A DNA stretch of 64,000 nucleotides. It comes from a virus. Within the stretch, counting starts at the first letter, position 1, and each line of letters opens with the position of its first letter. The DNA is taken from positions 32,001 to 96,000 of the IMG/VR virus record IMGVR_UViG_3300030419_007002, one strand, 5' to 3'. Both the position numbers and the translations under genes were made by a program. This document shows, one piece after another, positions 1 to 64,000 of this stretch. The notes below the pieces were generated by a model. The model made no database searches and was not told the DNA's origin. It saw only the letters and a list, made by a program, of their open reading frames with translations.

Positions 1-3
1 CAG

Positions 4-1044
4 GTGTCTACAGCCTTGCTAAGGGAGGTGTACAGCAGGGGAATGGAGCCCTGCTTATTCCCTATAGGAAACGTAGATATAACCTGCCAACCGGATGATA
101 AGGACTTCTCTGACTGGATAGATACGTGCGTGAAAAAGGCTAACTCACATCACGACAGAAAAACCCCCACCCTCAAGCTGTGGCACATAAATGGTTCGCT
201 AGAGTCTTATAGCGAGAAACAAATGCTATACACCTTTTACGAGCTAGACCAACCCACCGCCATAGAAACTAATATTTTAAAAAATAATACAAAAGTTTTG
301 GTAAGCAATACAGAGGCGAAAGAAGTCTTAAACCTCAACGGGGTTGAAAACGTAAGCGTTATACCTCTGGGATTTGACAAGACTAACTTTAAGGTCTTAG
401 ATAAAAAATACTTTTCAGACAATAGGATAGTATTTAATATTGTAGGAAAATTTGAAAAAAGAAAACACCACGTAAAACTCATAAGGTCTTGGATAAAAGC
501 TTATGGAAATAACCCAAAATATTTCCTTCAGTGCTCTATATGGAATCCATTCCTGAAGCCAGAAGACAATAATAGCATCATAAACCAGATAACAGAAGGA
601 AAAAAGTTTATGAATGTTAATTTCTTAGGGGCCATGCACAAAAATTCGGTATACAATGATTACCTAAATTCATCTAGCATTATTATAGCTATGTCAGGAG
701 CAGAGGGGTGGGGGCTACCAGAGTTTCAGTCCGTAGCAATGGGCAAACACTCGGTAGTCTTAAACTGCACGGGCTATAAAGAGTGGGCAAATAAAGATAA
801 CTCAGTACTAATAGAGCCTAAAAACAAAATAGAAGTTTATGACAATATGTTTTTTAAGAAGGGACAAGACTACAGCCAAGGGAATATATATGATTTTTCG
901 GAAGAAGAATTCCTAAAGGGTTGCGAAGAGGCGGTAGCCAGATTCTCTAAAAATAAAATAAACGAAGAAGGACTAAAGCTCCAAGAAGAATTTACTTACC
1001 CCAAGATGCTAGACTCCATAATAGAGGCATCAGAAACCATTTAG
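4..1044 (+). CDS. GT-B glycosyltransferase (GT4-like), probably 5'-truncated by the window edge
   Basis: VIPLGFD, VGKFEKRK and the SGAEGWGLPEFQSVAMG nucleotide-sugar motif; frame open to position 1. Confidence 0.85.
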   Translation: MSTALLREVYSRGMEPCLFPIGNVDITCQPDDKDFSDWIDTCVKKANSHHDRKTPTLKLWHINGSLESYSEKQMLYTFYELDQPTAIETNILKNNTKVLVSNTEAKEVLNLNGVENVSVIPLGFDKTNFKVLDKKYFSDNRIVFNIVGKFEKRKHHVKLIRSWIKAYGNNPKYFLQCSIWNPFLKPEDNNSIINQITEGKKFMNVNFLGAMHKNSVYNDYLNSSSIIIAMSGAEGWGLPEFQSVAMGKHSVVLNCTGYKEWANKDNSVLIEPKNKIEVYDNMFFKKGQDYSQGNIYDFSEEEFLKGCEEAVARFSKNKINEEGLKLQEEFTYPKMLDSIIEASETI

Positions 1045-1048
1045 CAAT

Positions 1049-1402
1049 ATGCCTCTTTACATATACGTACATCCAGAAACAGAAGAACTGATAGAGATTA
1101 GGCAGAGGATGACTGATACTCACGTATACATAGATGAGCATGGAACAGAATGGAGTAGGGTATACACCGCGCCAAAAGTTTCCGCAGACACGAACTTGGA
1201 CGCTTTCTCATCCAACCAATTCTTAGACAAGAGCTATAAAAATAGCGACAATAGTAATGTAGGCGACCTTTACGATATGGCAAAAGAAGCCAGTGAAAAG
1301 CGCAAGCAAAAACTTGGATATGACCCAGTGCAACAGAAATTTTTTAAAAATTACTCCGAAAAAAGAAAAGGTCGTAAGCACCCCAATGATCCATCCAAGT
1401 GA
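1049..1402 (+). CDS. FmdB-like small protein lacking the zinc-ribbon cysteines
   Basis: N-terminus MPLYIY..PET...E..Q.M.D resembles FmdB MPxYxYxCxxC...E..Q.M.D; no Cys present. Confidence 0.5.
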   Translation: MPLYIYVHPETEELIEIRQRMTDTHVYIDEHGTEWSRVYTAPKVSADTNLDAFSSNQFLDKSYKNSDNSNVGDLYDMAKEASEKRKQKLGYDPVQQKFFKNYSEKRKGRKHPNDPSK

Positions 1403-1511
1403 AGCATACACTTACTAACATCTCACAAACAAAAAAGTTCTTTTAGAGTTTTTTTTCTTTCTTTTTCGAGCGAAACCATGTAATATTTACTACCACGATT
1501 GGTATCTAAAA

Positions 1512-3941
1512 ATGAATTCGGCCTCAAGCAAAATAAGTGTTAAAAAAAGGAACAATAGACTTCAGCAGCTAGATATAGACAAAGTAAATATATGTGCACA
1601 AAGAGCCTGCGAAGGCCTAGAAGACGTTTCCGCCAGCGAGGTGGTCATAGATGCTAACGTCCAACTTTACGACAAAATACCCACTAAAGAGATTGACAAG
1701 GCACTGATTATGTCCGCTAGGACGAAGATAGAAAAGGAGCCTAATTACAGTTACGTGGCGGCCAGATTATTATTGGGTAATATCCATAAAGAAGTTTTTG
1801 GAAGTAGCGTGGACAAAGATGCATTTGACCACCAGTATAGATTATCTTTCATAAGGAATATCAAATTATTAGTAAAAGAAGGAATACTTAATAAGAGATT
1901 ACTTGAATTTGATTTAAAAAAATTGTCAGAATCCCTTTCTCTAGAAAGAGATTATAATTTTAAATATTTAGGATTACAAATTCTCTACGATAGATATTTC
2001 CACAAGCTAGACAAACGAAGGTTAGAGTCACCCCAGTCCTTTTGGATGAGAGTCGCCATGGGATTGGCTCTTAACGAAGATGACAAAGAGAAAAAAGCAA
2101 TTGAGTTTTACGAGGCTATTAGCACGTTTAGACTTTGCCCATCTACGCCTACGCTTTTTAATAGCGGAAGCGTACGCTCGCAGCTTAGCTCTTGCTACCT
2201 CAATACCTTTGATGACTCCATCGACGGTATCTTTGAGGGTGCATGGCAAGAAGCAAGAAAATCTAAGTTTGCCGGAGGTTTAGGCTTTGACGTTTCTAAT
2301 TTTAGGGCAGCTGGGTCATACATTAAAGGCACCAACGGCTCCTCCAGCGGAATAGTTCCTTGGCTTAAAATATTTAATGATCTTTTGGTTGCAGTAAACC
2401 AAGGTGGTAAACGCCCCGGTGCGGGGTGTGCGTACCTAGAACCTTGGCACTTAGACATAGAAGACTTTTTAGACCTCAAAAAGAACACTGGGGACGAACG
2501 CAGGAGATGTCACGACCTAAATACAGCGAATTGGATACCTAATCTTTTTCTAAGAAAAGTTGAAGAAGATGATGACTGGTACCTATTTAGCCCAAGTGAT
2601 ACCCCAGATCTTCATGGCCTCCATAGCGAACAATTTGACAAGAAGTACAAAAGCTATTGCTCAAAAGCCGACAAAGGAGAAATCGAAAACTTTAAAATCA
2701 TTAAGGCCAAGGACTTATGGAAGAAAATGCTTCGCTCCCTGTACGAAACAGGACACCCTTGGATGACATTCAAAGATAATGCTAACCTTAGGTACTCCAA
2801 TTACCACGAAGGCATTATTAATAGCTCTAATTTGTGTACAGAAATTTTCCTCCACACGATCCCCTCAAAATACAAGCAAGGGGAAAAAACAGAAGTGGGG
2901 GAAACCGCAGTCTGCAACTTAAGCTCTATAAATCTAAAAACACACCTAAAGAAGAATGGAAAATTAGATTTTAAACTTCTCTCTAAGAGTATATCTACCC
3001 AAATGAGGATGCTTGATAATGTAGTTGATCTTAACTTTTACCCGACGAAAGAAGCAGAGAAAGCTAACATGGCCCACAGACCCGTTGGCGCAGGAACCAT
3101 GGGATGGGCTGACGTGTTTCATTCGTATGATATAGATTTTTCCTCCAAAGAAGCGGTCAGGCTTTCGGATGAACTATATGAATTTATTTCTTATCACTGT
3201 ATCCTCAATTCAAGTAAGCTAGCGAAGGAGAAGGGAAAATACTCCTCCTACGAAGGATCAAAATGGAGCCAAGATATCTTACCTATAGATACCTATAAAA
3301 ATCTTATGGATTATTTAGGCGAAAAGCCTATTATGCATAAGGGCAGACAATATGTTTTGGAGACGGATTGGAGAGCTTTACGGGATAGTATTAGGGTACA
3401 CGGTATGCGTAACAGTAATACTATGGCTATCGCTCCTACTGCTACTATATCTTATATACAGGGCTGCTCGCCTTCTGTTGAGCCAGATTTTTCTGTTCTT
3501 TTCGTTTACGAAAACAAATCAGGAAACCTGACTATAACTAACGAGTGGTTCGTGAAGGAGTGCAAAAAACTAGGCATATGGAATAGCTCCCTTATAGAAA
3601 TGATTAAATCTGTAGACGGAAACCTTAATAATTTAAATGGAGAAATACCGGAAGAAGTAAAAGAAAAACACAGAAGGGCATTTGACCATGATCAGTTTTC
3701 TTTAATCGACAACGCCGCAGCGAAACAGAAATGGATAGACATGGGGCAGAGTTTGAATTTATTCAACAATAAAACTTCATTAAAATATTTGAATGATCTT
3801 TATATTTATGCTAATAAAAGAGGTCTAAAAAGCACGTACTACCTCAGGACAGAGTCGGCGAGTAAAATAGAAAAATCTACCACGGCAAATCAACCTGCGG
3901 CTTGCAGCATATTGGACCCAGATTGTGAAAGTTGCCAATGA
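1512..3941 (+). CDS. nrdA: Class I ribonucleotide reductase alpha subunit with N-terminal ATP cone
   Basis: VKKRNN ATP cone, PSTPTLFNSG, SSCYL, NSSNLCTEI (NxCxE), AVCNLSS, APTATIS, TYYLR, C-terminal CSILDPDCESCQ. Confidence 0.97.
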   Translation: MNSASSKISVKKRNNRLQQLDIDKVNICAQRACEGLEDVSASEVVIDANVQLYDKIPTKEIDKALIMSARTKIEKEPNYSYVAARLLLGNIHKEVFGSSVDKDAFDHQYRLSFIRNIKLLVKEGILNKRLLEFDLKKLSESLSLERDYNFKYLGLQILYDRYFHKLDKRRLESPQSFWMRVAMGLALNEDDKEKKAIEFYEAISTFRLCPSTPTLFNSGSVRSQLSSCYLNTFDDSIDGIFEGAWQEARKSKFAGGLGFDVSNFRAAGSYIKGTNGSSSGIVPWLKIFNDLLVAVNQGGKRPGAGCAYLEPWHLDIEDFLDLKKNTGDERRRCHDLNTANWIPNLFLRKVEEDDDWYLFSPSDTPDLHGLHSEQFDKKYKSYCSKADKGEIENFKIIKAKDLWKKMLRSLYETGHPWMTFKDNANLRYSNYHEGIINSSNLCTEIFLHTIPSKYKQGEKTEVGETAVCNLSSINLKTHLKKNGKLDFKLLSKSISTQMRMLDNVVDLNFYPTKEAEKANMAHRPVGAGTMGWADVFHSYDIDFSSKEAVRLSDELYEFISYHCILNSSKLAKEKGKYSSYEGSKWSQDILPIDTYKNLMDYLGEKPIMHKGRQYVLETDWRALRDSIRVHGMRNSNTMAIAPTATISYIQGCSPSVEPDFSVLFVYENKSGNLTITNEWFVKECKKLGIWNSSLIEMIKSVDGNLNNLNGEIPEEVKEKHRRAFDHDQFSLIDNAAAKQKWIDMGQSLNLFNNKTSLKYLNDLYIYANKRGLKSTYYLRTESASKIEKSTTANQPAACSILDPDCESCQ

Positions 3942-4951
3942 TGAATAAAAATGGATTATTACTAGATGGGGATACGTCAGGAGTCAACCAGATACTACCT
4001 CATAAACATAAACTCGCTTGGGATTTATTCCTTAAAGGAGTGGCCAACAATTGGTCGCCAGCGGAAATAAACATGAGCGACGACGTAGAGCAATGGAAAA
4101 ACGAGACCCTTACTAAAGATGAAAAATTACTAGTTAAAAGATGTCTTGGATTTTTTGCCGGAAGTGAGTCCTTGGTTGGCAATAACCTACTGCTTAATGT
4201 TGCGAAGTGGATAACGGACGCAGAATGCGGCCAATACATAATGAGACAAGCTTATGAAGAGTCCCTACATAACTGGACGGTAGTAACTTGTTGCGATTCT
4301 TTTTCCTTAAAAGTATCTGAAGTATATGAAGCTTATCTAAACATCCCCTCTATTAAAGCGAAAGATGATTTCTTGATGCAGATTACAACCGATATTAATC
4401 GTCAAGATTTTTCTACGAAAACCACCGAGGGGAAAAGGGAATTCTTAAGGAACCTAATAACTTACTACATTGTCTGCGAAGGAACGTTCTTCTTTAGCGG
4501 CTTCGCTATGCTTTTGGCGCTAGGAAGACAAAACAAACTCCCCGGACTATCAGATCAGATAAGATATACCCTTAGAGACGAGAGCCTACATATTCAATTC
4601 GGCACATACCTAATCAATACAATTAAACAACAATACCCATCGGTGTGGACAAAAAAATTCGAGCAGGAAACCGTAGAGCACATCAAGAAAGCTGTAGAAT
4701 TAGAAGTACAGTATGCTCACGACGTACTCCCAAGGGGTATCTTGGGGCTTAATGCTGATATGTTCGTAGACTATATGCAATATATTGGCAACAGGCGACT
4801 CGAAGGAATTGGCATCGACTTCCGATTTGACAGCGACCAGAATCCATTCCCTTGGCTTTCTGAGGTTGTCGATACGGGAGCGATGACCAATTTCTTTGAG
4901 AGAAAGGTGAAAGACTATCAGAGTTCAGGCAGTTTAGAAGACGACTTCTAA
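3938..4951 (+). CDS. nrdB: Ribonucleotide reductase beta subunit, class Ic-like (R2c)
   Basis: FFAGSESLVGNN, EESLH, EGTFFFSGF, RDESLH, C-terminal NFFERKVKDY; ATGA overlap with nrdA stop; Glu first ligand and Val at the radical-Tyr position. Confidence 0.95.
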   Translation: MMNKNGLLLDGDTSGVNQILPHKHKLAWDLFLKGVANNWSPAEINMSDDVEQWKNETLTKDEKLLVKRCLGFFAGSESLVGNNLLLNVAKWITDAECGQYIMRQAYEESLHNWTVVTCCDSFSLKVSEVYEAYLNIPSIKAKDDFLMQITTDINRQDFSTKTTEGKREFLRNLITYYIVCEGTFFFSGFAMLLALGRQNKLPGLSDQIRYTLRDESLHIQFGTYLINTIKQQYPSVWTKKFEQETVEHIKKAVELEVQYAHDVLPRGILGLNADMFVDYMQYIGNRRLEGIGIDFRFDSDQNPFPWLSEVVDTGAMTNFFERKVKDYQSSGSLEDDF

Positions 4952-4952
4952 T

Positions 4953-5684
4953 ATGATTAGCCATAAATATAAATGTATTTTTATAGAGATACCCAAAAAT
5001 GCATCCTCCAGTATATCCAAGTGGCTATACGAAAATGATACGTCGACGCTAGGCTCTCAATGCGAGCATCCCTCTAAAAATTATAAATGGATAGATGAAC
5101 ACCAATACAGAGACGGACATATTCACACTTCTGAACTCCGACACCTCTATAGAAGACACTGGGATAATTATTATAAATTTGCCGTAATAAGGAATCCCTT
5201 CGATAGAGTCTTTTCCTGCTACTCGATGTACACGAGCAAAGAATGGGAGTCTCAATACCAAAAAAACGAATTTAGCATACATGACGAACGACTATATGAA
5301 GAAGTTTCAGAATATAAAAACTTTCCTGAATTTTGCAGCGGATATCTCGATCGGATAACCATTCATTCTCTTTTCCAAAATGGAGCAAGGTACTCCGAAG
5401 TAGGAATGTATCACGGGGTTCACCTAAGAGAGCAAAGCTGCTGGGTTAACCCAACCAAAGAATGGTCTGATAATATAAATATTATAAAATATGAAAATTT
5501 AAAAGAGGAAATACAGTCCCTTTCCGATGCGCTAGGCATACCGTTCTCACGCAAAGATTTCCCTTGGGAAAATAAGAAAGGGAAAGGAAGAGGTAGCTAC
5601 AAAGGGTTTTATGACGCAGAAAGCATAAAAATAGTCAAGAAAAAATATAGATCAGATTTTTATTTTTTTAAATATAATTTTTAA
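4953..5684 (+). CDS. Sulfotransferase (Sulfotransfer_2-like)
   Basis: MISHKYKCIFIEIPKNASSSI 5'-PSB-like loop, RNPFDRVFSCY 3'-PB motif, IIKYENL, C-terminal Y..DF..F.Y. Confidence 0.85.
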   Translation: MISHKYKCIFIEIPKNASSSISKWLYENDTSTLGSQCEHPSKNYKWIDEHQYRDGHIHTSELRHLYRRHWDNYYKFAVIRNPFDRVFSCYSMYTSKEWESQYQKNEFSIHDERLYEEVSEYKNFPEFCSGYLDRITIHSLFQNGARYSEVGMYHGVHLREQSCWVNPTKEWSDNINIIKYENLKEEIQSLSDALGIPFSRKDFPWENKKGKGRGSYKGFYDAESIKIVKKKYRSDFYFFKYNF

Positions 5685-5686
5685 TT

Positions 5687-5715
5687 TTGACTTTTCCATC
5701 ATTTAATGTTATGAT
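5687..5715 (+). promoter_or_regulatory. Sigma70-like promoter
   Basis: TTGACT-17 nt-TATGAT with TGn extension, 11 nt before ATG at 5727. Confidence 0.7.
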
Positions 5716-5726
5716 TTACTCAATAT

Positions 5727-5924
5727 ATGAAGACAGTAAAATATAGTATCGCTGCAATCCTCCTGATTGGCTTTGCAGCAGGTTGTTCTAGCACCATGAC
5801 AGTTGGGCCCAGCGCCAATAAAGACGGCTATCTGGGCGCCTCAGGCTCATTATCACCCCCTGTGGGAGCGAGCGTAACTGTACCTTGGGTAAAGGCCGAG
5901 GTGAAACAAGTGGAATCGGAATAG
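5727..5924 (+). CDS. Small lipoprotein
   Basis: Signal peptide with lipobox FAAG-C. Confidence 0.65.
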   Translation: MKTVKYSIAAILLIGFAAGCSSTMTVGPSANKDGYLGASGSLSPPVGASVTVPWVKAEVKQVESE

Positions 5925-5945
5925 AACAGCCGGTATTCGACCAAG

Positions 5946-5977
5946 ACCCTAGCTTGTAATGAGCTAGGGTTTTTTTT
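5946..5977 (+). terminator. Rho-independent terminator
   Basis: Perfect 9-bp stem ACCCTAGCT / AGCTAGGGT, 7-nt loop, followed by a T run. Confidence 0.85.
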
Positions 5978-6014
5978 GTTGCCCTCTTTCTGTTTATGTG
6001 TAATATAAGATAGA

Positions 6015-6299
6015 ATGGAGCTAACTAATCTTATAGATGTAGTAACAGGAGTCTTTGCGTTAATAGCTGGCTGGGTTTTTAAGCTAGTTCTTTCGCAATT
6101 AAAGGAGATGAAAGATGAACACCAACACTTATTCATCAAACAGACAGAGGATTATAGAGAATTAACCAGTAAGGTCACAGATTTAGCAATATCCCTTCCA
6201 GATAAATACGTCAACAAAGACGACTTCAAAATGTTTGCAGAGAGAATGAACGATCGCTTCGATAGAATAGAAGAGAAGCTAGATCAACTAAAAAAATAG
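6015..6299 (+). CDS. Small single-TM plus coiled-coil phage protein (holin-like or lysis-associated candidate)
   Basis: N-terminal TM helix then YVNKDDF...RFDRIEEKLDQL coiled coil. Confidence 0.5.
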   Translation: MELTNLIDVVTGVFALIAGWVFKLVLSQLKEMKDEHQHLFIKQTEDYRELTSKVTDLAISLPDKYVNKDDFKMFAERMNDRFDRIEEKLDQLKK

Positions 6300-6316
6300 A
6301 TTCTTCTAAAAAAAAA

Positions 6317-6344
6317 TTGCCTTTTACCCATATTAGTTTATAAT
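6317..6344 (+). promoter_or_regulatory. Sigma70-like promoter, likely leaderless transcript
   Basis: TTGCCT-16 nt-TATAAT, ATG 7 nt downstream (6352). Confidence 0.6.
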
Positions 6345-6351
6345 ATGGTAT

Positions 6352-7161
6352 ATGCTATCTATTTACAGTTCTGCATTTAATTTAATTAAAAATAACTTTA
6401 ATTATAAAGATGCATTAAATAATTTTTCACACTTCGCTAACGAAGTAGTTATAGCTGTAAACAGTAGCGAAGACGACACCCTTTTGGCTCTTAAAGATTA
6501 CGCGGACGAAAGAAAGAACATAAAAATAGTAGAAACAGACTTCAGTTACGAAGACCCCCTCTTAGACGGAAAGATAAAAAACGCAGCGCTTCAAGAGACC
6601 ACTGAAGAATTTAAGATAAACTTGGATCTAGACGAAAGAATACCGATAAGGCATAGGAGTAAATGGGAAACTCTGGCTTATCAATTAAGATTTGCATCGT
6701 TTGATTCGTACTTAGTACCCAGCCTTAATTTATGGGGAAACCTGATGTCTATGCGGTGGGACGATGAAATGAATTTAAATTTTAAATGGTACCTTCACAA
6801 AGGGGGGCTCACTAGGGGCGCGGTTAACTTTGCTAAATTACCAGACGGAAAAGTAGACACGTCCAAGAGCGACACCTGCGAACTAATATATGAAGACGGG
6901 ACGCTTGTAAAAGCAGCGCATATAACCAAGGACTCGTGCCGGAGCTCTATGCAAGAATATTTAAATTTCATAGAAAACGAAGGCATCTTTGTTTTTCACC
7001 TAGGGTATGCAGATTTTTCTGACAGAGCATTAAGAAATAAAAACTTCTGGAAGAAACACTGGGAGATAGAGTCAGGAAAAGAAAATGATATCCCCACAAA
7101 AGAAAAGGATATCCCCGAGCACAGAACTTATCTTCATAACTTGAAGATGTGGGACGAATAG
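6352..7161 (+). CDS. GT-A (GT2-like) glycosyltransferase
   Basis: EVVIAVNSSEDDT, KNAAL, LDLDERI DxD motif, late HLGY motif. Confidence 0.75.
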   Translation: MLSIYSSAFNLIKNNFNYKDALNNFSHFANEVVIAVNSSEDDTLLALKDYADERKNIKIVETDFSYEDPLLDGKIKNAALQETTEEFKINLDLDERIPIRHRSKWETLAYQLRFASFDSYLVPSLNLWGNLMSMRWDDEMNLNFKWYLHKGGLTRGAVNFAKLPDGKVDTSKSDTCELIYEDGTLVKAAHITKDSCRSSMQEYLNFIENEGIFVFHLGYADFSDRALRNKNFWKKHWEIESGKENDIPTKEKDIPEHRTYLHNLKMWDE

Positions 7162-7164
7162 TTT

Positions 7165-8049
7165 ATGATTCAACTTATCTTAACTTACGGACACTCAGAA
7201 TTCACAAGGGTATGTATCGACTCTGTGTACAAGAACACGCCCAAGGATGAAATAAATTTAATAGTATGGGATAATTTTTCCGAAGACAGAATAAGCGAAA
7301 GTGACATAGACCCAGAAAACACTGTCCTAATTAAAGCTGAAAATAATTACGGAGTTTCCATCCCTATAAATTTCTTGATAAAGGAGGTGGGTCAAGCGCT
7401 GGATGATGACGTTTTTTATATATCAAATGACCACTACCTATTCCCCGGCTGGATAGACCCACTCCTAGGGAGGTCTGAGTTCAATATCTTTTGCCCTTGG
7501 ATACCGTTTGGGCTAGACGGAATAATGAACGGCTATGGCGGACAGAAACAAAGCAAGCTTATTGATTTTTGGTCGGACGAAAAAATAGACCTGCATAATT
7601 CAATAAAAGCAGAATACCTAGACCACCCAGAGTCCTCAGAAAAAATAATGAAATTTTTTAACAACATTTACCCAGACGGGGAAGATAGGTTCGTGAAGGA
7701 TAACGTACTGAGTCAAGAGCCCGTAAGTTACGGTAATGTATTGTGGATGGGATGCTTTGGGATTAAAAGGTCATTGCTAGACATAGTCCCAGAGTATAAA
7801 ACTAACGTAGGACTAGCAAGCACTGAAGATTATATATGGCAATGTGAAACTAGGGATATGCCCCAAGTTAAAATGGGCGTCTATAATCATTCCTACGCGC
7901 ATCACTTTCAGTGCATAACTGGGCAAAGGGTATCTCTCAGCATGGATCACGAACACAAGGAATTCGAAGCCACCCCGCCAGAACTGTCAGGCAGAGATAG
8001 GGAAGAAATGGACAAAGCGCTTGCTAAAATAAAAAAAATTAAAAAATAA
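7165..8049 (+). CDS. GT-A (GT2-like) glycosyltransferase
   Basis: LIVWDNFSED, ENNYGVS, ISNDH, EDY, AHH pattern of GT2. Confidence 0.75.
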   Translation: MIQLILTYGHSEFTRVCIDSVYKNTPKDEINLIVWDNFSEDRISESDIDPENTVLIKAENNYGVSIPINFLIKEVGQALDDDVFYISNDHYLFPGWIDPLLGRSEFNIFCPWIPFGLDGIMNGYGGQKQSKLIDFWSDEKIDLHNSIKAEYLDHPESSEKIMKFFNNIYPDGEDRFVKDNVLSQEPVSYGNVLWMGCFGIKRSLLDIVPEYKTNVGLASTEDYIWQCETRDMPQVKMGVYNHSYAHHFQCITGQRVSLSMDHEHKEFEATPPELSGRDREEMDKALAKIKKIKK

Positions 8050-8051
8050 TC

Positions 8052-9032
8052 ATGAAATTAGGATTAATAGGGTACGGATACTGGGGACCTAACATAGTTA
8101 GGAACATGCAAAAAATAAAAGGATTACAATTGGCCTTCGTTGTGGATAAAAATCCAGAAGCGCTCGACAAAATCCCGATGGTTACATCGATGTTTGATAA
8201 CATAGATACAGCACTGTCTAGACATGACGATGTAGATGGCGTTATCATAGCAACACCCATATCCACCCATTTCCCCTTGGCCAAAAAAGTACTAGAGGCA
8301 GGAAAAAGTGTCCTTATTCAGAAGCCTATGGCTATGAGCGTAGAAGAATGCGACGAACTAACAGACATGGCGAAATCGAAAGGCTTAACCATAATGATAG
8401 CGCATACATTTTTATTTACTGGCGCAGTAAGAAAACTTAAAGACCTAGCAGACTCCAATCATTTAGGAAACTTAAAACATTTCGATTCCTGCAGGGTTAA
8501 TCTAGGATTATTCCAAAGAGATTCTAATGTGGTTTGGGATTTAGCTCCCCACGACTTTTCTATCCTGAGTTATATAATCGGGGATGAAAAACCGCTTTTT
8601 CTTTCTGCGGTCGGGTCCACGCATACGCCGAAGGGGAACGCTGACGTAGCGAATATATCAATTCAATATGAAAATGGGTTTTCTGCGCATATCCACATAA
8701 GCTGGTTCTCTCCTATTAAGGTGCGTCAAATTTTGCTTAATGGAGATGAGCGGATGGCCGTATATGACGACAACAAACCCTCCGAAAAGATAATGGTTTA
8801 CGATAAGGGGGTAAATTACGCAGATAGCGTTTTCGATTATCGAGTGGGTGATATGTTCTCCCCAAAACTACCAAGCTCTGAGGCAATTGAGCAAGAGATA
8901 GAACACTTTTGTGAATGCATTCAGGGGGCAGAATGCATATCGGGCCCAGACCTAGGGAGGAAAGTTGTTGGGTTAATAGAGGCAACCAATAAGTCAATAG
9001 GGCTGAAAGGAGAACCTTTCGATGTACAGTAG
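8052..9032 (+). CDS. Gfo/Idh/MocA NAD-dependent oxidoreductase (WbpB-like NDP-sugar 3-dehydrogenase)
   Basis: GYGYWG Rossmann motif, ATP..THF, QKP, WDLAPHD. Confidence 0.9.
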   Translation: MKLGLIGYGYWGPNIVRNMQKIKGLQLAFVVDKNPEALDKIPMVTSMFDNIDTALSRHDDVDGVIIATPISTHFPLAKKVLEAGKSVLIQKPMAMSVEECDELTDMAKSKGLTIMIAHTFLFTGAVRKLKDLADSNHLGNLKHFDSCRVNLGLFQRDSNVVWDLAPHDFSILSYIIGDEKPLFLSAVGSTHTPKGNADVANISIQYENGFSAHIHISWFSPIKVRQILLNGDERMAVYDDNKPSEKIMVYDKGVNYADSVFDYRVGDMFSPKLPSSEAIEQEIEHFCECIQGAECISGPDLGRKVVGLIEATNKSIGLKGEPFDVQ

Positions 9033-9480
9033 AGTCAAGGATTGCAAGCTGGGCATGGGAGTATCCGTGCATAACTATGTAAATGTTTATGGTTGCGAAA
9101 TCGGCGGGAACACTACTTTAGGATCATATGTAGAAGTGCAAAAGAACGCCAAGATAGGTAAAAATTGTAAAATTTCTAGTCATTCATTTGTGTGTGAGGG
9201 CGTGGAAATAGAAGATGAAGTTTTTGTAGGCCACGGAGTTATGTTTATTAACGATAAAAAACCAAAAGCCTGTAATGTCGACGGATCCAAGCAAAGGGAT
9301 GGCGATTGGAAGCTAGAGAAAACCATCGTAAGGAAAGGAGCATCGATAGGATCAAACGCAACTATTTTATGTGGCATAGAGATAGGCGAAAGCGCAGTGG
9401 TAGGCGCTGGGTCAGTAGTAACAAAAGACGTGCCCCCTAATTCTATCGTTTATGGAAATCCAGCGAAAACTAAACAATGA
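9022..9480 (+). CDS. Hexapeptide-repeat N-acyltransferase (WbpD/FdtC-like)
   Basis: LbH repeats, GVMFIND, GASIGSNATILCG, GAGSVVTKDVP..GNPA. Confidence 0.9.
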   Translation: MYSRVKDCKLGMGVSVHNYVNVYGCEIGGNTTLGSYVEVQKNAKIGKNCKISSHSFVCEGVEIEDEVFVGHGVMFINDKKPKACNVDGSKQRDGDWKLEKTIVRKGASIGSNATILCGIEIGESAVVGAGSVVTKDVPPNSIVYGNPAKTKQ

Positions 9481-10766
9481 AAATACAATTCATAAATCAT
9501 GCTAGCGTAATTTTTAAATGCGGCGAAACAAAAATTCTAACTGACCCTTGGTACTGTGGACACCCTTTTAATAACGGGTGGAGCCTGTTGGTAGAAAAAG
9601 ATATAGATATCAATAAATTAGATTTTAATTATCTTTGGTATTCTCACGAGCACCCAGATCATTTCAGCATAGCTGATATAAAAAAAATTAACGAAGATCG
9701 CAAAAAAGAAATAACCATCCTTTTCCAAAAAACTCCAGACCAAAAAGTTAAAGGCTTCTGTGAGAAGCTGGGGTTTAAAGTAAAAGAATTAGAGCCACTG
9801 AAGGAATACGAATTAGAAGGGGGTGTAAAAATAATCTGCGGCATAGAAGGCGGATTTGATTCTTGGATTTCAGTTAGTCACGAAGATAAAACAGCCCTAA
9901 ATATTAATGATTGCAGGGTAGAAAACGAAGAAGAGCTAGATGAAGTTAAAAACCTTGTCGGAAAAATTGATGTTTTGTTAACGCAATTTAGTTGGGCTAA
10001 TTGGGTAGGCAATAGCGGTGATGAAAAAGCTATTGAAACATCCAAGGGGATGGTATACCATAGGGTAGATAATCAAATTAAATTTTTAAAACCGAAATAT
10101 ATTATACCCTTTGCTAGCTTTACTTGGTTTTCTCATGAAGAAAACTATTTTTGTAATCACAATGCAATAACGGTAGAAGAATTCGTGGAAAGATACCCCG
10201 ACGAGAATATGATTACGATGTACCTCGAAGATGAATGGGAGGTCGGAGAAGACAGGGATTGCGCAGATTCCATATCTAAATGGATGAAAGCAATATCCCA
10301 GAACAGAACCCCCAAACACACGAGCTATACCGTACCAATAGAAGACCTATTAGACTCATTTAAAGAAATGAAATCTAAATTGCAAAAAGACAATGACTGG
10401 CAATCTATAATTGAGCTACATGAATCAGGAAATCTAGAAGACTGCATAGTTCACCTTACGGATACGGACCAAAATTTTATATTTAACATAGTTAAAGAAG
10501 CATTAACAGAAACCCAAGAACCTCACGACATAGAAATGGGAAGCGAATCTTTTCATTACTTAATGAAGCATGCTTGGGGAAGGGGGACGTTAATGATCAA
10601 CGGCAGGTTTCAAGCTAATTACGAAACCTTATATAGATTTTTAAGGCAAACCCACATATATTACGGCAACAATATAGGAAAAAGTTTCCCGAAAGACATA
10701 AGCCCAGAACAGATAATTAACCCTAAATGTTTTGTCTTCGAAACGATAGGGGAAATGAATAATTGA
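9477..10766 (+). CDS. Metallo-beta-lactamase-fold protein resembling the CMP-Neu5Ac hydroxylase (CMAH) catalytic domain, no Rieske domain
   Basis: NHAS, TDPW, GW, SHEHPDH, NDC, KPKYIIPFAS..FSHEEN motifs. Confidence 0.65.
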   Translation: MKIQFINHASVIFKCGETKILTDPWYCGHPFNNGWSLLVEKDIDINKLDFNYLWYSHEHPDHFSIADIKKINEDRKKEITILFQKTPDQKVKGFCEKLGFKVKELEPLKEYELEGGVKIICGIEGGFDSWISVSHEDKTALNINDCRVENEEELDEVKNLVGKIDVLLTQFSWANWVGNSGDEKAIETSKGMVYHRVDNQIKFLKPKYIIPFASFTWFSHEENYFCNHNAITVEEFVERYPDENMITMYLEDEWEVGEDRDCADSISKWMKAISQNRTPKHTSYTVPIEDLLDSFKEMKSKLQKDNDWQSIIELHESGNLEDCIVHLTDTDQNFIFNIVKEALTETQEPHDIEMGSESFHYLMKHAWGRGTLMINGRFQANYETLYRFLRQTHIYYGNNIGKSFPKDISPEQIINPKCFVFETIGEMNN

Positions 10767-10767
10767 A

Positions 10768-11865
10768 ATGAAAGTAAAATTCTTAGATTTATCAAAGCAA
10801 AATAAAGTTTTTAAAAGCGATTTCCTTAAGGAAGTTTCCGACATAGTGGATTCAGGGGCATACGTTTCCGGAAAAAGAGTTGAAAAGTTTGAGCAGGCGT
10901 TTGCTGAATATTGTGACTCGAAGTATTGCGTAGCTACTAGCAGTGGAACCTCAGCCTTACACGCGGCTCTTTCCTGCTTCGACCTAGAGGGGGACGTAGT
11001 AACTCCACCTAATAGCTTTATAGCCACAAGCGAGGCAGTTTCTTACTGCGATAAATTAAAACATAAATTCGTAGATGTAGATAAAAGTGGGTGCATGGAC
11101 CCCAAAAAAACTGAAAAACTAATAGGAGAGAAAGAAACTAAACTCATTTTACCCGTAAGCCTTTACGGAAACCCATGCGATCTGATAGAGTACTCGAGGC
11201 TTTGTCAGCAACATAAAAAATTCTTAATACATGACGCTGCACAAGCTCATGGAGCAGAGGTGATGAATACGCCGATCTCTTGGTTTTCAATTGCTACGTG
11301 CTTCAGTTTTTATCCCGGTAAAAATTTAGGGACAGCAGGGGAAGGCGGCGCAGTTGTCACCAACTCTCGCCAAGCCTATGAATACATGAAGGCTTTCGTC
11401 AATCACGGACAAATTGAAAAATACAAACACGAAATAGTAGGTAACAATTACAGGATGAGTGAAATAGAAGCGGCAGCTTTGAATATAAAACTAAACTACA
11501 TAGACGAGTGGACAGATCAAAGGATTGAAGCAGCCGAAAGGTATATCAATAACTTTTCCGGACACAAGAAAATAGGCCTAATCAAAACAAATCCACAGAA
11601 CAAATGCGTATATCATTTATTTCCAGTTTTCGTTTCTAATAGAGACAAAATTATCAAGAAGCTAAATGACAAAGGTGTCCAGACGGGAATACATTACCCT
11701 ATACCCATCCACATGCAAGGAGCATACCAGAGCCTAGGTCACAAAAAAGGTGACTTCCCAGAATCAGAGAGGCAAGCTAGAAGAGAAATAAGCCTGCCTA
11801 TTTACCCCGGAATAACCAACCAGCAGATAGATTACGTATCTGAATCCCTAATCGATTCATTATGA
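10768..11865 (+). CDS. DegT/DnrJ/EryC1/StrS PLP aminotransferase (WbpE-like)
   Basis: SGTSALH, DAAQAHGA, FSFYPGKNLGTAGEGG, GNNYRMSE, HYPIPIH, SLPIYP. Confidence 0.93.
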   Translation: MKVKFLDLSKQNKVFKSDFLKEVSDIVDSGAYVSGKRVEKFEQAFAEYCDSKYCVATSSGTSALHAALSCFDLEGDVVTPPNSFIATSEAVSYCDKLKHKFVDVDKSGCMDPKKTEKLIGEKETKLILPVSLYGNPCDLIEYSRLCQQHKKFLIHDAAQAHGAEVMNTPISWFSIATCFSFYPGKNLGTAGEGGAVVTNSRQAYEYMKAFVNHGQIEKYKHEIVGNNYRMSEIEAAALNIKLNYIDEWTDQRIEAAERYINNFSGHKKIGLIKTNPQNKCVYHLFPVFVSNRDKIIKKLNDKGVQTGIHYPIPIHMQGAYQSLGHKKGDFPESERQARREISLPIYPGITNQQIDYVSESLIDSL

Positions 11866-12764
11866 AGATAAAAACTTTCGGATATAAAAAAACCTCAGAG
11901 AACTACTTGCACTTACTTGAAGAAGAGTGGCTCAAAATGGGGCACGAAATTTTTTACGATGACGATACCTCTTCTGATTACGACTTCATTTTCAACATAG
12001 ATAGATCTCAGTTAGACCTAGCTTATTCAGAGTCCATAAAACGGAACAAGCCTCTACATTGTTTAATTTTAGATTTGTCTTATGGGTTTTTTAATGGGCA
12101 ATTTAACATTTACGACCCCTCTCTCGTAGAAAAAGAAAGTCGAATATATAAACACTGCGCTTCATTAATGGCGATCTCGAAGGAGACGGGGAGGGTACTA
12201 GAAAAGCTTACCGGACTTAGGGCTAACCACGTTGGAATACCCGCGCTTTCTTGTGATAAGTTTTATGAAGAAAGGGATAGGGGTGAATACATATATTTCT
12301 TTGGCAGACCCCTAGATCCAATTAAAAATATAACTACTGTTTTAAAAGCCATAAACGGCACAGGAGTTGAGCTTTACGTATCCGGAGAGCCATGCCCGCA
12401 AGAACTATTCACCTCTATCGCTCCAGACGTTAAAATAAAAAACTTTGGCTGGCTAGATAGGCAGGGGGTCAATGAACTAATAAAACAAGCCAGACTGCTG
12501 ATAGCCCCAGAGCTCTATGGTGGACTAGGCATGCAGCCAATAGAGGGCGCACTAATGGGAACACCGTGCCTAAGCGCTGATATACCAATAAAAAGGGAGG
12601 TGTGGGGAGACACGCTACCCCTCTACGAACCCCAAGACCACGAAGACTGTAGAGAAAAAATAATAAATTTTGATCAAGGATCTATCGATATGACAAAGGC
12701 AGCAGAGATAGCTGAATGGTACCTACCTAATAGAGTAGCAGAAAGGATACTTAATAATATATGA
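11862..12764 (+). CDS. GT-B (GT4-like) glycosyltransferase
   Basis: FGRPLDPIKN, GGLGMQPIEGALMGTPCLSADIP. Confidence 0.8.
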   Translation: MKIKTFGYKKTSENYLHLLEEEWLKMGHEIFYDDDTSSDYDFIFNIDRSQLDLAYSESIKRNKPLHCLILDLSYGFFNGQFNIYDPSLVEKESRIYKHCASLMAISKETGRVLEKLTGLRANHVGIPALSCDKFYEERDRGEYIYFFGRPLDPIKNITTVLKAINGTGVELYVSGEPCPQELFTSIAPDVKIKNFGWLDRQGVNELIKQARLLIAPELYGGLGMQPIEGALMGTPCLSADIPIKREVWGDTLPLYEPQDHEDCREKIINFDQGSIDMTKAAEIAEWYLPNRVAERILNNI

Positions 12765-13522
12765 AAATAGGCATTATATCCGCAGCGTATAATTGTGGTG
12801 AATACATTGATGAAGTTCTAGCTCCTTGGGTAGAGCTTAAAAAAGAGCACGATATATTTATTAGCATGATACATGTGTGCTTCAAAGAAAATCAAGAATT
12901 AGGCCTGTCGCCTAAATCAGAAGACAATACAGAAGAATTGTTGCAGCTTGCCCTAAGTGAATCAAAAATAGACTATTACGAATCTACGACAGAACCCCTT
13001 ACAGAACCAGAGGCAAGGACTATATGCTTAAATAATGTTAAAAAACATGACATAGATTATCTTTGGCTCTTGGGCTTAGACGAAATATATACGACCGAAG
13101 AAATAAAAAAAATAATTAATTTTGTAGAATTTAATAAGTTCATATCTTGGTTTAGCATAAACTTTAAAAATTATTTATTCGAGAATAATACTTGGATAGA
13201 TGGGTTCTCTCCCCCTAGAATCTTTAACGCAAGATGTAATGACGGTATTAAGCAGCTTTATTACGATGACGATGTCGTTTATAATGATGGGGCAGACTAT
13301 AAAGCGCTTTCTAATTTAGAGATACCCAGAGGGATAGCTCATGTCAAGCACATGACTTGGCTAAATAATGAAACCAGCAGGAGAAAATGTGAATACCAGA
13401 AATCTAGGTGGGGAGAAGATTTTTGTAGCTACCTTTGGGACTACGACAAAAAAGAATTAAAATTCAATGAAAACTACTACAAGCTCCACAACAAACAAAA
13501 GCCAAAATTAAATTATGATTGA
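12761..13522 (+). CDS. GT-A (GT2-like) glycosyltransferase
   Basis: IISAAYNC, SEDNT, LGLDEIY, PRIF, late HMTW. Confidence 0.65.
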   Translation: MKIGIISAAYNCGEYIDEVLAPWVELKKEHDIFISMIHVCFKENQELGLSPKSEDNTEELLQLALSESKIDYYESTTEPLTEPEARTICLNNVKKHDIDYLWLLGLDEIYTTEEIKKIINFVEFNKFISWFSINFKNYLFENNTWIDGFSPPRIFNARCNDGIKQLYYDDDVVYNDGADYKALSNLEIPRGIAHVKHMTWLNNETSRRKCEYQKSRWGEDFCSYLWDYDKKELKFNENYYKLHNKQKPKLNYD

Positions 13523-14456
13523 TAAACCCAAGCTATGGTTATGCGGAATAACCCAAGACAGAGAAAAGGATGTGGAAGAAATGACTCGGCCAGAAGTCAT
13601 GGAGCACTTTGATGGATTAGTTTTTACGGATGGTTATTCAAAAGACGAAACTTATAGTATTCTTAACGAAAGAAAAAAAGAAGGAAAGATCGCTCGAAGA
13701 AAATGGACCAATGACCACGATTACCAAATGAACGAGTTCATGAGATGCGGAGCAATGAGTAACGGAGATTGGTTTGTTTTATTAGATTCGCCAGATAGAG
13801 TAAACCTAGATTGGGCAGCTGGCCTAAGGGAAGAAATAGAAAAGCTAGAAGAAGAATCGGTAGGAGCCGTAAACATGGACAGCAAAATACATCTAGCAAA
13901 ATATTTTGACCACATGTATTACGCCCCGAATCCTCACTGGGGCCTGCAAGGGGTCGTAAACAAAGTAGCATTTTACGACAAAGACCAGAAAGAGCAATGC
14001 ATAGAAAGTAAAAGGTTTGATAATCCAGTAAAATCAGCTTTAGTTCATCCCGTAAAATACTATTACGTATACGGAAGATCAAATCATTGCCAATTGCTTT
14101 ACGGAAGATTTGGTGCAGAAGCAGTCAACTTCCACGAAGCTAATAGGTTAAGGTTCAGATTGCATTGCGAAAAAATCTTAGGGCTAGACATCTCCACGTT
14201 AGATTCTCTAGAAGAATTCTATAGGAAGGGAGATTTTAGCGACGAATTCATAGATGCCGTGGAGCTAGAAGTAAACTTAAAAGATTACTTCAGATACAAA
14301 ATACTAGAACAAGACTTCGTAGAAGAGATAGATAAAAATAGAATTAATTGGAGTTTTAGACTATACTTAGATAGTGGAGACGCTAAACAAGAATCTACCG
14401 ATTATAAGGGCCCGATAAATCAATACCTAGAACAGGTAGGACAACCAGAAGAATGA
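13515..14456 (+). CDS. GT-A-like glycosyltransferase
   Basis: TDGYSKDET and WFVLLDSPDR pattern of GT2 N-domain; glycan cluster context. Confidence 0.55.
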   Translation: MIDKPKLWLCGITQDREKDVEEMTRPEVMEHFDGLVFTDGYSKDETYSILNERKKEGKIARRKWTNDHDYQMNEFMRCGAMSNGDWFVLLDSPDRVNLDWAAGLREEIEKLEEESVGAVNMDSKIHLAKYFDHMYYAPNPHWGLQGVVNKVAFYDKDQKEQCIESKRFDNPVKSALVHPVKYYYVYGRSNHCQLLYGRFGAEAVNFHEANRLRFRLHCEKILGLDISTLDSLEEFYRKGDFSDEFIDAVELEVNLKDYFRYKILEQDFVEEIDKNRINWSFRLYLDSGDAKQESTDYKGPINQYLEQVGQPEE

Positions 14457-15517
14457 AAAAAGTATTAGTTACAGGAATCCTAGGGCAGGATGGCGCTAAC
14501 ATGGCGGAGTTTTTACTATTTGAAAACGAAGAGCCAGTCCAAGTCTATGGAATGATGCGCAGAAGCTCTATACCTAATTTTACAAACACAGATAAATTTA
14601 GATATCATGAAAATTTTGAGTTTGTGCATGGTGATCTTTCTGATGACGTCAGTCTCGATAACCTAGTAAAAAAAATTCAACCAGACTACTTCGTTAACTT
14701 CGCAGCAAACTCTTTTGTTGGTTGTTCTTGGGATATGCCAGAGCAAGTCATGGATGTTAACACCCTTGGCGTCCTTAGGTGCTTGGAGTCTATACGTAAG
14801 TTCAAGCCAGATTGTAAATTTTACAGCGCAGGAAGTAGCGAAGAATGGGGGGACGTAGACTATTCACCCCAAGACATAAAGCACCCCATAAAACCCAGAA
14901 GCCCCTACGGAGCGTCAAAAGCAGCAGCTAGACATTTAGTAAAAGTTTACAGAGAATCGCACAATCTTTACGCAGTTCACGGAATACTCTTCAATCACGA
15001 AGGGACCAAGAGGGGGGAGGAGTTTGTTACTAGAAAAATAACGAAAGCAGTTGCAAAAATATATAACCAGAAACGGATTGGGCAAAAAATTACACCAGTT
15101 GAGCTTGGAAACCTAGACGCTAAACGCGACTGGAGCGATAGTAAGGATTTTGTGAAAGGGGTATGGCTAATGCTTAACCAAGAATCCCCCAAAGACTATA
15201 TATTGTCGAGCGGAGAAACGCACTCTATAAGGGAATTTGTAGAGCTAGCCTTCAAGGAGGCAGGAATAGAAGGTCAATGGAAAGGCGAGGGGGTGGAAGA
15301 AACTTACAATCTTAAAGATTCTGATCCTAGTCGATATTCTTCGGGAGAAACATTATTAAAAATAAATAAAAAATTTTACAGACCAGCAGAAGTAGACCTC
15401 TTATTAGGAGACTCCAGCCCCATAAGAGAAGAATTAGGCTGGAAACCAGAAATTTCATTTGACAATCTAGTAGCAAGTATGGTACAATATGATATTGGAT
15501 TGTTAGATGGCAAATAA
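14453..15517 (+). CDS. gmd: GDP-mannose 4,6-dehydratase
   Basis: TGILGQDG, AANSFV, SSEE, PRSPYGASK, GILFNHEG, EFVTRKIT, LGNLDAKRDW, RPAEVDLLLGD. Confidence 0.95.
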   Translation: MKKVLVTGILGQDGANMAEFLLFENEEPVQVYGMMRRSSIPNFTNTDKFRYHENFEFVHGDLSDDVSLDNLVKKIQPDYFVNFAANSFVGCSWDMPEQVMDVNTLGVLRCLESIRKFKPDCKFYSAGSSEEWGDVDYSPQDIKHPIKPRSPYGASKAAARHLVKVYRESHNLYAVHGILFNHEGTKRGEEFVTRKITKAVAKIYNQKRIGQKITPVELGNLDAKRDWSDSKDFVKGVWLMLNQESPKDYILSSGETHSIREFVELAFKEAGIEGQWKGEGVEETYNLKDSDPSRYSSGETLLKINKKFYRPAEVDLLLGDSSPIREELGWKPEISFDNLVASMVQYDIGLLDGK

Positions 15518-15881
15518 GACGGATCATAATAAATGTAAAATGATTGTATCCAAGCTCGTCTCTCAGACGAGATGGGATGGCTCTAAAAATCCCATTAGTT
15601 GGCCTAAAGAAATCAAAATAGCCAAACAGTTAATTAAAAAGTTTCCACAAGAAAAGTTTTGGAAAACTTTATTTATAGAAGAAAAACCCACTTCCTTGTC
15701 TTGGTTTTTGACCACGGAAGGTAACATAATTTTATGTCAGCACAACCTGAAAACAAACAAAAAAGAAACCACGGGGCTAGCTAAAATAGCTGAAGTAAAA
15801 ATGAACTCCACCAAGCTAGGTGAAGACAAAAACGTGTCGCTACCCCCGACAAACATTATGGAATTCATGAAGGATGACTAA
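15507..15881 (+). CDS. Hypothetical protein upstream of recA
   Basis: 124-aa ORF overlapping both neighbours in the operon. Confidence 0.6.
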   Translation: MANKTDHNKCKMIVSKLVSQTRWDGSKNPISWPKEIKIAKQLIKKFPQEKFWKTLFIEEKPTSLSWFLTTEGNIILCQHNLKTNKKETTGLAKIAEVKMNSTKLGEDKNVSLPPTNIMEFMKDD

Positions 15882-16962
15882 GAAAAAAACAGATAACGTT
15901 TCTCCCCTCCAACAGATACAAGCTTACTTGGAGCAAAACAAAGGAGATCATTACAACTTTGAAGAAGAGAGGGTATATACCGTCTCTAGCGGCAGCTTAT
16001 TATTAGATATAGAAATGGGTGGTGGAATAAAACCCGGAGTAGTAAGAGCCTCTGGAGTTACAGAGGGAGGCAAAACCTCTTGCGGCTTAGCTTTCGCCAA
16101 GAATTTCCAGAAGATGGATAACAGTATGGTTATCTATATCAAAGCAGAGGGTAGACTATCCGTAGACATGATAGAAAGAATGGGAATTGACACTAGCGAA
16201 GAAAAGTGGTTTGTTTTTAAATGTAATGTTTATGAAACTGTAATAGATTTTATGAGGCAGATGGTGAAAGATAACCCATCAGATACTCGTTATATGTTCA
16301 TCATAGACTCTATGGATGCTTTAGTCCCCAAGGGGGATCTCGAAAAAGGCGCAGACGAAGCACTCAAGGTCGGCGGCGGAGCTTTACTAAGCTCAGACTT
16401 CTTGCGCCGCATGGCGCTGGGGCTAGCGACAAGAGGTCATATATGCTACATGATTTCTCAAGTACGCAGCACAATAAAGATTAACCCATACGAAAAATCT
16501 GACCCGCAAGTCACAAACGCTTCGGGCGGAAATGCCGCGCTCCATTATAGCGATTGGATTTTAGAATTTCAGCCCAGATATTTAAAAGACCTGATCACCA
16601 CTCAGCCGAACGGCAAAGGTGATCATCTTGGACACTGGTGCAAGGTGGTTTTTAGAAAGACTCCTAACGAAAAAACTGGCGTGTCTGTTCGTTACCCTAT
16701 CCGTTACGGCAGAAAGCACGGCAAGAGCATCTGGGTTGAAAAAGAGGTTGTCGACATGATGCTTATGTGGGGAATGGCCACAGCAAAAGGTGCTTGGGTT
16801 ACAATTTCAGACGAAATAATAGAAGAAGTAAATAAAGAAACAGGGGTCGAGATTAAAAAGCAGCATCAAGGCATGGACAACTTTAGTAAATACTTCGAAG
16901 AAAACAAAGAAATAGGAAAATATTTATTTTATAAATTTAGAGAAACGCTAAAAAAATCTTAA
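15874..16962 (+). CDS. recA: RecA/UvsX-family recombinase
   Basis: SSGSLLLD, Walker A GVTEGGKTS, Walker B IIDS, ISQVR, SGGNA..HY. Confidence 0.88.
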   Translation: MTKKKTDNVSPLQQIQAYLEQNKGDHYNFEEERVYTVSSGSLLLDIEMGGGIKPGVVRASGVTEGGKTSCGLAFAKNFQKMDNSMVIYIKAEGRLSVDMIERMGIDTSEEKWFVFKCNVYETVIDFMRQMVKDNPSDTRYMFIIDSMDALVPKGDLEKGADEALKVGGGALLSSDFLRRMALGLATRGHICYMISQVRSTIKINPYEKSDPQVTNASGGNAALHYSDWILEFQPRYLKDLITTQPNGKGDHLGHWCKVVFRKTPNEKTGVSVRYPIRYGRKHGKSIWVEKEVVDMMLMWGMATAKGAWVTISDEIIEEVNKETGVEIKKQHQGMDNFSKYFEENKEIGKYLFYKFRETLKKS

Positions 16963-16972
16963 GAAGAATTTT

Positions 16973-17049
16973 GCTCTCGTAGCTCAATTGGATAGAGCAT
17001 CTGTCTTCTAAACAGAGGGTTCTGGGTTCAAGTCCCAGCGAGAGTACCA
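16973..17049 (+). tRNA. tRNA-Arg, anticodon TCT, CCA encoded
   Basis: Cloverleaf: acceptor GCTCTCG/CGAGAGT, D arm GCTC..GAGC, anticodon arm TCTGT-CTTCTAA-ACAGA, T arm CTGGG-TTCAAGT-CCCAG, ACCA end. Confidence 0.97.
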
Positions 17050-18173
17050 TGAATAAAAGCGATACAAAAAAACTTAAAAATTTTTATGAATCCTTAAAGA
17101 GGGAGAAAGAGAGCTTCATAGGCTACCCAGTAAACACCTCCTTTGATTATTCCGAGCTCTTCGAGTTCCTGTCTATCCCGCTTAATAATGTGGGCGACCC
17201 ATTCTCTTCGAGTTATTACGGCCTAGACTCGAGAGAATTTGAAAGGGAGGTTTTGAATTGGTTTGCAAAACTACATAACGCTCCCCTTGATAATTATTGG
17301 GGATACGTAACCAATGGCGGAACAGAAGGAAACCTTTATGGGCTTTACCTAGCTAGAGAGTTGTACCCCAAAGGGGTTGTGTATTATTCCCAAGATACTC
17401 ACTATAGCGTAAGTAAAAACATTCGAGTATTAAATATGGAAAATGTGATGATTAAGTCCCGTCGCAATGGGGAGATGGATTATCAAGACTTTAAAGACAT
17501 GCTCTCTAGCTGGAGATCTGCACCGCCCATAATATTCGCTAACGTAGGGACGACGATGAGAGAAGCCTTTGATAGTGTATCTGAAATTAAAAAAGTCTTG
17601 AAAGAGTTAGCGATACCAGAATATTATATTCACGTAGACGCAGCGTTAGGTGGCATGACTCTTCCGTTTATTGAAGGCTCTCCCAAATTTGATTTTACAA
17701 CAGGTGTTCAAAGCATGTCTATAAGTGGACATAAGTTTATAGGTTCCCCCATGCCCTGCGGCGTAGTACTAGCCCTTAAGAGCAACGTGGGCAGGGTATC
17801 CAGAGCCGTAGAGTATGTGGGTTCACTAGATAGCACCATTAGCGGGTCAAGAAATGGATTCACTCCGATACTCCTGTGGTACGCAATTAAAAGGTATGGA
17901 TTTAATGGGTTCAAAAAAGTCGTAAGGCAATGCGTGAGAACCGCAGAGAAAGCCGTAAGGAAATTTAACGAAGCAGGTATAAAGGCTTGGAAAAATGATC
18001 ACTCTATAACAGTTATTTTCCCTAGGCCAAGCTATAAAATAAGCAAGAAATGGAAGCTTGCCGTTCAAGATGACATCGCCCACATAATTTGTATGCCTCA
18101 GGTTGATGATAAAACCATAGACTCGATAATAAAGGATATCCTAGAAGATGAGCCAAAGAAAATATTTGGATGA
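17049..18173 (+). CDS. hdc: PLP-dependent group II decarboxylase (histidine/serine decarboxylase family)
   Basis: IGYPVN, NNVGDPF, GYVTNGGTEGN, THYSV, HVDAA, SISGHKFIGSPMPCG (PLP Lys), TISGSRNG. Confidence 0.88.
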   Translation: MNKSDTKKLKNFYESLKREKESFIGYPVNTSFDYSELFEFLSIPLNNVGDPFSSSYYGLDSREFEREVLNWFAKLHNAPLDNYWGYVTNGGTEGNLYGLYLARELYPKGVVYYSQDTHYSVSKNIRVLNMENVMIKSRRNGEMDYQDFKDMLSSWRSAPPIIFANVGTTMREAFDSVSEIKKVLKELAIPEYYIHVDAALGGMTLPFIEGSPKFDFTTGVQSMSISGHKFIGSPMPCGVVLALKSNVGRVSRAVEYVGSLDSTISGSRNGFTPILLWYAIKRYGFNGFKKVVRQCVRTAEKAVRKFNEAGIKAWKNDHSITVIFPRPSYKISKKWKLAVQDDIAHIICMPQVDDKTIDSIIKDILEDEPKKIFG

Positions 18174-18194
18174 CCCCAATTTCCACCGTATAAT
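18166..18194 (+). promoter_or_regulatory. Sigma70-like promoter
   Basis: TTGGAT-17 nt-TATAAT, 10 nt before ATG at 18205. Confidence 0.55.
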
Positions 18195-18204
18195 TAATAG
18201 CCTC

Positions 18205-18615
18205 ATGAATATAAAATTAACAACTGTAGCGGTGAGCGGATACTTTGACCCTCTCCACGTGGGGCATATAGAGATGCTAGAAAAAGCGAAATCCCTAGGG
18301 GATAAGCTAATTGTTATAGTTAATAATGACGCCCAAGCTAAACTTAAAAAAGGCAAGTCATTCATGAGCCAAGAGGATAGGCTAAAAATCATAAGGTCGC
18401 TGAAATGCGTAAATGAAGCGTTCATTTCAATAGATGAAGACTCATCTGTATGCAAGTCGCTAGCCGCCTGTAAGCCAGATATTTTTGCCAACGGTGGAGA
18501 CAGAATAGAGGAGGAAATCCCCGAATCGCTTATCTGTAGGGAGCTCGGAATAGAAATGGTAGACGGACTTGGCGATAAAATAAGATCATCATCAGACTAT
18601 ACAGGACTTAAATGA
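18205..18615 (+). CDS. Cytidylyltransferase-like nucleotidyltransferase (TagD / HldE domain II family)
   Basis: SGYFDPLHVGH (HxGH), FANGGDR, KIRSSS; start taken at second ATG. Confidence 0.85.
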   Translation: MNIKLTTVAVSGYFDPLHVGHIEMLEKAKSLGDKLIVIVNNDAQAKLKKGKSFMSQEDRLKIIRSLKCVNEAFISIDEDSSVCKSLAACKPDIFANGGDRIEEEIPESLICRELGIEMVDGLGDKIRSSSDYTGLK

Positions 18616-19382
18616 AATTTTTAGTAATAGGAGATAGCTGTACAGACAAATTTATCTACGGCAAATGCGAAAGGATATGCCCCGAAGCACCCGTGCCAGT
18701 CTTTAATCCGATAAAGGAAACCACCAATGGGGGCATGGCAGCTAACGTGAAAGCAAACGTTGAGTCTTTGGGCGTAGAATGTGATTTAATAACTCACGAA
18801 AATCAGATAGTTAAAACTAGATATGTAGATATTAAAACTAATCAAATGCTTCTGCGGGTCGATGAAAACGATGAGGCCATGGGAAAATTCAACCACGGAG
18901 AAGTAGATTGGAAAAAATATGATGCAGTTATTATTTCTAATTACGGAAAAGGTTTTCTCAACGGAATGAGTGATGTTAGAAAAATATGTTTAGAGCATGA
19001 TAATGTGTTTTTAGATAGTAATAAATGTAAGATAGATACAGATTTACCTTTAAATTTAAGATTCTTAAAAATAAATGAGTATGAACTAGAAATTAATCCT
19101 CACCTCAAGAGTCATCTAGAGCCAGACGTTGGATTTATGACAAATTATACTAGGCCAGATCAAATTATAATTACTCTGGGCCATAAGGGGTGCAGTTATA
19201 TGGGTAAGACTTACCCGCCGCCCAAGCGCGTTGTCGCTCAAGATTTATCTGGCGCAGGAGACACTTTTTTAGCAGCATTAGCCGTCTCCATAATGAAGGT
19301 CAACGAAGTAGAAATGGCTATAGAATTTGCAAACGAATGCGCTTCGAAAGTAGTTGAGAAAAGGGGAGTAAAAACAGTATGA
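18612..19382 (+). CDS. PfkB-family kinase, HldE/RfaE domain I-like (heptose-7-phosphate kinase)
   Basis: VIGDSCTD, RICPEAPVPV, GGMAANV, KTRY, SNYGKG, DLSGAGDTF. Confidence 0.85.
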   Translation: MKFLVIGDSCTDKFIYGKCERICPEAPVPVFNPIKETTNGGMAANVKANVESLGVECDLITHENQIVKTRYVDIKTNQMLLRVDENDEAMGKFNHGEVDWKKYDAVIISNYGKGFLNGMSDVRKICLEHDNVFLDSNKCKIDTDLPLNLRFLKINEYELEINPHLKSHLEPDVGFMTNYTRPDQIIITLGHKGCSYMGKTYPPPKRVVAQDLSGAGDTFLAALAVSIMKVNEVEMAIEFANECASKVVEKRGVKTV

Positions 19383-20314
19383 TTTATTTAGATGATTTAA
19401 CAGTTAAAGAATTGCTTGATAACAAGTGGCTTGAAATTGCTGAAGCCGTTGAGGAAGCATTTGTTGACCCAACGGCAGACATGGTTCCTAAAGTTTACCT
19501 TGAAGCAGGTAACGCTGGGGATTATAGGGCCATGCCAGCAGCATTAGGTGGCTACGCCGCTTTAAAATGGATTGGTGTGTTCCCTGACAATAAAAAACAC
19601 AGCCTTCCGACCACCATTGGTTCACTTATTCTTAACGATAGATACACGGGTCAGCCATTAATAGCAATGGACTGTACGACACTGACTGCGTATAGAACCG
19701 CCGCCACTTCCGCGATTGCTGCAAAATATTGCGCTCCAGACGCGGAAGAGTTTGCAATTATTGGTTGCGGGATACAGGGGAGGTACCATATCGAAGCCTA
19801 CGAAGCCATTTGTCAAGGCCACATGAAGTTAAGCATAGAGCTTTACGATACCAACGAAAGCCCCATGTTGCAAATGTTTAATTGGCTTGGTAGAGAAAAC
19901 CTTTGTCATGCTTGGGGCAGAAATAAGTCAGTAAAAGAAGCCGTTAAATACGCAGACGTTATCACGACACTCACGCCCTCGACTGAGGGCTATCTAAATA
20001 TACTTGATCTTAAAAGTAATTGTCATGTAAATGCAGTTGGCGCAGACGCCGTGGGTAAGCGTGAATTAATGACTAATGTAATTGACGGAGCCGCGAATAT
20101 CATTTGCGATGACCCAACGCAAGCTCTGCACTCTGGAGAATTACAATACAATGAGTGGCCTCATTTAGATGTTAGCTCCATGAATCATCTCATCAGGAAT
20201 CATAAAACCATGCAGTTAGACAGGGGCGTGTCAATATTTGACTCGACAGGGGTGGCGATAGAAGATATAGCTATCGCAGAATTAATCTATAGGCTTCACA
20301 ATGGACAAAAATAA
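19379..20314 (+). CDS. Ornithine cyclodeaminase / mu-crystallin family protein
   Basis: RAMPA, LTAYRTAATSA, GCGIQG, HVNAVGAD..GKREL, FDSTGVAIED. Confidence 0.9.
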   Translation: MIYLDDLTVKELLDNKWLEIAEAVEEAFVDPTADMVPKVYLEAGNAGDYRAMPAALGGYAALKWIGVFPDNKKHSLPTTIGSLILNDRYTGQPLIAMDCTTLTAYRTAATSAIAAKYCAPDAEEFAIIGCGIQGRYHIEAYEAICQGHMKLSIELYDTNESPMLQMFNWLGRENLCHAWGRNKSVKEAVKYADVITTLTPSTEGYLNILDLKSNCHVNAVGADAVGKRELMTNVIDGAANIICDDPTQALHSGELQYNEWPHLDVSSMNHLIRNHKTMQLDRGVSIFDSTGVAIEDIAIAELIYRLHNGQK

Positions 20315-20412
20315 TTTACTAAAATGGAAAATTCGCCGTTTAGAAGCTAAAATAAGTAAGCTAGAAGAAGAAAAAAGAACCTTGAAAAAGCGTCATAAAC
20401 ATCAAAGAAGTC

Positions 20413-20820
20413 GTGATAGAAAGGTATATATTCAATGCCGATGCTGAAGAATTATTTTATAATAAATTAAATAATTTACATGATAAGTATGTTTATCATC
20501 TTATATTAAGCGGAGTAGCAGATAAAGGCACGGATATTGAGTCTATAAAAATGACCAAAAATCCGCTTGCAAACAAAAAATATTGCGAAAAAATAGTGGG
20601 CGGGTTGGTAAATATCAAACCACAAATAATATCGAGCCTAAAAGAAGATGGAAAAGCCAAACTAGAGTGTATTTTTACAAAGATAGAAGACAATAAATAC
20701 TTAAACCATATCTACATGATACAGAATGTTATGGATTGGCCACAGCTAGACAAGTTCAGCTGCCAAATATGGTATCTCGGAGAGACTGGGCTTGAGGACA
20801 TTAAAAAAATTTGGGATTAA
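20413..20820 (+). CDS. Hypothetical protein
   Basis: 135-aa ORF in operon orientation. Confidence 0.55.
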   Translation: MIERYIFNADAEELFYNKLNNLHDKYVYHLILSGVADKGTDIESIKMTKNPLANKKYCEKIVGGLVNIKPQIISSLKEDGKAKLECIFTKIEDNKYLNHIYMIQNVMDWPQLDKFSCQIWYLGETGLEDIKKIWD

Positions 20821-20825
20821 TTTAA

Positions 20826-21311
20826 ATGAATACTTTTACTAAATGGTTTCTGATTAATGCGGTCATGGGAACTGCCGTTTTTTTTGCAGAACAAAAGGGC
20901 GCGGTATCTACCGTAATTAAAAATGACTTATCATATATTTCTATTTTGATAATGGCACTATACGTTGGAGTTTCTATTTACGTAGGGAGATTATGTTACT
21001 TAGCTGACAAAATAAATAAGAAAAGAGAAGACGACGCCAGAGAATATTTACTAAAACGATCAGACTTGGGGTGGTTCTCTGCGGAACATTTTTTCTCATT
21101 AGGGCTATTGGGTACGATCATAGGACTAATCTTCGCAACGAGAGGAAGTCTCGATTCATCACTACCAGTAGCAGATATAGTTGCGGGATTAAAAGAAGGG
21201 CTCAACACAGCCTTTTACACAACCGTGTGCGGAATTGTATTTAGCTTACCGCTACAGGTACAATTGGTAATTTTAAAATTTAAGCTAGAAACTCATGGCC
21301 ATAAAACCTAA
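20826..21311 (+). CDS. MotA/TolQ/ExbB proton-channel family membrane protein
   Basis: Four hydrophobic segments with LGLLGTIIGLI and GL..AFYTTVCG signature helices. Confidence 0.85.
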   Translation: MNTFTKWFLINAVMGTAVFFAEQKGAVSTVIKNDLSYISILIMALYVGVSIYVGRLCYLADKINKKREDDAREYLLKRSDLGWFSAEHFFSLGLLGTIIGLIFATRGSLDSSLPVADIVAGLKEGLNTAFYTTVCGIVFSLPLQVQLVILKFKLETHGHKT

Positions 21312-21456
21312 CAGAAGCGAAAGGCTCATCATAGTCATTGTGGCTTCAGCTGCGATTGGCTTTACGCTAGGGGTTCTGTCCATGGAGCAAAAGGTAAAAG
21401 AAAAAGACGAACAAGTAGAAGAACTACTTGGCGCAGTAGAGGATTTATTAAAATAA
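21295..21456 (+). CDS. 53-aa single-TM protein (below the ORF-track cutoff)
   Basis: MAIKPNRSERLIIVIVASAAIGFTLGVLSMEQKVKEKDEQVEELLGAVEDLLK; fills the gap exactly, TAATG coupling to the next gene. Confidence 0.65.
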   Translation: MAIKPNRSERLIIVIVASAAIGFTLGVLSMEQKVKEKDEQVEELLGAVEDLLK

Positions 21457-22049
21457 TGAGAAAATTTTTTTCATTCAGGCCATTCATTGACGTTTTGTTC
21501 TGCTGCCTTCTTATGTTGGTGGCGATCTTATTTCTGCTAAAGACAGAGGAAGAGAAAACTAAGTCTCGCCCTCCTAATGTGATTTATGAAATAGTACTGA
21601 CTTGGGATGGAGACAGTGAAGATGATCTAGACATCTATGTGCAAGCTGCATCGGGGCACAAGGTATACTTCAACAATAGGGAGGGCGGAGAAGGCAGTCT
21701 TATAAGCTTAGACCATGACGCGTTAGGCAAGCGAAGAAATAATAGCCTATCCCAAGGGCAAGAAGGGACTGTTGTAAAATTCAACGAAGAGATAGTCTCG
21801 TTTAGAGGGGTAACCGAAGGAGAAAACATAGTCACCGTTCACGTATATTCGAAAAGAGATGAAGAACCAACAGTAGCCACAATTAAATTAATAAAAATTA
21901 AACCATTCAGAGAAGTCATCACCAAGCAAAGACAATTCTCCACCACGGGGCAAGAAAAAATAGCCTTCAGGTTTAAAACAGACAAGGACGGAAACATCTT
22001 AGACGTAAATGAGTTACCAGCTAATTTAGTAAATCAATTAGGAGAATAA
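21456..22049 (+). CDS. ExbD/TolR/MotB-type TM anchor fused to a YfaP/DUF2135-like beta domain
   Basis: PFIDVLF TM helix with conserved Asp; soluble domain LTWDGDSEDDLDIYV...LDHD...EIV...GE..VTVHVY. Confidence 0.7.
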   Translation: MRKFFSFRPFIDVLFCCLLMLVAILFLLKTEEEKTKSRPPNVIYEIVLTWDGDSEDDLDIYVQAASGHKVYFNNREGGEGSLISLDHDALGKRRNNSLSQGQEGTVVKFNEEIVSFRGVTEGENIVTVHVYSKRDEEPTVATIKLIKIKPFREVITKQRQFSTTGQEKIAFRFKTDKDGNILDVNELPANLVNQLGE

Positions 22050-22051
22050 TC

Positions 22052-23050
22052 ATGAAACCATTAGTAGCAGTAGTAGACTGGAAGCAATCACCAAGAGGTG
22101 ATGAAAGTTGCTATATAGAAAAAGAGGCTATTGGTAATAGGGCGCGAGTTAAATATTTTAAATGCGATACGGATAAAGACTGGAAAGGGGAAGTATTAAA
22201 ATCGGACTATATCCTCTTATGGCACAATACAAGTATGCCCGATACAGTAATAAACAAGCTGGAAGACTGCAAAGCAATAATTAGAATTGGCACCGGATAT
22301 GATTCAGTCGATTATATTGCGGCCGCAACCAGAGACATCCCAGTTTGTAACGTTCCAGACTACGGAACAGATGAAGTTGCAGATCACTCCATAGCCTTAG
22401 CGCTTGCCCTTTGTCGCCAAATTATACCCATTGACCAAGAATGTAAAAACCTTGGTTGGGACATACCAAACAAAAATAAGATTCAAAGATTTGGAGAAAT
22501 GATGTTCGGGGTTATAGGGCTAGGCAGAATTGGAACATCTGTCGCCCTAAAGGCTAAAGCTCTCGGATTTGAAGTTCATTTTTATGACCCCTACCTTTCT
22601 AATGGCGTCGATAAATCCCTAGGTATAGCTAGAAGTAAAAATCTCGATAATTTTTTAGGCATGATGGATATAGTGTCCATTAATTGCCCGCTAACCGAAG
22701 AAACTCATCATATGATTACGAAGAGGGAGCTTAAAATAATGAGAAAAAATGCTTTCATTGTTAATACAGCGCGTGGATCCATTATAAAAAAGAAAGATTT
22801 ATTCTCCTCCCTCAGAAAAAATGATATAGGTGGCGCAGCCCTTGATGTAATAGAAGACGAGCCATTGAAGACAAAAAAAGAAGCCGAAACCCCCAACCTA
22901 ATTGTAACGTGTCATTCTGGATTTTACAGTATCCAAGCTGCATGGGAAATGAGACATAAGGCAGCATCAATCGCACGAGATATGATCTTAGGAGAAGATA
23001 TAGAGAATTGTATTAACTGTAATTTTTTACCAAGGAATTTTATAAAATGA
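22052..23050 (+). CDS. D-isomer 2-hydroxyacid dehydrogenase (CtBP/SerA-like)
   Basis: RIGTGYD, NVPDYGTDEVADH, GLGRIG, VNTARG, LDV..EP, HSGFYS. Confidence 0.9.
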   Translation: MKPLVAVVDWKQSPRGDESCYIEKEAIGNRARVKYFKCDTDKDWKGEVLKSDYILLWHNTSMPDTVINKLEDCKAIIRIGTGYDSVDYIAAATRDIPVCNVPDYGTDEVADHSIALALALCRQIIPIDQECKNLGWDIPNKNKIQRFGEMMFGVIGLGRIGTSVALKAKALGFEVHFYDPYLSNGVDKSLGIARSKNLDNFLGMMDIVSINCPLTEETHHMITKRELKIMRKNAFIVNTARGSIIKKKDLFSSLRKNDIGGAALDVIEDEPLKTKKEAETPNLIVTCHSGFYSIQAAWEMRHKAASIARDMILGEDIENCINCNFLPRNFIK

Positions 23051-23559
23051 TTTATTTATTATACGGACAACCGGGATCAGGCAAAACAACTCTGGGAAGT
23101 ATGTTGGCCAGAGAAATAGACACCCCATTTTTTATAGATGGAGATGAATTTCGTAAAATGTTTTCACGCCAGAACCTCGGGTACGGAAAGGCGGGCAGAA
23201 CCAAGAACATAAGGAATGTCAATGCGGTAGCAACCTTTTTAAATAAGAAAGGTAAAAGTGAAGACTGGATGTGCATTTATGTTCGTGACAAAAACAACCC
23301 CAACAGTATAGAGGGGATAAGCGTTAACAACGAAACTGATGTAGTTCTAAGTTTTGTTAACCCTTATGCAGAGCTAAGAGAAGAACTGAGGGTAGACAAT
23401 AAAGGGCAAGTGGTAGAGATTTTATTAAAGTCAGACAGAGATCTAAGGAAAGAATATCATGTTGAAGACTTCGAAGAAGGCAACCCAGATCACAGCATAT
23501 CCACAGACAAAGATGTTACAGAAGGTTGGGCTGAATTAAAAAATTTATTAAAATTATGA
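23047..23559 (+). CDS. cysC: Adenylyl-sulfate kinase-like P-loop kinase
   Basis: GQPGSGKTT, IDGDEFR, LGY...GR..NI, SFVNPY..LRE. Confidence 0.65.
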   Translation: MIYLLYGQPGSGKTTLGSMLAREIDTPFFIDGDEFRKMFSRQNLGYGKAGRTKNIRNVNAVATFLNKKGKSEDWMCIYVRDKNNPNSIEGISVNNETDVVLSFVNPYAELREELRVDNKGQVVEILLKSDRDLRKEYHVEDFEEGNPDHSISTDKDVTEGWAELKNLLKL

Positions 23560-23771
23560 AATTAATATTACTACTAGCAGCTTTTTATTTAGTTGGATGT
23601 TGCTGCCCAACATGTGAGCCAACTATATATTACAGCCCTAGCGGTAAACCATTCCCTACTAGTTGGGGTAGTCCTCCAGAGATACAGACTAAAGACTATC
23701 GACCCCTGCAAGAAGGTTATGGGCATGGCAGCAGCACCTTATATCATTGGATAGAGGAGAATCAAAAATGA
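23556..23771 (+). CDS. Small lipoprotein
   Basis: Signal peptide with lipobox LVG-C. Confidence 0.6.
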   Translation: MKLILLLAAFYLVGCCCPTCEPTIYYSPSGKPFPTSWGSPPEIQTKDYRPLQEGYGHGSSTLYHWIEENQK

Positions 23772-24223
23772 AAATATTACTATTCCTATTACTTACTAGT
23801 CTCTCTACCTACTCTCAAGTAGCTAGACCAACGTACAACCCATTCAATAATGGAGGCATTCCATTTTACGGTCAAAATCAAATGAGGCCGCAAAATAATT
23901 ACTACAATAACAATAACTTGTACAACAGACCGCAGTTTCCAAATAATACAAACCATCCTTTGAATTTTCATCGACCAAATAATTTTGGGTTTCAGAATAA
24001 TTTTCAAAGACCCCAGCAGTTCTTCCCGCAGAGTCAGCCGCAGCAAAATTGGCAGCAACCCCAAGTACAACCACAACAGCCTCAACCGCAGCAACCCGCT
24101 CCCCCACCAATGTTTACTAGAAAGTTCCATCTTAATAATGGATATTTATTCGGTAGGCCTACGCTATGGTACGACTCCAAATCTAACAAGATGCAGCCTT
24201 GGGTTAGGAAAAACCTAAGATAG
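23768..24223 (+). CDS. Secreted N/Q/P-rich low-complexity protein
   Basis: ATGA overlap with previous stop; signal peptide MKILLFLLLTSLSTYS then N/Q/P/F-rich tract. Confidence 0.6.
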   Translation: MKILLFLLLTSLSTYSQVARPTYNPFNNGGIPFYGQNQMRPQNNYYNNNNLYNRPQFPNNTNHPLNFHRPNNFGFQNNFQRPQQFFPQSQPQQNWQQPQVQPQQPQPQQPAPPPMFTRKFHLNNGYLFGRPTLWYDSKSNKMQPWVRKNLR

Positions 24224-24232
24224 CTAAGCGTA

Positions 24233-24499
24233 ATGAAAGCTAAATTTCCAGAAGGTTACGGGGAGTACAAAGAGTATGATTTTGATAACAGGATCAGCTA
24301 CGAAGAAGACTCTGATTCAATGTATATCTACGTCGCTCCGCCCCAAGGGCAAGTGGGGGCAGTAATGGTTTACAATGAAGATGGGTGTATGGTATCAATA
24401 GATACGGACGAAGTGAATACTCAAGTAGGTATTGAAATAATTGGCGTGTCTAAATTAATGGATAAATTTAATCTAAAGAATATAATAAAGAAGAACTAA
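24233..24499 (+). CDS. DUF2283-like protein
   Basis: ISYEEDSDSMYIY...IDTD....VGIEIIGVSK. Confidence 0.7.
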   Translation: MKAKFPEGYGEYKEYDFDNRISYEEDSDSMYIYVAPPQGQVGAVMVYNEDGCMVSIDTDEVNTQVGIEIIGVSKLMDKFNLKNIIKKN

Positions 24500-24500
24500 A

Positions 24501-24674
24501 ATGGAAAATAAACACAGAGAGCCTTGGGAAATCATAGGCATCATAACCTCAGGATATTTAGGAGTATTATTAGTGCATTGTGTACTTACGGCTATGGAGT
24601 ATGGAATGTTAATTGTAAATTATAAAAAAGAATTTAATTTGGGAGACTGCTTTCACGTGCCCTTATTAGTATAA
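24501..24674 (+). CDS. 57-aa membrane protein
   Basis: Read by hand: MENKHREPWEIIGIITSGYLGVLLVHCVLTA...; tiles the gap between neighbours. Confidence 0.5.
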   Translation: MENKHREPWEIIGIITSGYLGVLLVHCVLTAMEYGMLIVNYKKEFNLGDCFHVPLLV

Positions 24675-24835
24675 TGCTTAAAAAAATTATATTAATATTT
24701 TTTGCAGTTTTAACTATTCTTTTTGTTATACAGGCATTACCTGTTATACTTGCTATCGTTTATTTAGGGGGTTGGATGATATGGTGCGTTCTAACAGGGG
24801 ATTCTTTTTGGGGTGAGTATGGCCCGTTTTGGTAA
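24674..24835 (+). CDS. 53-aa very hydrophobic protein
   Basis: Read by hand: MLKKIILIFFAVLTILFVIQALPVILAIVYLGGWMIWCVLTG...; TAATG coupling. Confidence 0.5.
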   Translation: MLKKIILIFFAVLTILFVIQALPVILAIVYLGGWMIWCVLTGDSFWGEYGPFW

Positions 24836-24836
24836 A

Positions 24837-25133
24837 ATGGAAAGTCGAAAAAAATTTATAAAATGCAGTTGTCACGGCGAAGGTATGCTACTTGCCAAGT
24901 TTGACGGCGAAGAAGAAATCTATGTTAGCTTTTGGCGAGAGGGCATAAACCCCGTCAAATTAACTTGGTGGATGAGACTGAAGCTGTGTTACTTGGCTTT
25001 ATTTAAGGGCAATTATTATGACGACCAGTTAGTTTTAAGTAAAGAAGAAGCAAGACAGCTTTGTACGTGGATTCAGGATGAATACGACATGGACGCGGTG
25101 GAAAGAGAGATGGAAAAAGATGTGGAACAATAG
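24837..25133 (+). CDS. Hypothetical phage protein (CxCH motif)
   Basis: ORF from the ATG right after the previous stop; FIKCSCHGE. Confidence 0.55.
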   Translation: MESRKKFIKCSCHGEGMLLAKFDGEEEIYVSFWREGINPVKLTWWMRLKLCYLALFKGNYYDDQLVLSKEEARQLCTWIQDEYDMDAVEREMEKDVEQ

Positions 25134-25356
25134 AATCATAAAGCACGAAAAGGATGGAGTCACTTGGCATAGTGTCCATGAAGTCTTTTACAATGAAGAC
25201 GGTAGCATTTATGGTCACACCGAAGACCCAATTACTATCGTTGGAGAAACCGAAGAAGAAGCGGTAGAACAAGCGGAACAAATATTGAGAGATATTAAAG
25301 ATACGCCAGTTCTTGTGGCGTCTGAAATAGAATTTAAAGACCATGAAGAAATATAA
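25120..25356 (+). CDS. Hypothetical phage protein
   Basis: MWNNRII...HEVFY...G...TE.P pattern seen in small phage proteins. Confidence 0.55.
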   Translation: MWNNRIIKHEKDGVTWHSVHEVFYNEDGSIYGHTEDPITIVGETEEEAVEQAEQILRDIKDTPVLVASEIEFKDHEEI

Positions 25357-25696
25357 AAAAGAACGATTAGAGAAAAAAGGCTGGTCTGTTGGAGATACGG
25401 ATGATTTTCTAAATGACGAGTCTCTTGAAGAATTTATGTCTAGTGATTTTCCGAGGGTTTATATACATGACGTTAAAAATAACCCAGACGATACCTGCTC
25501 TATAGAAATTTCTACTAATAAAGCTTTTGACGAACTCTTTAAGAAAGAAAAAAATCGTAAGCGAGTTAGCAATAAAGGAATACAGGAGTTTTTTATAGAG
25601 CTACTCGAAAAGGGTCTAGCTAAAGAAGATGGGTACGATTTAAAGACATTAGACAAGCGTAAGTCAAGTCGTAAGGCAAGTAAACTTTACAAATAG
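25343..25696 (+). CDS. Hypothetical protein
   Basis: 117-aa ORF; N-terminus RLEKKGWSVG..DFL. Confidence 0.55.
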   Translation: MKKYKKERLEKKGWSVGDTDDFLNDESLEEFMSSDFPRVYIHDVKNNPDDTCSIEISTNKAFDELFKKEKNRKRVSNKGIQEFFIELLEKGLAKEDGYDLKTLDKRKSSRKASKLYK

Positions 25697-25722
25697 ACGG
25701 ACAAATGTAAAAAAGCTAAAAG

Positions 25723-25917
25723 ATGTTTAAAAGACTTTGGTTAATTTGGTCGAGGACGGTAGATCATCGCATTGGCAAAACCGACGATGACGCCCCAGAT
25801 ATTCCAATTTTAAAAAACAAAGATGCGAATATTAGTTTGTTAATAAGGACCGTAATCGTTATAATAAATGTAGTAACTTGTTTTTTTATTATAGCTAATG
25901 TGATAAGGCACTGGTAA
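25723..25917 (+). CDS. Small membrane protein of aquatic-phage type
   Basis: W..W...D...IRT...FFIIANVIRHW C-terminal TM. Confidence 0.55.
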   Translation: MFKRLWLIWSRTVDHRIGKTDDDAPDIPILKNKDANISLLIRTVIVIINVVTCFFIIANVIRHW

Positions 25918-25919
25918 AT

Positions 25920-26498
25920 ATGAATATAGCATTACCAATTTTATTATTAGTATTTGGAGCACTGAGCTTTTGGATACTCACTGAATCAAGCGTTAGGTGG
26001 TATATCAAAACGGCTTGCATTACAACGTTTTGTTTATTCACGATCGTTTTTTGGACAACTATACACACCTTCTTGGGGTGGTCGGCTCACGAAGAATATA
26101 TGCCTCAAAAAGTTTTGGTTCATTGGGTAATAATCAAAGAGCCCAATAAAGTAACCGAGTCGAAAGGCTCTATACACATTTTGATAGAGTCCATAGAAGA
26201 CGCAAAAGGAAATATGATTTCCAAATTCTTCGGCTACAGAACGGATAAAATTGAGCCAAGGCTATTTGAACTAAAATACAACAGAGAGCTTCACGAAAAA
26301 CTCGAAAAATTAAAACAGAGACTTAAACAAGGCCAACCTGTAGCTGGTAAATTCACCAAAGAAGGAGAGAAAGGAAAGGCTAAGGGTGGAAAGGGAAAGA
26401 AAAACGACAAGAACGGAGAGGGCAGCGAATCTCAAGAGCAAAGCTGGGAATTCCACGAATTATTACCATCAGAAATACAAGGGAAACCAGAGCGATGA
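25920..26498 (+). CDS. Two-TM membrane protein with soluble domain
   Basis: Two N-terminal TM helices, then GW..P...IKEP...EPRLF.L.Y..ELH, G/K-rich tail. Confidence 0.7.
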   Translation: MNIALPILLLVFGALSFWILTESSVRWYIKTACITTFCLFTIVFWTTIHTFLGWSAHEEYMPQKVLVHWVIIKEPNKVTESKGSIHILIESIEDAKGNMISKFFGYRTDKIEPRLFELKYNRELHEKLEKLKQRLKQGQPVAGKFTKEGEKGKAKGGKGKKNDKNGEGSESQEQSWEFHELLPSEIQGKPER

Positions 26499-26671
26499 AA
26501 GAAAAAATAAAAGAAGTATTAAAGCGTTACGAAAACATGCAGGTCAACTTAGGCTCAGAAGTAGCTAGAGATATATTAGCAGAAGAAATACTTTCGGCGC
26601 TAGACCCAGAGAAAGAAACCAAAGAGTGGCTAGATAAAAACGATAAGACTAGTGAATGCGGAGGAGTATAG
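26495..26671 (+). CDS. 58-aa hypothetical protein
   Basis: Read by hand: MKEKIKEVLKRYENMQVNLGSEVARDILAEEI...; ATGA overlap. Confidence 0.55.
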   Translation: MKEKIKEVLKRYENMQVNLGSEVARDILAEEILSALDPEKETKEWLDKNDKTSECGGV

Positions 26672-26862
26672 TGCACGAATTCAAACTACCCCCCTATATA
26701 TGCCCCTACGAAAAACGCAAGAAATTTTGCAGAAAAATAAGAGACACTGAAAAAGAAATCCAAAACTTGAAAAGCGAGGGGCGTTGGAAAGAGGTCGCCC
26801 ACTTACAATGTGTCTTAAGAAACTCTTGGTGGGGATACAAAAGATTTGCCGAAAACAAATAA
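26671..26862 (+). CDS. Small basic hypothetical protein
   Basis: GTG start preceded by GGAGGAG. Confidence 0.45.
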   Translation: MHEFKLPPYICPYEKRKKFCRKIRDTEKEIQNLKSEGRWKEVAHLQCVLRNSWWGYKRFAENK

Positions 26863-26880
26863 TTGTGTATAATAATATAC

Positions 26881-27294
26881 GGGAGCGTACTGGATTCGAT
26901 TTAGGGTCTTACGCCAGATTGCAAGTAGAGGATGATAGTTGGCCTCTTTAATAATCTATCTAGGAAACTTCAACTGCCGATAATATTGTTGATATGGCTC
27001 CTTCGCTTGACGAAGCTGATGCGATTCTCGCTAAGTTTGGTTGGACCGAAGAGGCCGCGATGGCAGCATAGATTGCCCCGTCCTACTCCGGATGCTCGTT
27101 AAGGAGATAGGGCGACGACAGCGAGCAAAACACTGGTTGAGTCTGGTTGAGTCTCCAGTTGCTTAAAAAAAGATAGACCAAACCTTACGTGAAGTTGTCG
27201 GTCACAGACACGTATTGCATTAGATCGACTAAGCTTGTAGTAATTTGAGCCGATGGCTTTAAAGACGCGGGTTCGATTCCCGCCGCTTCCACCA
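26881..27294 (+). ncRNA. ssrA: tmRNA, one-piece; tag ORF 26976-27071 ADNIVDMAPSLDEADAILAKFGWTEEAAMAA*
   Basis: 5' GGGAGCG..TGGATTCGA, 3' GACGCGGGTTCGATTCCCGCCGCTTCCACCA; acceptor stem with G3.U alanine determinant; AACT-GCC resume context and tag ending in AA. Confidence 0.95.
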
Positions 27295-27302
27295 ATTTTA
27301 AC

Positions 27303-27722
27303 ATGAGACTGTACAATATAAAGGGGAGGCTTCAAAGCAGGAATGTCTCCAAGTATCTCATAGACTGGGATGGAAAATCTAGGTCAAAAATACAATTCTC
27401 AGTAAAACAATTCTTAAAATCATTCTGGAAGAATCAAATAGTTTATGAAGAGTTCCCCGTATACGGGACAAGGCTCAAGGTAGATATTTTAAATGCTACA
27501 AAGAAAATAGCGATAGAAGTACAAGGTAAACAACATAGTGAATTTAACAAATTCTTTCATAAAAACAGTGCATCTAATTACCTTAGCTCTATAAAAAGGG
27601 ACGTACAGAAAAGAGAGTGGCTTGAATTAAATAATTTTAAAATACTCGAGATAGAACAAGAGGATATAAACCAACTTTCTTTAGAATATATAGAAAAAAC
27701 ATTTAATGTCTCTATTTTATAA
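27303..27722 (+). CDS. Vsr/DUF559-like PD-(D/E)xK endonuclease
   Basis: YEEFPV...VD......IAIEVQGKQH...RD..K..W...N.F..LEI. Confidence 0.75.
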   Translation: MRLYNIKGRLQSRNVSKYLIDWDGKSRSKIQFSVKQFLKSFWKNQIVYEEFPVYGTRLKVDILNATKKIAIEVQGKQHSEFNKFFHKNSASNYLSSIKRDVQKREWLELNNFKILEIEQEDINQLSLEYIEKTFNVSIL

Positions 27723-27737
27723 ACAGTGTAATCCATA

Positions 27738-28037
27738 TTGGTGAAAAATAATAAATTTGTATTCCCGAAGCAAATCCTAGACCAAATAAATGAGTGCTCT
27801 AATGGAGGATTTATTCTATTTACTCTAAATGACGAAGGTTTACCAGAAGTACATAGCGACTTCGATAATCCTATTCATGCTATGGCTTTACAATATTATG
27901 TTAACAATTGGTCAAAAGCGGTTGAAATGCTGAACACTGAAGCGACCACGTCTTCATTAGAACTTCAAGAGATGCCTCCACCAGATGAAGAAAGTGAGAT
28001 TGAAGAACCAGAAGACAATGACGAAGATTGCATTTGA
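27738..28037 (+). CDS. Hypothetical protein with acidic tail
   Basis: 99-aa ORF before dnaB; E/D-rich C-terminus. Confidence 0.6.
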   Translation: MVKNNKFVFPKQILDQINECSNGGFILFTLNDEGLPEVHSDFDNPIHAMALQYYVNNWSKAVEMLNTEATTSSLELQEMPPPDEESEIEEPEDNDEDCI

Positions 28038-28133
28038 CTTTTAGCTCACTTTATAATATCTTTCATAAGATTTTGCGACAAATTGTCCCCTCAAAAAAAT
28101 GGGACTTACTGGTTGATGATATTATAATACGGC

Positions 28134-29633
28134 ATGAGCAACATATATTCCTTACAACTCGAAAAGCATGTCCTTGGAGGACTGATTAATCACCCCGACG
28201 TTTTCCCCGAAGTAGATAAATTTTTATCTGAATCAGACTTCTTTAGCGAAGTACATTATACAATTTTTTGCGTTATAAGAAAATCACTTTCAAAAAACGA
28301 GAAGGTAGATAAGGTCATCTTGGCTGACCAACTTAAGAACTGGGGGATCAAATATAACGGAGATTTAGACATCTACGAATACATAGATGGCATAGCGTTT
28401 ACTCAAATCAAGAAAAGCGCAGTTATACAAGCGGTAAAAGACCTCAAAAAGTACTCCCTCAGGAGGGACTACGAAAAAATCGGAGAAGAACTTAAGGATT
28501 CCATGCGCAAAAATGGAGAAAAAAAGTTCGAAGAGATTATAGAAAGTGCAGATAAAGTATGCAACCAATTAGTTACGAAATACACTGAGGCAGAAGAACC
28601 CACGAAGCTAACCACGGGATTAGTAGACCTCCTAGAAGACAGGGGGAATAACCCAGTCGAAGAAATAGGCCTAGCCACCCCATTCAAATGCTTAAACGAA
28701 ATGTACGGAGGGTTAAGGGTGGGGCAAGCCTTCGCAATAGCAGCTAGACCAAAGCAAGGCAAAAGCACCTTCCTTAACCAAGTAGCCTTCGAGACGGCAA
28801 GGATAAATAAATGTAAAGTTCTTTTCCTAGACACAGAAATGGCAACGGAGGAAGTAAAATTCCGAAGGTCAGCAGCTTTAACAGATATAAATCCTTGGTG
28901 GCTAGAAACAGGCAACTGGAGAAAAAATGAAGAGATGGTTAAAAAGGTTCGTTCGTGTGAGGGCTTGAAAGAGGATCATGATGTTTATCATCTTTACATT
29001 GGCAACATGAGCGTTGACAAGATTTGCTCTCTAATAAGAAGGTTTAAATATAACCACGTGGGCAGGGGCAATAATTTTTTAGTAGTTTATGATTACCTAA
29101 AAATAACCGGAGAAAAACTATCGGATTTTAACAAGGAATACCAAGCGATAGGTGATAAAATTAATATGCTTAAATCTGTATGCATGGAAACTGAAGCTTG
29201 CCTACTAACCGCTAACCAACTAAATAGAACCGGAGAGAACAGGGGGAGAAGGGGTGCCCAAGTAGTAGATGATATGTCTACGCTAGCTGGCTCAGATAGA
29301 TTAGCTTGGTTCGGTGGCAATATATTCATCTTCAGAGCCAAGACGGAAGATGAAGTACACCTAGATAACAGGGGCGGCATAGATCGAGGTACTCATAAAT
29401 TAATTTGCGTAGCCTCCCGTTACCAAGGCAAAAATGCAGCGGGTTTTAGGGACATGGTAACTAGGACATTAGAAGATGGCTCGCAACGAGCAGAGCCGAA
29501 TTATATTAATTTTAATATAAGTAATTTTAGGGTAGAGGAGCAGGGCACACTAGAAGACATAATCAGGAGAGAAGAGGGCATAGCAGATATATCAGACATA
29601 AGTGGAGATGACGGAGACTTTCTTTTAGAATGA
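28134..29633 (+). CDS. dnaB: Replicative helicase
   Basis: N-domain EKHVLGGL..DFF, AARPKQGKS Walker A, DTEM, VYDYLK, QLNR, SRY. Confidence 0.93.
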   Translation: MSNIYSLQLEKHVLGGLINHPDVFPEVDKFLSESDFFSEVHYTIFCVIRKSLSKNEKVDKVILADQLKNWGIKYNGDLDIYEYIDGIAFTQIKKSAVIQAVKDLKKYSLRRDYEKIGEELKDSMRKNGEKKFEEIIESADKVCNQLVTKYTEAEEPTKLTTGLVDLLEDRGNNPVEEIGLATPFKCLNEMYGGLRVGQAFAIAARPKQGKSTFLNQVAFETARINKCKVLFLDTEMATEEVKFRRSAALTDINPWWLETGNWRKNEEMVKKVRSCEGLKEDHDVYHLYIGNMSVDKICSLIRRFKYNHVGRGNNFLVVYDYLKITGEKLSDFNKEYQAIGDKINMLKSVCMETEACLLTANQLNRTGENRGRRGAQVVDDMSTLAGSDRLAWFGGNIFIFRAKTEDEVHLDNRGGIDRGTHKLICVASRYQGKNAAGFRDMVTRTLEDGSQRAEPNYINFNISNFRVEEQGTLEDIIRREEGIADISDISGDDGDFLLE

Positions 29634-30550
29634 TGGATTACAAAAACATCCTTGGCGAAATAGGCTATTCCAATATCGTGGATAACGGTAGAGAATTAAG
29701 AATGAAGCCTATCTATAGAGAGTCTAGCAGCAACACCGTGTTAAGTGTCCGCAAGGACAGCGGCTATTTTATAGATTTTAGTAAAAATATTAGTGGCTCA
29801 TTTTACGACTTGGTTAAAATATCTTTAAAGCTAAAGTCCATAGACGAAGCAAAAACTTGGGTCTCCAAGGGGAACAGTATACCAGACGCAGAGAAGATAA
29901 AGCATCAGCCCAAGATCAAAACTCAAAGAGTTTTTTCCAAAGATCCTTTGTCTAAAATTCTACCCATCCACTCCTACTGGGTAAACAGAGGTGTCCCAGA
30001 AGACGTAGTAAAAATATTTAAAGGGGGAGAAATGAGGGAAAAGGGGAAGATGAAAGACAGATATGTTTTTCCTATTTTTAACTGGAAGGATGAGCTCATA
30101 GGTATAAGCGGCAGATATTTACTAGACCTAGAAAAGGGATCCAAGATACCTAAATGGAAACATTATGGTGACAAAAGTAAATGGAATTACCCACTGTTCA
30201 TTAACAGTAAGATTATTAGAAACAAAAAGGAAGTCATCCTAGTGGAAAGCATAGGAGATATGTTGGGATTATGGAAGGCTAACCACCATAATGTTATGGT
30301 TACTTTTGGATTAGATGTCAGCGTGTCTATGATAAATACATTCTTAAAAATGGACATGAATAAAATCATTATTGCATTTAATAACGATTCAGAAAACAAC
30401 AGCGCAGGAAATGAAGCGGCAAAAAAAGCTCATAAAAAAATGCTAAAGTATTTTGACCCCCATCAATTGTCAGTAAATTTACCAGACAAAAAAGATTTTG
30501 GCGAGATGTCCATAGACGAAATTAACGCATGGGCCTCTTCAATTAACTAA
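29630..30550 (+). CDS. dnaG: DnaG-type primase with Cys-less N-terminal domain
   Basis: Y...RG, RYVFPI, G.SGR, KW, TOPRIM ILVESIGD, AFNND..GNEAA, KDFGE. Confidence 0.85.
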   Translation: MMDYKNILGEIGYSNIVDNGRELRMKPIYRESSSNTVLSVRKDSGYFIDFSKNISGSFYDLVKISLKLKSIDEAKTWVSKGNSIPDAEKIKHQPKIKTQRVFSKDPLSKILPIHSYWVNRGVPEDVVKIFKGGEMREKGKMKDRYVFPIFNWKDELIGISGRYLLDLEKGSKIPKWKHYGDKSKWNYPLFINSKIIRNKKEVILVESIGDMLGLWKANHHNVMVTFGLDVSVSMINTFLKMDMNKIIIAFNNDSENNSAGNEAAKKAHKKMLKYFDPHQLSVNLPDKKDFGEMSIDEINAWASSIN

Positions 30551-31569
30551 TGAATAATAAAGAAAGTATTTTATCTGCATCACGCATTAAAACGCTCGAA
30601 GCGTGTTCGTGGCTGTATTGGTGCAAATACAAGCTCAAACTGCCTGAGAAGACCAATTCCGGCGCATTAAGGGGCACTATATGCCATCTTATCCTAGAGC
30701 TTCTCCTCAAAAAAAGACATAAAAAACATTATAATTTAATAATTAAAGAAGGACATATAAAGGCTAGTAGCTCCGTAGATAAAGTAGTTAAAAAATACCT
30801 CAAGAAGCACAAGCTTTTAGACTCAAACGAAGACGAGGATCACTACGGACTTTGTAGCGATATGATTTTAGTTGGGCTTAAAAATGATTTCTTTAGCGAG
30901 GGCGGAAAGATCTTAGACCCTGAATATGAATTCCTATTAGAGAGTGAAGACCCACCATATAAAGTGATGGGGTTTATGGATAAAACAGTTACCTATAGCA
31001 AGAAAAAAGAAATCTTAATATCCGATTATAAAACCAGCAAGAGTAAATTTTCTGGAGAAGATTTAGATTCTAACTTACAAGGATTAATTTACAGCCTAGC
31101 TGCAAAAAAGATATGGCCTAAACTTAAATCTTCCATAAGGTTCATATTCTTAAAATTCCCCAAAGACCCACTGCAAGAGTTATCCTTTAAAGATTCTCAG
31201 CTTAGCGGGTTAGAATATTACTTAGCTCATGTTTTTAAAATTATAAATAATTTCTCGGAAGAAACAGCCTCTACAAATTATGCGGCAGATCAGCCTATGC
31301 CCCCTAAAGGGGGAGGCTTTAAAGGCCCACTGAACTGTGGCTTCGCCAAGAGGAAAGGTCAACTCAAAAAAGATGGCTCACTCATGTGGCATTGTCCGTT
31401 TAAATTTGATTTTGAATATCATGCTCTTGTCAACGAGCTCGGAGAAACCATATCCTCAGCCTTCGATGAGGATAGCTTACCCACCCCCAAGGACGGCGAA
31501 TCCATAGTTAAAAAGAAGTACGATGGATGCCCCAGACATAACAATAAAAATGATGATTTTGATTTTTAG
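30550..31569 (+). CDS. Cas4/RecB-like PD-(D/E)xK exonuclease
   Basis: LSASRI...C, GT..H..LE, E, GFMD, DYKTS, Q..IY, C-terminal Cys residues. Confidence 0.85.
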   Translation: MNNKESILSASRIKTLEACSWLYWCKYKLKLPEKTNSGALRGTICHLILELLLKKRHKKHYNLIIKEGHIKASSSVDKVVKKYLKKHKLLDSNEDEDHYGLCSDMILVGLKNDFFSEGGKILDPEYEFLLESEDPPYKVMGFMDKTVTYSKKKEILISDYKTSKSKFSGEDLDSNLQGLIYSLAAKKIWPKLKSSIRFIFLKFPKDPLQELSFKDSQLSGLEYYLAHVFKIINNFSEETASTNYAADQPMPPKGGGFKGPLNCGFAKRKGQLKKDGSLMWHCPFKFDFEYHALVNELGETISSAFDEDSLPTPKDGESIVKKKYDGCPRHNNKNDDFDF

Positions 31570-31572
31570 AGC

Positions 31573-31601
31573 TTGACTTTCTTCTGCTTTTAGTTTATCA
31601 T
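31573..31601 (+). promoter_or_regulatory. Sigma70-like promoter, likely leaderless transcript
   Basis: TTGACT-17 nt-TATCAT, ATG 6 nt downstream (31608). Confidence 0.7.
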
Positions 31602-31607
31602 TAGTAA

Positions 31608-32363
31608 ATGAGTGTTTTACCGTTATTTAAGTCACATTATTCCTTAGGTAAAAGCATATTAACCTTAGAAAGCCCAGAGTCAGTATACCCAGAAGGCCCT
31701 GACTCCATTATAAAGATATGCAAAGACAATGAAATATCCTCTTTCTTCTTGATAGAAGATAATATGAGCAGCTTCCTTCAGGCCTATAAAAATTCCTGCC
31801 TAGAAAACATAAAGTTTAACTTTGGTTTAAGGTTAACCGTATGTAATGACATGGAAGCAAAAAACCAAGACGAATTAACTAAATCCTGCAAGTATGTTAT
31901 TATTGCAAATAATGATGAGGGGTACAGAAAGTTAATAAAAATTTATTCTTTAGCTTCTCAGAGGGGCTTCTATTATGAGCCAAGAATAGATTTTAAAAAT
32001 TTAAAATATATTTGGTCAGAAAAAGACTTGACACTGTGCGTTCCATTTTACGATTCTTTCTTGCACAAGAACTCTTTGCATGATCATATATGTCAACCAG
32101 ATTTTGATTTTACTTCTCCAGTTTTTATGGATGAAGATAATGATAATTTTATTGATATTTTAATCAAAAATAAGATCAGAGATTTTTGTAAGGATAAATA
32201 CGAAGTCCTAGATGCTAAAAGTATTTTTTATCATAAAAGAGAAGATTTTAAAGCTTACCTGACCTTCAGGTGCATTAACCAAAGAACTACCTTGGACAAA
32301 CCAAATTTTGACCATATGACCTCTAGAGAGTTTTGCTTTGAAAGCTGGAAGGAAAAAGTATAA
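31608..32363 (+). CDS. Stand-alone PHP domain of DNA polymerase III alpha (degenerate metal site)
   Basis: SHYSLGKS, IKFNFG, IIANNDEGYRKLIKIYS...GFYYEPRID typical of DnaE PHP. Confidence 0.85.
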   Translation: MSVLPLFKSHYSLGKSILTLESPESVYPEGPDSIIKICKDNEISSFFLIEDNMSSFLQAYKNSCLENIKFNFGLRLTVCNDMEAKNQDELTKSCKYVIIANNDEGYRKLIKIYSLASQRGFYYEPRIDFKNLKYIWSEKDLTLCVPFYDSFLHKNSLHDHICQPDFDFTSPVFMDEDNDNFIDILIKNKIRDFCKDKYEVLDAKSIFYHKREDFKAYLTFRCINQRTTLDKPNFDHMTSREFCFESWKEKV

Positions 32364-33001
32364 TGGACGAACACCTTTTAAGATTTGACGAAGAGAAAAC
32401 CTTGGTTTTTATAGACCTAGAAACATTTAATTTATGTTTAAGCTTCGAACATAATCTTCCGTGGCAAGTAGCCATGATTAAAATAGAAGGAAAAAAGAAA
32501 GTATCCGAAAAAAACTTTTTTATTAAATGGGATACGAAACTAAAAATCGGGAGTGAGGCAGCAAGGATAACCAACTACAACCCCAAGGTAGTAAAAGACA
32601 AAGGTCTGAAGCCGGACGAGGTGTTCCCCACTATAGAAGACTGGCTAGATAATGCGGATTATATATTAGGCCACAATATCATAGGTTTTGATATGTTTTT
32701 AATTAAAGATTTTTATAAATACATGGGTAAAGACTGGTCTCACTTAATGGACAAAATGATAGACACCAACTGTCTAGCCAAGGGTATTAAAAACGGTATT
32801 TTTTATGATGGAAAAGAGTCTCTCTGTGAATACCAATACAGAATGTACCACAAGAGGGTTAAAGGGGTCAAAACGAACCTAGATGCTCTGTCTAAAGATT
32901 TTGATATTAAATATGACAAAACGAAAAGGCACGATGCACTCTATGATTTAGATCTTAACGTCAAAGTATGGGATAAATTAAAATGGCAGGTGGAAATTTG
33001 A
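32363..33001 (+). CDS. DEDDh 3'-5' exonuclease (DnaQ/epsilon-like)
   Basis: ExoI IDLET, ExoII GHNIIGFD, ExoIII HDALYD. Confidence 0.9.
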   Translation: MDEHLLRFDEEKTLVFIDLETFNLCLSFEHNLPWQVAMIKIEGKKKVSEKNFFIKWDTKLKIGSEAARITNYNPKVVKDKGLKPDEVFPTIEDWLDNADYILGHNIIGFDMFLIKDFYKYMGKDWSHLMDKMIDTNCLAKGIKNGIFYDGKESLCEYQYRMYHKRVKGVKTNLDALSKDFDIKYDKTKRHDALYDLDLNVKVWDKLKWQVEI

Positions 33002-35625
33002 AAACTACATTAGAAAAAAAATCCAAAGGATACTCTTTACCCATGCACGGGGTAAGGTTGCCTTCCTTTAGTATTGATATTGAGGATAAACGCGCTATCG
33101 GTGCGAGCGAAGATTGCTCTAATTATGATTTTCTTCGCACCCTATCCGCAAAGACTTTTAAAGAAAAGATTGCTCCGAACCTAAACAAAAAAGAAGCTCA
33201 AGAATATAAAGATCGAGCCAAATACGAACTAGAAACCCTTAAGGATTTAGATTTTATTGACTACATCCTCTTGGTGTGGTATGTATGTAGGTACTGTGAT
33301 AAAAATAAAATCGAAAAGGGGTTAGGGAGAGGTAGCGCGGCGGGTAGTTTGATCCTTTACCTAATAGGGGTCACAGGTATTGATCCAATTAAGCATGGTT
33401 TATTTTTTGAGAGGTTCGTTTCCAAGGTAAGGGCTAAAAAAGAAGTTCATGATGGTGTTGTTTATTTAGATGGCTCATTAATGGCTGATATTGATTTGGA
33501 TATTTGTTATTATGACCGGCAAAAAGTTTTAGATCACCTAGAAGAAAAGTTCAAAGGTAAAACATCCAAGATACTTACGCTTAATACCCTTAGCTCTAAA
33601 CTTCTTATAAAAGAATGCGGAAAAATAACAGGTCATTCATCGAAAGGCGACATTGGAATTCCATTGACCGAAGCAGAAATGAATAAAGTGTCAGCAATGA
33701 TCCCGAAGATATACGGCAATGTTACTGACATTCAGGAGGCGTATTCAGAAGTACCAGAATTTAAAGAGTGGTGCGACGAACACGAGGAGGTGTACAAAAT
33801 AGCACTAAAACTAAGAAATCTAATTAAGAACAAAAGCGTTCACCCATCTGCCATAGCTCTTTCTTATTCTGATCTTGAAGACTCCTGCCCGACAGAGTTA
33901 TGTTCGGACAAGGTAAGCACTGTATCTTCTTATGACATGAATTGGATGCAGCTTTTCAATGTTAAACTAGACGTATTAGGCTTGAGATGCGTATCTGTGG
34001 TATCTAAAGTATGCGAAAGGATAGGCGTTAAGAAGGAAGATCTCATCCCTTATGTCAATGGAGAGCATAAAGATTCTTACGATAAAATATATGCCCACCT
34101 CCAACAGTTAAGGTCTAAACATGGATTATTCCAAATAGAAGCAGACACAGGCTTTAAAGTATGCAAGAGCATTAAGCCAAAAAATCTAGAACAACTAAGT
34201 GCCGTGTTAGCTATCGCTCGTCCGGGGGCGCTTCAGTTCGAGCAAACTTATGCTGATTGGGCTAATGGAGGGGAGTATCAAGCTATCCATCCATTCTTTG
34301 ATGATATTTTGTCTGCGACCGGAGGCGTTGCTTTATACCAAGAGCAGTTAATGAAAATGGCACACAAAGTCGGATTCACCCTAGATGAAGCGGAGATCCT
34401 CAGGAGAATTGTGGGCAAGAAAAAGGTTTCAGAGGTTCGCAAATGGAAAAAGAAAATTAAAGACAAGGTAAAAGAAAATAATCTAGACCCCAAAATCTCT
34501 GATATTCTGTGGCAAATCCTAGAGGACTCAGCCAATTATTCTTTTAATAAATCTCATTCGATAGCCTATGCTGCGCTATCAGCAATAACCGTTTATCTTA
34601 AGTTTAATTATCCTAAAGAATTTTTCTTAGAACTGCTTAGGATGACCAAGCATGAACCAGACCCAACTGAAGAAATTTCATATATACAAAAAGAACTTTA
34701 TTCTTTTGGTATTAAGTTGTTAAGACCTCATATTGTAAAATCTAAAGATGATTTTTTTATTGAGGATAATAATATCAGATTTGGCCTTCTGTCTATTAAG
34801 GGCATCTCAGAAAAATCTATTGATAAAATTAAAAAGTTCAGACCAGAGAAAGAATACTCAAATAAATTTGAGATTTTTCAAGCAGCAGAAGAAGCTGGCC
34901 TGAATATAGGAACTCTCTCCGCCCTCATACAAGCAGGAGCCCTAGAAGGGGGATACAATCAATCCAGAAGCAAGGTAGTATTAGAATCTCAACTGTGGAA
35001 GATCTTAACCCCGAGGGAAAAACAAAGGTGTTTAGTCTTGGCAGAAGAAAAAGATAATGATTTAATTAATATAATTAATTCGTTAAAAACCCCGAGTGGA
35101 GAAGGTGAAAAACCCTTCATTAAAGAATCCAGATACGGAACTATAAAAAGAAAATACGTACCCTATGTTCAAATATATAAGCAAAATAGTAAATACGAAA
35201 ATTTTGCTAACTGGTATTATGAAAATAAATTATTAGGATACACCCATGGACAGTCCTTAAAATCTATTTTTCAAGATGAAATACCTAATTTAATTTATGT
35301 TTCTGACCTAGAGGATGAACCAGATAACGCAAGGGTAAAATTAATGGCCTATGTTGGCAAAAAAAGTTGGACAGGCACATCTAAAAACGGTAATAATTAC
35401 TATAAATGCAATATCCTAGATGAGACAGGGTCTTACCAAGCTATGATCTTCGATACCAAAAACAGAAAACTTCTCTCTCAATGCAGGGATGCGAACGGAG
35501 CACTACCGAAAGAAGGTAATATCGTTTTCGTAGCGGGAGCAAGAAAAGATGGCGTTATTTTTGCTGATAAAATCACCATACAAGATTTAAAAATATATAC
35601 CAAACTATCAGAACTCAAAGAATGA
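32983..35625 (+). CDS. dnaE: DNA polymerase III alpha catalytic core lacking the PHP domain
   Basis: GRGSAAGSL, FFERF, DIDLD, KLDVLGL, FQIE, RPG, YQEQ, YSFNKSHS, RFGL..IKG, C-terminal OB fold. Confidence 0.95.
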   Translation: MAGGNLKTTLEKKSKGYSLPMHGVRLPSFSIDIEDKRAIGASEDCSNYDFLRTLSAKTFKEKIAPNLNKKEAQEYKDRAKYELETLKDLDFIDYILLVWYVCRYCDKNKIEKGLGRGSAAGSLILYLIGVTGIDPIKHGLFFERFVSKVRAKKEVHDGVVYLDGSLMADIDLDICYYDRQKVLDHLEEKFKGKTSKILTLNTLSSKLLIKECGKITGHSSKGDIGIPLTEAEMNKVSAMIPKIYGNVTDIQEAYSEVPEFKEWCDEHEEVYKIALKLRNLIKNKSVHPSAIALSYSDLEDSCPTELCSDKVSTVSSYDMNWMQLFNVKLDVLGLRCVSVVSKVCERIGVKKEDLIPYVNGEHKDSYDKIYAHLQQLRSKHGLFQIEADTGFKVCKSIKPKNLEQLSAVLAIARPGALQFEQTYADWANGGEYQAIHPFFDDILSATGGVALYQEQLMKMAHKVGFTLDEAEILRRIVGKKKVSEVRKWKKKIKDKVKENNLDPKISDILWQILEDSANYSFNKSHSIAYAALSAITVYLKFNYPKEFFLELLRMTKHEPDPTEEISYIQKELYSFGIKLLRPHIVKSKDDFFIEDNNIRFGLLSIKGISEKSIDKIKKFRPEKEYSNKFEIFQAAEEAGLNIGTLSALIQAGALEGGYNQSRSKVVLESQLWKILTPREKQRCLVLAEEKDNDLINIINSLKTPSGEGEKPFIKESRYGTIKRKYVPYVQIYKQNSKYENFANWYYENKLLGYTHGQSLKSIFQDEIPNLIYVSDLEDEPDNARVKLMAYVGKKSWTGTSKNGNNYYKCNILDETGSYQAMIFDTKNRKLLSQCRDANGALPKEGNIVFVAGARKDGVIFADKITIQDLKIYTKLSELKE

Positions 35626-36533
35626 AAATATTAGTTACAGGAGGCGCTGGCTTCATAGGCAGTCATTTAGTAGACCGCTTACACTTGTCGGGTCACGACG
35701 TCGTTGTCGTCGATAATGAATCTGCAGAATCGAATGAAAGATTCTACTGGAAAAAGCGTGGCGTTAAAAATCTAATGGAGAGCATAGAGCATCAAGACTC
35801 TATGGAGTTTATCTTTAGGCAAGAAAAACCAGATGCCGTTTGCCATTTAGCCGCAGAGTCGAGAATCCAAAAAAGCCTAAAAGAACCCTCCAAAGTTTGT
35901 TCTGTAAACTACGTAGGAACTGCTAATTTATTAGAGGCTTGCAGGAACCATGGCGTTAAACGATTCATTTTTTCATCCACATCTTCGATATACGGAATAA
36001 GAAATAAGATTCCGCTTAGAGAAGATATGCCAGCAGATTGCCTAACCCCTTATTCCATAAGTAAATTAGCTTCTGAAAGTTTATGTAATTTTTTTTACGA
36101 GAACTATGGGATAGAAACCATCTCCTTAAGATACTTTAATGTTTACGGAGACAGACAACCGCTCAAAGGAATTTATGCTCCAGTTATAGGACTTTTCTTA
36201 AAGCAAGCCAAAGAAGGAAAGCCAATGACTATAGTCGGAGACGGAGAGCAGACAAGGGATTTTACCCGTGTAGAAGACATAGTGGAAGCGAACGTATTAG
36301 CGCTAACGACCGAGAACGATAAGACATTTGGTGAAGTTTTTAATATAGGAACAGGCAAGGCCTACAAGGTCAATGAAATTGCCGAAATCATTGGTGGCGA
36401 GGTAGAGCATATTGCACCCAGACTAGGGGAGGCGCGACACACCCTTGCGGACACATCCAAGGCTAAAGAAATGCTGGGCTGGAGTGCTTCCAAAAATCTT
36501 GAAGATTATTTAAAAAATGAGTTGACTTTTTAA
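35622..36533 (+). CDS. NAD-dependent NDP-sugar epimerase/dehydratase
   Basis: TGGAGFIGSH, HLAA, SS..IYG, YSISK, RYFNVYG, GDGEQTRDF. Confidence 0.92.
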   Translation: MKILVTGGAGFIGSHLVDRLHLSGHDVVVVDNESAESNERFYWKKRGVKNLMESIEHQDSMEFIFRQEKPDAVCHLAAESRIQKSLKEPSKVCSVNYVGTANLLEACRNHGVKRFIFSSTSSIYGIRNKIPLREDMPADCLTPYSISKLASESLCNFFYENYGIETISLRYFNVYGDRQPLKGIYAPVIGLFLKQAKEGKPMTIVGDGEQTRDFTRVEDIVEANVLALTTENDKTFGEVFNIGTGKAYKVNEIAEIIGGEVEHIAPRLGEARHTLADTSKAKEMLGWSASKNLEDYLKNELTF

Positions 36534-36549
36534 CAAAGTTTGTTAATAT
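36522..36549 (+). promoter_or_regulatory. Sigma70-like promoter, likely leaderless transcript
   Basis: TTGACT-16 nt-TAATAT with TGn, ATG 5 nt downstream (36555). Confidence 0.65.
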
Positions 36550-36554
36550 TAATT

Positions 36555-37112
36555 ATGATACAATTTTACAAACCGAACGCAAAAAACACTGGCTCCGCTT
36601 GCTCTTTTTGGGTTAATAGAGATGGTTCAGTTATGGCCTCGTTAATTAAACAAGCCTCTTGGGACAGTCAGAGAAAGATCGGGTCTTTTTCTAAAAATAA
36701 GGAGAACCCTAAAGGGCGAGTTATTACTAAATTATCTCGTACTGAGGTCGGTGGAATTCTTGACTCTATTGAATCTAATAGGGAATTTTCTGCTTACCAC
36801 AGCAGTCAGAAGCAGGTGGTTCAAATGAAGTTCGGCCCATACATGAGGGGTGATTCCCAAGTAGGCTTCTCTTACTCCGTTAATAAACAAGATAAAGAAG
36901 ACTCCACCTTTAAGGCTAGCTTTGTTATTGGATTTACTTTTCCAGAAGCTAGGGTTCTAAAACATGATTTGCAAAATTTTTTAGATAAAACAGCCCCGAG
37001 CCTTCAAAATAATCAAGAGGAAGAGTCACCGGTAAAGGTGGTAGACCTAGAAGAACCACCTCAAGCTCAAGCTCAATCGAGCGAGAATAGTGACGAAGAA
37101 ATTCCTTGGTAA
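36555..37112 (+). CDS. Putative single-stranded DNA-binding protein, Whirly/PC4-like fold
   Basis: FYK, KLSRTEVGGI...F..YH, FTFPEARVL pattern; acidic tail ending SDEEIPW like the SSB C-terminus. Confidence 0.6.
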   Translation: MIQFYKPNAKNTGSACSFWVNRDGSVMASLIKQASWDSQRKIGSFSKNKENPKGRVITKLSRTEVGGILDSIESNREFSAYHSSQKQVVQMKFGPYMRGDSQVGFSYSVNKQDKEDSTFKASFVIGFTFPEARVLKHDLQNFLDKTAPSLQNNQEEESPVKVVDLEEPPQAQAQSSENSDEEIPW

Positions 37113-37115
37113 GGT

Positions 37116-39026
37116 ATGCCAAGAAAGAAAATATTATTACAAAGCGACTTCTCCCTCGCTAAGACCGGCTTTGGCAGGAATGCCAAAGCTATACTTACTT
37201 ATTTACATAATACAAATAAGTATGACCTAGTACATTATTGTTGCGGCCTGAATTGGTCAAACCCCCAGTTGACAAGAACCCCTTGGAAATCCATAGGCTG
37301 TCTACCCGATAACGAAGAAGAGACTAAAAATCTTAACAAAGACCCAAACGTTGCCAGATTAGCATCATACGGAGCGCACTATTTAGATAGAGTAATAGAG
37401 CAAGAAAAACCAGATGTTTATATAGCAGCCCAAGATATATGGGGCGTAGACTTCGCAATAGATAAGCCTTGGTTTGATAAAATAAACTCCGTAATTTGGA
37501 CCACTCTCGACTCTTTACCCATCTTACCCGCCGCGCTAGAAAAGGCTCCCAAAGTTAAGAACTATTGGATTTGGTCAAATTTTGCAACGAAAGCCATGAA
37601 CAGCTTAGGGCATTCTAATGTAAAAACCATGCACGGAGTTGTCGATGATAAATACTTTCGCAGACTAAAAGACTCAGAAAGGAAATCCTTAAGAAAGCAA
37701 AATAATTTACCGCAGGATATATTCATGGTCGGTTTTGTTTTTAGAAATCAACTCAGAAAATCTGTACCAAATTTACTAGAAGGATACAAAATCTGGAAAG
37801 ATAAATATTACGATAAAAAACGACCCACTGGATTACTTTTGCACACACATTTCTCAGAGGGGTGGAATATCCTTAAGCTCGCTGAGGAATATAAGATAGA
37901 TAAAAAAGAAATTTTTACGACTTACATCTGTAGAAATTGTTTAACTTATAATGTACAAAATTTTGTAGGACAAGATATAAAATGTAACTGTTGCGGAGAA
38001 GAAAAAGGTAAAATTACCACCAACGTCAGCGTAGGGGTTTCAGAAAAAGAGCTAAATGAGGTATATAATCTAATGGACGTTTACGCTCACCCCTTTACTT
38101 CCGGAGGACAAGAAATACCCATACAAGAGGCAAAGCTTACGGAGCTAATTACGCTAGTAACAGATTATAGCTGTGGTCAAGAGATGTGCGAAAAGGGGGC
38201 CGCATCCCTAGCCCTAGATTGGTCGGAGTACAGAGAGCACCAGACCGAATTTATAAAAGCATCCACGAAGCCTAATTCTATTGCAAAAAATATACATAAA
38301 GTATATAGCATGGGTCAAAAGAGGCTCAGAGAAATGGGCGAGCAAGCTCGCCAATGGACTCTAGACAATTATTCCCCCCAAAACGTAGGCTCACTTATAG
38401 AAAAAGAAATTGAAAATTTTGATTCTATAAAATATGATTTTCCCATCAAGGGCAAACCGAAAGATCCAAATGCGGAAATACCCAAGATAGATGATGATAA
38501 AGAATGGCTTATATATATGTATAAGCATATTCTAAACATGAGCGTAGACCAAACAGATGAAGGGCATCAATATTGGATGCAGGAAATTTCTAAAGGCAGA
38601 AAAAGGTCAGAGATAGAACAGTATTTCAGAAAGGTCGCGCAAGAAGAAGGGGATAAAAAATCTGTAGATTTTGAAAATCTTCTAGATAAAGAAGACAAGG
38701 GGAATCGGATGCTATATGTTATGCCAGAAAGTATAGGTGATGTTTTTCTCTCTACAAGTCTTTTTAAATCTTTAAAAAAACAATATCCAAAATATAATCT
38801 ATATGTTGCTACTAAAGAGGCAAACGCAGAAGTGCTAGACGGCAACCCATACGTACATAAAGTGATACCCTATGTCCAACAAATGGATAACCTTCTCTGG
38901 CTAGAGGGGCAGGGGGACCATAAAGGGTATTTTGAGGTTGCGTTCTTGCCCCACGTAGGAACACAAAGGATGTTTGATTACCAACACAACGCAAAAGATG
39001 AAATAGCTTTTGATTTAAAATATTGA
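37116..39026 (+). CDS. Multidomain glycosyltransferase: GT4 with CxxC insert + DUF4214-like + N-terminal half of GT9
   Basis: TGFGRNA, RNQLRKS, SGGQEIPIQEA; YKHILN..D..G..YW; ESIGDVFLST..LK..YP...NPYVHKVI. Confidence 0.75.
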   Translation: MPRKKILLQSDFSLAKTGFGRNAKAILTYLHNTNKYDLVHYCCGLNWSNPQLTRTPWKSIGCLPDNEEETKNLNKDPNVARLASYGAHYLDRVIEQEKPDVYIAAQDIWGVDFAIDKPWFDKINSVIWTTLDSLPILPAALEKAPKVKNYWIWSNFATKAMNSLGHSNVKTMHGVVDDKYFRRLKDSERKSLRKQNNLPQDIFMVGFVFRNQLRKSVPNLLEGYKIWKDKYYDKKRPTGLLLHTHFSEGWNILKLAEEYKIDKKEIFTTYICRNCLTYNVQNFVGQDIKCNCCGEEKGKITTNVSVGVSEKELNEVYNLMDVYAHPFTSGGQEIPIQEAKLTELITLVTDYSCGQEMCEKGAASLALDWSEYREHQTEFIKASTKPNSIAKNIHKVYSMGQKRLREMGEQARQWTLDNYSPQNVGSLIEKEIENFDSIKYDFPIKGKPKDPNAEIPKIDDDKEWLIYMYKHILNMSVDQTDEGHQYWMQEISKGRKRSEIEQYFRKVAQEEGDKKSVDFENLLDKEDKGNRMLYVMPESIGDVFLSTSLFKSLKKQYPKYNLYVATKEANAEVLDGNPYVHKVIPYVQQMDNLLWLEGQGDHKGYFEVAFLPHVGTQRMFDYQHNAKDEIAFDLKY

Positions 39027-39027
39027 C

Positions 39028-39675
39028 ATGAAAGTTTTAGTACCATTATTACTTAGGCCAAACGGCCCAGAAGTCTGGATTAAAAATGCAGAAAAAATTA
39101 AAAATAAATTAACATACGAAGACAAAGATGTTGTTATTTTCGACGAAGAGGTTTCGTCTTACCAAAGCAAATTTGCAGCAGAGGCTAACGCCAGAAATGC
39201 AGTGATAGACAAACACCTGAAGGATGAGCACACCCACGTCTTTTGGATAGATACTGATGTCGTAGAATTTCATGAGAACATAATAGAAATGCTTTCCACT
39301 ATTCCCGGAGCAAACCCACTAAAAGATATAGTAGCCCCGTTTGTTTTCTTAGAGGACAATGACGCTTGGCCTTTTAAAAGATTTTATGATATATCCTGCT
39401 TCATAGATAGTAACGGCGAGAATTATGATTATAAAGAACCCTATAACATGTGGGAAAAAGAACAACCCCTGCACCGATGCAAATGCGTAGGGACATGCTT
39501 CCTAATGCCAGCTAGTATATATAAGATGGGGGTAAGATATGATCCGTATGATGAAAGAAACGAACACATACCATTTTTTGAAGAAGCGAAAGAAAGGGGT
39601 TTCGGCATATGGTCAACCCCCTTGGTAGAAATACGCCACGCCTTTTTACCGAAATATGGAATAAACTTTAGATAA
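39028..39675 (+). CDS. GT-A glycosyltransferase (Anp1/GT2-like)
   Basis: ARN, WIDTDVV (DxD), DIVAP, FYD, VGTCFL, EH..F. Confidence 0.7.
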   Translation: MKVLVPLLLRPNGPEVWIKNAEKIKNKLTYEDKDVVIFDEEVSSYQSKFAAEANARNAVIDKHLKDEHTHVFWIDTDVVEFHENIIEMLSTIPGANPLKDIVAPFVFLEDNDAWPFKRFYDISCFIDSNGENYDYKEPYNMWEKEQPLHRCKCVGTCFLMPASIYKMGVRYDPYDERNEHIPFFEEAKERGFGIWSTPLVEIRHAFLPKYGINFR

Positions 39676-39676
39676 T

Positions 39677-40861
39677 ATGCATTTAGTAGAAAGATATGCA
39701 CTAGGTAGTGGGGCTAAAATAGACCAGCCTTATATTTTAGAAAAATTTTTCCCCCACGACATGAATAGATACATAACGCTTCACCCAAGAAGCAAATATG
39801 ATTCTAAGTGTTATGACTATTGGCAGGAAGTGGTTGACATCATACATCCAGAATTATCCAAGCACGGGATCGACATCTTACAAATAGGAGTAGAAGGAGA
39901 CCCCTTATTAAACCTATGCAAACACGCCGTAGGTGGAACAAGCATAGGGCAAACCGCATACATTCTTAAAGATTCGGAGCTTCATTTGGGTGCGGACAGC
40001 TTCCCTGTCCACGTAGCTTCTCATTATAACAGAAAAATAGTTGCGCTTTACTCTAACATTTATCCCAATCAAGCAAATCCATATTGGGGAAATAAAAAAG
40101 ATCAAATACTTCTAGAAGCAGACAGGGAAGGCAAAAAGCCTAGCTACGCAGCACAAGAAAACCCAAAAACAATCAATTCGATTAAGCCAGAAAACATTGC
40201 AGAGAAAGTCCTCTCGCTTTTAGGGCTAGAGTATTCTTATCCCTATCAAACCCTAACGCGGGGACCGAACTTTTTATCTAGAAATATTCAATCTGTTCCT
40301 AGGGGAGTTTTGGATATACAAGGTTTGGCTGTGGACTCGATTATAATGAGAATGGATTTACATTTTGATGAAAATGTATTAGCTAATCAATTGATGAGGA
40401 CTAAATGTTCTATATTAAGCAATAAGCCCATATCGTTAGATATATTTAAACAGTTTAAAGAAAAAATTAATCAATTCGTCTACGTAATAGATGAGAACCA
40501 TAACCCCTCGTTCATAGAAGATCTCATAAACACGGGGGCGGTTAGGCCGCTTCTCATATCTGAGATGAGTGCTGATAAGTTAAATAAGCTTAAAATTGAT
40601 TACATGGATCACAGCATAATAATGCCGAAATCTTTGCCCAAAGAAAAAGATATAGAAGAAATAAAAAAGCACGGAATGGATAATCTTTATTATAAATCAA
40701 ATAAATTTTTAATAGATAAAGGTCGCGTATATCCCAGCATAGCTGCATGGCAACAAGAAGAATCTATACCCTCATTAGTAAATACTCCTCAAAAAGTTAT
40801 CGACACAGATAATTTCTGGAAAGAAATACAAGATTATTACATTCTAAAGAAAAGCTCTTGA
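39677..40861 (+). CDS. C-terminal half of a GT9 (heptosyltransferase-like) fused to an unknown domain
   Basis: HLVERYA, ITLHP...K....WQEV, ILQIG, TS..QTA, LGADSFPVHVAS...IVALYS. Confidence 0.7.
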   Translation: MHLVERYALGSGAKIDQPYILEKFFPHDMNRYITLHPRSKYDSKCYDYWQEVVDIIHPELSKHGIDILQIGVEGDPLLNLCKHAVGGTSIGQTAYILKDSELHLGADSFPVHVASHYNRKIVALYSNIYPNQANPYWGNKKDQILLEADREGKKPSYAAQENPKTINSIKPENIAEKVLSLLGLEYSYPYQTLTRGPNFLSRNIQSVPRGVLDIQGLAVDSIIMRMDLHFDENVLANQLMRTKCSILSNKPISLDIFKQFKEKINQFVYVIDENHNPSFIEDLINTGAVRPLLISEMSADKLNKLKIDYMDHSIIMPKSLPKEKDIEEIKKHGMDNLYYKSNKFLIDKGRVYPSIAAWQQEESIPSLVNTPQKVIDTDNFWKEIQDYYILKKSS

Positions 40862-40886
40862 CTTATTACCTCCTTAATGTTAATAT
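40858..40886 (+). promoter_or_regulatory. Sigma70-like promoter, likely leaderless transcript
   Basis: TTGACT-17 nt-TAATAT with TGn, ATG 5 nt downstream (40892). Confidence 0.7.
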
Positions 40887-40891
40887 AATAC

Positions 40892-41635
40892 ATGCCGAAA
40901 AAGAAAGTGGGCTTTTCCCAAAAAGAAGAAGAAGATGTTAGATTTTCTCCGCCGAAAGTTTTTACTAGAAACGAATACGGCCTAGTAGAAGACGACGACA
41001 CAAAATATGTTTTCACTGACGAAGGCTTGATTGACTGGAGGAAAATGGTTAAGCCAGAGTACCTTGTTTCCAATAGGCAAAGGACAAAGGAGCTCGACGT
41101 AACAAAGTTAGAAGACAAGGACCTTCTGATTTTATTGGGTGGGATCAAGGAGCTAGCCCAGATAAGGGGTTATACAGATTTAACATATAATGTAGTTTCG
41201 CCTAGCGCAGATTATGTTATAGCTACCTGCACAATAACTTGGACTCCCAATTACGAAACAGAGGGAAGAACAGTAAAATTTTCAGCCATAGGAGATGCAT
41301 CCCCCGGAAACACTAAAAGTTTCGCAAGAAATTTTCTTGGCCCAATCGCAGAAAATAGAGCTTTTGTACGATGCGTAAGAAACTTCTTGAGAATTCACAT
41401 CGTAGGCTCAGATGAGATGGGTGATGTCAAAATGGGATCTGAACCCGTTCAGGAATCGGCGGCAGACCCCAAGGCACTTCTTAAATCTCTCATGAAAGAT
41501 AAGGGTATCACATTCGAAAACGTGAAATCCAAATTACAGAAAGAGTCTTATGATGGCGCAGAGAATTTTTCTGCTATAGAAGACATTCCGAACATTAAAA
41601 TATTCGAACTAATAGAAAGAATGAAGAAGGTTTAA
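40892..41635 (+). CDS. Putative single-strand annealing protein (Rad52/RecT superfamily-like)
   Basis: GG..ELA..RG, beta strands to AIGDA, IAENRAFVRCVRNFLRI...DEM. Confidence 0.5.
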   Translation: MPKKKVGFSQKEEEDVRFSPPKVFTRNEYGLVEDDDTKYVFTDEGLIDWRKMVKPEYLVSNRQRTKELDVTKLEDKDLLILLGGIKELAQIRGYTDLTYNVVSPSADYVIATCTITWTPNYETEGRTVKFSAIGDASPGNTKSFARNFLGPIAENRAFVRCVRNFLRIHIVGSDEMGDVKMGSEPVQESAADPKALLKSLMKDKGITFENVKSKLQKESYDGAENFSAIEDIPNIKIFELIERMKKV

Positions 41636-41961
41636 TCCTTCGGGTATTTTTCTTTCACTTGATTAATAAAATTTATTAATTCATTTAATTTCTCTGGTCG
41701 ACCCATGGCGTTTTCAGTTAAAGCTTCGAACTGGGCCTCTATAGGCCAGCTTTCCATTATGTCATTTTTTCTATTTTCTTGTACCTCCGTCAAGGAAAGT
41801 TGGTTTTGAAATTCTTCCTGAGACCAAATATCATTTAGCTCTGTCTCCGTCGGCTTGGGGATAGAATTATTTTCTGACCAATTAAAGTTCTCATATCCCT
41901 CCCCCTTTAAAGACCATTCATATTCTAAATATTTAGATTCTAATATTCTTAATAGATTCAT
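41632..41961 (-). CDS. Tail-fibre-associated / assembly chaperone-like protein
   Basis: EW...G..Y....W......KPTE.EL...R....P...Q....VK.KYPK; directly downstream of a fibre gene. Confidence 0.55.
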   Translation of the reverse strand: MNLLRILESKYLEYEWSLKGEGYENFNWSENNSIPKPTETELNDIWSQEEFQNQLSLTEVQENRKNDIMESWPIEAQFEALTENAMGRPEKLNELINFINQVKEKYPKD

Positions 41962-43817
41962 TCTAATTCCTCCCTGACCTCTTCTATAGTCATGTTAGAG
42001 TATGCCTTTCCGCCCAATATTGTACTGGGATTGTTCATGTAGTGCGTTCTGTTAAGATATACCGACGCATTTCGACTCTGCCTTCTACCAGCCCTTATGC
42101 TCCAAGTCTGCTCACCTAAAGAATCTACTATGTGAACGTGTCTCATTCTAACGATTTGCCCATACTCTCTGGCGTATACGTTATTTGACCACGCCCTCCT
42201 AGGCGTTGCTTCGTCATCTTTATATAAAGCTATTATGGCTTCAGAATTGCCACCCGCGCTCAGATTTAACTCTGCATCTATTATCAATGTATGCCCCGTT
42301 TGCACGGGGGATATAGATAGGCCTGTTATTTCGGTCCCCTGAGAGCTTTGAGGATTTTCATAATCAATAATTTCTGTCGTCGAAAATGTGTCATTCCATC
42401 TAACCCCAGTCATTCTAACATATTTACCCGTTACCCCAGCTATACCCGTCATTGGCCCTATGCCAGAGACGGTTAAATCAGATACCCATATTCCGTCTCC
42501 GGTTGCGGTTAGCAAGCCCAATACATGAAGATCTTGAAACGTTCCGGTCCCATGAAAGAATTTGTTTCCACTTACTTCTTGATTTCCAGTAGTTAAAACT
42601 ATTTTGTCGAAGAAATTTACTTTCTCCTCGGTTATTCCGCCATCTATTACGCTGAACGCCCCTATTTCATCTCCCCCTGCGCCAGTAAAATTTATCGTTT
42701 CTCCATCAACAAACACTCCAAGGTCCAGAGTGTCTCCCATATATACTTTTATATCTCCAGTTAATCCAGCGCCAGCATTTACGCTGAAGTAACCCGAGCC
42801 TGTTTCCAAAAATGTACTATACGCGACACCAGTCTCTAACAATATTCCTGTATCAACATTGACTGCTCCCCCAGAAATTATTATTCCACTTCCCTGAACT
42901 ACGTTAGCTACAACGCTTTGGTCTCCGCTGAAAACAAAATCATTGAGACCTGATCCACCACTTATGTTATGCTTAAGACCTAATACCTTAAAAGCGCCTA
43001 TAGCGTCCTCGCCCCCGCCAGTAAAGCCTATTGTTTCGCCATCTACATAAACGCCTAGGTCTAAAGTATCGCCCATATAAACCTTGGTGTCGCCAGTAAG
43101 TCCAGCTGCGGCATTGATGTTAAAGAAGGCACTTCCAGTGGTTAATAAATATCCTGTGTCTAAATTCACAGAGTCTTCAGTAACTATGAGCCCCGTTCCC
43201 GGGCTTAGATCTATTCTTCTGGAACTGCTTAGGTTTCCTCCCCCGACTAAGCCACTACCGGCAATCATCTCTACATATAGGGGGTTAAAGCCAGTTAGCC
43301 CGCTTAAGTTTAAGCCTCTATATTTTACCCTACTAGTGTCACCGTCATCATTTATTGCTATAGTCAAAAATCCAGTCGTTTCTCCATCATAGTCTACATC
43401 CCTTATATCCAGAGAACCACTTATATCTATATTACTAAGCAAAGTGGTGTCAGGTTTTGTAACAGTAAAACAGCAAGCAGTATCTTGACCCCTGTCAGAC
43501 TCAACCCCAAAAACCTGAGCGTTTCCGATACCCTTTATCTTTAAGGTGTCCTGAGAACCTATATGAGATCTTAGCTCGGGTACTTCCCCAGATAGCCCGT
43601 AGGCATAACCACCCGTTGAAGCATAACCAAATTCTTCGGAGTTTGCTCCGCTAATTGCATCAAAGTAATAAACATCGCCAAATTCATCTTCAAATCTTAA
43701 ACCGGTTACATACTCTAGACTTTGACCAGTTATTAAAATATGAGAACCGGTAGGGCCCATGGAGGGTATAATTCCGTCGAGCCTTATATCTGGTACAAAT
43801 GTTAATCCTTCACCCAT
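41958..43817 (-). CDS. Tail fibre / virion appendage protein
   Basis: N-terminal IPT-like segment, AG.GL.G beta repeats, TTGNQEVSGNKFF fibre motif, C-terminal head ITGLSISP...LNR...S.MTIEEV. Confidence 0.7.
   Translation of the reverse strand: MGEGLTFVPDIRLDGIIPSMGPTGSHILITGQSLEYVTGLRFEDEFGDVYYFDAISGANSEEFGYASTGGYAYGLSGEVPELRSHIGSQDTLKIKGIGNAQVFGVESDRGQDTACCFTVTKPDTTLLSNIDISGSLDIRDVDYDGETTGFLTIAINDDGDTSRVKYRGLNLSGLTGFNPLYVEMIAGSGLVGGGNLSSSRRIDLSPGTGLIVTEDSVNLDTGYLLTTGSAFFNINAAAGLTGDTKVYMGDTLDLGVYVDGETIGFTGGGEDAIGAFKVLGLKHNISGGSGLNDFVFSGDQSVVANVVQGSGIIISGGAVNVDTGILLETGVAYSTFLETGSGYFSVNAGAGLTGDIKVYMGDTLDLGVFVDGETINFTGAGGDEIGAFSVIDGGITEEKVNFFDKIVLTTGNQEVSGNKFFHGTGTFQDLHVLGLLTATGDGIWVSDLTVSGIGPMTGIAGVTGKYVRMTGVRWNDTFSTTEIIDYENPQSSQGTEITGLSISPVQTGHTLIIDAELNLSAGGNSEAIIALYKDDEATPRRAWSNNVYAREYGQIVRMRHVHIVDSLGEQTWSIRAGRRQSRNASVYLNRTHYMNNPSTILGGKAYSNMTIEEVREELE
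42648..43140 (-). repeat. Two diverged ~155-bp copies inside the fibre gene (about 42648-42803 and 42984-43140)
   Basis: Both encode NA.AGLTGD.KVYMGDTLDLGV.VDGETI.FTG.G.D.IGAF.V. Confidence 0.85.
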
Positions 43818-43837
43818 GTTATTTTATTTCCTCTGAT

Positions 43838-45775
43838 TTAGTCATGATAATCTAGTAACGTTAGCGTTGCATTACCAGTAGTAATTCCTGTGCACGGGTT
43901 AACGCCTATGTAAGCTATATAGTCATGATTTATATTACAATTGAATGGATTTTGCGTTATCACTCCACTTACCCATTCTCCAGTGTTTATCAAGCATGTG
44001 GCACTAACTCCTTGTATTTTTACCCCAGTAACGTTATGGAAAAATCTTCCACTTATACCTAAGAGCGCAGTAGCGCTTACGGAATTAGAAGTTAAACCGC
44101 TAACCTCTGGCCTTCTTCCAGATATCTCCATCAAATCCCCAGTCAAATTTCCAACTAAGTCGTGCATATCCGAAGTCATAAATCTAGAAGAAAAAGATTC
44201 TATTTTAAATATTTTTCCTTCATAAACTGAATTCAGCCTTGATGGTTCGTAATCATTACTTATTATTAAGCTGTCAGGCACTAAGAACGGAAAGCCTTCA
44301 CCTAAGAATGAATTATTTATAATTCCCGTTATTATACTCACACCCGTCCTCACCCCAGAGAGATTTTCTCCAGTTATACTAGAATGATCTATTCCTAAAT
44401 CGTAACCAAAATAATCAGTTAATCCTATATCTAATTTTTTATTAAGCAGGTGATCAATCACAATATTACCTTCGGTACCATATTTCATTGTGGTCGTCAC
44501 TCGGTTATTATGAGATATAAACCTAATCCCCGTATCTCCCCTACTAGAGGACATTCCAGTTATACCTATCAATGGGGCAGCTTGGTAGGCATTTAAGCCA
44601 GTTATCCTAAAGCTTTGTCCGACGATTAAATTTTCTGTTTCTATTCCTGATATAGATGGAAGCACAGTAAAAATCTGATCAGATTCTTCGAAAATTTCAT
44701 TTCCGCTGATGGTAATAGGTGAATTAATTATTTCTCTCGGTACCCTTATGTAAGCCCCCGTTCCATCTACAAAAGTTTTTTCTTTAGCGGGTATATACTC
44801 TGCAGATTCCCCGCTCCAAGCAGATCTAAATAAGAATTCAACCCCAGTTAATTGAGTCCCCGATATGTTTATTAAATCGTTATATTTGCCAGAAGAGGGC
44901 TCTATTATATTTATACCAGTATAAACAGAATGAAGCTCAGTCGGCGATAAAGTACTTTCAGCTATTTGTCCACCGGTAATATTTATCAATTTAAATTTTT
45001 CTTTCTCTTTAATATTTGGCGGTATATTGAAAGACAAACCAGTTGTGCCTACTCCGGTAAATAACAATGAAGAGAGGGGCCTATTTCCAGAAACGGTGGA
45101 CTGAACAATATAAGGATTACTTAACACTACGCTCGGTACCCTAGACCCCGTAAATTCTAACTTGTCTATTTTATGAAGAGAAATACCAGATAAATCAACC
45201 CTAGTACCCGGAAATCCAGACAAAGGAGAAAAGCCTTTTACTTCAGTGTCAGGAACTCTTACTTCAAAATTTCCAGTTTGGCTTACTCCCGACTGACCGC
45301 TCAAGGTAGTGACTAACCCCCCCGTAGCATAAACGAATATTGGTCCAGAATTAGATTCATTAGGAACAGTAAACCTTATACCCGTTTCTCCATCTACGGA
45401 AAAATTATTAGAAAATGTCTCTGCTATTTGGACTCCAGTTATGTTAACAAAATTTTCTCCGCTTATTAATACATCTTCCCCCCAATAAGCCCCAGTCGCT
45501 CTATCGAAACCAGAGATTTGTGGTTTATCTATGAACCTAAGGCCCGTACCGGATGCATAGTTTACTCCATTGTATAAAACAAATGTATTATGTTTTTCTA
45601 GACCATCGGGAATACGAAAACTTACAAAATTATGTGCGCTAGTAAAAGAACCACTGACTATGTCTGCCCGATTACCGCTTGTGCTATTAAAAAATATAGC
45701 CGTTTCAGGGGTATCATATATCCCCGAACCGCTAAGCGATAAAACGTCTCCTGCTATTCCACTTTTAAAAGCCAT
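43838..45775 (-). CDS. IPT/TIG Ig-like repeat virion protein, SG/TG-rich
   Basis: Repeated P.ISG..P..G..G..V.ISG.N...ITGV...F.VP units. Confidence 0.7.
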   Translation of the reverse strand: MAFKSGIAGDVLSLSGSGIYDTPETAIFFNSTSGNRADIVSGSFTSAHNFVSFRIPDGLEKHNTFVLYNGVNYASGTGLRFIDKPQISGFDRATGAYWGEDVLISGENFVNITGVQIAETFSNNFSVDGETGIRFTVPNESNSGPIFVYATGGLVTTLSGQSGVSQTGNFEVRVPDTEVKGFSPLSGFPGTRVDLSGISLHKIDKLEFTGSRVPSVVLSNPYIVQSTVSGNRPLSSLLFTGVGTTGLSFNIPPNIKEKEKFKLINITGGQIAESTLSPTELHSVYTGINIIEPSSGKYNDLINISGTQLTGVEFLFRSAWSGESAEYIPAKEKTFVDGTGAYIRVPREIINSPITISGNEIFEESDQIFTVLPSISGIETENLIVGQSFRITGLNAYQAAPLIGITGMSSSRGDTGIRFISHNNRVTTTMKYGTEGNIVIDHLLNKKLDIGLTDYFGYDLGIDHSSITGENLSGVRTGVSIITGIINNSFLGEGFPFLVPDSLIISNDYEPSRLNSVYEGKIFKIESFSSRFMTSDMHDLVGNLTGDLMEISGRRPEVSGLTSNSVSATALLGISGRFFHNVTGVKIQGVSATCLINTGEWVSGVITQNPFNCNINHDYIAYIGVNPCTGITTGNATLTLLDYHD

Positions 45776-45776
45776 A

Positions 45777-47417
45777 TTAATTAAATCCTATTTCCCCCGC
45801 TCCTCCGCCTTGGTTTATTGGTTTTTTCATAACAAAGACTGAGTTTTCCCAAGTCGCGTCTCCTATGGGTGTTTGAACCATTATAGAATAAAGCCCAGCG
45901 CCCGGATCTGGAGAGCTATCATGCGGGAAGCTAGCTTCCGCGGGAAGATCGAAAGAGACTACGTCTCCGCCTTCTTCGTCTCCCCCGATGAAGGTTCCCT
46001 CCCCGCCGTAAGGATTAGAAGCCTCTCCTTCGTAAGTTATGACTTCGCTTCCTATTAATTTTATGCCAGTTGCAATACCTAAATTTTTTCCACTTAACAC
46101 AATCCTACTACCGCCCCGATAAGAGTCTGAGGGCTTAACGTTTATTGTGCCTTTGTTATATATTTCCGGTAAACCCGGATTAACTATGAATATACCCGTA
46201 GAAAAATAAGATCCTCTTCCCGCGTTTTCAGATTTTTTGATATAAACTGGTCCGCTTTTCGCCCCCAAGGGTATGGAACCAGTTATTGTTGTGTTATTTA
46301 TTTTGTTAAATTGAGAATAAACCTCGCTCCTATCATTCGAAGTAAAATAAACAGATAGCCCACTGGGGTCCAATATCCTAAAGTATCCACTCCCTCCGTA
46401 CCCAGTGTTTTTTACATCATAATAATATAATTTATCCGGAGCATCATCGTAAAGAGTTAGTTGCGCATAAGGTTGCCACGAGATCCCCGTATGGGAATAC
46501 CCAGTCACACCAGCGATGCCGTGTTGAGAAAAACCAGAGTAATCATACAAACCAGAAAAAACTCCAGTAGACCCAGTGATTGCGTGTGCACCGTCTACCC
46601 TTTCTGAAACCGCAAATGCATTACCCGAGTTTGAGATATGCATGGTACTAAAATAGTATGTATGATTTCTAAACAAGGTAATTATCGGGCAGCCATCGGC
46701 AATGCCCGTACTATATCCACTGCGTTGAATATAATATTTATTACCTACCCCAGAGGATTCGCCCTGATTAACACGAATTTCATATAGATTTCCAGAATCA
46801 GAAAAATCAGAAAATAATTCATCGAAAAAATATTGTCCATATATACCGACAGAATTACCAGTGTCTCCACTAGTTAAACTAAATCCTGTTATTTTAACTT
46901 CTGGAATAAAAAATTGATCATGGTATCCCGTTACGCCAGACTGTCCGAATAAAGAAATTTTACCATATGTATTTCCAGAGGGTATAGTCAACGTTATTCC
47001 CGTATTTGAATCGACAGTTAAATCGCAATTTAAATTGTTTATGGTAGCCCCAGTTATCCCAGAAAAACAATTACCCGTAACAGAAACCGTTTCTCCAGAT
47101 ATACCAAATATAGGAGCAAAAGAATTGATCCTAGGCGCAGGCACAAATTTGTCGATAGTATAACCACTAACGCCGGTGGAAAAACCAGAGGCCCCGCTTA
47201 TGTCCCCTGACGCGTAGCTAACCAAATTGTCAGATACGAGCCAAATGTTATCCCAAGCAGCGTTTTCCGGAACCGTAGTCCTTATTAAATTCTTGTCTAT
47301 TATTTGAAAATCAGATTCAGCAGAAGAAAATAAAACACGCTCTACGGGTAACAAATAATCTCCAGATATAGATATCTGATCACCTATGCTGCCGCTAATT
47401 TCCCCTAAAGTAATCAT
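45777..47417 (-). CDS. IPT/TIG Ig-like repeat virion protein with a cupredoxin-like insert, SG/TG-rich
   Basis: PRINSFAPIFGISGETVSVTG..., ITGSIPLGAKSGPV; insert PIITLFRNHTYYF...DAPDKLYYY. Confidence 0.7.
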   Translation of the reverse strand: MITLGEISGSIGDQISISGDYLLPVERVLFSSAESDFQIIDKNLIRTTVPENAAWDNIWLVSDNLVSYASGDISGASGFSTGVSGYTIDKFVPAPRINSFAPIFGISGETVSVTGNCFSGITGATINNLNCDLTVDSNTGITLTIPSGNTYGKISLFGQSGVTGYHDQFFIPEVKITGFSLTSGDTGNSVGIYGQYFFDELFSDFSDSGNLYEIRVNQGESSGVGNKYYIQRSGYSTGIADGCPIITLFRNHTYYFSTMHISNSGNAFAVSERVDGAHAITGSTGVFSGLYDYSGFSQHGIAGVTGYSHTGISWQPYAQLTLYDDAPDKLYYYDVKNTGYGGSGYFRILDPSGLSVYFTSNDRSEVYSQFNKINNTTITGSIPLGAKSGPVYIKKSENAGRGSYFSTGIFIVNPGLPEIYNKGTINVKPSDSYRGGSRIVLSGKNLGIATGIKLIGSEVITYEGEASNPYGGEGTFIGGDEEGGDVVSFDLPAEASFPHDSSPDPGAGLYSIMVQTPIGDATWENSVFVMKKPINQGGGAGEIGFN

Positions 47418-48631
47418 GATATTTCTCTTTGCTTTACGTAGAGAATTTTAGAATTAGATGGCCCGCCTATACCGTAAGCCCTGACCAATGCACGAGCATC
47501 AGCGGTCCAACCACGACTACGGCGGTGAATATCTTCTGGAATTTTTACATATTGTATTTCAGATTCTTTTACGGCCCCGCTTATATCTGCATTAGAACCA
47601 TTCATTTCTATTTCAGAGACAGTATCTAAACCAATACCATGTATAGTAATATATTCTCCCGGGTATACAAAATCTTTCGTTCCCGTGACAGAAAAATAAG
47701 TTATGCTAGGCGCTCTACCCACTGTAGACTGAGAAATATTTAATCTACCCCCTACTTTACTATTTGGCTCTACCGAGTAACTCTTGTCTGTCAACTTACC
47801 AGATATTAAAAACTCATCATGTAAATTACCGTTAAAGTCATGGGTCTTTAAGCACAGGTTGACATGTTCACCAGAGTAAGGAATTTTTATCCCTGTGTCA
47901 TTAGTATCTATAGTAAGATTTATATTCTTTTCTCCGAACCTTATTTCTTTAGGGTATATTTCTCCCACCCTTAAGCATGGTTCCACTGAGGATTCGAAGG
48001 AATAATCTAGGCCAAGGATATTGTCAGTAGTAATGCCGATGGGCTCGTCATAATAAAAATTATCTATAGTTAAGTCATCGTATTTTAGAAACTCTACTTC
48101 TTTTGGTAAAACATTATTTTCGCCATCTAAAACAACTGTCGATTCTTCTATTCCATGAAAAAAAGATATACTTGCTTTAACATCAATAGGGGTATTAGGT
48201 CTAGCGCTTAAAGAGTAAGATGTTAGATATCCACTTCTTATTATGTTTTCACCTATTTTGAAGGTCATGTTCGGAAACCCATCAAAATTTAAATTCTTAT
48301 ATAAAGGAAACGATGCATCGTCACTATTACCAATTTTTTCTTTTTCATTTAAAAAATAATATTTTTTTAATGGATCCTGTCCAGTCAGAAGATAGCTTAA
48401 TTGTATACTTCCCCTAGGGCTAGTATTAGCTAGCGGTTCTTCTGGACTCCTTCTTTCAGTTAAATAAGAATTACTTAAGGAAACGCTATTAGAAATTTCT
48501 ACAGAAGTTGCATATATGTGCTCTAACGGATAATCACCCTGCTGCTCCCAGCGGTCAATATCCCACCAAGGTTGATGCAAAGATGGCGCAAAAAATACCT
48601 TTACATCTTTAGATTGTAAATATTTACCCAT
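47414..48631 (-). CDS. Putative tail structural protein with C-terminal IPT/TIG domain
   Basis: Beta-rich duplicated core; C-terminal APSITYF....PGEYITIHG.GL..V; heads the structural gene run. Confidence 0.5.
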   Translation of the reverse strand: MGKYLQSKDVKVFFAPSLHQPWWDIDRWEQQGDYPLEHIYATSVEISNSVSLSNSYLTERRSPEEPLANTSPRGSIQLSYLLTGQDPLKKYYFLNEKEKIGNSDDASFPLYKNLNFDGFPNMTFKIGENIIRSGYLTSYSLSARPNTPIDVKASISFFHGIEESTVVLDGENNVLPKEVEFLKYDDLTIDNFYYDEPIGITTDNILGLDYSFESSVEPCLRVGEIYPKEIRFGEKNINLTIDTNDTGIKIPYSGEHVNLCLKTHDFNGNLHDEFLISGKLTDKSYSVEPNSKVGGRLNISQSTVGRAPSITYFSVTGTKDFVYPGEYITIHGIGLDTVSEIEMNGSNADISGAVKESEIQYVKIPEDIHRRSRGWTADARALVRAYGIGGPSNSKILYVKQREIS

Positions 48632-48661
48632 TAATTCCTTATTCCTTGATATTAATTACAC

Positions 48662-49486
48662 CTATAGCTTGTATACTTCCTTGCTAAGAAGCTTATATTC
48701 TGCCCATAATTTATCTCTAACCCCCGGGTCCTCGTTAAAAGAAAGGCTCCCCTTTCTCCTAAAGTAAGTATAAGTTTCTACACCGTTAGCTGGACAAGCA
48801 AATATGCCAGCCTTATGCATCTCTTCCCACAGCAGAAGATCTTCATGAGCCATTAAACCTTCATGAAATAATTTTCCGTCCTCTGGTATAAGGGATTCGT
48901 GCATGAGAGTTGCCCAAGGGCCGAACCTTTTATTCATCACGTTTTTTTTTGCTTGGTGAGTAGTCCTAATCCATTCTTTTGGGGTTTCGGCCTCTATAGT
49001 GTAGTCTCCTACTACAAATTTTTTATTATGTTTTTTAGCGAAACTTATTAATCCCCTAGCTTTTCCATCGTGAACCTCGTCATCTGCATCGCAAAGCAAT
49101 ATAGCTGGATAATCTTTTCTATAATGATTTATTTCTTTAATTATTCTATTTTTTGCCTGTGCGGCGCTCTCCGCTTTGCTAAAATAATGGGATTCAAAAA
49201 CGTCTGCACTACAATATTTTTTATTATGATCTATTCTATCTTGAGTTTCGTCTGTCGAGCCGTCATTTGCCAACAGAAAAACCCAATTTAAGCCACTCAT
49301 GGACCGTTCTACGCTTTCCAAAGCTCTGGTCAACCACTCGTTAGCGTTATGGGCAGACATCACCACCTGAAAGCCTGTATTTTTCCATAGTTGTTCGGGG
49401 GCATTTTTATTTAAGTTTATAAATTTTTTATGCCTGTCTATTAGAGTTTCTTCGGGTTTTCTAGGCTTCTTCAGTACATGAGCCAT
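48662..49486 (-). CDS. GT2 glycosyltransferase
   Basis: VVMSAHNA, NDGSTDET, AKN, CDADD, HEDL, YFRR. Confidence 0.85.
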   Translation of the reverse strand: MAHVLKKPRKPEETLIDRHKKFINLNKNAPEQLWKNTGFQVVMSAHNANEWLTRALESVERSMSGLNWVFLLANDGSTDETQDRIDHNKKYCSADVFESHYFSKAESAAQAKNRIIKEINHYRKDYPAILLCDADDEVHDGKARGLISFAKKHNKKFVVGDYTIEAETPKEWIRTTHQAKKNVMNKRFGPWATLMHESLIPEDGKLFHEGLMAHEDLLLWEEMHKAGIFACPANGVETYTYFRRKGSLSFNEDPGVRDKLWAEYKLLSKEVYKL

Positions 49487-49555
49487 ATTGAATATTACAT
49501 TGTTTTCTGATCTAAAGCCAATAAAAGTGTAAATAAAATAAGGAAAAAGGAAAAA

Positions 49556-50125
49556 GTGCCATCTATATACGACATACCTAATTGGGTCTATTCAGCGACC
49601 CAGACATATGAGAAAAACTCTATAGTTTATTATCATATTGGGACTGCTGCAGAGAAAGAAGACCCCTATCATCCTAATGGCAAATATTATTATGCATCCG
49701 AATATTTAGACAAACATAATAATTGGAACCCAGTAGAATCACAGGGCAGGGCGTATTGGTACGGAAGGACGATCATGAATAATTTGAATATGCCTCATTT
49801 TTTTTGGTCGCCCTCTTATTCTGCCACGGTCTCTATGCAGCCAGCAAATAAAAGCATAGTGTTTGGGGACGGATACGAACAGAGTTCGTCAGAAAGCTTA
49901 TCTGATCCACTCCTTATGCTAAACCTCAAATTTGAAAATAGGGATGACTATGAAGCTGCTGCTATAAATCATTTTTTAGATAATGCTGGAGGAATTCAAA
50001 AATTTGTCTTTAGAGCTCCTCGCCCGTTTTCATCTAGAAAGGTTTTTGTATGTAGGGATTGGTCCAGTTCGTACACCTACAAAAACAATCATTCGATATC
50101 TGCTACATTCGAGGAGGTAATATAA
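49556..50125 (+). CDS. Minor tail protein, lambda gpM-like, with N-terminal CBM-like module
   Basis: FGDGYEQ, LKF..R...EA.AI..FL...G...F.F..P, F.C..W, ISATFEEV; GTG start after AAGG-rich RBS. Confidence 0.85.
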   Translation: MPSIYDIPNWVYSATQTYEKNSIVYYHIGTAAEKEDPYHPNGKYYYASEYLDKHNNWNPVESQGRAYWYGRTIMNNLNMPHFFWSPSYSATVSMQPANKSIVFGDGYEQSSSESLSDPLLMLNLKFENRDDYEAAAINHFLDNAGGIQKFVFRAPRPFSSRKVFVCRDWSSSYTYKNNHSISATFEEVI

Positions 50126-50712
50126 TGTCGTCATCGATATATAATATAGAAACTTGGGATGGAGATAGAAATTATAATCCTAATGATATAGTTGAAAAAA
50201 ACGGTCACTATTATTACGCGAAACAGCACATTGTTAGCTGTAGTACGTGCGAACCCCATCATAACGATGGGGAATGGGCGGGATATATTAAATCAAAAAA
50301 TGATTGGCGCCCGCATTTTACTTGGATTCCCTCTTACGATTCATCAATTAATTTTAAACCAAGGGCAAGGAGAGTAAGATACGGAGATTCATCAGTAGAG
50401 CAAAGACTAAAGGACGGCCTAAATACAGATTTAATAAGCTTAAATTTAAAATTTGATAAAAGAGAAATAAATGAATCAACTGCTATATTGCACTTCCTTC
50501 ATAAACGAGCCGCACAGGAACCATTTGTTTTTGATCCTCCAGCACCATTTAATTTTCCAGATGGCGCCGGAGGGATGAGCAACAATACAAAACATTATAG
50601 AATCTTTTTGTGCAAAGATTGGTCGAGTACTTATAATTTTCATGATAATTATACCATTTCTGCCACCTTTACAGAAATAGCAAATTACCATAACAAGGGG
50701 GCAATATTATAA
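50125..50712 (+). CDS. Second gpM-like minor tail protein with N-terminal CBM-like module
   Basis: W.....Y.PNDIV..NG.YYYA, YGDSSVEQR..DGLN, F.F.PP, C..W, ISATFTEI; ATG after GAGGAGGT, TAATG overlap. Confidence 0.85.
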   Translation: MSSSIYNIETWDGDRNYNPNDIVEKNGHYYYAKQHIVSCSTCEPHHNDGEWAGYIKSKNDWRPHFTWIPSYDSSINFKPRARRVRYGDSSVEQRLKDGLNTDLISLNLKFDKREINESTAILHFLHKRAAQEPFVFDPPAPFNFPDGAGGMSNNTKHYRIFLCKDWSSTYNFHDNYTISATFTEIANYHNKGAIL

Positions 50713-50713
50713 A

Positions 50714-52018
50714 ATGAACAAACAAGAGGCAAAAGTTGCATCCAAAAGAATACGCGAGGAATCTTCTAAGCTTAACCACGCACCCTTGGTTACTCTTTTC
50801 GAGATAGATCTTTCAGAAATAGCTATTGACGAAACCCTATCTAGAAATTTAAGGTTAGCATCGGCCACTCAAGCTTTAGCTGCTGTGCCGGATATGATAT
50901 TTCGTTTTCATAATAATATGAGTTTACTAAAACCAACGGTGGGAGCAGGAGCAGTAATCGCTCCCCCCATATGGTTTGGGGGAGTAAAATACGTAGCCGC
51001 ACCGATACAGGCGTCCGGCTTTGAGGTCAGCACAAAAGGTACATTACCTAGGCCAAAGTTGAGCTTGACAGTAAACACAGAAGGGGTAGAATTTATTTCT
51101 ATTTTAAAAAACCTAATGAAAGATTTGGGGGATTTATCGAACGCTAAGGTCACAAGGATCAGAACTTTTTCAAAATATTTAGACTACCAAAATTTTTATG
51201 TCACAAATGGGGATGGAAGCAAGGCTACCCCAGAAAGAACTATTGTAGAAAGAATTCCAGATGACTTGACTCCTGACCCCAATGCTACATTGCCGAAGGA
51301 CATTTATTATATAGACAGAAAATCTATGGAAGATAAACAGTCTCTTGAATTTGAATTGTCTTCTATTTTAGAGCTAGACGGCATGGTTCTACCCTCTAGG
51401 CTCATGGCTCAGAGAAGGTGTACATTTAATTACAGAGGCGAAGGTTGTTGTTACGAATACGGACAAGATAATAATGATAACCAATGCTTTAGCGTAGCAG
51501 ATTGGAAAAAAATCCATAGATCAACGGGGGCGTCTCATGAATTAAATCTCCCAAATCTCGCCCCGCCAATGGCTAATGAAAAAGACGAACTGCTAGGTGG
51601 GAGTAAGGGGGTTGTGCGGAATAAAAAAACAGACAGCGGCGGAAATGATATCAGCGATGATTTTTATGTTTCAAATAGTAACACCAACAAGCCAAACTGC
51701 TGGAAAAAGAACACGGTGTATCCGCCCAAGAGTGCAGTTTATATAAATGTAGCTGGAATTAATTATTACTATGTAGCAAAATTTTGGGACTGTGATGCCG
51801 ATGGTAACAACTGCGGCAACACAAGCGTCCCATCGAACGAACCCCCGCCTAATACTAAATACTGGGAACCCGACGTTTGCTCCAAAACGATAAAAGGATG
51901 TAAAATAAGATGGAATGCAGGTACGCCAGCAGGTATGTCATCTAGTAATCCATTTAAAGGGAGCGCGGGCGTTCATTTACCCTTTGGGGGTTGGCCCGGA
52001 ATAAATAGAAAAGCATAA
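50714..52018 (+). CDS. Minor tail protein, lambda gpL-like (Fe-S Cys)
   Basis: LFEIDL, PIQASGFE..G.LPRPKL, RIRT..KYLD, EFELSS, C..NYRG..C, D.CSK...GC..R, LPFGGWPG. Confidence 0.92.
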   Translation: MNKQEAKVASKRIREESSKLNHAPLVTLFEIDLSEIAIDETLSRNLRLASATQALAAVPDMIFRFHNNMSLLKPTVGAGAVIAPPIWFGGVKYVAAPIQASGFEVSTKGTLPRPKLSLTVNTEGVEFISILKNLMKDLGDLSNAKVTRIRTFSKYLDYQNFYVTNGDGSKATPERTIVERIPDDLTPDPNATLPKDIYYIDRKSMEDKQSLEFELSSILELDGMVLPSRLMAQRRCTFNYRGEGCCYEYGQDNNDNQCFSVADWKKIHRSTGASHELNLPNLAPPMANEKDELLGGSKGVVRNKKTDSGGNDISDDFYVSNSNTNKPNCWKKNTVYPPKSAVYINVAGINYYYVAKFWDCDADGNNCGNTSVPSNEPPPNTKYWEPDVCSKTIKGCKIRWNAGTPAGMSSSNPFKGSAGVHLPFGGWPGINRKA

Positions 52019-52735
52019 ATGATTTTACACAGAAACATTAAAGATAAAATCAAGGACTACTCCCTTAGGGAAAGCCCAAATGAATGCTGTGGTCTTATTG
52101 TTAATGATCAATCTAAGGGTGATATAGTTTTTTTATGTAAAAATATATCAGATAACCCTAGAGTTCATTTCGAAATAGACACGAAGGATTATTTAAGGGC
52201 GAGCCAATTAGGGGAAATAGTTGCCGTTTTTCATTCGCACGTGAATGGAGATAGTCAATTCTCAGAGCTAGACAAGCAGGTCAGCAATGGGTTAGAAATT
52301 CAGTCTATACTTTACTCCGTAAAAGAAAATAAATTTAATGTATATTATCCTAACGATTATACAAATGAGTATGTGGGAAGAAAATTTGAAATAGGAAAAT
52401 CTGATTGCTTTTCTGTAATGAGAGATTTCTTTATGAAAGAATTAAACATTTTTGTAAATAATTATCACAGAGATCAAGACTGGCAAAAGAAAACTCCTCA
52501 CATATATGATCATAGTTATGAAAAAGAGGGGTTTATAAAGGTAGAGGATGGAACATTGAAAAAATATGATTGCATTTTATTTAAGTTTTTAAAAAATACA
52601 GAACATATAGCAGTTTATTTAGGCGATGATTTAATATTACATCAACCCAGAGGAAAAGAATCATTAATAGAAAAATATTCCCCCTCTCTCGAGAGGAGAA
52701 AAAGTTACATCATAAGACATAGGAGTCTAGCATGA
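52019..52735 (+). CDS. Tail assembly protein, lambda gpK-like (JAB/MPN + NlpC/P60)
   Basis: PNECCG, HSH......S..D JAB motif; DCF, H.AVYLG, LHQ. Confidence 0.92.
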   Translation: MILHRNIKDKIKDYSLRESPNECCGLIVNDQSKGDIVFLCKNISDNPRVHFEIDTKDYLRASQLGEIVAVFHSHVNGDSQFSELDKQVSNGLEIQSILYSVKENKFNVYYPNDYTNEYVGRKFEIGKSDCFSVMRDFFMKELNIFVNNYHRDQDWQKKTPHIYDHSYEKEGFIKVEDGTLKKYDCILFKFLKNTEHIAVYLGDDLILHQPRGKESLIEKYSPSLERRKSYIIRHRSLA

Positions 52736-53400
52736 AAAGCAATTTAACAAAAATAAAACTTCACGGAAAACTCGGCAAGCAGGTGGGTAAAAATTTTAAT
52801 TTATCTATCGGTAGCGTAAGCGAAGCCATGCATGCGGTAGATATTTGCTCTGGAAGAAAACTTTATAAAAACTTAATCGAAAACGACAAAAAAAATATAA
52901 AGTATCGAGTCCTAGTTAATGGAAAAGATATAATAGACCAAGACAAAACCCCCCTCGATCCGAATAAGCCGAACACAATAAGAGATTCAGACATAACATT
53001 AAATAGAAAAAATATAAAAAGCATAGATATAATACCCGTCGTAGAAGGAGCAGACTCCGGCTTTTGGGAAACTGCATTAGTTGTAGTAGGGGCAATACTT
53101 TTTATCGGTGGTATGTTTTATGGTTGGGGCGTTGCGACAGCAATGTTGGGGTCAGGGCTTTTACTACAAGGCATAAGTTCTATGATGATGGACCCGCCAG
53201 AGTTTGACGATTTTAGAGAGATTGAACAAGTAAATAAAAGATCTTCATATCTTTTCAACGGACCCCAAAACACCGTAAATGAAGGAGGCCCAATTCCTGT
53301 TTTGTATGGCAGGCTTTTGATAGGGTCACAGACAGTAGGGGCGTCTTACGATATCCAATACGTGGACGCAGAAGAAGAAGGAAGTAATATAACCACATAA
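52732..53400 (+). CDS. Tail assembly protein, lambda gpI-like
   Basis: IKLHGKLG, S.SEA, IIPVVEGA, hydrophobic stretch, SYLFNGPQNT..EG.PIPVLYG.L.IGS. Confidence 0.92.
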   Translation: MKSNLTKIKLHGKLGKQVGKNFNLSIGSVSEAMHAVDICSGRKLYKNLIENDKKNIKYRVLVNGKDIIDQDKTPLDPNKPNTIRDSDITLNRKNIKSIDIIPVVEGADSGFWETALVVVGAILFIGGMFYGWGVATAMLGSGLLLQGISSMMMDPPEFDDFREIEQVNKRSSYLFNGPQNTVNEGGPIPVLYGRLLIGSQTVGASYDIQYVDAEEEGSNITT

Positions 53401-53406
53401 AATATT

Positions 53407-56400
53407 ATGGCAGAAGCACACGAAGGCGTAAAAGTTAATGGAGTAAAAAGCTATTCTGTGACAAGAATAGATACTCTTGATCTTCTTTCCGAAGGCCCGA
53501 TAGAAGGCCTAGTAAGTGGAGAGCACACCTTCAAATCAGAAGAAGGAAAAATTGGATACACTCCCGACACCAGCCTAGGCGTAAGTGGTTATAAATATCA
53601 ATCATGGGGAGGTGGCACATTAAACCCGAAAGGGGTATTGAGGTCTATATACTGGAACCAAATGCCAATTGTAGATACGCAGGGTCTAGCAAACTTTCAA
53701 GATTTTACATGCGTAGATACGGAAGGATATCCTAATGGTAACCTAGATTCCGGTGGGGGATCCAGACCAGAAACTACCAGAACCACCGCTATAAACGAAA
53801 GGCTAAGAGGACCTACTATAAGAGACGGAAAAAAAACTGGGGCAGTTTTCCCCAAGTATTATAGGATTCTCAATCCAGAGAGCGATAAAGCTCAAGTTAA
53901 TATAAAATTAAATAGCCTCTTTAGAATAGAAAGAGATGAGCCGCATGAATTTGGAGAACAAAAAGATACCTCTGTTCAGATAGCAATTTACTTTAAACCA
54001 ATATTTTCAGACGGAACAGCTGAAGGCGTAAGCCACTATGCCCCAACAGAAGGCGCGGTAAAAACAATCGAAGGCAGAGTAACTCACGGCTTTATTAGAA
54101 GCTATGAGATAACTTTACAGTATAAAGATTCTAATGGAAATGATTTAACAGATAATAATAACTTTTTGGGGTGGGAAATAAAAATAGAAAGACTCACGGG
54201 TGAATCTGAGACCGGTGACGTAAGGGACATCACAACTGTAGATTCAATAACAGAAATATATGGATTAAAATTTGCCTATCCAAACTCAGCGATGGTTTCA
54301 TCTAAATTTCAAGGCGAATACTTTAGCTCCATACCAGAAAGAGCATTCGAAGCAAAAGGTATAAAAGTAAAAATACCCAGTAATTATGATCCAATAATGA
54401 AAAATTACGCCACCCCTCCAACCGCAAATGAAGCGGTTTGGAACGGGCTTTTCAAAGGGGAAATTACGGCTGGAGACGGCAACCATGAATTGCACTATAC
54501 AGATAATCCAGCTTGGATTTTTTATGACCTTATAACTAACAGAAGATACGGATTGGGAAAAACTGTAAGCCCGAACCTTATAGATAAATGGACTTTATAT
54601 GAGATAGCAAGGTATTGCGACGAAATGGTTCCCGATGGCTTCGGTGGTTTTGAACCGAGGTTTGTATGCAATATGTATATAACCACCAGAGCAGAAGCGC
54701 ATAAAGTTGTTAATGATATAGCATCTATTTTTAGGGGAATGGTATATTATGCTGGAGGGAGCATATTCGCAGTGCAGGATTCTCCAAAAGAACCTGTTTT
54801 CCAATTTACAAATGCGAATGTAGAAGACGGAAACTTCAATTACCAAAACAGTAGCACGAAAGTAAGGCACACCTCAGCAGTCATAAGATATAATGATAAA
54901 ACTAATTTCTATAGACCGGCCATAGAGTATGTAGAAGACGTAGACGGAATAAGAAAGTATGGTATAAGAGAAACTGAAATGTCAGCATTCGGCTGCACAA
55001 GCAGGGGTCAAGCTTCTAGATTGGGTAGATGGCTTTTGTTTACAGAAAATCTAGAAACAGAGAGCGTCACTTTTACAGCAGGGCTAGAGTCTACATTTTT
55101 AAAACCCGGAGACGTATTCGCTGTTTCTGATTCTAACAGAAATTCGAACAGGAGAGCCGGTAGACTAGCAGCAACACATGTCGGAACACATTCAGACGGA
55201 AGTGTTAGAACTACTTTAGTTTTTGACTCAAAAAAAGGAGATATAGATTATACAATAGACCCTAATAGAATTTATAAATTATCTGTACTTACCCCCAGTT
55301 ATCACTACGACCCCTCTATGTACGACGTAACTACTAGTGAAGATATACCAGACATAAGAAGGTCACAACTGCAATCTTGTCATTTTACGGGTAGCCAAAT
55401 CGTTGCGGGAAATACGATTTATAGTACTGATTATTTTAATAATGACGCAATACAATTATACACAGGCTTTAACACAGTAGATTATAAGCTAGATAAAGAC
55501 TGTATTTGGATGATAGAGCCGGAGGGGACGAACTACAATGTTTCTGATTTTGAAGAGTCTTTCACCACTGCTAGTAAATACAGAGTAGTTTCTATAAATG
55601 AAGTAGAACCTAATAAGTTCAGCATCGCTGGCGTAGAATATAAAGATCAAAAATACTCATCGGTAGAGAAGGGTATAAGCTTTGACGACACAAACGTAGT
55701 TTTTACTCCGGGGCACCCCGGAGGAATAACAACCGTCGAACATACGCCTTGTCAAGATTGTCATACCAAAATAATAAGATACACGATAACACATTGTAGC
55801 TCTAATGCAAATCACACATGCAGAAAAGGATTAAATACATATTACGTATATTCAAAATACGCGGGAAACGGTAGCCAAGCTGAGAAATGGAAAGCCAGAG
55901 ATTTCCTTACAAGATACAGCCTTTCTCAATTAGGGGCAGCTAGCGAGGATTCAGATATTACAGATGACAGTTTTATACCAGACGCTAAATATCTCATAGG
56001 TACTCCCGCTTGGAATGTACAACAAGGTAATCACCATGGAAGTTTTGTTCCAAGCCAAGAGGGGCATTACCAATTTAAAGCATTTGCGGTTAATGCTCAT
56101 GGCACACATTCTTCTAGAAGTGCAAATACATCAAGGCACGTAGATAATGTGCGCCCAGTCGAAGACGTTACAATTAATTCGTTAGCCTTTAGCGAAGATA
56201 CTGACACAAATGCAGCTGGACAAGTAGTAGCAGATTGTGCGAAAAAAGAACCGCCGAATGACCCAACTAATGGATTAGGCTTTTCTTGGCTTGCGCAAAT
56301 AGCAGATGGTTCATCTTTTAGCAGTAGCCTTTCGTATAGAATAACATTTAGAGATGTGTCCTCCAATAATACCCCTAATGGAAATATATTTTATGAAATA

Positions 56401-57897
56401 AAAGATCATAAAGCTTCTCAAACGGAAGGAACTTATTTTTATATTTTTCCGTTCTCAACTCATGCCGTGGTTAATGGTGGACCAAGAAGGAATTTTGATA
56501 TAGTTGTAGAAGCGCATGATGAATTTTATAATTCTTCTGCCGGAGGAAATGTAGAAAACGGAGATGGGAACTGGAGCAACAATCAAGGGTATGATATATT
56601 TAGAGTAACTGATCATAAAATACCTGCTCCAGTTTTGACAGATTGGAGCAGCACAAGCGAATGCACCAATACTACTTGGTGTACTGATGCAAATATAGAA
56701 TTAAATGGTGATATAAGAGTTTTATTCACGAGGCTCAATCCGATACATAACGCGACCTCTAACCCCGGTGGATGGAGTTGTCTGGGAGGAGATATAGCTG
56801 GAGGCTATGTCTATGCTTGGCCAGAGAATGTAAACATAAACCCACAGACTCAAATCGCTGGAAAAACAATTTCCCAACTCCCATCTCAAGTAGAAGCTAT
56901 GAGATTCCAAACTTCAGACAACCCTGTTTCAGTTACTCCTAAAAATAGCAATATAAGATTAGCTAAAGAATTAAATGTATGTATGGGATTTTATGATAAC
57001 TTTGGAAAAGCCAGATCCCTTACGGACTCTTCTTATAACGTAGAAGCAGATATAAATATATCCAATGATATAAAAATAACATTTAAAACAGACACTCTAT
57101 ATAGCTTAGTGGGTCAGGGAACAAACATATGGATCAGGATGAAGAAAAACGGAGACTGGATAGGAAGAGGGATAGTGTGTGTAGAAAAATTACCTCCGGA
57201 TGGAGACGATGGTAGCGGGGCTATATATGGCGTTAATCAAGGTTTATATGGGTTTAGAAGGTGGTCATGTGATTCACATGCTACATGGTATTTATCTCCA
57301 TGGGGATCTCACGCTCTTATAACTTGGGCAGGCGGCGCCAATTATCCGGAGACACCAATTTGGAACTATTATTGTGGCTATGTTGAACCAAGGCTAGAAG
57401 GTGGCTTGTTAGAAAATAACAGTACCTTTACCAGCACTCAGATAAATGCGGGGTTAGACTATAAAAGGTATAGAGTATATATAGCCACAGACTCCCTTCC
57501 CCCCGATGACAACTACGCCATAGTTGGTACAAATGCTAGAAATTCTGATTACAGAAGGCCAGATGACCCGATCGTAGGTTTTTTGAAAAATGCCTACGAT
57601 AGCCCCGACCACGAAGATTCCTCTACTTGGATGAACCCCGATCCTGCTGGATCAACTTATGGCTGGGGGGAGGGTTATCCATTACTTCAGAGCAGCCCGG
57701 AATACGAACACCACCCAGCGGGCTTTGGGCAAGGCTTCGGGGGAATGAAAAAAGAGAGAACATATTTTGACGTGCACATGGGTAGACTTATAGATGGAAG
57801 CTACCTAGATGAAGCGTACTTTAAGGTGGTAAGCAAGAGCTCAGCACTTTCCGAAACGAATACTTGGGAAGATGCTAAGAATCTAGGAGATTGTTAA
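53407..57897 (+). CDS. Central tail fibre / host specificity protein, lambda gpJ-like
   Basis: DLLSEGPIEGLV, YPNSA, KIPSNYDP, TDNPAWIFYD...RYGLG, EPRF.CN, FRGM, AFGCTSRGQA.R.GRW, FnIII-like segments. Confidence 0.95.
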   Translation: MAEAHEGVKVNGVKSYSVTRIDTLDLLSEGPIEGLVSGEHTFKSEEGKIGYTPDTSLGVSGYKYQSWGGGTLNPKGVLRSIYWNQMPIVDTQGLANFQDFTCVDTEGYPNGNLDSGGGSRPETTRTTAINERLRGPTIRDGKKTGAVFPKYYRILNPESDKAQVNIKLNSLFRIERDEPHEFGEQKDTSVQIAIYFKPIFSDGTAEGVSHYAPTEGAVKTIEGRVTHGFIRSYEITLQYKDSNGNDLTDNNNFLGWEIKIERLTGESETGDVRDITTVDSITEIYGLKFAYPNSAMVSSKFQGEYFSSIPERAFEAKGIKVKIPSNYDPIMKNYATPPTANEAVWNGLFKGEITAGDGNHELHYTDNPAWIFYDLITNRRYGLGKTVSPNLIDKWTLYEIARYCDEMVPDGFGGFEPRFVCNMYITTRAEAHKVVNDIASIFRGMVYYAGGSIFAVQDSPKEPVFQFTNANVEDGNFNYQNSSTKVRHTSAVIRYNDKTNFYRPAIEYVEDVDGIRKYGIRETEMSAFGCTSRGQASRLGRWLLFTENLETESVTFTAGLESTFLKPGDVFAVSDSNRNSNRRAGRLAATHVGTHSDGSVRTTLVFDSKKGDIDYTIDPNRIYKLSVLTPSYHYDPSMYDVTTSEDIPDIRRSQLQSCHFTGSQIVAGNTIYSTDYFNNDAIQLYTGFNTVDYKLDKDCIWMIEPEGTNYNVSDFEESFTTASKYRVVSINEVEPNKFSIAGVEYKDQKYSSVEKGISFDDTNVVFTPGHPGGITTVEHTPCQDCHTKIIRYTITHCSSNANHTCRKGLNTYYVYSKYAGNGSQAEKWKARDFLTRYSLSQLGAASEDSDITDDSFIPDAKYLIGTPAWNVQQGNHHGSFVPSQEGHYQFKAFAVNAHGTHSSRSANTSRHVDNVRPVEDVTINSLAFSEDTDTNAAGQVVADCAKKEPPNDPTNGLGFSWLAQIADGSSFSSSLSYRITFRDVSSNNTPNGNIFYEIKDHKASQTEGTYFYIFPFSTHAVVNGGPRRNFDIVVEAHDEFYNSSAGGNVENGDGNWSNNQGYDIFRVTDHKIPAPVLTDWSSTSECTNTTWCTDANIELNGDIRVLFTRLNPIHNATSNPGGWSCLGGDIAGGYVYAWPENVNINPQTQIAGKTISQLPSQVEAMRFQTSDNPVSVTPKNSNIRLAKELNVCMGFYDNFGKARSLTDSSYNVEADINISNDIKITFKTDTLYSLVGQGTNIWIRMKKNGDWIGRGIVCVEKLPPDGDDGSGAIYGVNQGLYGFRRWSCDSHATWYLSPWGSHALITWAGGANYPETPIWNYYCGYVEPRLEGGLLENNSTFTSTQINAGLDYKRYRVYIATDSLPPDDNYAIVGTNARNSDYRRPDDPIVGFLKNAYDSPDHEDSSTWMNPDPAGSTYGWGEGYPLLQSSPEYEHHPAGFGQGFGGMKKERTYFDVHMGRLIDGSYLDEAYFKVVSKSSALSETNTWEDAKNLGDC

Positions 57898-57898
57898 T

Positions 57899-58648
57899 AT
57901 GAATAATAATTTAATAATATTTTTAGAAAATGGAACTAAGAAAAAATTATCTTTTCCGCTAAACGATAGCGAAGAAAAAGCTATAGAAAAGATGAATGAA
58001 ATTTATGGTCACCTTAAAATAAAAAAATATTTTTACCTACCTCATGATGAAAAATATTTAGATATAGAATCTTATTCTTTAGATAATTTTGAAAAGCTTA
58101 AAGTAGATGAAAGAATATCTATTATAAGAAATAAAATGTTACTTATAAGAAGGAAAAGAGATTTGCTTCTTAAAGAGTTAGATTTGTCTTTCATGAGATC
58201 TTTAGAAGATGACTGTAAAATGTGTACAGAAAAAATAGTTGAATTAAAAAAATTCCTCAGAGATCTTCCGCAAAAATTAAGGTTTGACGAAATAGAAGAT
58301 ATAGAAGACTTAAAAGATTATAATCCGTTTAATAATATATTTGATATACATGTGATACAACGGGGTAAAGAATATAAAACTCCTCCGAATATAAAAGTTT
58401 TACCTCCATCAGATCAATATTTTGGCTTCGAAGCGAAAGCTGTAGCCGAAATAGAAAATGGATCAATAAAAAACATTAAAGTTATTGACCCCGGTTGTGG
58501 ATACGCCAGAAAACCAACGGTTATTATAGCCCCCCCGTTTGAAGGAGCTCCACCAAGCCATATCGGTGTTGCATCTGCTGGATTGCCACAAAATGCCACG
58601 GAAGACCTTAGAGGGATCGCTATGCTCTCTGATATTAAAATTGATTAG
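57899..58648 (+). CDS. Tail-associated protein (fibre-assembly-like RDLP domain + beta-repeat domain)
   Basis: R..RD.LL..LD...LRDLP; G..Y..PP....A.A....G.I..I.V.DPG.GY...PTV.I.PP. Confidence 0.55.
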   Translation: MNNNLIIFLENGTKKKLSFPLNDSEEKAIEKMNEIYGHLKIKKYFYLPHDEKYLDIESYSLDNFEKLKVDERISIIRNKMLLIRRKRDLLLKELDLSFMRSLEDDCKMCTEKIVELKKFLRDLPQKLRFDEIEDIEDLKDYNPFNNIFDIHVIQRGKEYKTPPNIKVLPPSDQYFGFEAKAVAEIENGSIKNIKVIDPGCGYARKPTVIIAPPFEGAPPSHIGVASAGLPQNATEDLRGIAMLSDIKID

Positions 58649-61600
58649 TATAAAAGACCACCCGGACGCTTCTCTTCTATAATGGTTCTTACTACAACCT
58701 GCTGCACTTTATCTGCTAGTGCTTTTCCTTGACCTTCTTGATCATTACCGCCTTCAGTATTGGTTTGAGCATTTCCGGCTTCATCAATATTTATTGTGAC
58801 ACTAATATTGTTTGTCATTTCGCCAGCGCTTGGTCCACCTTCGCCTGTTCGTATTCCAGAATTATTGCCTACGTAACCGCCCTCTGCGAACTTCCAAACT
58901 TTGCCGCTATTCAATTTATTGAAAAACTCAAGGCCATATTTATCTACTGCAGCCTTTTGCATTACGAACTCTCCATCAGTTAATAATGCTGCTATATCGT
59001 CCGTTTCCCCCGCTCTGGGAGAGCCCTTCGCGCGTTTGCCTATTTTCGGAGCCATGTATTGACCGAAGTAGCCTCTATTAACCGTACCCATCGGGCCAGT
59101 AGCACCAGAAGCGCTGAATCCCCACATGCCGCCTCTTGTATGTCTAGCCTGTATTTGTGAGCCACCCATTAGGCCTCTAGAATAATTTGGCATACCGCCA
59201 AGGTCTCCGCCCGGGCCAACCATTTTGTTATAGCTGCCTATATCATTAGCTATAGAAGCTCTGGTTGCCGGATCCATAGCGTTATACAGGGGAGACCTAG
59301 GATTATTGATATCATGGTTCAATCTTTTTAGTTCTTTTGGAGATAGCTCTGCACCACTATTATATTTTTCTATTAATGTATTAGATCTTTTGGCTTGATA
59401 ATTTTGTATTTGGTTAGCTAGACCCATAACGGCTAAAGACACACCCGCTTGTATAAACGCCCCTCTGGCCTGCCTCCTCTTTTGATCTTCAAAATCTTGA
59501 AGAGCTTGGGCTTTTTCTTTTTCAAAATCAGCTTTTTCTTTTATGTAATTTACAAGGTTTTCGTATCTTTCAAATTTTAATTCGTTCTGAGGGTTATCTG
59601 GATCGGTCAAAGCGAAAGCAGACATCCTAGGATCAACCTCGAAGTTTCCATGGGTTGGTCTTTTAGCATCATTATATACATATCTATTTATCATAGATGT
59701 TCCTTCTGGGGACTCAGTATAAACTGTCTTTCCAGTTTTTTCTGCCATGCTCATCTCTTCAATATCTTTGTACTTAAGTAATCCACGGGCGGCGAATCCT
59801 TGCTTGTCATCGCCCATATGTACAAGGCCGCCAGTGTTCATCTTCAAAAATCTTCCGTTATTCAAAGACGCAAAGAACTCGGGGCCATAAGCATCTACCA
59901 TACTTTTTCTTATGACGAATTCTCCAGCTTGGAGTCTAGCAGGAACATCATCCTTATACCCGCTACCCCCAGTAACCATGCCACCTTTTGCAAAGCCGGG
60001 GCCATATCCCATTGCTGCGCCCGCCATAGCGCCGAATAAACGCTGCATAGCCATTTTCAACAGGCCACCTAGTATGTCTTTAGCTAAGTCTTTAAACAGA
60101 TCTCTGAACGCGTCCTTGAGCTTCTTAGTGCCGAATATGGCTGCATTTAAAGCGTCCGTTATGCCGTCCCTAAGATTAAGGGCTAGGGCATTTACCATGT
60201 TATCCAAATCATTGGTCATGTCTCTGTTATCGTATAACAGTGCGCTGCCGAAAGTTCTTCCTGCATTAGAAGCTCCATATCGTCCTTGCTGAATTGCTGT
60301 TTGATTTTCTGCAGCTATTCTGTTTCTAACGTCCTGAGTAGTACCTATACCCATTCTGTATTGCTCTTCAGCTATCTCTCTCATAGCTGTTGCAATAACA
60401 TGACTGTATGCTTGAGTTTTTTGTATTTCTGATAGCTTAGAATTATTTAACTTTTCAGATGATTCAGCTAACTTTTTGTATAGTCTTATTTGCTCATCAA
60501 CTGCTATGTTGGATTCTGCTATCGCAGTGCTAGCTTGCCACTGCATATCATTCAATTTGCTTTCAGCAGTAAATCCTTCCCCCCTAAAGGCGGGGCTAGT
60601 CATTGTCCGTGATGCGAAAGCTGCCCTTATCCCCTCGGCTGTCGTTAGTCTGTCTTTGCTCTTCTGAGTATTTAGCATCGTGCTTAACATGCCACCCCTA
60701 GTAGTTAAATCGCGCCTTAATGTTGCACCCAGCACAGGCGCCCGCTTAGCAAATTCTTTTGCAGCTTCTTTGTCCCCTTCTTTTGTGTTTCTATCAAGCA
60801 CGTCTCCGGGAGGGGCATCTTCTGACATAGTGCCCTTATAGGCTCCGGCTAATTTCTTTATGAATTTGAACACTGGAGAATGCTCGAAGGTCCATGGTGC
60901 TTTGCTTGCGGCGCTTGCTTGTTCTTCTGAAATTTTCTTTCTAACTACCGCCAATTTTGCTTCTAGAGCTTCTACAGTTTTAGTAAACTTCATGAAAGGG
61001 GACAGCTTCTCATTCCAAGTACTTTCGTCTATTAGGTCTCCGAAATTCTCGTTAATAAGTTTATCCCAAGCTTCGTTGTTGCCCCGCCTAGGTAAGTCAC
61101 CGAAGTGCTCGCTCTCTACTCTTGTTTTGGGGTCCGCTAACTGCAGGGTATGTATTGCTTTTGTGAGCCTTTGAGCTTCCGCTTGTAGCTTAGCTGTTCT
61201 TCTAAAATTTTGATTTGATAAGTTTTGAATTATTTTAACGGGGCTATTTTGGCTCGCCTCGGCAGCATTAGCAGGAGTAGTTAGGTTTGCTCGCATTTGC
61301 GCCTGAGCCGCTTCCTTCTTTTCTACTTCTTCGGCAGCTTTACGAACCGCCGCTTTTCTCTTTTCTTCAGCTTTGCTTGTCATACCTCCTGCAGACATAG
61401 GCAAAACTTCCGCTGCCAATGGGCCAAAGTTTTCATTGCCTCCTCCCACTCCTCTCATCTCCCGAAGTCTTTGTATTACCCCATCAATCATGGGATTAAG
61501 ATTATCTACGGCAACGCCAAGATTATCAGCTACTTTACTCAAATCATCGTCTTGCTTCTCCTGATTTTGAACCATTCTGTCCATTGATTCACCAACGTCG

Positions 61601-63990
61601 GGAGATCCATGCAGTCTACCATCTATAGATGATAACATGTCATAAGCCTCCCATATAGCATATTCCACATCTTGCACGGGTGCAACTAGATTACTTTGTG
61701 GCAAATTTTTAGGATCACCGTATTTTTTTTCAATTGCTTTTCTTAATTTATTTTGATAATCCTCTATGCGCTCGCTTCCCATTTGGGGTCTGGGTAAGCC
61801 CCATTTATCTAGCTTTTTGAGAAATTCCAGAAACGCTTTGTTCTGCCTCTGGACTACCCTACTGTGCTCTTGTCTTTTCTGGTTATAGCTTGGGTTACCG
61901 CTCATAGGTGCATGTCCCGGGCCACCCTCATGGAAGCCATCCCTTAGGGCCTCTCCGGCGTAAAAATACCTAGGATGTTTACGCTTGCCACCCTTCATTT
62001 TGATTGCGCTACCGGCGTAGCTTCCATAATCTGGCTGATAAGGCATAGTCCTTTCTGCCTCTCGTATAAGGTTGAATGCTTCCCATTTATTGGGGCCAGA
62101 GTATAAAGGTTTTTTTGGCTTTTTTGATTGAGGACCAAGAGCAGGAGATCCCGACAGGCCCGCACCACCCGGGCCGCCAGTGCCACCCGCCCCACCGCTA
62201 GGAGCAGGCATCGGCCCATAAGGCGCGGGGGGTACGAGGTTCGGTGCCCAAGGACCTTGAGGGTGAGCAGCTTTAGACCTAGCATGTATTTCTGCAGCCT
62301 CCTTCATTGCTTGGGCGGCCCTTTCCGCAGCTAAAGCTGCTGCTTCTTGTCTTAAAACGTTAGCCGTCCAGTCGTCTATCTTCATGGCCTCTTGTTGCTC
62401 CTTCGCTACCCGAGCCATTTCCTCTGCTGCTTCTTGTTTTTTTAATTCTTTTTGTTCTGTGTCGAAAGCTTCATAATTTTTGTCTACATCGAACTGTTTT
62501 CTTATCCACTCTTTCAACTCTGGGCTAAACTGATCCATTCCCTGCGGGTGAAACCCTTGTTCATAGCCCATTCTTAAATTACTTTCTATAAGACTTCTTA
62601 TAGCTTCAAAATCATCTAGTGTTGCGCCGCCCTCTTTGTCGGTATGGTGTTGATAATCTCTTCTAGACTGAGATAGATTCCCAAATATACCGGGGTTCAT
62701 AGCGAGATCTCCCCCTTTGAGCGCGAACTGTTTTAATATTCTATCTGCAACTTCATCTATGTCAAATTTACCCCTTGCCATCTGCATCTCAGGCTTAACC
62801 TCTTTTGGCTCGGGCGTGGATAACAACGGTTTGCCGTCTGGACCCATTTTTTCACTAGGAGGAACAACCCCTTTGACCGGCGGGGTTTCTGGGGCATCAG
62901 GTTTTGTCCTTGCTGATTCGGGTTTTCTTTGACTTGGGGTCATTCCGCCGCCCGGCTGAGCCATGCCTTGATTCGGGACAGATTGAGCGCCACGGGTTTT
63001 TACTTGCCTTATTATTTCTTTTACCGCGTCCCTAACTATCTTAAATGTACTTTGTCCGGCAGCAGTTGTAGCGCCCATTAAATTACTTCCCATCGCGCTA
63101 AGCGACGGGGGAAGGGTGGGTTTACTAGTTCTTCCACCCTTCTGCTGCTGTGCTTGGCCCATGTTTTCGGGGCCCACCATTTCCGTTCCGGGTACGGCTC
63201 TTGCTCCGGTTCCCGGGACAACCGCTATTCCCGATCCCAAAGCGGCGCTTGCCATTTTGCTTATATTTTCAAATAAGCTGTTGTTTCCTTCGAGATATCT
63301 TCTAACTAGCTCTGCAGGGCTATCCTCCTTGAAAGTGGCCTCAAACTGCATTGCAGCGCGTTTATAGGCCGTTTCTGGGTCCAAGGACGTTCCCAGACTT
63401 TGCATAAGGCGCATCTGATTTTCGGCATTTTTCTCAATCATTCTGCTTCTCATGTCCTCTGGAATGTCGCTCTCCCCATAGCCCAGAGTTTTGAGTTGTT
63501 TGGCCATAGCCAAATCTGTTTCTGCTCGCATTTGTTGTCCAATAGCGCTACCCTCTCCAAAGTGCTGGATCATATTTTGCTTGTCTTGAATGTTCATTAC
63601 ATTATTAAGACTGCTGCCTAATAGATTCGCTTCGAATCCTCCGCCCCAGTTTATGTTGCGTTGGATTTTTTGGACTTCCATTTGCTCACGCATCCGATCC
63701 CCAATGCTTTGCCTTTGTAAATCGTATGAGCGTTTGTTTAGTTCGAAATTAGCTTTTCCGTTTGTAGCTATTGATCTTAACTGCAAAAGAGTTTTTTGTC
63801 TTTGAGCTATTTCTTGTTGAAGCCGCTGACCCCCCTTTGAATAATCTGCGAATTGTCCGGTCGCAGCCTCTTCGCCAGAATAAATCTTGGCCATGTGTTT
63901 GGTTTCTGATTCTAGACTCGAAATAAATTCGTTTAATCTCCCTTGCCCGACTTCAAAAGAATGATTGAATCCTTCTGTTATGTGCTGCAT
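58645..63990 (-). CDS. Tail tape measure protein, 5'-truncated by the window edge
   Basis: >1780 aa helical A/Q/E/K-rich; two gpH-type motifs AKGGMVTGGSG.KDDVPA.L..GEFV and DDIAALLTDGEFV; C-terminal EKRPGGLLY; frame open to the window end. Confidence 0.88.
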   Translation of the reverse strand: MQHITEGFNHSFEVGQGRLNEFISSLESETKHMAKIYSGEEAATGQFADYSKGGQRLQQEIAQRQKTLLQLRSIATNGKANFELNKRSYDLQRQSIGDRMREQMEVQKIQRNINWGGGFEANLLGSSLNNVMNIQDKQNMIQHFGEGSAIGQQMRAETDLAMAKQLKTLGYGESDIPEDMRSRMIEKNAENQMRLMQSLGTSLDPETAYKRAAMQFEATFKEDSPAELVRRYLEGNNSLFENISKMASAALGSGIAVVPGTGARAVPGTEMVGPENMGQAQQQKGGRTSKPTLPPSLSAMGSNLMGATTAAGQSTFKIVRDAVKEIIRQVKTRGAQSVPNQGMAQPGGGMTPSQRKPESARTKPDAPETPPVKGVVPPSEKMGPDGKPLLSTPEPKEVKPEMQMARGKFDIDEVADRILKQFALKGGDLAMNPGIFGNLSQSRRDYQHHTDKEGGATLDDFEAIRSLIESNLRMGYEQGFHPQGMDQFSPELKEWIRKQFDVDKNYEAFDTEQKELKKQEAAEEMARVAKEQQEAMKIDDWTANVLRQEAAALAAERAAQAMKEAAEIHARSKAAHPQGPWAPNLVPPAPYGPMPAPSGGAGGTGGPGGAGLSGSPALGPQSKKPKKPLYSGPNKWEAFNLIREAERTMPYQPDYGSYAGSAIKMKGGKRKHPRYFYAGEALRDGFHEGGPGHAPMSGNPSYNQKRQEHSRVVQRQNKAFLEFLKKLDKWGLPRPQMGSERIEDYQNKLRKAIEKKYGDPKNLPQSNLVAPVQDVEYAIWEAYDMLSSIDGRLHGSPDVGESMDRMVQNQEKQDDDLSKVADNLGVAVDNLNPMIDGVIQRLREMRGVGGGNENFGPLAAEVLPMSAGGMTSKAEEKRKAAVRKAAEEVEKKEAAQAQMRANLTTPANAAEASQNSPVKIIQNLSNQNFRRTAKLQAEAQRLTKAIHTLQLADPKTRVESEHFGDLPRRGNNEAWDKLINENFGDLIDESTWNEKLSPFMKFTKTVEALEAKLAVVRKKISEEQASAASKAPWTFEHSPVFKFIKKLAGAYKGTMSEDAPPGDVLDRNTKEGDKEAAKEFAKRAPVLGATLRRDLTTRGGMLSTMLNTQKSKDRLTTAEGIRAAFASRTMTSPAFRGEGFTAESKLNDMQWQASTAIAESNIAVDEQIRLYKKLAESSEKLNNSKLSEIQKTQAYSHVIATAMREIAEEQYRMGIGTTQDVRNRIAAENQTAIQQGRYGASNAGRTFGSALLYDNRDMTNDLDNMVNALALNLRDGITDALNAAIFGTKKLKDAFRDLFKDLAKDILGGLLKMAMQRLFGAMAGAAMGYGPGFAKGGMVTGGSGYKDDVPARLQAGEFVIRKSMVDAYGPEFFASLNNGRFLKMNTGGLVHMGDDKQGFAARGLLKYKDIEEMSMAEKTGKTVYTESPEGTSMINRYVYNDAKRPTHGNFEVDPRMSAFALTDPDNPQNELKFERYENLVNYIKEKADFEKEKAQALQDFEDQKRRQARGAFIQAGVSLAVMGLANQIQNYQAKRSNTLIEKYNSGAELSPKELKRLNHDINNPRSPLYNAMDPATRASIANDIGSYNKMVGPGGDLGGMPNYSRGLMGGSQIQARHTRGGMWGFSASGATGPMGTVNRGYFGQYMAPKIGKRAKGSPRAGETDDIAALLTDGEFVMQKAAVDKYGLEFFNKLNSGKVWKFAEGGYVGNNSGIRTGEGGPSAGEMTNNISVTINIDEAGNAQTNTEGGNDQEGQGKALADKVQQVVVRTIIEEKRPGGLLY

Positions 63991-64000
63991 GTTCCCTAAA

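Follow-up and report, generated by a model that had tools for sequence, protein, structure and literature searches.

Bacteria have few means of delivering energy past the inner membrane, and ion-driven motors of the 5:2 type are among them. Every known class has given rise to a field of its own, be it motility, nutrient uptake, the integrity of the envelope, gliding and secretion, or defence against phages. In the channel subunits of these motors, the cytoplasmic domain between the membrane helices forms the torque interface of MotA or the cytoplasmic bundle of ExbB and TolQ. TonB and TolA are anchored by one TM helix at the N-terminus, which a long spacer, Pro-rich or helical, connects to the TonB/TolA C-terminal domain, and they are contacted by the periplasmic domain of the ExbD fold.

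The locus described here belongs to a 104-kb record of a marine phage, of which we analysed a stretch of 64,000 nucleotides, hereafter the window. The phage context is supported by genes for RNR, DnaB, DNA polymerase and tail J. An initial reading of the sequence proposed a phage-specific, stator-like module of three tightly coupled genes, and the three open reading frames are indeed present on the + strand: A (20826-21311; 161 aa), a 53-aa ORF (21295-21456) that overlaps A by 17 nt, and B (21456-22049; 197 aa), which overlaps the 53-aa ORF by 1 nt. An independent marine run from a different study yielded a contig that covers positions 21040-22400 with zero differences, so this arrangement is not an assembly artefact. 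As drawn, the module was nevertheless incomplete, because a conserved third gene, C (25920-26498, + strand; 192 aa), lies further downstream. We consider it probable (about 0.7) that the window carries a split copy of a widespread, unnamed A-B-C module which, by sequence resemblance and analogy, would be an envelope motor of the 5:2 ion-driven type with new partners. The original prediction is thus partly supported.

We found no published description or study of the A-B-C trio in the literature. In PHROGs, neither A nor B nor the 53-aa ORF has a family, and positions 19000-24000 gave no match to deposited phages at the DNA level. In tblastn searches of deposited phages, B alone reached Rhizobium phages, and A and C gave no match.

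Channel subunit A and Asp-helix subunit B

A has strong hydrophobic segments at residues 35-53, 86-104 and 134-152. The proposed four-TM topology stands for these three, whereas the N-terminal fourth segment is weaker and is missing from a 113-aa Rhizobium-phage homolog that lacks the N-terminal part. Both channel motifs quoted for A are present, LGLLGTIIG at residues 92-100 and GLNTAFYTTVCG at 125-136. In the alignment to solved family members, LGLLGT-IG falls on GMIGTLIG and G-STALYTT-G on GMAVALITTLYG. A scored 25.1 bits against the Pfam model MotA_ExbB (PF01618), above the cut-off of 22.9 by a margin of only 2 bits, and it was the sole match to that model in the 104-kb record (24.5 bits in a six-frame genome search); bacterial homologs of A reached up to 41.5 bits. 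The profile of A matched solved structures over its last two helices, with E values of 4.7e-5 for MotA (8gqy), 0.002 for PomA, 0.01 for TolQ and 0.16 for ExbB. Among 38 phage and bacterial sequences G93, G100, G125, A129, T133 and G136 are invariant, and T97, T132, D34 and W83 are nearly so. The predicted cytoplasmic loop between the TM segments 35-53 and 86-104 comprises about 30 residues, and a sizeable cytoplasmic domain of the MotA/ExbB/TolQ kind is absent; in gammaproteobacterial homologs of A the loop has about 100 residues. As judged by these comparisons, A is shown to be a pared-down channel protein of the MotA/TolQ/ExbB family.

B is predicted to comprise an N-terminal TM helix that carries Asp12 in the motif PFIDVLF, as first noted, followed by a periplasmic beta-sandwich at about residues 41-190 with conserved acidic residues. 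Its N-terminus is positively charged (R2, K3, R8). Across 50 sequences of 26-60% identity, D12, W50, D57, D59, L85, D88, G91, E112 and G122 are invariant, and B therefore has the N-terminal TM helix with an invariant Asp near its cytoplasmic end that characterizes ExbD, TolR and MotB. The ExbD Pfam model (PF02472) gave a faint match to the TM helix only (13.3 bits, cut-off 25.4, E 0.087) and matched none of the 50 family members. In hhalign, eight genuine ExbD/TolR proteins aligned with B over 19 columns, covering the helix only and placing Asp on Asp. No OmpA domain was found by Pfam in B or its 50 relatives.

The proposed lack of both domains, and a remote likeness to YfaP in their place, were supported. 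The B profile aligned with Escherichia coli YfaP (DUF2135) at 86% probability in hhalign (E 5e-6, 76 columns), residues 40-137 of B pairing with residues 139-217 of YfaP through a common W-D...DLDL-V-P-G...G-Y-V-V-Y pattern, and an Atlas neighbour cluster carries the auto-name YfaP. The AF2 model of B is a moderately confident all-beta sandwich (pLDDT 70). Its best Foldseek rows were 2qng, 3ibz and 2qz7 (E 0.007-0.03), and VIA returned TerD (2qz7_B; Z 7.0, rmsd 3.8 over 118 residues) and 2kxt (Z 6.0); the beta-jelly roll of Tk-SP subtilisin also gave Z 6, and values of 6-7 for this fold are in a range that unrelated beta-sandwiches score as well. The family models nevertheless miss B. Pfam DUF2135 (PF09906) matched none of the 50 members and nothing in five trio-carrying genomes, Pfam TerD matched neither B nor its 50-member family, and Pfam PPC matched one of the 50. 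In sequence and model comparisons, the sandwich is thus remotely like YfaP/DUF2135, TerD and PPC domains. To our knowledge, none of these calcium-binding beta-sandwich proteins is tethered to an Asp-bearing motor helix.

The likeness to TolQ-TolR-TolA and ExbB-ExbD-TonB lies in the gene order (channel, Asp-helix, membrane-anchored third protein), in the alignment of A over two channel helices, in the Asp-on-Asp pairing of the B helix and in a predicted periplasmic output. In contrast to those systems, A is some 70-130 residues shorter and almost devoid of a cytoplasmic domain, the periplasmic part of B resembles a YfaP/TerD-like beta-sandwich rather than the ExbD fold, C combines a hairpin of two helices with a small beta-barrel and gives no Pfam TonB or TolA match, and no genes for Pal, TolB or TonB-dependent receptors stand alongside the trio.

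MotAB and PomAB provide the best matches of the A profile among solved structures, they also have the Asp near the cytoplasmic end of the B helix, and A may share their four-helix topology. However, A lacks the torque-generating cytoplasmic domain, B has neither an OmpA-type peptidoglycan-binding domain nor a plug region recognised by Pfam (one of 50 members, E 0.004), and there are no flagellar genes in the window.

Zorya ZorAB belongs to the same MotA/ExbB superfamily and is a 5:2 motor linked to phage-host conflict. NCBIfam and PADLOC returned sub-threshold ZorA/MotA matches only; their ZorA models covered about 60 channel-helix residues of A, with scores of 23-26 against cut-offs of 100-700 (26 against 500 for NCBIfam ZorA). 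A has 161 residues in all, whereas the tail that ZorA extends into the cytoplasm is by itself hundreds of residues long; ZorB has a domain that binds peptidoglycan, and the module of the window is phage-borne and has no ZorC, ZorD or ZorE alongside. Consistent with the original prediction, Pfam scans of the neighbouring genes from 17 to 27.7 kb detected no TonB, flagellar or Zorya partners.

The A-B-C trio in phages and bacteria

C starts about 4 kb downstream of B in the window. It is predicted to form a hairpin of two TM segments (residues 4-22 and 27-51) and a small beta-barrel-plus-helix domain at residues 64-147, followed by a charged flexible linker and a conserved C-terminal motif. The positive-inside rule predicts a cytoplasmic loop and a periplasmic domain, a topology supported by the charge bias and by C-terminal fusions of C to GH24 lysozyme. 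These fusion proteins, of about 300 aa, are found in three viral contigs (L194, L195 and L196; Pfam E 5e-47 and 6e-50). An HMM built from bacterial C sequences only matched the C of the window over nearly its full length (E 5.8e-36, 122 bits), and hhalign related it to the Rhizobium-phage C with 93.8% probability. No Pfam match to C was obtained, TonB and TolA included. The AF2 model had a pLDDT of 77.5; its soluble domain gave no significant structural match, with OB-like rows at E 0.13 or worse, and the VIA list was filled by the hairpin. A search for C within longer proteins (371-2000 aa) found none, which is weak evidence. A complex prediction for full-length B and C, run without controls, gave a score of 0.00 against a mark of 0.32 and speaks neither way on binding.

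A, B and C travel together in phages and in bacteria. The gene directly upstream of B is A in all 32 sister loci and in Rhizobium phages of four types, as it is in 77 of 80 bacterial loci; the predicted coupling of a MotA/ExbB-type subunit to an Asp-helix partner was thus confirmed, as the two were never apart in the 32 sister loci, the 80 further viral loci or the Rhizobium phages. In 79 of the 80 further viral contigs the order is A-B-C with overlapping stops and starts and C right after B, and the trio is likewise contiguous in locus L035. Rhizobium phages and the bacterial carriers also have the trio as a tightly overlapping operon. HMMs built from phage A and C sequences recognised the genes on either side of B in 63 and 69 of the 80 bacterial loci, respectively, with E values down to 1e-30. 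The viral carriers amount to more than 230 contigs, cultured Rhizobium phages included. The proposed restriction to phages did not hold, as at least 586 bacterial species have relatives of B, with cultured Sphaerotilus, Ideonella and Azohydromonas as examples. Bacterial carriers have 5-8 canonical ExbD/TolR genes besides, which indicates that the trio is an additional system. On sequence evidence, C, and not the 53-aa peptide, is the third component of the module.

The fusions to lysozyme raise the question of a role in lysis. SAR endolysins are released on collapse of the PMF, and in a similar manner a PMF-sensing motor might keep a membrane-tethered wall hydrolase, either C itself or one of its partners, inactive for as long as the membrane stays energised. 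The membrane anchor of C and its predicted periplasmic tail would suit such a function. However, most C proteins, that of the window included, have no hydrolase domain. Moreover, phage copies of the trio are found amid early and replication genes (primase, ERCC4, HNH, topoisomerase, late sigma factor) and not in lysis cassettes, and the trio is common on bacterial chromosomes, where its neighbours are cellular, e.g., SufBD and DnaX. We therefore regard control of lysis timing as unlikely.

Monoderm carriers were considered as an argument against an outer-membrane target, and this argument was dropped because the contig labels are insecure.

As to individual contigs, one assigned to Saccharibacteria (L073) is cellular in appearance (DnaX, GNAT), one labelled 'Chloroflexota' (L112) resembles phage DNA (RNR, ClpP), and the labels of the high-GC 'Parcubacteria' and 'Bifidobacterium' contigs are doubtful.

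Cargo genes and neighbours of the trio

In the window, A, B and C preserve the order and strand of the trio, each matches its family profile, and all invariant residues are retained. The usual contiguity with overlapping stop and start codons is absent: A and B are separated by 145 nt occupied by the 53-aa ORF, and B and C by 3.9 kb of cargo genes. Terminator and promoter pattern scans of the stretch from A to C yielded nothing decisive. Cargo genes, the 53-aa ORF included, have been inserted between the genes of the trio in the phage lineage of the window.

The proposal that the 53-aa peptide is a component of the module was not upheld. In its full form, that proposal takes A, the peptide and B as a complete phage-specific channel or motor that taps or drains the host PMF, for takeover or superinfection exclusion. 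The overlaps give the three genes the appearance of translational coupling, the peptide has a clear TM helix (residues 11-29), and small single-TM ORFs likewise lie between A and B in three sister loci (L010, L015 and L017). Against this, 30 of the 32 sister loci lack the peptide, and 25 of the 32 have A and B abutting or overlapping, with no room for it. The only two relatives found are located elsewhere, one of them directly upstream of C (L025, E 1e-10; the other in L033, E 1e-6), and it was absent from the viral contigs scanned. Other inserts at the A-B junction, encoding ferredoxin-like, methyltransferase-like and 371-aa products, are unrelated to it, and the trio is common on bacterial chromosomes, always with C. 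The 53-aa ORF is a real but sporadic accessory insert outside the core of the module, and a complete motor made of A, the peptide and B appears very improbable.

Equally improbable in our view is that A and B act through host systems, mixing with TolQR or ExbBD, or driving TolA or TonB, so as to keep the envelope intact or block TonB-dependent rival phages. The B helix motif is almost identical to that of ExbD/TolR (PFIDV), and A aligns with TolQ and ExbB. Yet B lacks the ExbD-fold periplasmic domain through which TonB or TolA is contacted, the trio has C as a third partner of its own, and the canonical ExbD/TolR genes kept by its bacterial carriers fit an independent machine.

The trio of the window lies within a 17-kb block of sugar-nucleotide and glycosyltransferase genes, a gene for GDP-mannose 4,6-dehydratase is next after C in 22 of the 80 other viral contigs, and the related motors AglRQS and GldLM drive surface polymer or protein transport, but a function in energising the export or surface placement of a glycan is most doubtful, as the sugar neighbours are absent from the Rhizobium phages and bacterial loci, the 22 contigs may represent one phage lineage and thus synteny rather than linkage, and no transporter or polymerase partner was seen.

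Proposed mechanism and significance

We return to the reading of the trio as a 5:2-type envelope motor. By homology and analogy with the solved 5:2 motors, five A subunits would surround two B helices. By the same analogy, ions would pass along Asp12, Thr97 and Thr132-133, and their passage would turn or flex the complex. The work output would be periplasmic, through the B sandwich and the C domain with its flexible tail; the near absence of a cytoplasmic domain in A points to that side of the membrane. The initial reading had put forward draining of the PMF, superinfection exclusion, interference with host Ton/Tol/Zorya, or export as candidate roles; the fusions of C to lysozyme suggest instead the peptidoglycan layer as the site of action of the trio. 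This link to the cell wall is thin, as the fusions are found in only 3 of 80 loci and an L,D-transpeptidase gene, located upstream of the trio in about 15 gammaproteobacterial loci, is a lineage-specific neighbour. Given that the genes are located in its early/middle block, the phage probably uses the trio to change or hold the envelope of its host while infecting it, and not as a part of the virion. The broken-up operon of the window could entail a relaxed coupling of the three genes, though the conserved residues are intact.

More tentatively, the trio might represent a further functional class of 5:2 motors next to the flagellar, Ton/Tol, gliding/T9SS and Zorya ones, as a self-contained machine that draws on the membrane potential to move or activate an effector in the periplasm, at the cell wall. 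Carried by lytic phages, it might then serve to reshape or guard the envelope during infection, for example by local wall remodelling, blocking of rival phages or gating of a hydrolase.

Annotation should treat the module as a set of three genes, which may lie kilobases apart where cargo has been inserted. The trio would be a compact 5:2-type version with two partner proteins from families that have no description, and its function is directly testable, since tractable hosts and phages are carriers. A motor borne by phages would also represent auxiliary genes of a new kind, with the envelope of the host as their target.

Arrangement of the locus and the ORF between A and B

The source IMG/VR virus record is 104 kb long and about 60% complete, the window being its bases 32001-96000. 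Its genes include those of RNR, a DnaB helicase, lambda-J-like tail proteins and a DNA polymerase of the DnaE type. The virus has no close cultured relative, the polymerase being less than 30% identical to that of any deposited phage. Three ORFs lie where the original prediction had placed them: A, coding for a MotA/TolQ/ExbB-type channel subunit (20826-21311, 161 aa), a 53-aa ORF (21295-21456), and B, coding for a single-pass subunit with an ExbD/TolR-type Asp helix (21456-22049, 197 aa). A overlaps the 53-aa ORF by 17 nt, and the latter overlaps B by 1 nt. This arrangement is real, since an independently obtained contig, from a marine run in a different study, matches positions 21040-22400 with zero differences.

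The 53-aa peptide had been counted as a component of the module, which the comparison with sister phages does not bear out. A is directly upstream of B in all 32 sister viral loci; 25 of these have A and B abutting or overlapping, so that no further ORF would fit. In the remaining seven, the gap is filled by unrelated inserts: single-TM peptides (31, 68 and 87 aa), an ORF of 29 aa, a ferredoxin-like Cys-rich ORF of 75 aa (locus L030, 3747-3974), a methyltransferase-like ORF of 170 aa (L032, 3486-3998) and a 371-aa ORF of no recognized kind (L033, 2884-3999). Two protein-level relatives of the 53-aa peptide were detected, in L033 (E 1e-6) and in L025 (E 1e-10), where it sits immediately upstream of C, the third gene described below; a scan of viral contigs for the peptide found none. 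The 53-aa ORF is a real yet sporadic small membrane-protein gene, and the junction of A and B is a hot spot for insertions.

The channel and Asp-helix subunits

A belongs to the MotA/ExbB family, as had been predicted. Its Pfam MotA_ExbB match is narrow (25.1 bits versus a cut-off of 22.9), and it is the sole such gene in the 104-kb record. A profile built from 38 phage and bacterial A sequences matched the solved MotA structure 8gqy (E 4.7e-5), as well as those of PomA, TolQ, a ZorA-type protein and ExbB, all matches being confined to the last two helices. The channel motifs of the family align with LGLLGT-IG and G-STALYTT-G of A. ZorA models matched the channel helices alone, with scores far under their cut-offs. 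A has three strong hydrophobic segments plus a weaker one at the N terminus, and a cytoplasmic loop of just about 30 residues, versus about 100 in gammaproteobacterial homologs.

B starts with a positively charged N terminus followed by a single, very hydrophobic helix that carries Asp12. This helix is nearly unchanged among sister phages, the rest of the protein going down to 66-72% identity. It alone aligns with ExbD/TolR, Asp on Asp, in a comparison with eight genuine proteins drawn from trio-carrying genomes. Searching 1.84 billion representative proteins with a B profile returned 1,466 clusters at E <=0.001, nearly all of about 200 aa and of the same layout. D12, W50, D57, D59, L85, D88, G91, E112 and G122 are invariant in 50 of them (26-60% identity), none of which was reached by the Pfam ExbD, OmpA, DUF2135 or TerD models. 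In the AlphaFold model of B (pLDDT 70), a beta-sandwich comes after the helix. The model is matched best by TerD proteins (Foldseek E 0.007, VIA Z 7.0) and, with a Z of 6 and 22-24% identity, by the Tk-SP subtilisin domain, a calcium-binding beta-jelly roll; all these scores lie within the range of chance beta-sandwich matches. The Tk-SP domain was recovered by sequence as well. E. coli YfaP aligns to the B profile over 76 columns (86% probability, E 5e-6), and the YfaP/DUF2135-like assignment made originally therefore stands as probable remote homology.

A conserved third component, C

Distant homologs of B (24-29% identity) occur in several types of cultured Rhizobium phage, each homolog having an overlapping MotA_ExbB-positive gene upstream and a conserved gene downstream, C, whose product of about 145 aa has two TM helices. 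In the marine phages, the C profile gave weak but recurring matches to a single ORF (about 195 aa) located downstream of B; the window copy is at 25920-26498. A bacterial-only C profile then matched this ORF over nearly its full length (E 5.8e-36), along with 16 sister loci, and in L035, the most divergent sister, C immediately follows B. The window ORF is the real third component of the module. Its model (pLDDT 77.5) has a TM hairpin followed by a small beta-barrel that includes one helix, then a charged, disordered stretch and a last strand, with weak, OB-like structural matches only. From charge bias, the hairpin loop is predicted to face the cytoplasm and the domain to be periplasmic. C is fused at its C terminus to a GH24 phage lysozyme in three viral contigs (Pfam E 5e-47 and 6e-50), which confirms the periplasmic location and points to peptidoglycan.

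The trio is conserved and widely spread. With one genome scanned per prokaryotic species, B relatives occurred in at least 586 species. Among the carriers are MAGs of Pelagibacteraceae and of many further Proteobacteria, and cultured members of Sphaerotilus, Ideonella, Azohydromonas and Pseudaquabacterium. Among the 80 bacterial loci kept, phage-built profiles matched flanking A in 63 and C in 69, and clustering placed A upstream of B in 77. A second viral scan yielded 203 further contigs; of the 80 kept, 79 have the order A-B-C, with mostly overlapping stops and starts, and the lone exception is a truncation at a contig end.

In the window lineage the operon has been pulled apart, with the 53-aa ORF between A and B and 3.9 kb of cargo between B and C. 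This cargo codes for a 2-hydroxyacid dehydrogenase, a P-loop kinase-like protein, a lipoprotein, a DUF2283 protein, small membrane proteins and a Q/N/P-rich secreted protein of about 150 aa with a signal peptide, PQQ and NN runs and no family match (23747-24223). Cargo genes (22052-25919) change places around the trio from one sister phage to another: the DUF2283 gene (24233-24499) lies between A and B in L017 (3362-3631), and that of the 71-aa lipoprotein (23556-23771) is upstream of A in L025 (3248-3460). In four marine metagenome runs, contig depth over 24684-25900 is 5-10x that of the flanks, and numerous variant contigs as well as small skips occur; this segment behaves like sequence common to many marine phages, or a mobile piece.

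Genomic setting and possible function

We found no paper on the A-B-C family. Of two surveys from 2025, one on Tol/Ton force transducers does not mention it (PMC12204202), and one on MotAB homologs notes non-flagellar members whose function is unknown, with no mention of the trio or of phage copies (PMC12505986).

Bacterial neighbors of the trio are lineage specific. In about 15 gammaproteobacterial loci, genes for an L,D-transpeptidase (YkuD) and a DUF302 protein precede the trio and one for a vWA-FHA protein (about 510 aa) follows it (flanking genes at 1916-2988 and 5277-6797 in L063), and SufBD adjoins the trio in Pelagibacteraceae. In Ideonella, Sphaerotilus, Azohydromonas and related Burkholderiales, C is followed by a fourth gene of 240-260 aa (e.g., L101, 5114-5893) with no Pfam family. 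Carriers also keep 5-8 canonical ExbD/TolR genes, and the trio is thus an additional machine. Locus L112, labeled as a Chloroflexota MAG, is 7 kb long with 35% GC and has RNR and ClpP beside the trio; it resembles phage DNA that ended up in a MAG bin.

In phages, the trio adjoins replication and early genes. A GDP-mannose 4,6-dehydratase gene immediately follows C in 22 of the 80 viral contigs (e.g., L125, 4715-5749), which may reflect either linkage or common descent of the contigs. The window trio lies inside a large sugar-gene block that includes its own gmd (14453-15517), 5 kb upstream of A.

By homology to solved MotAB, ExbBD and TolQR, A and B would form a 5:2 assembly with an ion path. 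With A nearly lacking a cytoplasmic domain, work would be delivered on the periplasmic side, and the cell wall would be the site of action. That the trio sets the timing of lysis, serves as a Tol/Ton decoy or energizes glycan export, or that A, the 53-aa peptide and B drain the PMF as originally proposed, are readings that we place after a general envelope or cell-wall role in infection, which ranks first.

Follow-up and report, generated by a model that had tools for sequence, protein, structure and literature searches.

Ser/Thr-Gly enrichment in three predicted tail-fibre proteins of an uncultured marine phage

Tandem IPT/TIG modules (PF01833) occur in plexins, MET, and bacterial and viral surface proteins. 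In plexins, MET, RON, and fibrocystin, conserved Thr/Ser on the second strand of the folded IPT module is O-mannosylated by TMEM260, for which the sequon P-x6-P-x3-P-x2-G-G-x3-T has been published (bioRxiv 10.64898/2026.09.21.753134; PMC10214176). The soluble transferase TibC hyper-modifies Ser in the repeated β-structure of TibA, and one mapped site, the heptosylated Ser-313, lies in the sequence N-S-G-G (PMC4358343). Among phages, according to Freeman et al. 2023 as cited in PMC12619734, glycosyltransferases (GTs) encoded by mycobacteriophages glycosylate the C-termini of capsid and tail-tube subunits in the virion. Here we describe three adjacent phage genes whose products have the fold and repeat consensus of IPT/TIG arrays in common and carry a large excess of the dipeptides Ser-Gly and Thr-Gly (together, [ST]G).

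The window, i.e., the whole stretch of DNA that was analyzed (64,000 nt), spans positions 32,001-96,000 of the 104-kb IMG/VR record IMGVR_UViG_3300030419_007002. The record is that of an uncultured marine phage from a clade of large uncultured marine siphophages. No cultured relatives were found in a phage collection searched by DNA, with the 645-aa fibre protein, and with a GT9-like protein of the window, and a search of the collection with gpJ returned distant lambda-type J proteins only. Searches of viral contigs with the 645-aa protein (P0001) and protein P0076 gave no matches, nor did a PDB sequence search with the fibre proteins.

The fibre operon and the fold of its products

The genes considered here are as follows.

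48662-49486, minus strand: soluble GT2-family glycosyltransferase, head of the operon
47414-48631, minus strand: conserved 405-aa protein containing a single IPT/TIG module, the operon's first structural gene
45777-47417, minus strand: 546-aa fibre protein (P0002), a non-IPT middle with IPT-like modules on either side
43838-45775, minus strand: 645-aa fibre protein (P0001), six IPT/Ig-like β-sandwich modules
41958-43817, minus strand: 619-aa receptor-binding fibre (P0003), starting with an IPT-like module at the N-terminus, followed by a shaft of repeats, a BppL_N-like stem, and a Pgp3/TNF-like head at the C-terminus
41632-41961, minus strand: 109-aa protein of phrog_9114 (function unknown), last gene of the operon
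37116-40861, plus strand: 636-aa protein, Anp1-like GT, and GT9-like protein, the first and last of which (37116-39026 and 39677-40861) form a split heptosyltransferase-like pair; core block of the clade, given for context only
53407-57897: gpJ, 1496 aa

The AF2 model of the 645-aa protein (mean pLDDT 76.5) is an all-β string. Its top Foldseek matches in the PDB are plexin IPT arrays (plexin A1, E 2e-12) and Ig strings, and in BFVD an IPT/TIG protein of Harvfovirus (E 5e-17) and phage virion proteins, so that by AF2 and Foldseek the protein has the tandem Ig-like β-sandwiches of IPT/TIG proteins. A repeat HMM built from its residues 84-172 aligned 1676 modules of 150 relatives, ordinary giant IPT proteins included, which places all of them under one shared consensus, P-x-I-x-x-[FI]-x-P ... 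G ... [VI]-x-I-[ST]-G-x-N-F. This HMM gave six envelopes in the 645-aa protein (residues 2-83, 84-172, 178-286, 287-374, 372-442, and 555-614), four IPT-like envelopes in the 546-aa protein, and a single one in the 619-aa protein (residues 12-67). The 546-aa and 645-aa proteins are paralogues (BLASTP 1e-13). Unlike recognized IPT/TIG proteins, the three fibres fall below the Pfam TIG model (PF01833), which gave no match to them even at E up to 10; a homologue with 31% identity (P0007) is matched in four stretches (E 1.9e-8). A resemblance seen by eye between the middle of the 546-aa protein and one domain of a giant collagen-like protein (related locus L017) was not supported by BLASTP.

In the 619-aa protein, PF05475 matches residues 492-616 (E 1.2e-5, above cut-off) and PF18338 residues 404-425 (E 4.6e-4, below cut-off). 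It thereby recalls the stem-neck-head receptor-binding proteins of lactococcal siphophages (BppL/RBP), with weak BppL_N-like and neck-like matches and a head of trimeric type, but differs from them in having a Pgp3/TNF-like head and an IPT module at the N-terminus. The three genes are best explained as encoding distal tail appendages that are predicted to consist mainly of tandem IPT/Ig-like β-sandwich modules, the third with a trimeric receptor-binding head.

Of the flanking genes, that for the 109-aa protein is conserved with the fibres and has orthologues in two related loci (L002 and L047), and that for the 405-aa protein adjoins tail genes in all relatives, fibre-less ones included. The 405-aa protein has one IPT envelope (residues 307-372, same HMM), and in the atlas it lies nearest to viral TIG proteins (score 0.95), with clusters that combine a tail tube with TIG scoring only 0.82-0.83. 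It is possibly a tail-tube-type or attachment protein, the tail-tube match being a lead only.

Size and specificity of the bias

The initial annotation had put Ser-Gly plus Thr-Gly at about 48, 37, and 37 in the 645-, 546-, and 619-aa proteins, against roughly ten in gpJ, and the reverse order in the 645-aa protein at about nine. Our recount gave exactly these fibre counts, nine [ST]G in gpJ, and nine reversed pairs. Expected numbers come from 1000 composition-keeping shuffles per protein.

645-aa ORF (43838-45775, minus strand): SG 24, TG 24, [ST]G 48 (7.4 per 100 aa); expected 15.0, z 9.9; G[ST] 9
546-aa ORF (45777-47417, minus strand): SG 21, TG 16, [ST]G 37; expected 14.7, z 6.9; G[ST] 9
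619-aa ORF (41958-43817, minus strand): SG 13, TG 24, [ST]G 37; expected 16.0, z 6.1; G[ST] 12

The claim that composition alone fails to explain the bias therefore stands: z is 6-10 after shuffling and G[ST] is slightly depleted in the three proteins. In gpJ, [ST]G itself is depleted (9 versus 21.5 expected, z -3.1). None of the remaining ORFs of the window exceeds z 2.4, and the rest of the 104-kb record holds nothing comparable, the next highest z being ∼3 on 3 and 11 sites. Ser or Thr precedes 50% of the 244 glycines pooled from the three fibres; for 35 other window ORFs the share is 11%. Because the dipeptide is encoded by at least 19 different hexamers in each protein, the bias is one of the protein, and a DNA-level motif or codon bias was ruled out.

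The sites are usually preceded by Ile, Leu, or Val at -1 and have Ile, Val, Tyr, Phe, or Asn at +2. Thr-Gly (64 sites) and Ser-Gly (58 sites) are about equally common. Proteoglycan xylosylation takes place at Ser-Gly with acidic flanks, on Ser only; the analogy that had been drawn with it fails, since Thr-Gly is equally enriched here and the flanks are hydrophobic, not acidic. Neither N-x-[ST] nor the Bacteroidetes sequon D-[ST]-[AILVMT] is enriched, except N-x-[ST]-G, which is a by-product. Spacing between sites is irregular, from 2 to 62 residues, and shows no three-residue period, which rules out collagen-like periodicity; collagen-like fibres have Gly at every third residue, and true examples exist in other phages.

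A proposed building motif of the fibre repeats

With moderate confidence, we read the [hydrophobic]-[Ser/Thr]-Gly excess as mainly a structural motif from which the fibre repeats are built. A hydroxyl residue would stand next to a core hydrophobic residue and be followed by a Gly that ends, kinks, or starts a short β-strand; the hydroxyl may cap the turn, and the extra glycines may serve the mechanics of the fold, e.g., by making long arrays flexible or shielding their edge strands.

With a repeat HMM, the positions of the sites within the repeat were compared between two sets, one taken from 57 [ST]G-rich relatives (405 modules) and the other from 85 ordinary IPT proteins (1168 modules). At columns 11-12 (63% of the [ST]G-rich versus 52% of the ordinary modules), 22-23 (70% versus 56%), and 60-61 (27% versus 82%), [ST]G is common to both sets. 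These three motif positions, which the window fibres and ordinary arrays have in common, are, as judged from the alignment, general IPT consensus also found in cellular IPT proteins. At four others [ST]G is specific to the lineage, namely columns 5-6 (45% versus 13%), 30-31 (30% versus 8%), 35-36 (24% versus 2%), and 48-49 (34% versus 0%). Thr/Ser is already present in 68-77% of ordinary modules at columns 5, 30, and 48. At three or four further positions, then, Ser/Thr is generic to IPT and the lineage has put Gly in place of Ser, Ala, or Gln. Because Gly follows a conserved Thr/Ser at these extra positions, the composition-corrected bias of the window fibres (O/E 2.3-3.2) is two to three times that of ordinary IPT arrays (1.0-1.6), and they hold 6-7.4 sites per 100 aa versus ∼2-5.

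About half of the excess falls on IPT-repeat positions, and in the 645-aa and 546-aa proteins the IPT modules hold about two thirds of the sites; the 546-aa protein has 8.4 sites per 100 aa inside its modules and 5.1 outside. Between orthologues, Ser/Thr before Gly is kept in 88% of cases versus 48% for other Ser/Thr (Fisher 5e-6), or 86% versus 60% in the 546-aa protein; the Gly and the hydroxyl residue before it are equally conserved. Placement of the motif at strand boundaries was dropped, as the [ST]G glycines near boundaries in the 645-aa model (29 of 48 versus 24.2 expected, P ∼0.1) are not significantly in excess.

Across the related loci, the bias travels with fibre fold families and not with the neighboring GT2 gene. 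One related locus encodes a 3321-aa protein whose 378 sites belong to a periodic structural repeat, the heptad xxY[IVA]TG, and further [ST]G-rich fibres encoded at this locus in relatives are collagen-like, with G-P-[ST]. No [ST]G bias is seen in T4 gp34-37, lambda J, or lambda Stf (O/E 0.7-1.45), so the excess is no general property of fibres.

Several points count against the structural reading, the T4 and lambda values and the strand-boundary result among them. In the 619-aa protein, 33 of the 37 sites lie outside the IPT module, versus 14.6 expected there, and the non-IPT parts are enriched 2.0-2.9 fold, so that the IPT consensus leaves part of the excess unexplained. The low O/E of ordinary IPT proteins argues in the same direction, as does the 405-aa protein, which has only 7 [ST]G and an IPT module free of enrichment. 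Several unrelated fibre folds of one clade share the bias, which was likewise counted on this side.

Glycosyltransferases and other readings of the motif

It is possible, if somewhat unlikely, that [I/L/V]-[S/T]-G, at least at exposed positions, is the acceptor motif of one or more soluble phage GTs that would decorate the fibres, assembled or still folding, in the cytoplasm, as TibC and Aah do with autotransporter repeats. Several GT-like genes and nucleotide-sugar enzymes are encoded in the window. All of the GT-like proteins, GT2 included, are free of membrane segments, and neither the initiating lipid-carrier transferases (Bac_transf, Glycos_transf_4) nor Wzx was found in the record or in a complete 178-kb relative. 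The strong conservation of the hydroxyl residue, the spread of the bias across fold types within the clade together with its absence from T4 and lambda fibres, and the TibA precedent are further points in favor.

The GT2 gene reported in the initial annotation is present as described (PF00535, E 1.1e-14), but its proposed tie to the bias did not hold up, there being no correlation across ∼40 related phage loci. GT2 is absent from L038-L041 and L048, yet the IPT fibres there keep an [ST]G O/E of 2.7-3.7, and GT2-linked non-IPT fibres in L044 and L067 have no bias (O/E 0.77-0.93). What does hold, and favors acceptor function, is that GT2 homologues are confined to loci with fibre genes: they adjoin them in the window, L002/L042, L003, L047, L044/45, and L067-69 and are absent from all 10 fibre-less loci. 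No clade relatives without any glycosyltransferase exist for comparison.

The likeness to the E. coli pairs TibC-TibA and Aah-AIDA-I lies in the GT9-like protein and in weakly HldE-like kinase/adenylyltransferase genes. The GT9-like protein (39677-40861) matches PF01075 at 29.9 bits, and the 636-aa protein has an N-terminal TIGR02195 match at residues 532-585. The AF2 model of the GT9-like protein (pLDDT 90) matches GT9 3tov, WaaF, WaaC, and TibC over half the protein in Foldseek; LPS heptosyltransferases rank ahead of TibC, and one domain only is covered. For ADP-heptose supply, rfaE domain I reached 128 bits against a cut-off of 345, and domain II 78 bits against one of 181. A search at E up to 1 for the autotransporter O-heptosyltransferase family TIGR04414 (TibC/Aah) gave nothing in the 104-kb record, two partial relatives, or the complete relative. 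Unlike the TibC/Aah pairing, the GT9-like block and the sugar genes are core genes of the clade; the block is also kept by G004, the complete relative, and by loci that lack fibres, independently of the [ST]G fibres. The substrates differ too: the TibA and AIDA-I repeats are β-helical and TibC takes Ser only (PMC4358343), whereas the window fibres are Ig-like and use Thr as often as Ser. Many [ST]G sites, moreover, lie within strands, between core hydrophobic residues (AF2 secondary structure of the 645-aa protein), which also speaks against an acceptor role. As for TMEM260, aligning its sequon to the repeat consensus appears to put the acceptor two positions ahead of the [ST]G in I-[ST]-G. 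The enzyme is an ER-lumen membrane protein, and none like it was seen here. Mycobacteriophage glycans sit at C-termini, whereas the candidate sites here, known from sequence, are spread through the fibre proteins.

A broader version, which we hold to be unlikely, would make [hydrophobic]-[Ser/Thr]-Gly a fold-independent acceptor code across IPT, heptad-solenoid, and collagen-like fibres, read by soluble phage GTs; the distal appendages would then carry a coat of glycans made by the phage, possibly sulfated or containing heptose.

It is very improbable that the motif supplies stable Ser/Thr-Gly turns in place of deamidation-prone Asn-Gly, or reflects other anti-aggregation negative design, in long-lived extracellular fibres. 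The three window proteins do have a single Asn-Gly versus 14 expected (∼8.4 after correction for the Ser/Thr share), Asn-Gly is the most enriched xG pair of ordinary IPT proteins (O/E 1.69), and repeat column 35-36 is N-G in ordinary IPT and often S-G here. However, this would cover at most one or two repeat positions, Asp-Gly is not depleted, and relatives lack the deficit (L002, 7 versus 9.1 expected; L003, 17 versus 14.1), so this reading was dropped. That the excess is a by-product of amino-acid composition, a DNA-level motif, or collagen-like Gly-X-Y repeats is hardly credible: some [ST]G-rich phage proteins in related loci really are collagen-like, but the shuffles, the depleted G[ST], the spread over hexamers, and the irregular spacing all stand against it.

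If [hydrophobic]-[Ser/Thr]-Gly accepts sugars, no earlier sequon would exist for the glycosylation of tail fibres by phage enzymes, and the motif would explain the large sugar arsenals of these marine phages, with a bearing on host recognition, particle stability, and the sticking of particles to marine organic matter. If it is structural, as we favor, it would allow a large, unannotated family of phage fibre modules to be recognized by a compact signature in the sequence; the family comprises at least 57 clusters at 50% identity whose sampled members all lack a functional name. The motif would then also be an example of a lineage-wide redesign of Ig-like repeats.

Ser-Gly and Thr-Gly bias in three adjacent fibre proteins

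The source phage is an uncultured marine virus known from a 104-kb IMG/VR record (completeness estimate 60%), of which the window is a part. A minus-strand operon diverges from its tail-tip genes, which are lambda-type.

Tail-tip genes and divergent operon
50714-52018, tail-tip gene L, lambda-type
Tail-tip genes K and I, lambda-type, listed between L and J
53407-57897, tail-tip gene J, lambda-type
48662-49486, minus, glycosyltransferase gene (GT2), first in the operon
47414-48631, minus, 405-aa protein, second
45777-47417, minus, 546-aa fibre protein, third
43838-45775, minus, 645-aa fibre protein, fourth
41958-43817, minus, 619-aa fibre protein, fifth
41632-41961, minus, 109-aa protein, sixth

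The initial annotation had counted Ser-Gly and Thr-Gly dipeptides ([ST]G) by hand in the fibre proteins, and its numbers (37, 48, and 37) were exact on recount. The claimed excess stands against 1000 composition-preserving shuffles, with 48 sites in the 645-aa protein (15.0 expected, z 9.9), 37 in the 546-aa protein (14.7 expected, z 6.9), and 37 in the 619-aa protein (16.0 expected, z 6.1), while the reversed G[ST] is slightly depleted (9, 9, and 12, respectively). The contrast drawn with gpJ, said to have roughly ten sites, is borne out by 9 sites against 21.5 expected. No remaining ORF in the window exceeds z 2.4, and no further ORF in the whole 104-kb record comes near the bias of the three proteins. 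Half of their glycines are preceded by Ser or Thr, as compared to 11% in 35 other window ORFs. The dipeptide is encoded by at least 19 distinct hexamers in each protein, which places the bias at the protein rather than the DNA level, and its sequence context is [I/L/V]-[S/T]-G-[I/V/Y/F/N]. Observed/expected ratios (O/E) of 0.7-1.45 for T4 gp34-37, lambda J, and lambda Stf indicate that the bias is not a general fibre property. Taken together, the [ST]G bias of the three fibre proteins is real and unusual.

Fold, repeat positions, and conservation

Pfam and PHROGs gave no match for the 645-aa or the 546-aa protein. The 619-aa protein, a receptor-binding fibre, ends in a C-terminal Pgp3/TNF-like domain; its matches to BppL_N and neck models are weak. 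An AF2 model of the 645-aa protein (19 aligned homologues, pLDDT 76.5) shows a chain of about six modules, all beta. In Foldseek searches its best PDB matches are IPT arrays of plexins along with other Ig strings, and its best BFVD matches an IPT/TIG protein plus virion proteins of phages; in a homologue 31% identical, four stretches match Pfam TIG. The IPT parts of the three proteins are paralogous to each other; by a repeat HMM, the 645-aa protein has six IPT-like modules, the 546-aa protein four, and the 619-aa protein one.

An exhaustive phmmer search yielded 534 relatives. Among the best 150, O/E falls into two modes: 57 proteins reach at least 2, and 85 ordinary giant IPT proteins lie at 1.0-1.6. 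Sampled members of the former group (10 clusters) are all from metagenomes or viromes, and their contigs reach 175-190 kb. One HMM was used to align 405 modules of the [ST]G-rich group and 1168 ordinary modules.

[ST]G frequency at repeat columns, rich versus ordinary modules
11-12: 63% versus 52%, common IPT consensus
22-23: 70% versus 56%, common IPT consensus
60-61: 27% versus 82%, common IPT consensus
5-6: 45% versus 13%, lineage-specific
30-31: 30% versus 8%, lineage-specific
35-36: 24% versus 2%, lineage-specific
48-49: 34% versus 0%, lineage-specific

Ordinary modules have Thr or Ser at columns 5, 30, and 48 in 68-77% of cases, followed by Ser, Ala, or Gln; therefore, the hydroxyl is fold-generic and the Gly is a lineage gain. 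The fold accounts for the excess only in part. The non-IPT parts of the fibre proteins are enriched 2.0-2.9 fold (33 [ST]G against 14.6 expected outside the IPT module of the 619-aa protein), and the IPT module of the adjoining 405-aa protein lacks the enrichment. In the AF2 model, [ST]G glycines are not significantly closer to strand boundaries than random positions.

Between orthologues at 53-57% identity, Ser/Thr is retained before Gly at 88% versus 48% elsewhere in the 645-aa protein (Fisher 5e-6), 86% versus 60% in the 546-aa protein (P 0.007), and 73% versus 59% in the 619-aa protein (not significant), and Ser and Thr exchange freely at aligned sites. Of the 48 sites of the 645-aa protein, about 15 persist in at least 60% of distant relatives, and lowering the bar to half raises this to about 20; the remainder occur only in the close lineage. 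The best-supported reading, to which we give about an even chance, is a structural one, with [ST]G as a building motif of the repeats in these fibres.

The fibre locus and its glycosyltransferases across relatives

We compared 38 loci around a conserved 247-aa neighbour gene together with related phage loci L002, L003, and L038-L041. The core block of the clade (PolIII - 190 aa - 636 aa - GT9-like - 247 aa) also occurs in ten loci without any fibre genes, where only the 405-aa gene adjoins the tail genes. GT2 homologues are restricted to fibre-bearing loci (window, L002/L042, L003, L047, L044/45, and L067-69). However, the proposed link between GT2 and [ST]G fails in both directions: L044/45 and L067-69 carry GT2 with non-IPT fibres at O/E of ~0.5-0.9 (one 205-aa ORF, 1.6 from two sites), and L038-41 and L048 have IPT fibres without GT2, still at 2.7-3.7.

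The stretch from the 247-aa gene to the tail genes (L042-L079) is a cassette site and hypervariable. About ten relatives carry nothing there; in the rest it is occupied by IPT fibres, by giant non-IPT fibres (1300-3300 aa), or by other proteins. Some fibre-less relatives have a longer gpJ (1669-1717 aa). Other [ST]G-rich fibre types occupy this locus in other relatives; in L050 (10675-20640, minus) it encodes a 3321-aa protein of xxY[IVA]TG heptads with 378 [ST]G (11.4 per 100 aa), probably a beta-solenoid fibre. The complete relative G004 (178 kb) has the sugar arsenal and no IPT fibres; among its proteins, only collagen-like G-P-[ST] fibres are rich in [ST]G. A cluster of four genes for such fibres precedes a GT1-type glycosyltransferase gene, which lies on the other strand (164571-170387, L088), a further instance of fibre/glycosyltransferase adjacency. 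Within the divergent operon, the 405-aa gene, with one TIG module, is the only member that stays constant throughout the clade. Its product may be a tail tube or fibre-attachment protein, since its low-score language-model neighbours include tail-tube-plus-TIG clusters.

Candidate acceptors of the sugar arsenal

That [ST]G is an acceptor for the phage glycosyltransferases is possible but, in our judgment, unlikely. Precedents are TibC, which heptosylates Ser within N-S-G-G (PMC4358343), and a dedicated animal O-mannosyltransferase acting on IPT modules (PMC10214176; bioRxiv 10.64898/2026.09.21.753134). Against such a role, the bias is not tied to GT2 among the loci compared, and no TibC/Aah-family enzyme was found in the 104-kb record or three relatives. 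The GT9-like protein has a donor domain of heptosyltransferase type; among the protein's matches, LPS enzymes rank above TibC. Judging from domain matches, a GT9 heptosyltransferase-like enzyme appears to be split over two genes (window 37116-40861, plus; around 8700-9960 in L044-L078): the match to the N-terminal domain of heptosyltransferase II lies at the C-terminus of the 636-aa protein, and that to the GT9 donor domain in the N-terminal half of a 394-aa protein. The two ORFs adjoin or overlap by 1-14 nt in most relatives, and an Anp1-like glycosyltransferase gene (39028-39675) lies between them in the window and L002/L042. The suggested analogy to proteoglycan Ser-Gly is a poor fit because Thr is as frequent and hydrophobic residues flank the motif. 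As a cause of the bias, avoidance of Asn-Gly was weighed and largely rejected.

Two absences favour [ST]G as an acceptor: all the glycosyltransferase-like proteins and the sulfotransferase, encoded at 4-49486 of the window, have no membrane segments, and neither initiating phosphoglycosyl transferase nor Wzx families are encoded in this record or G004. The sugar arsenal therefore seems to act on a soluble or host-supplied acceptor.
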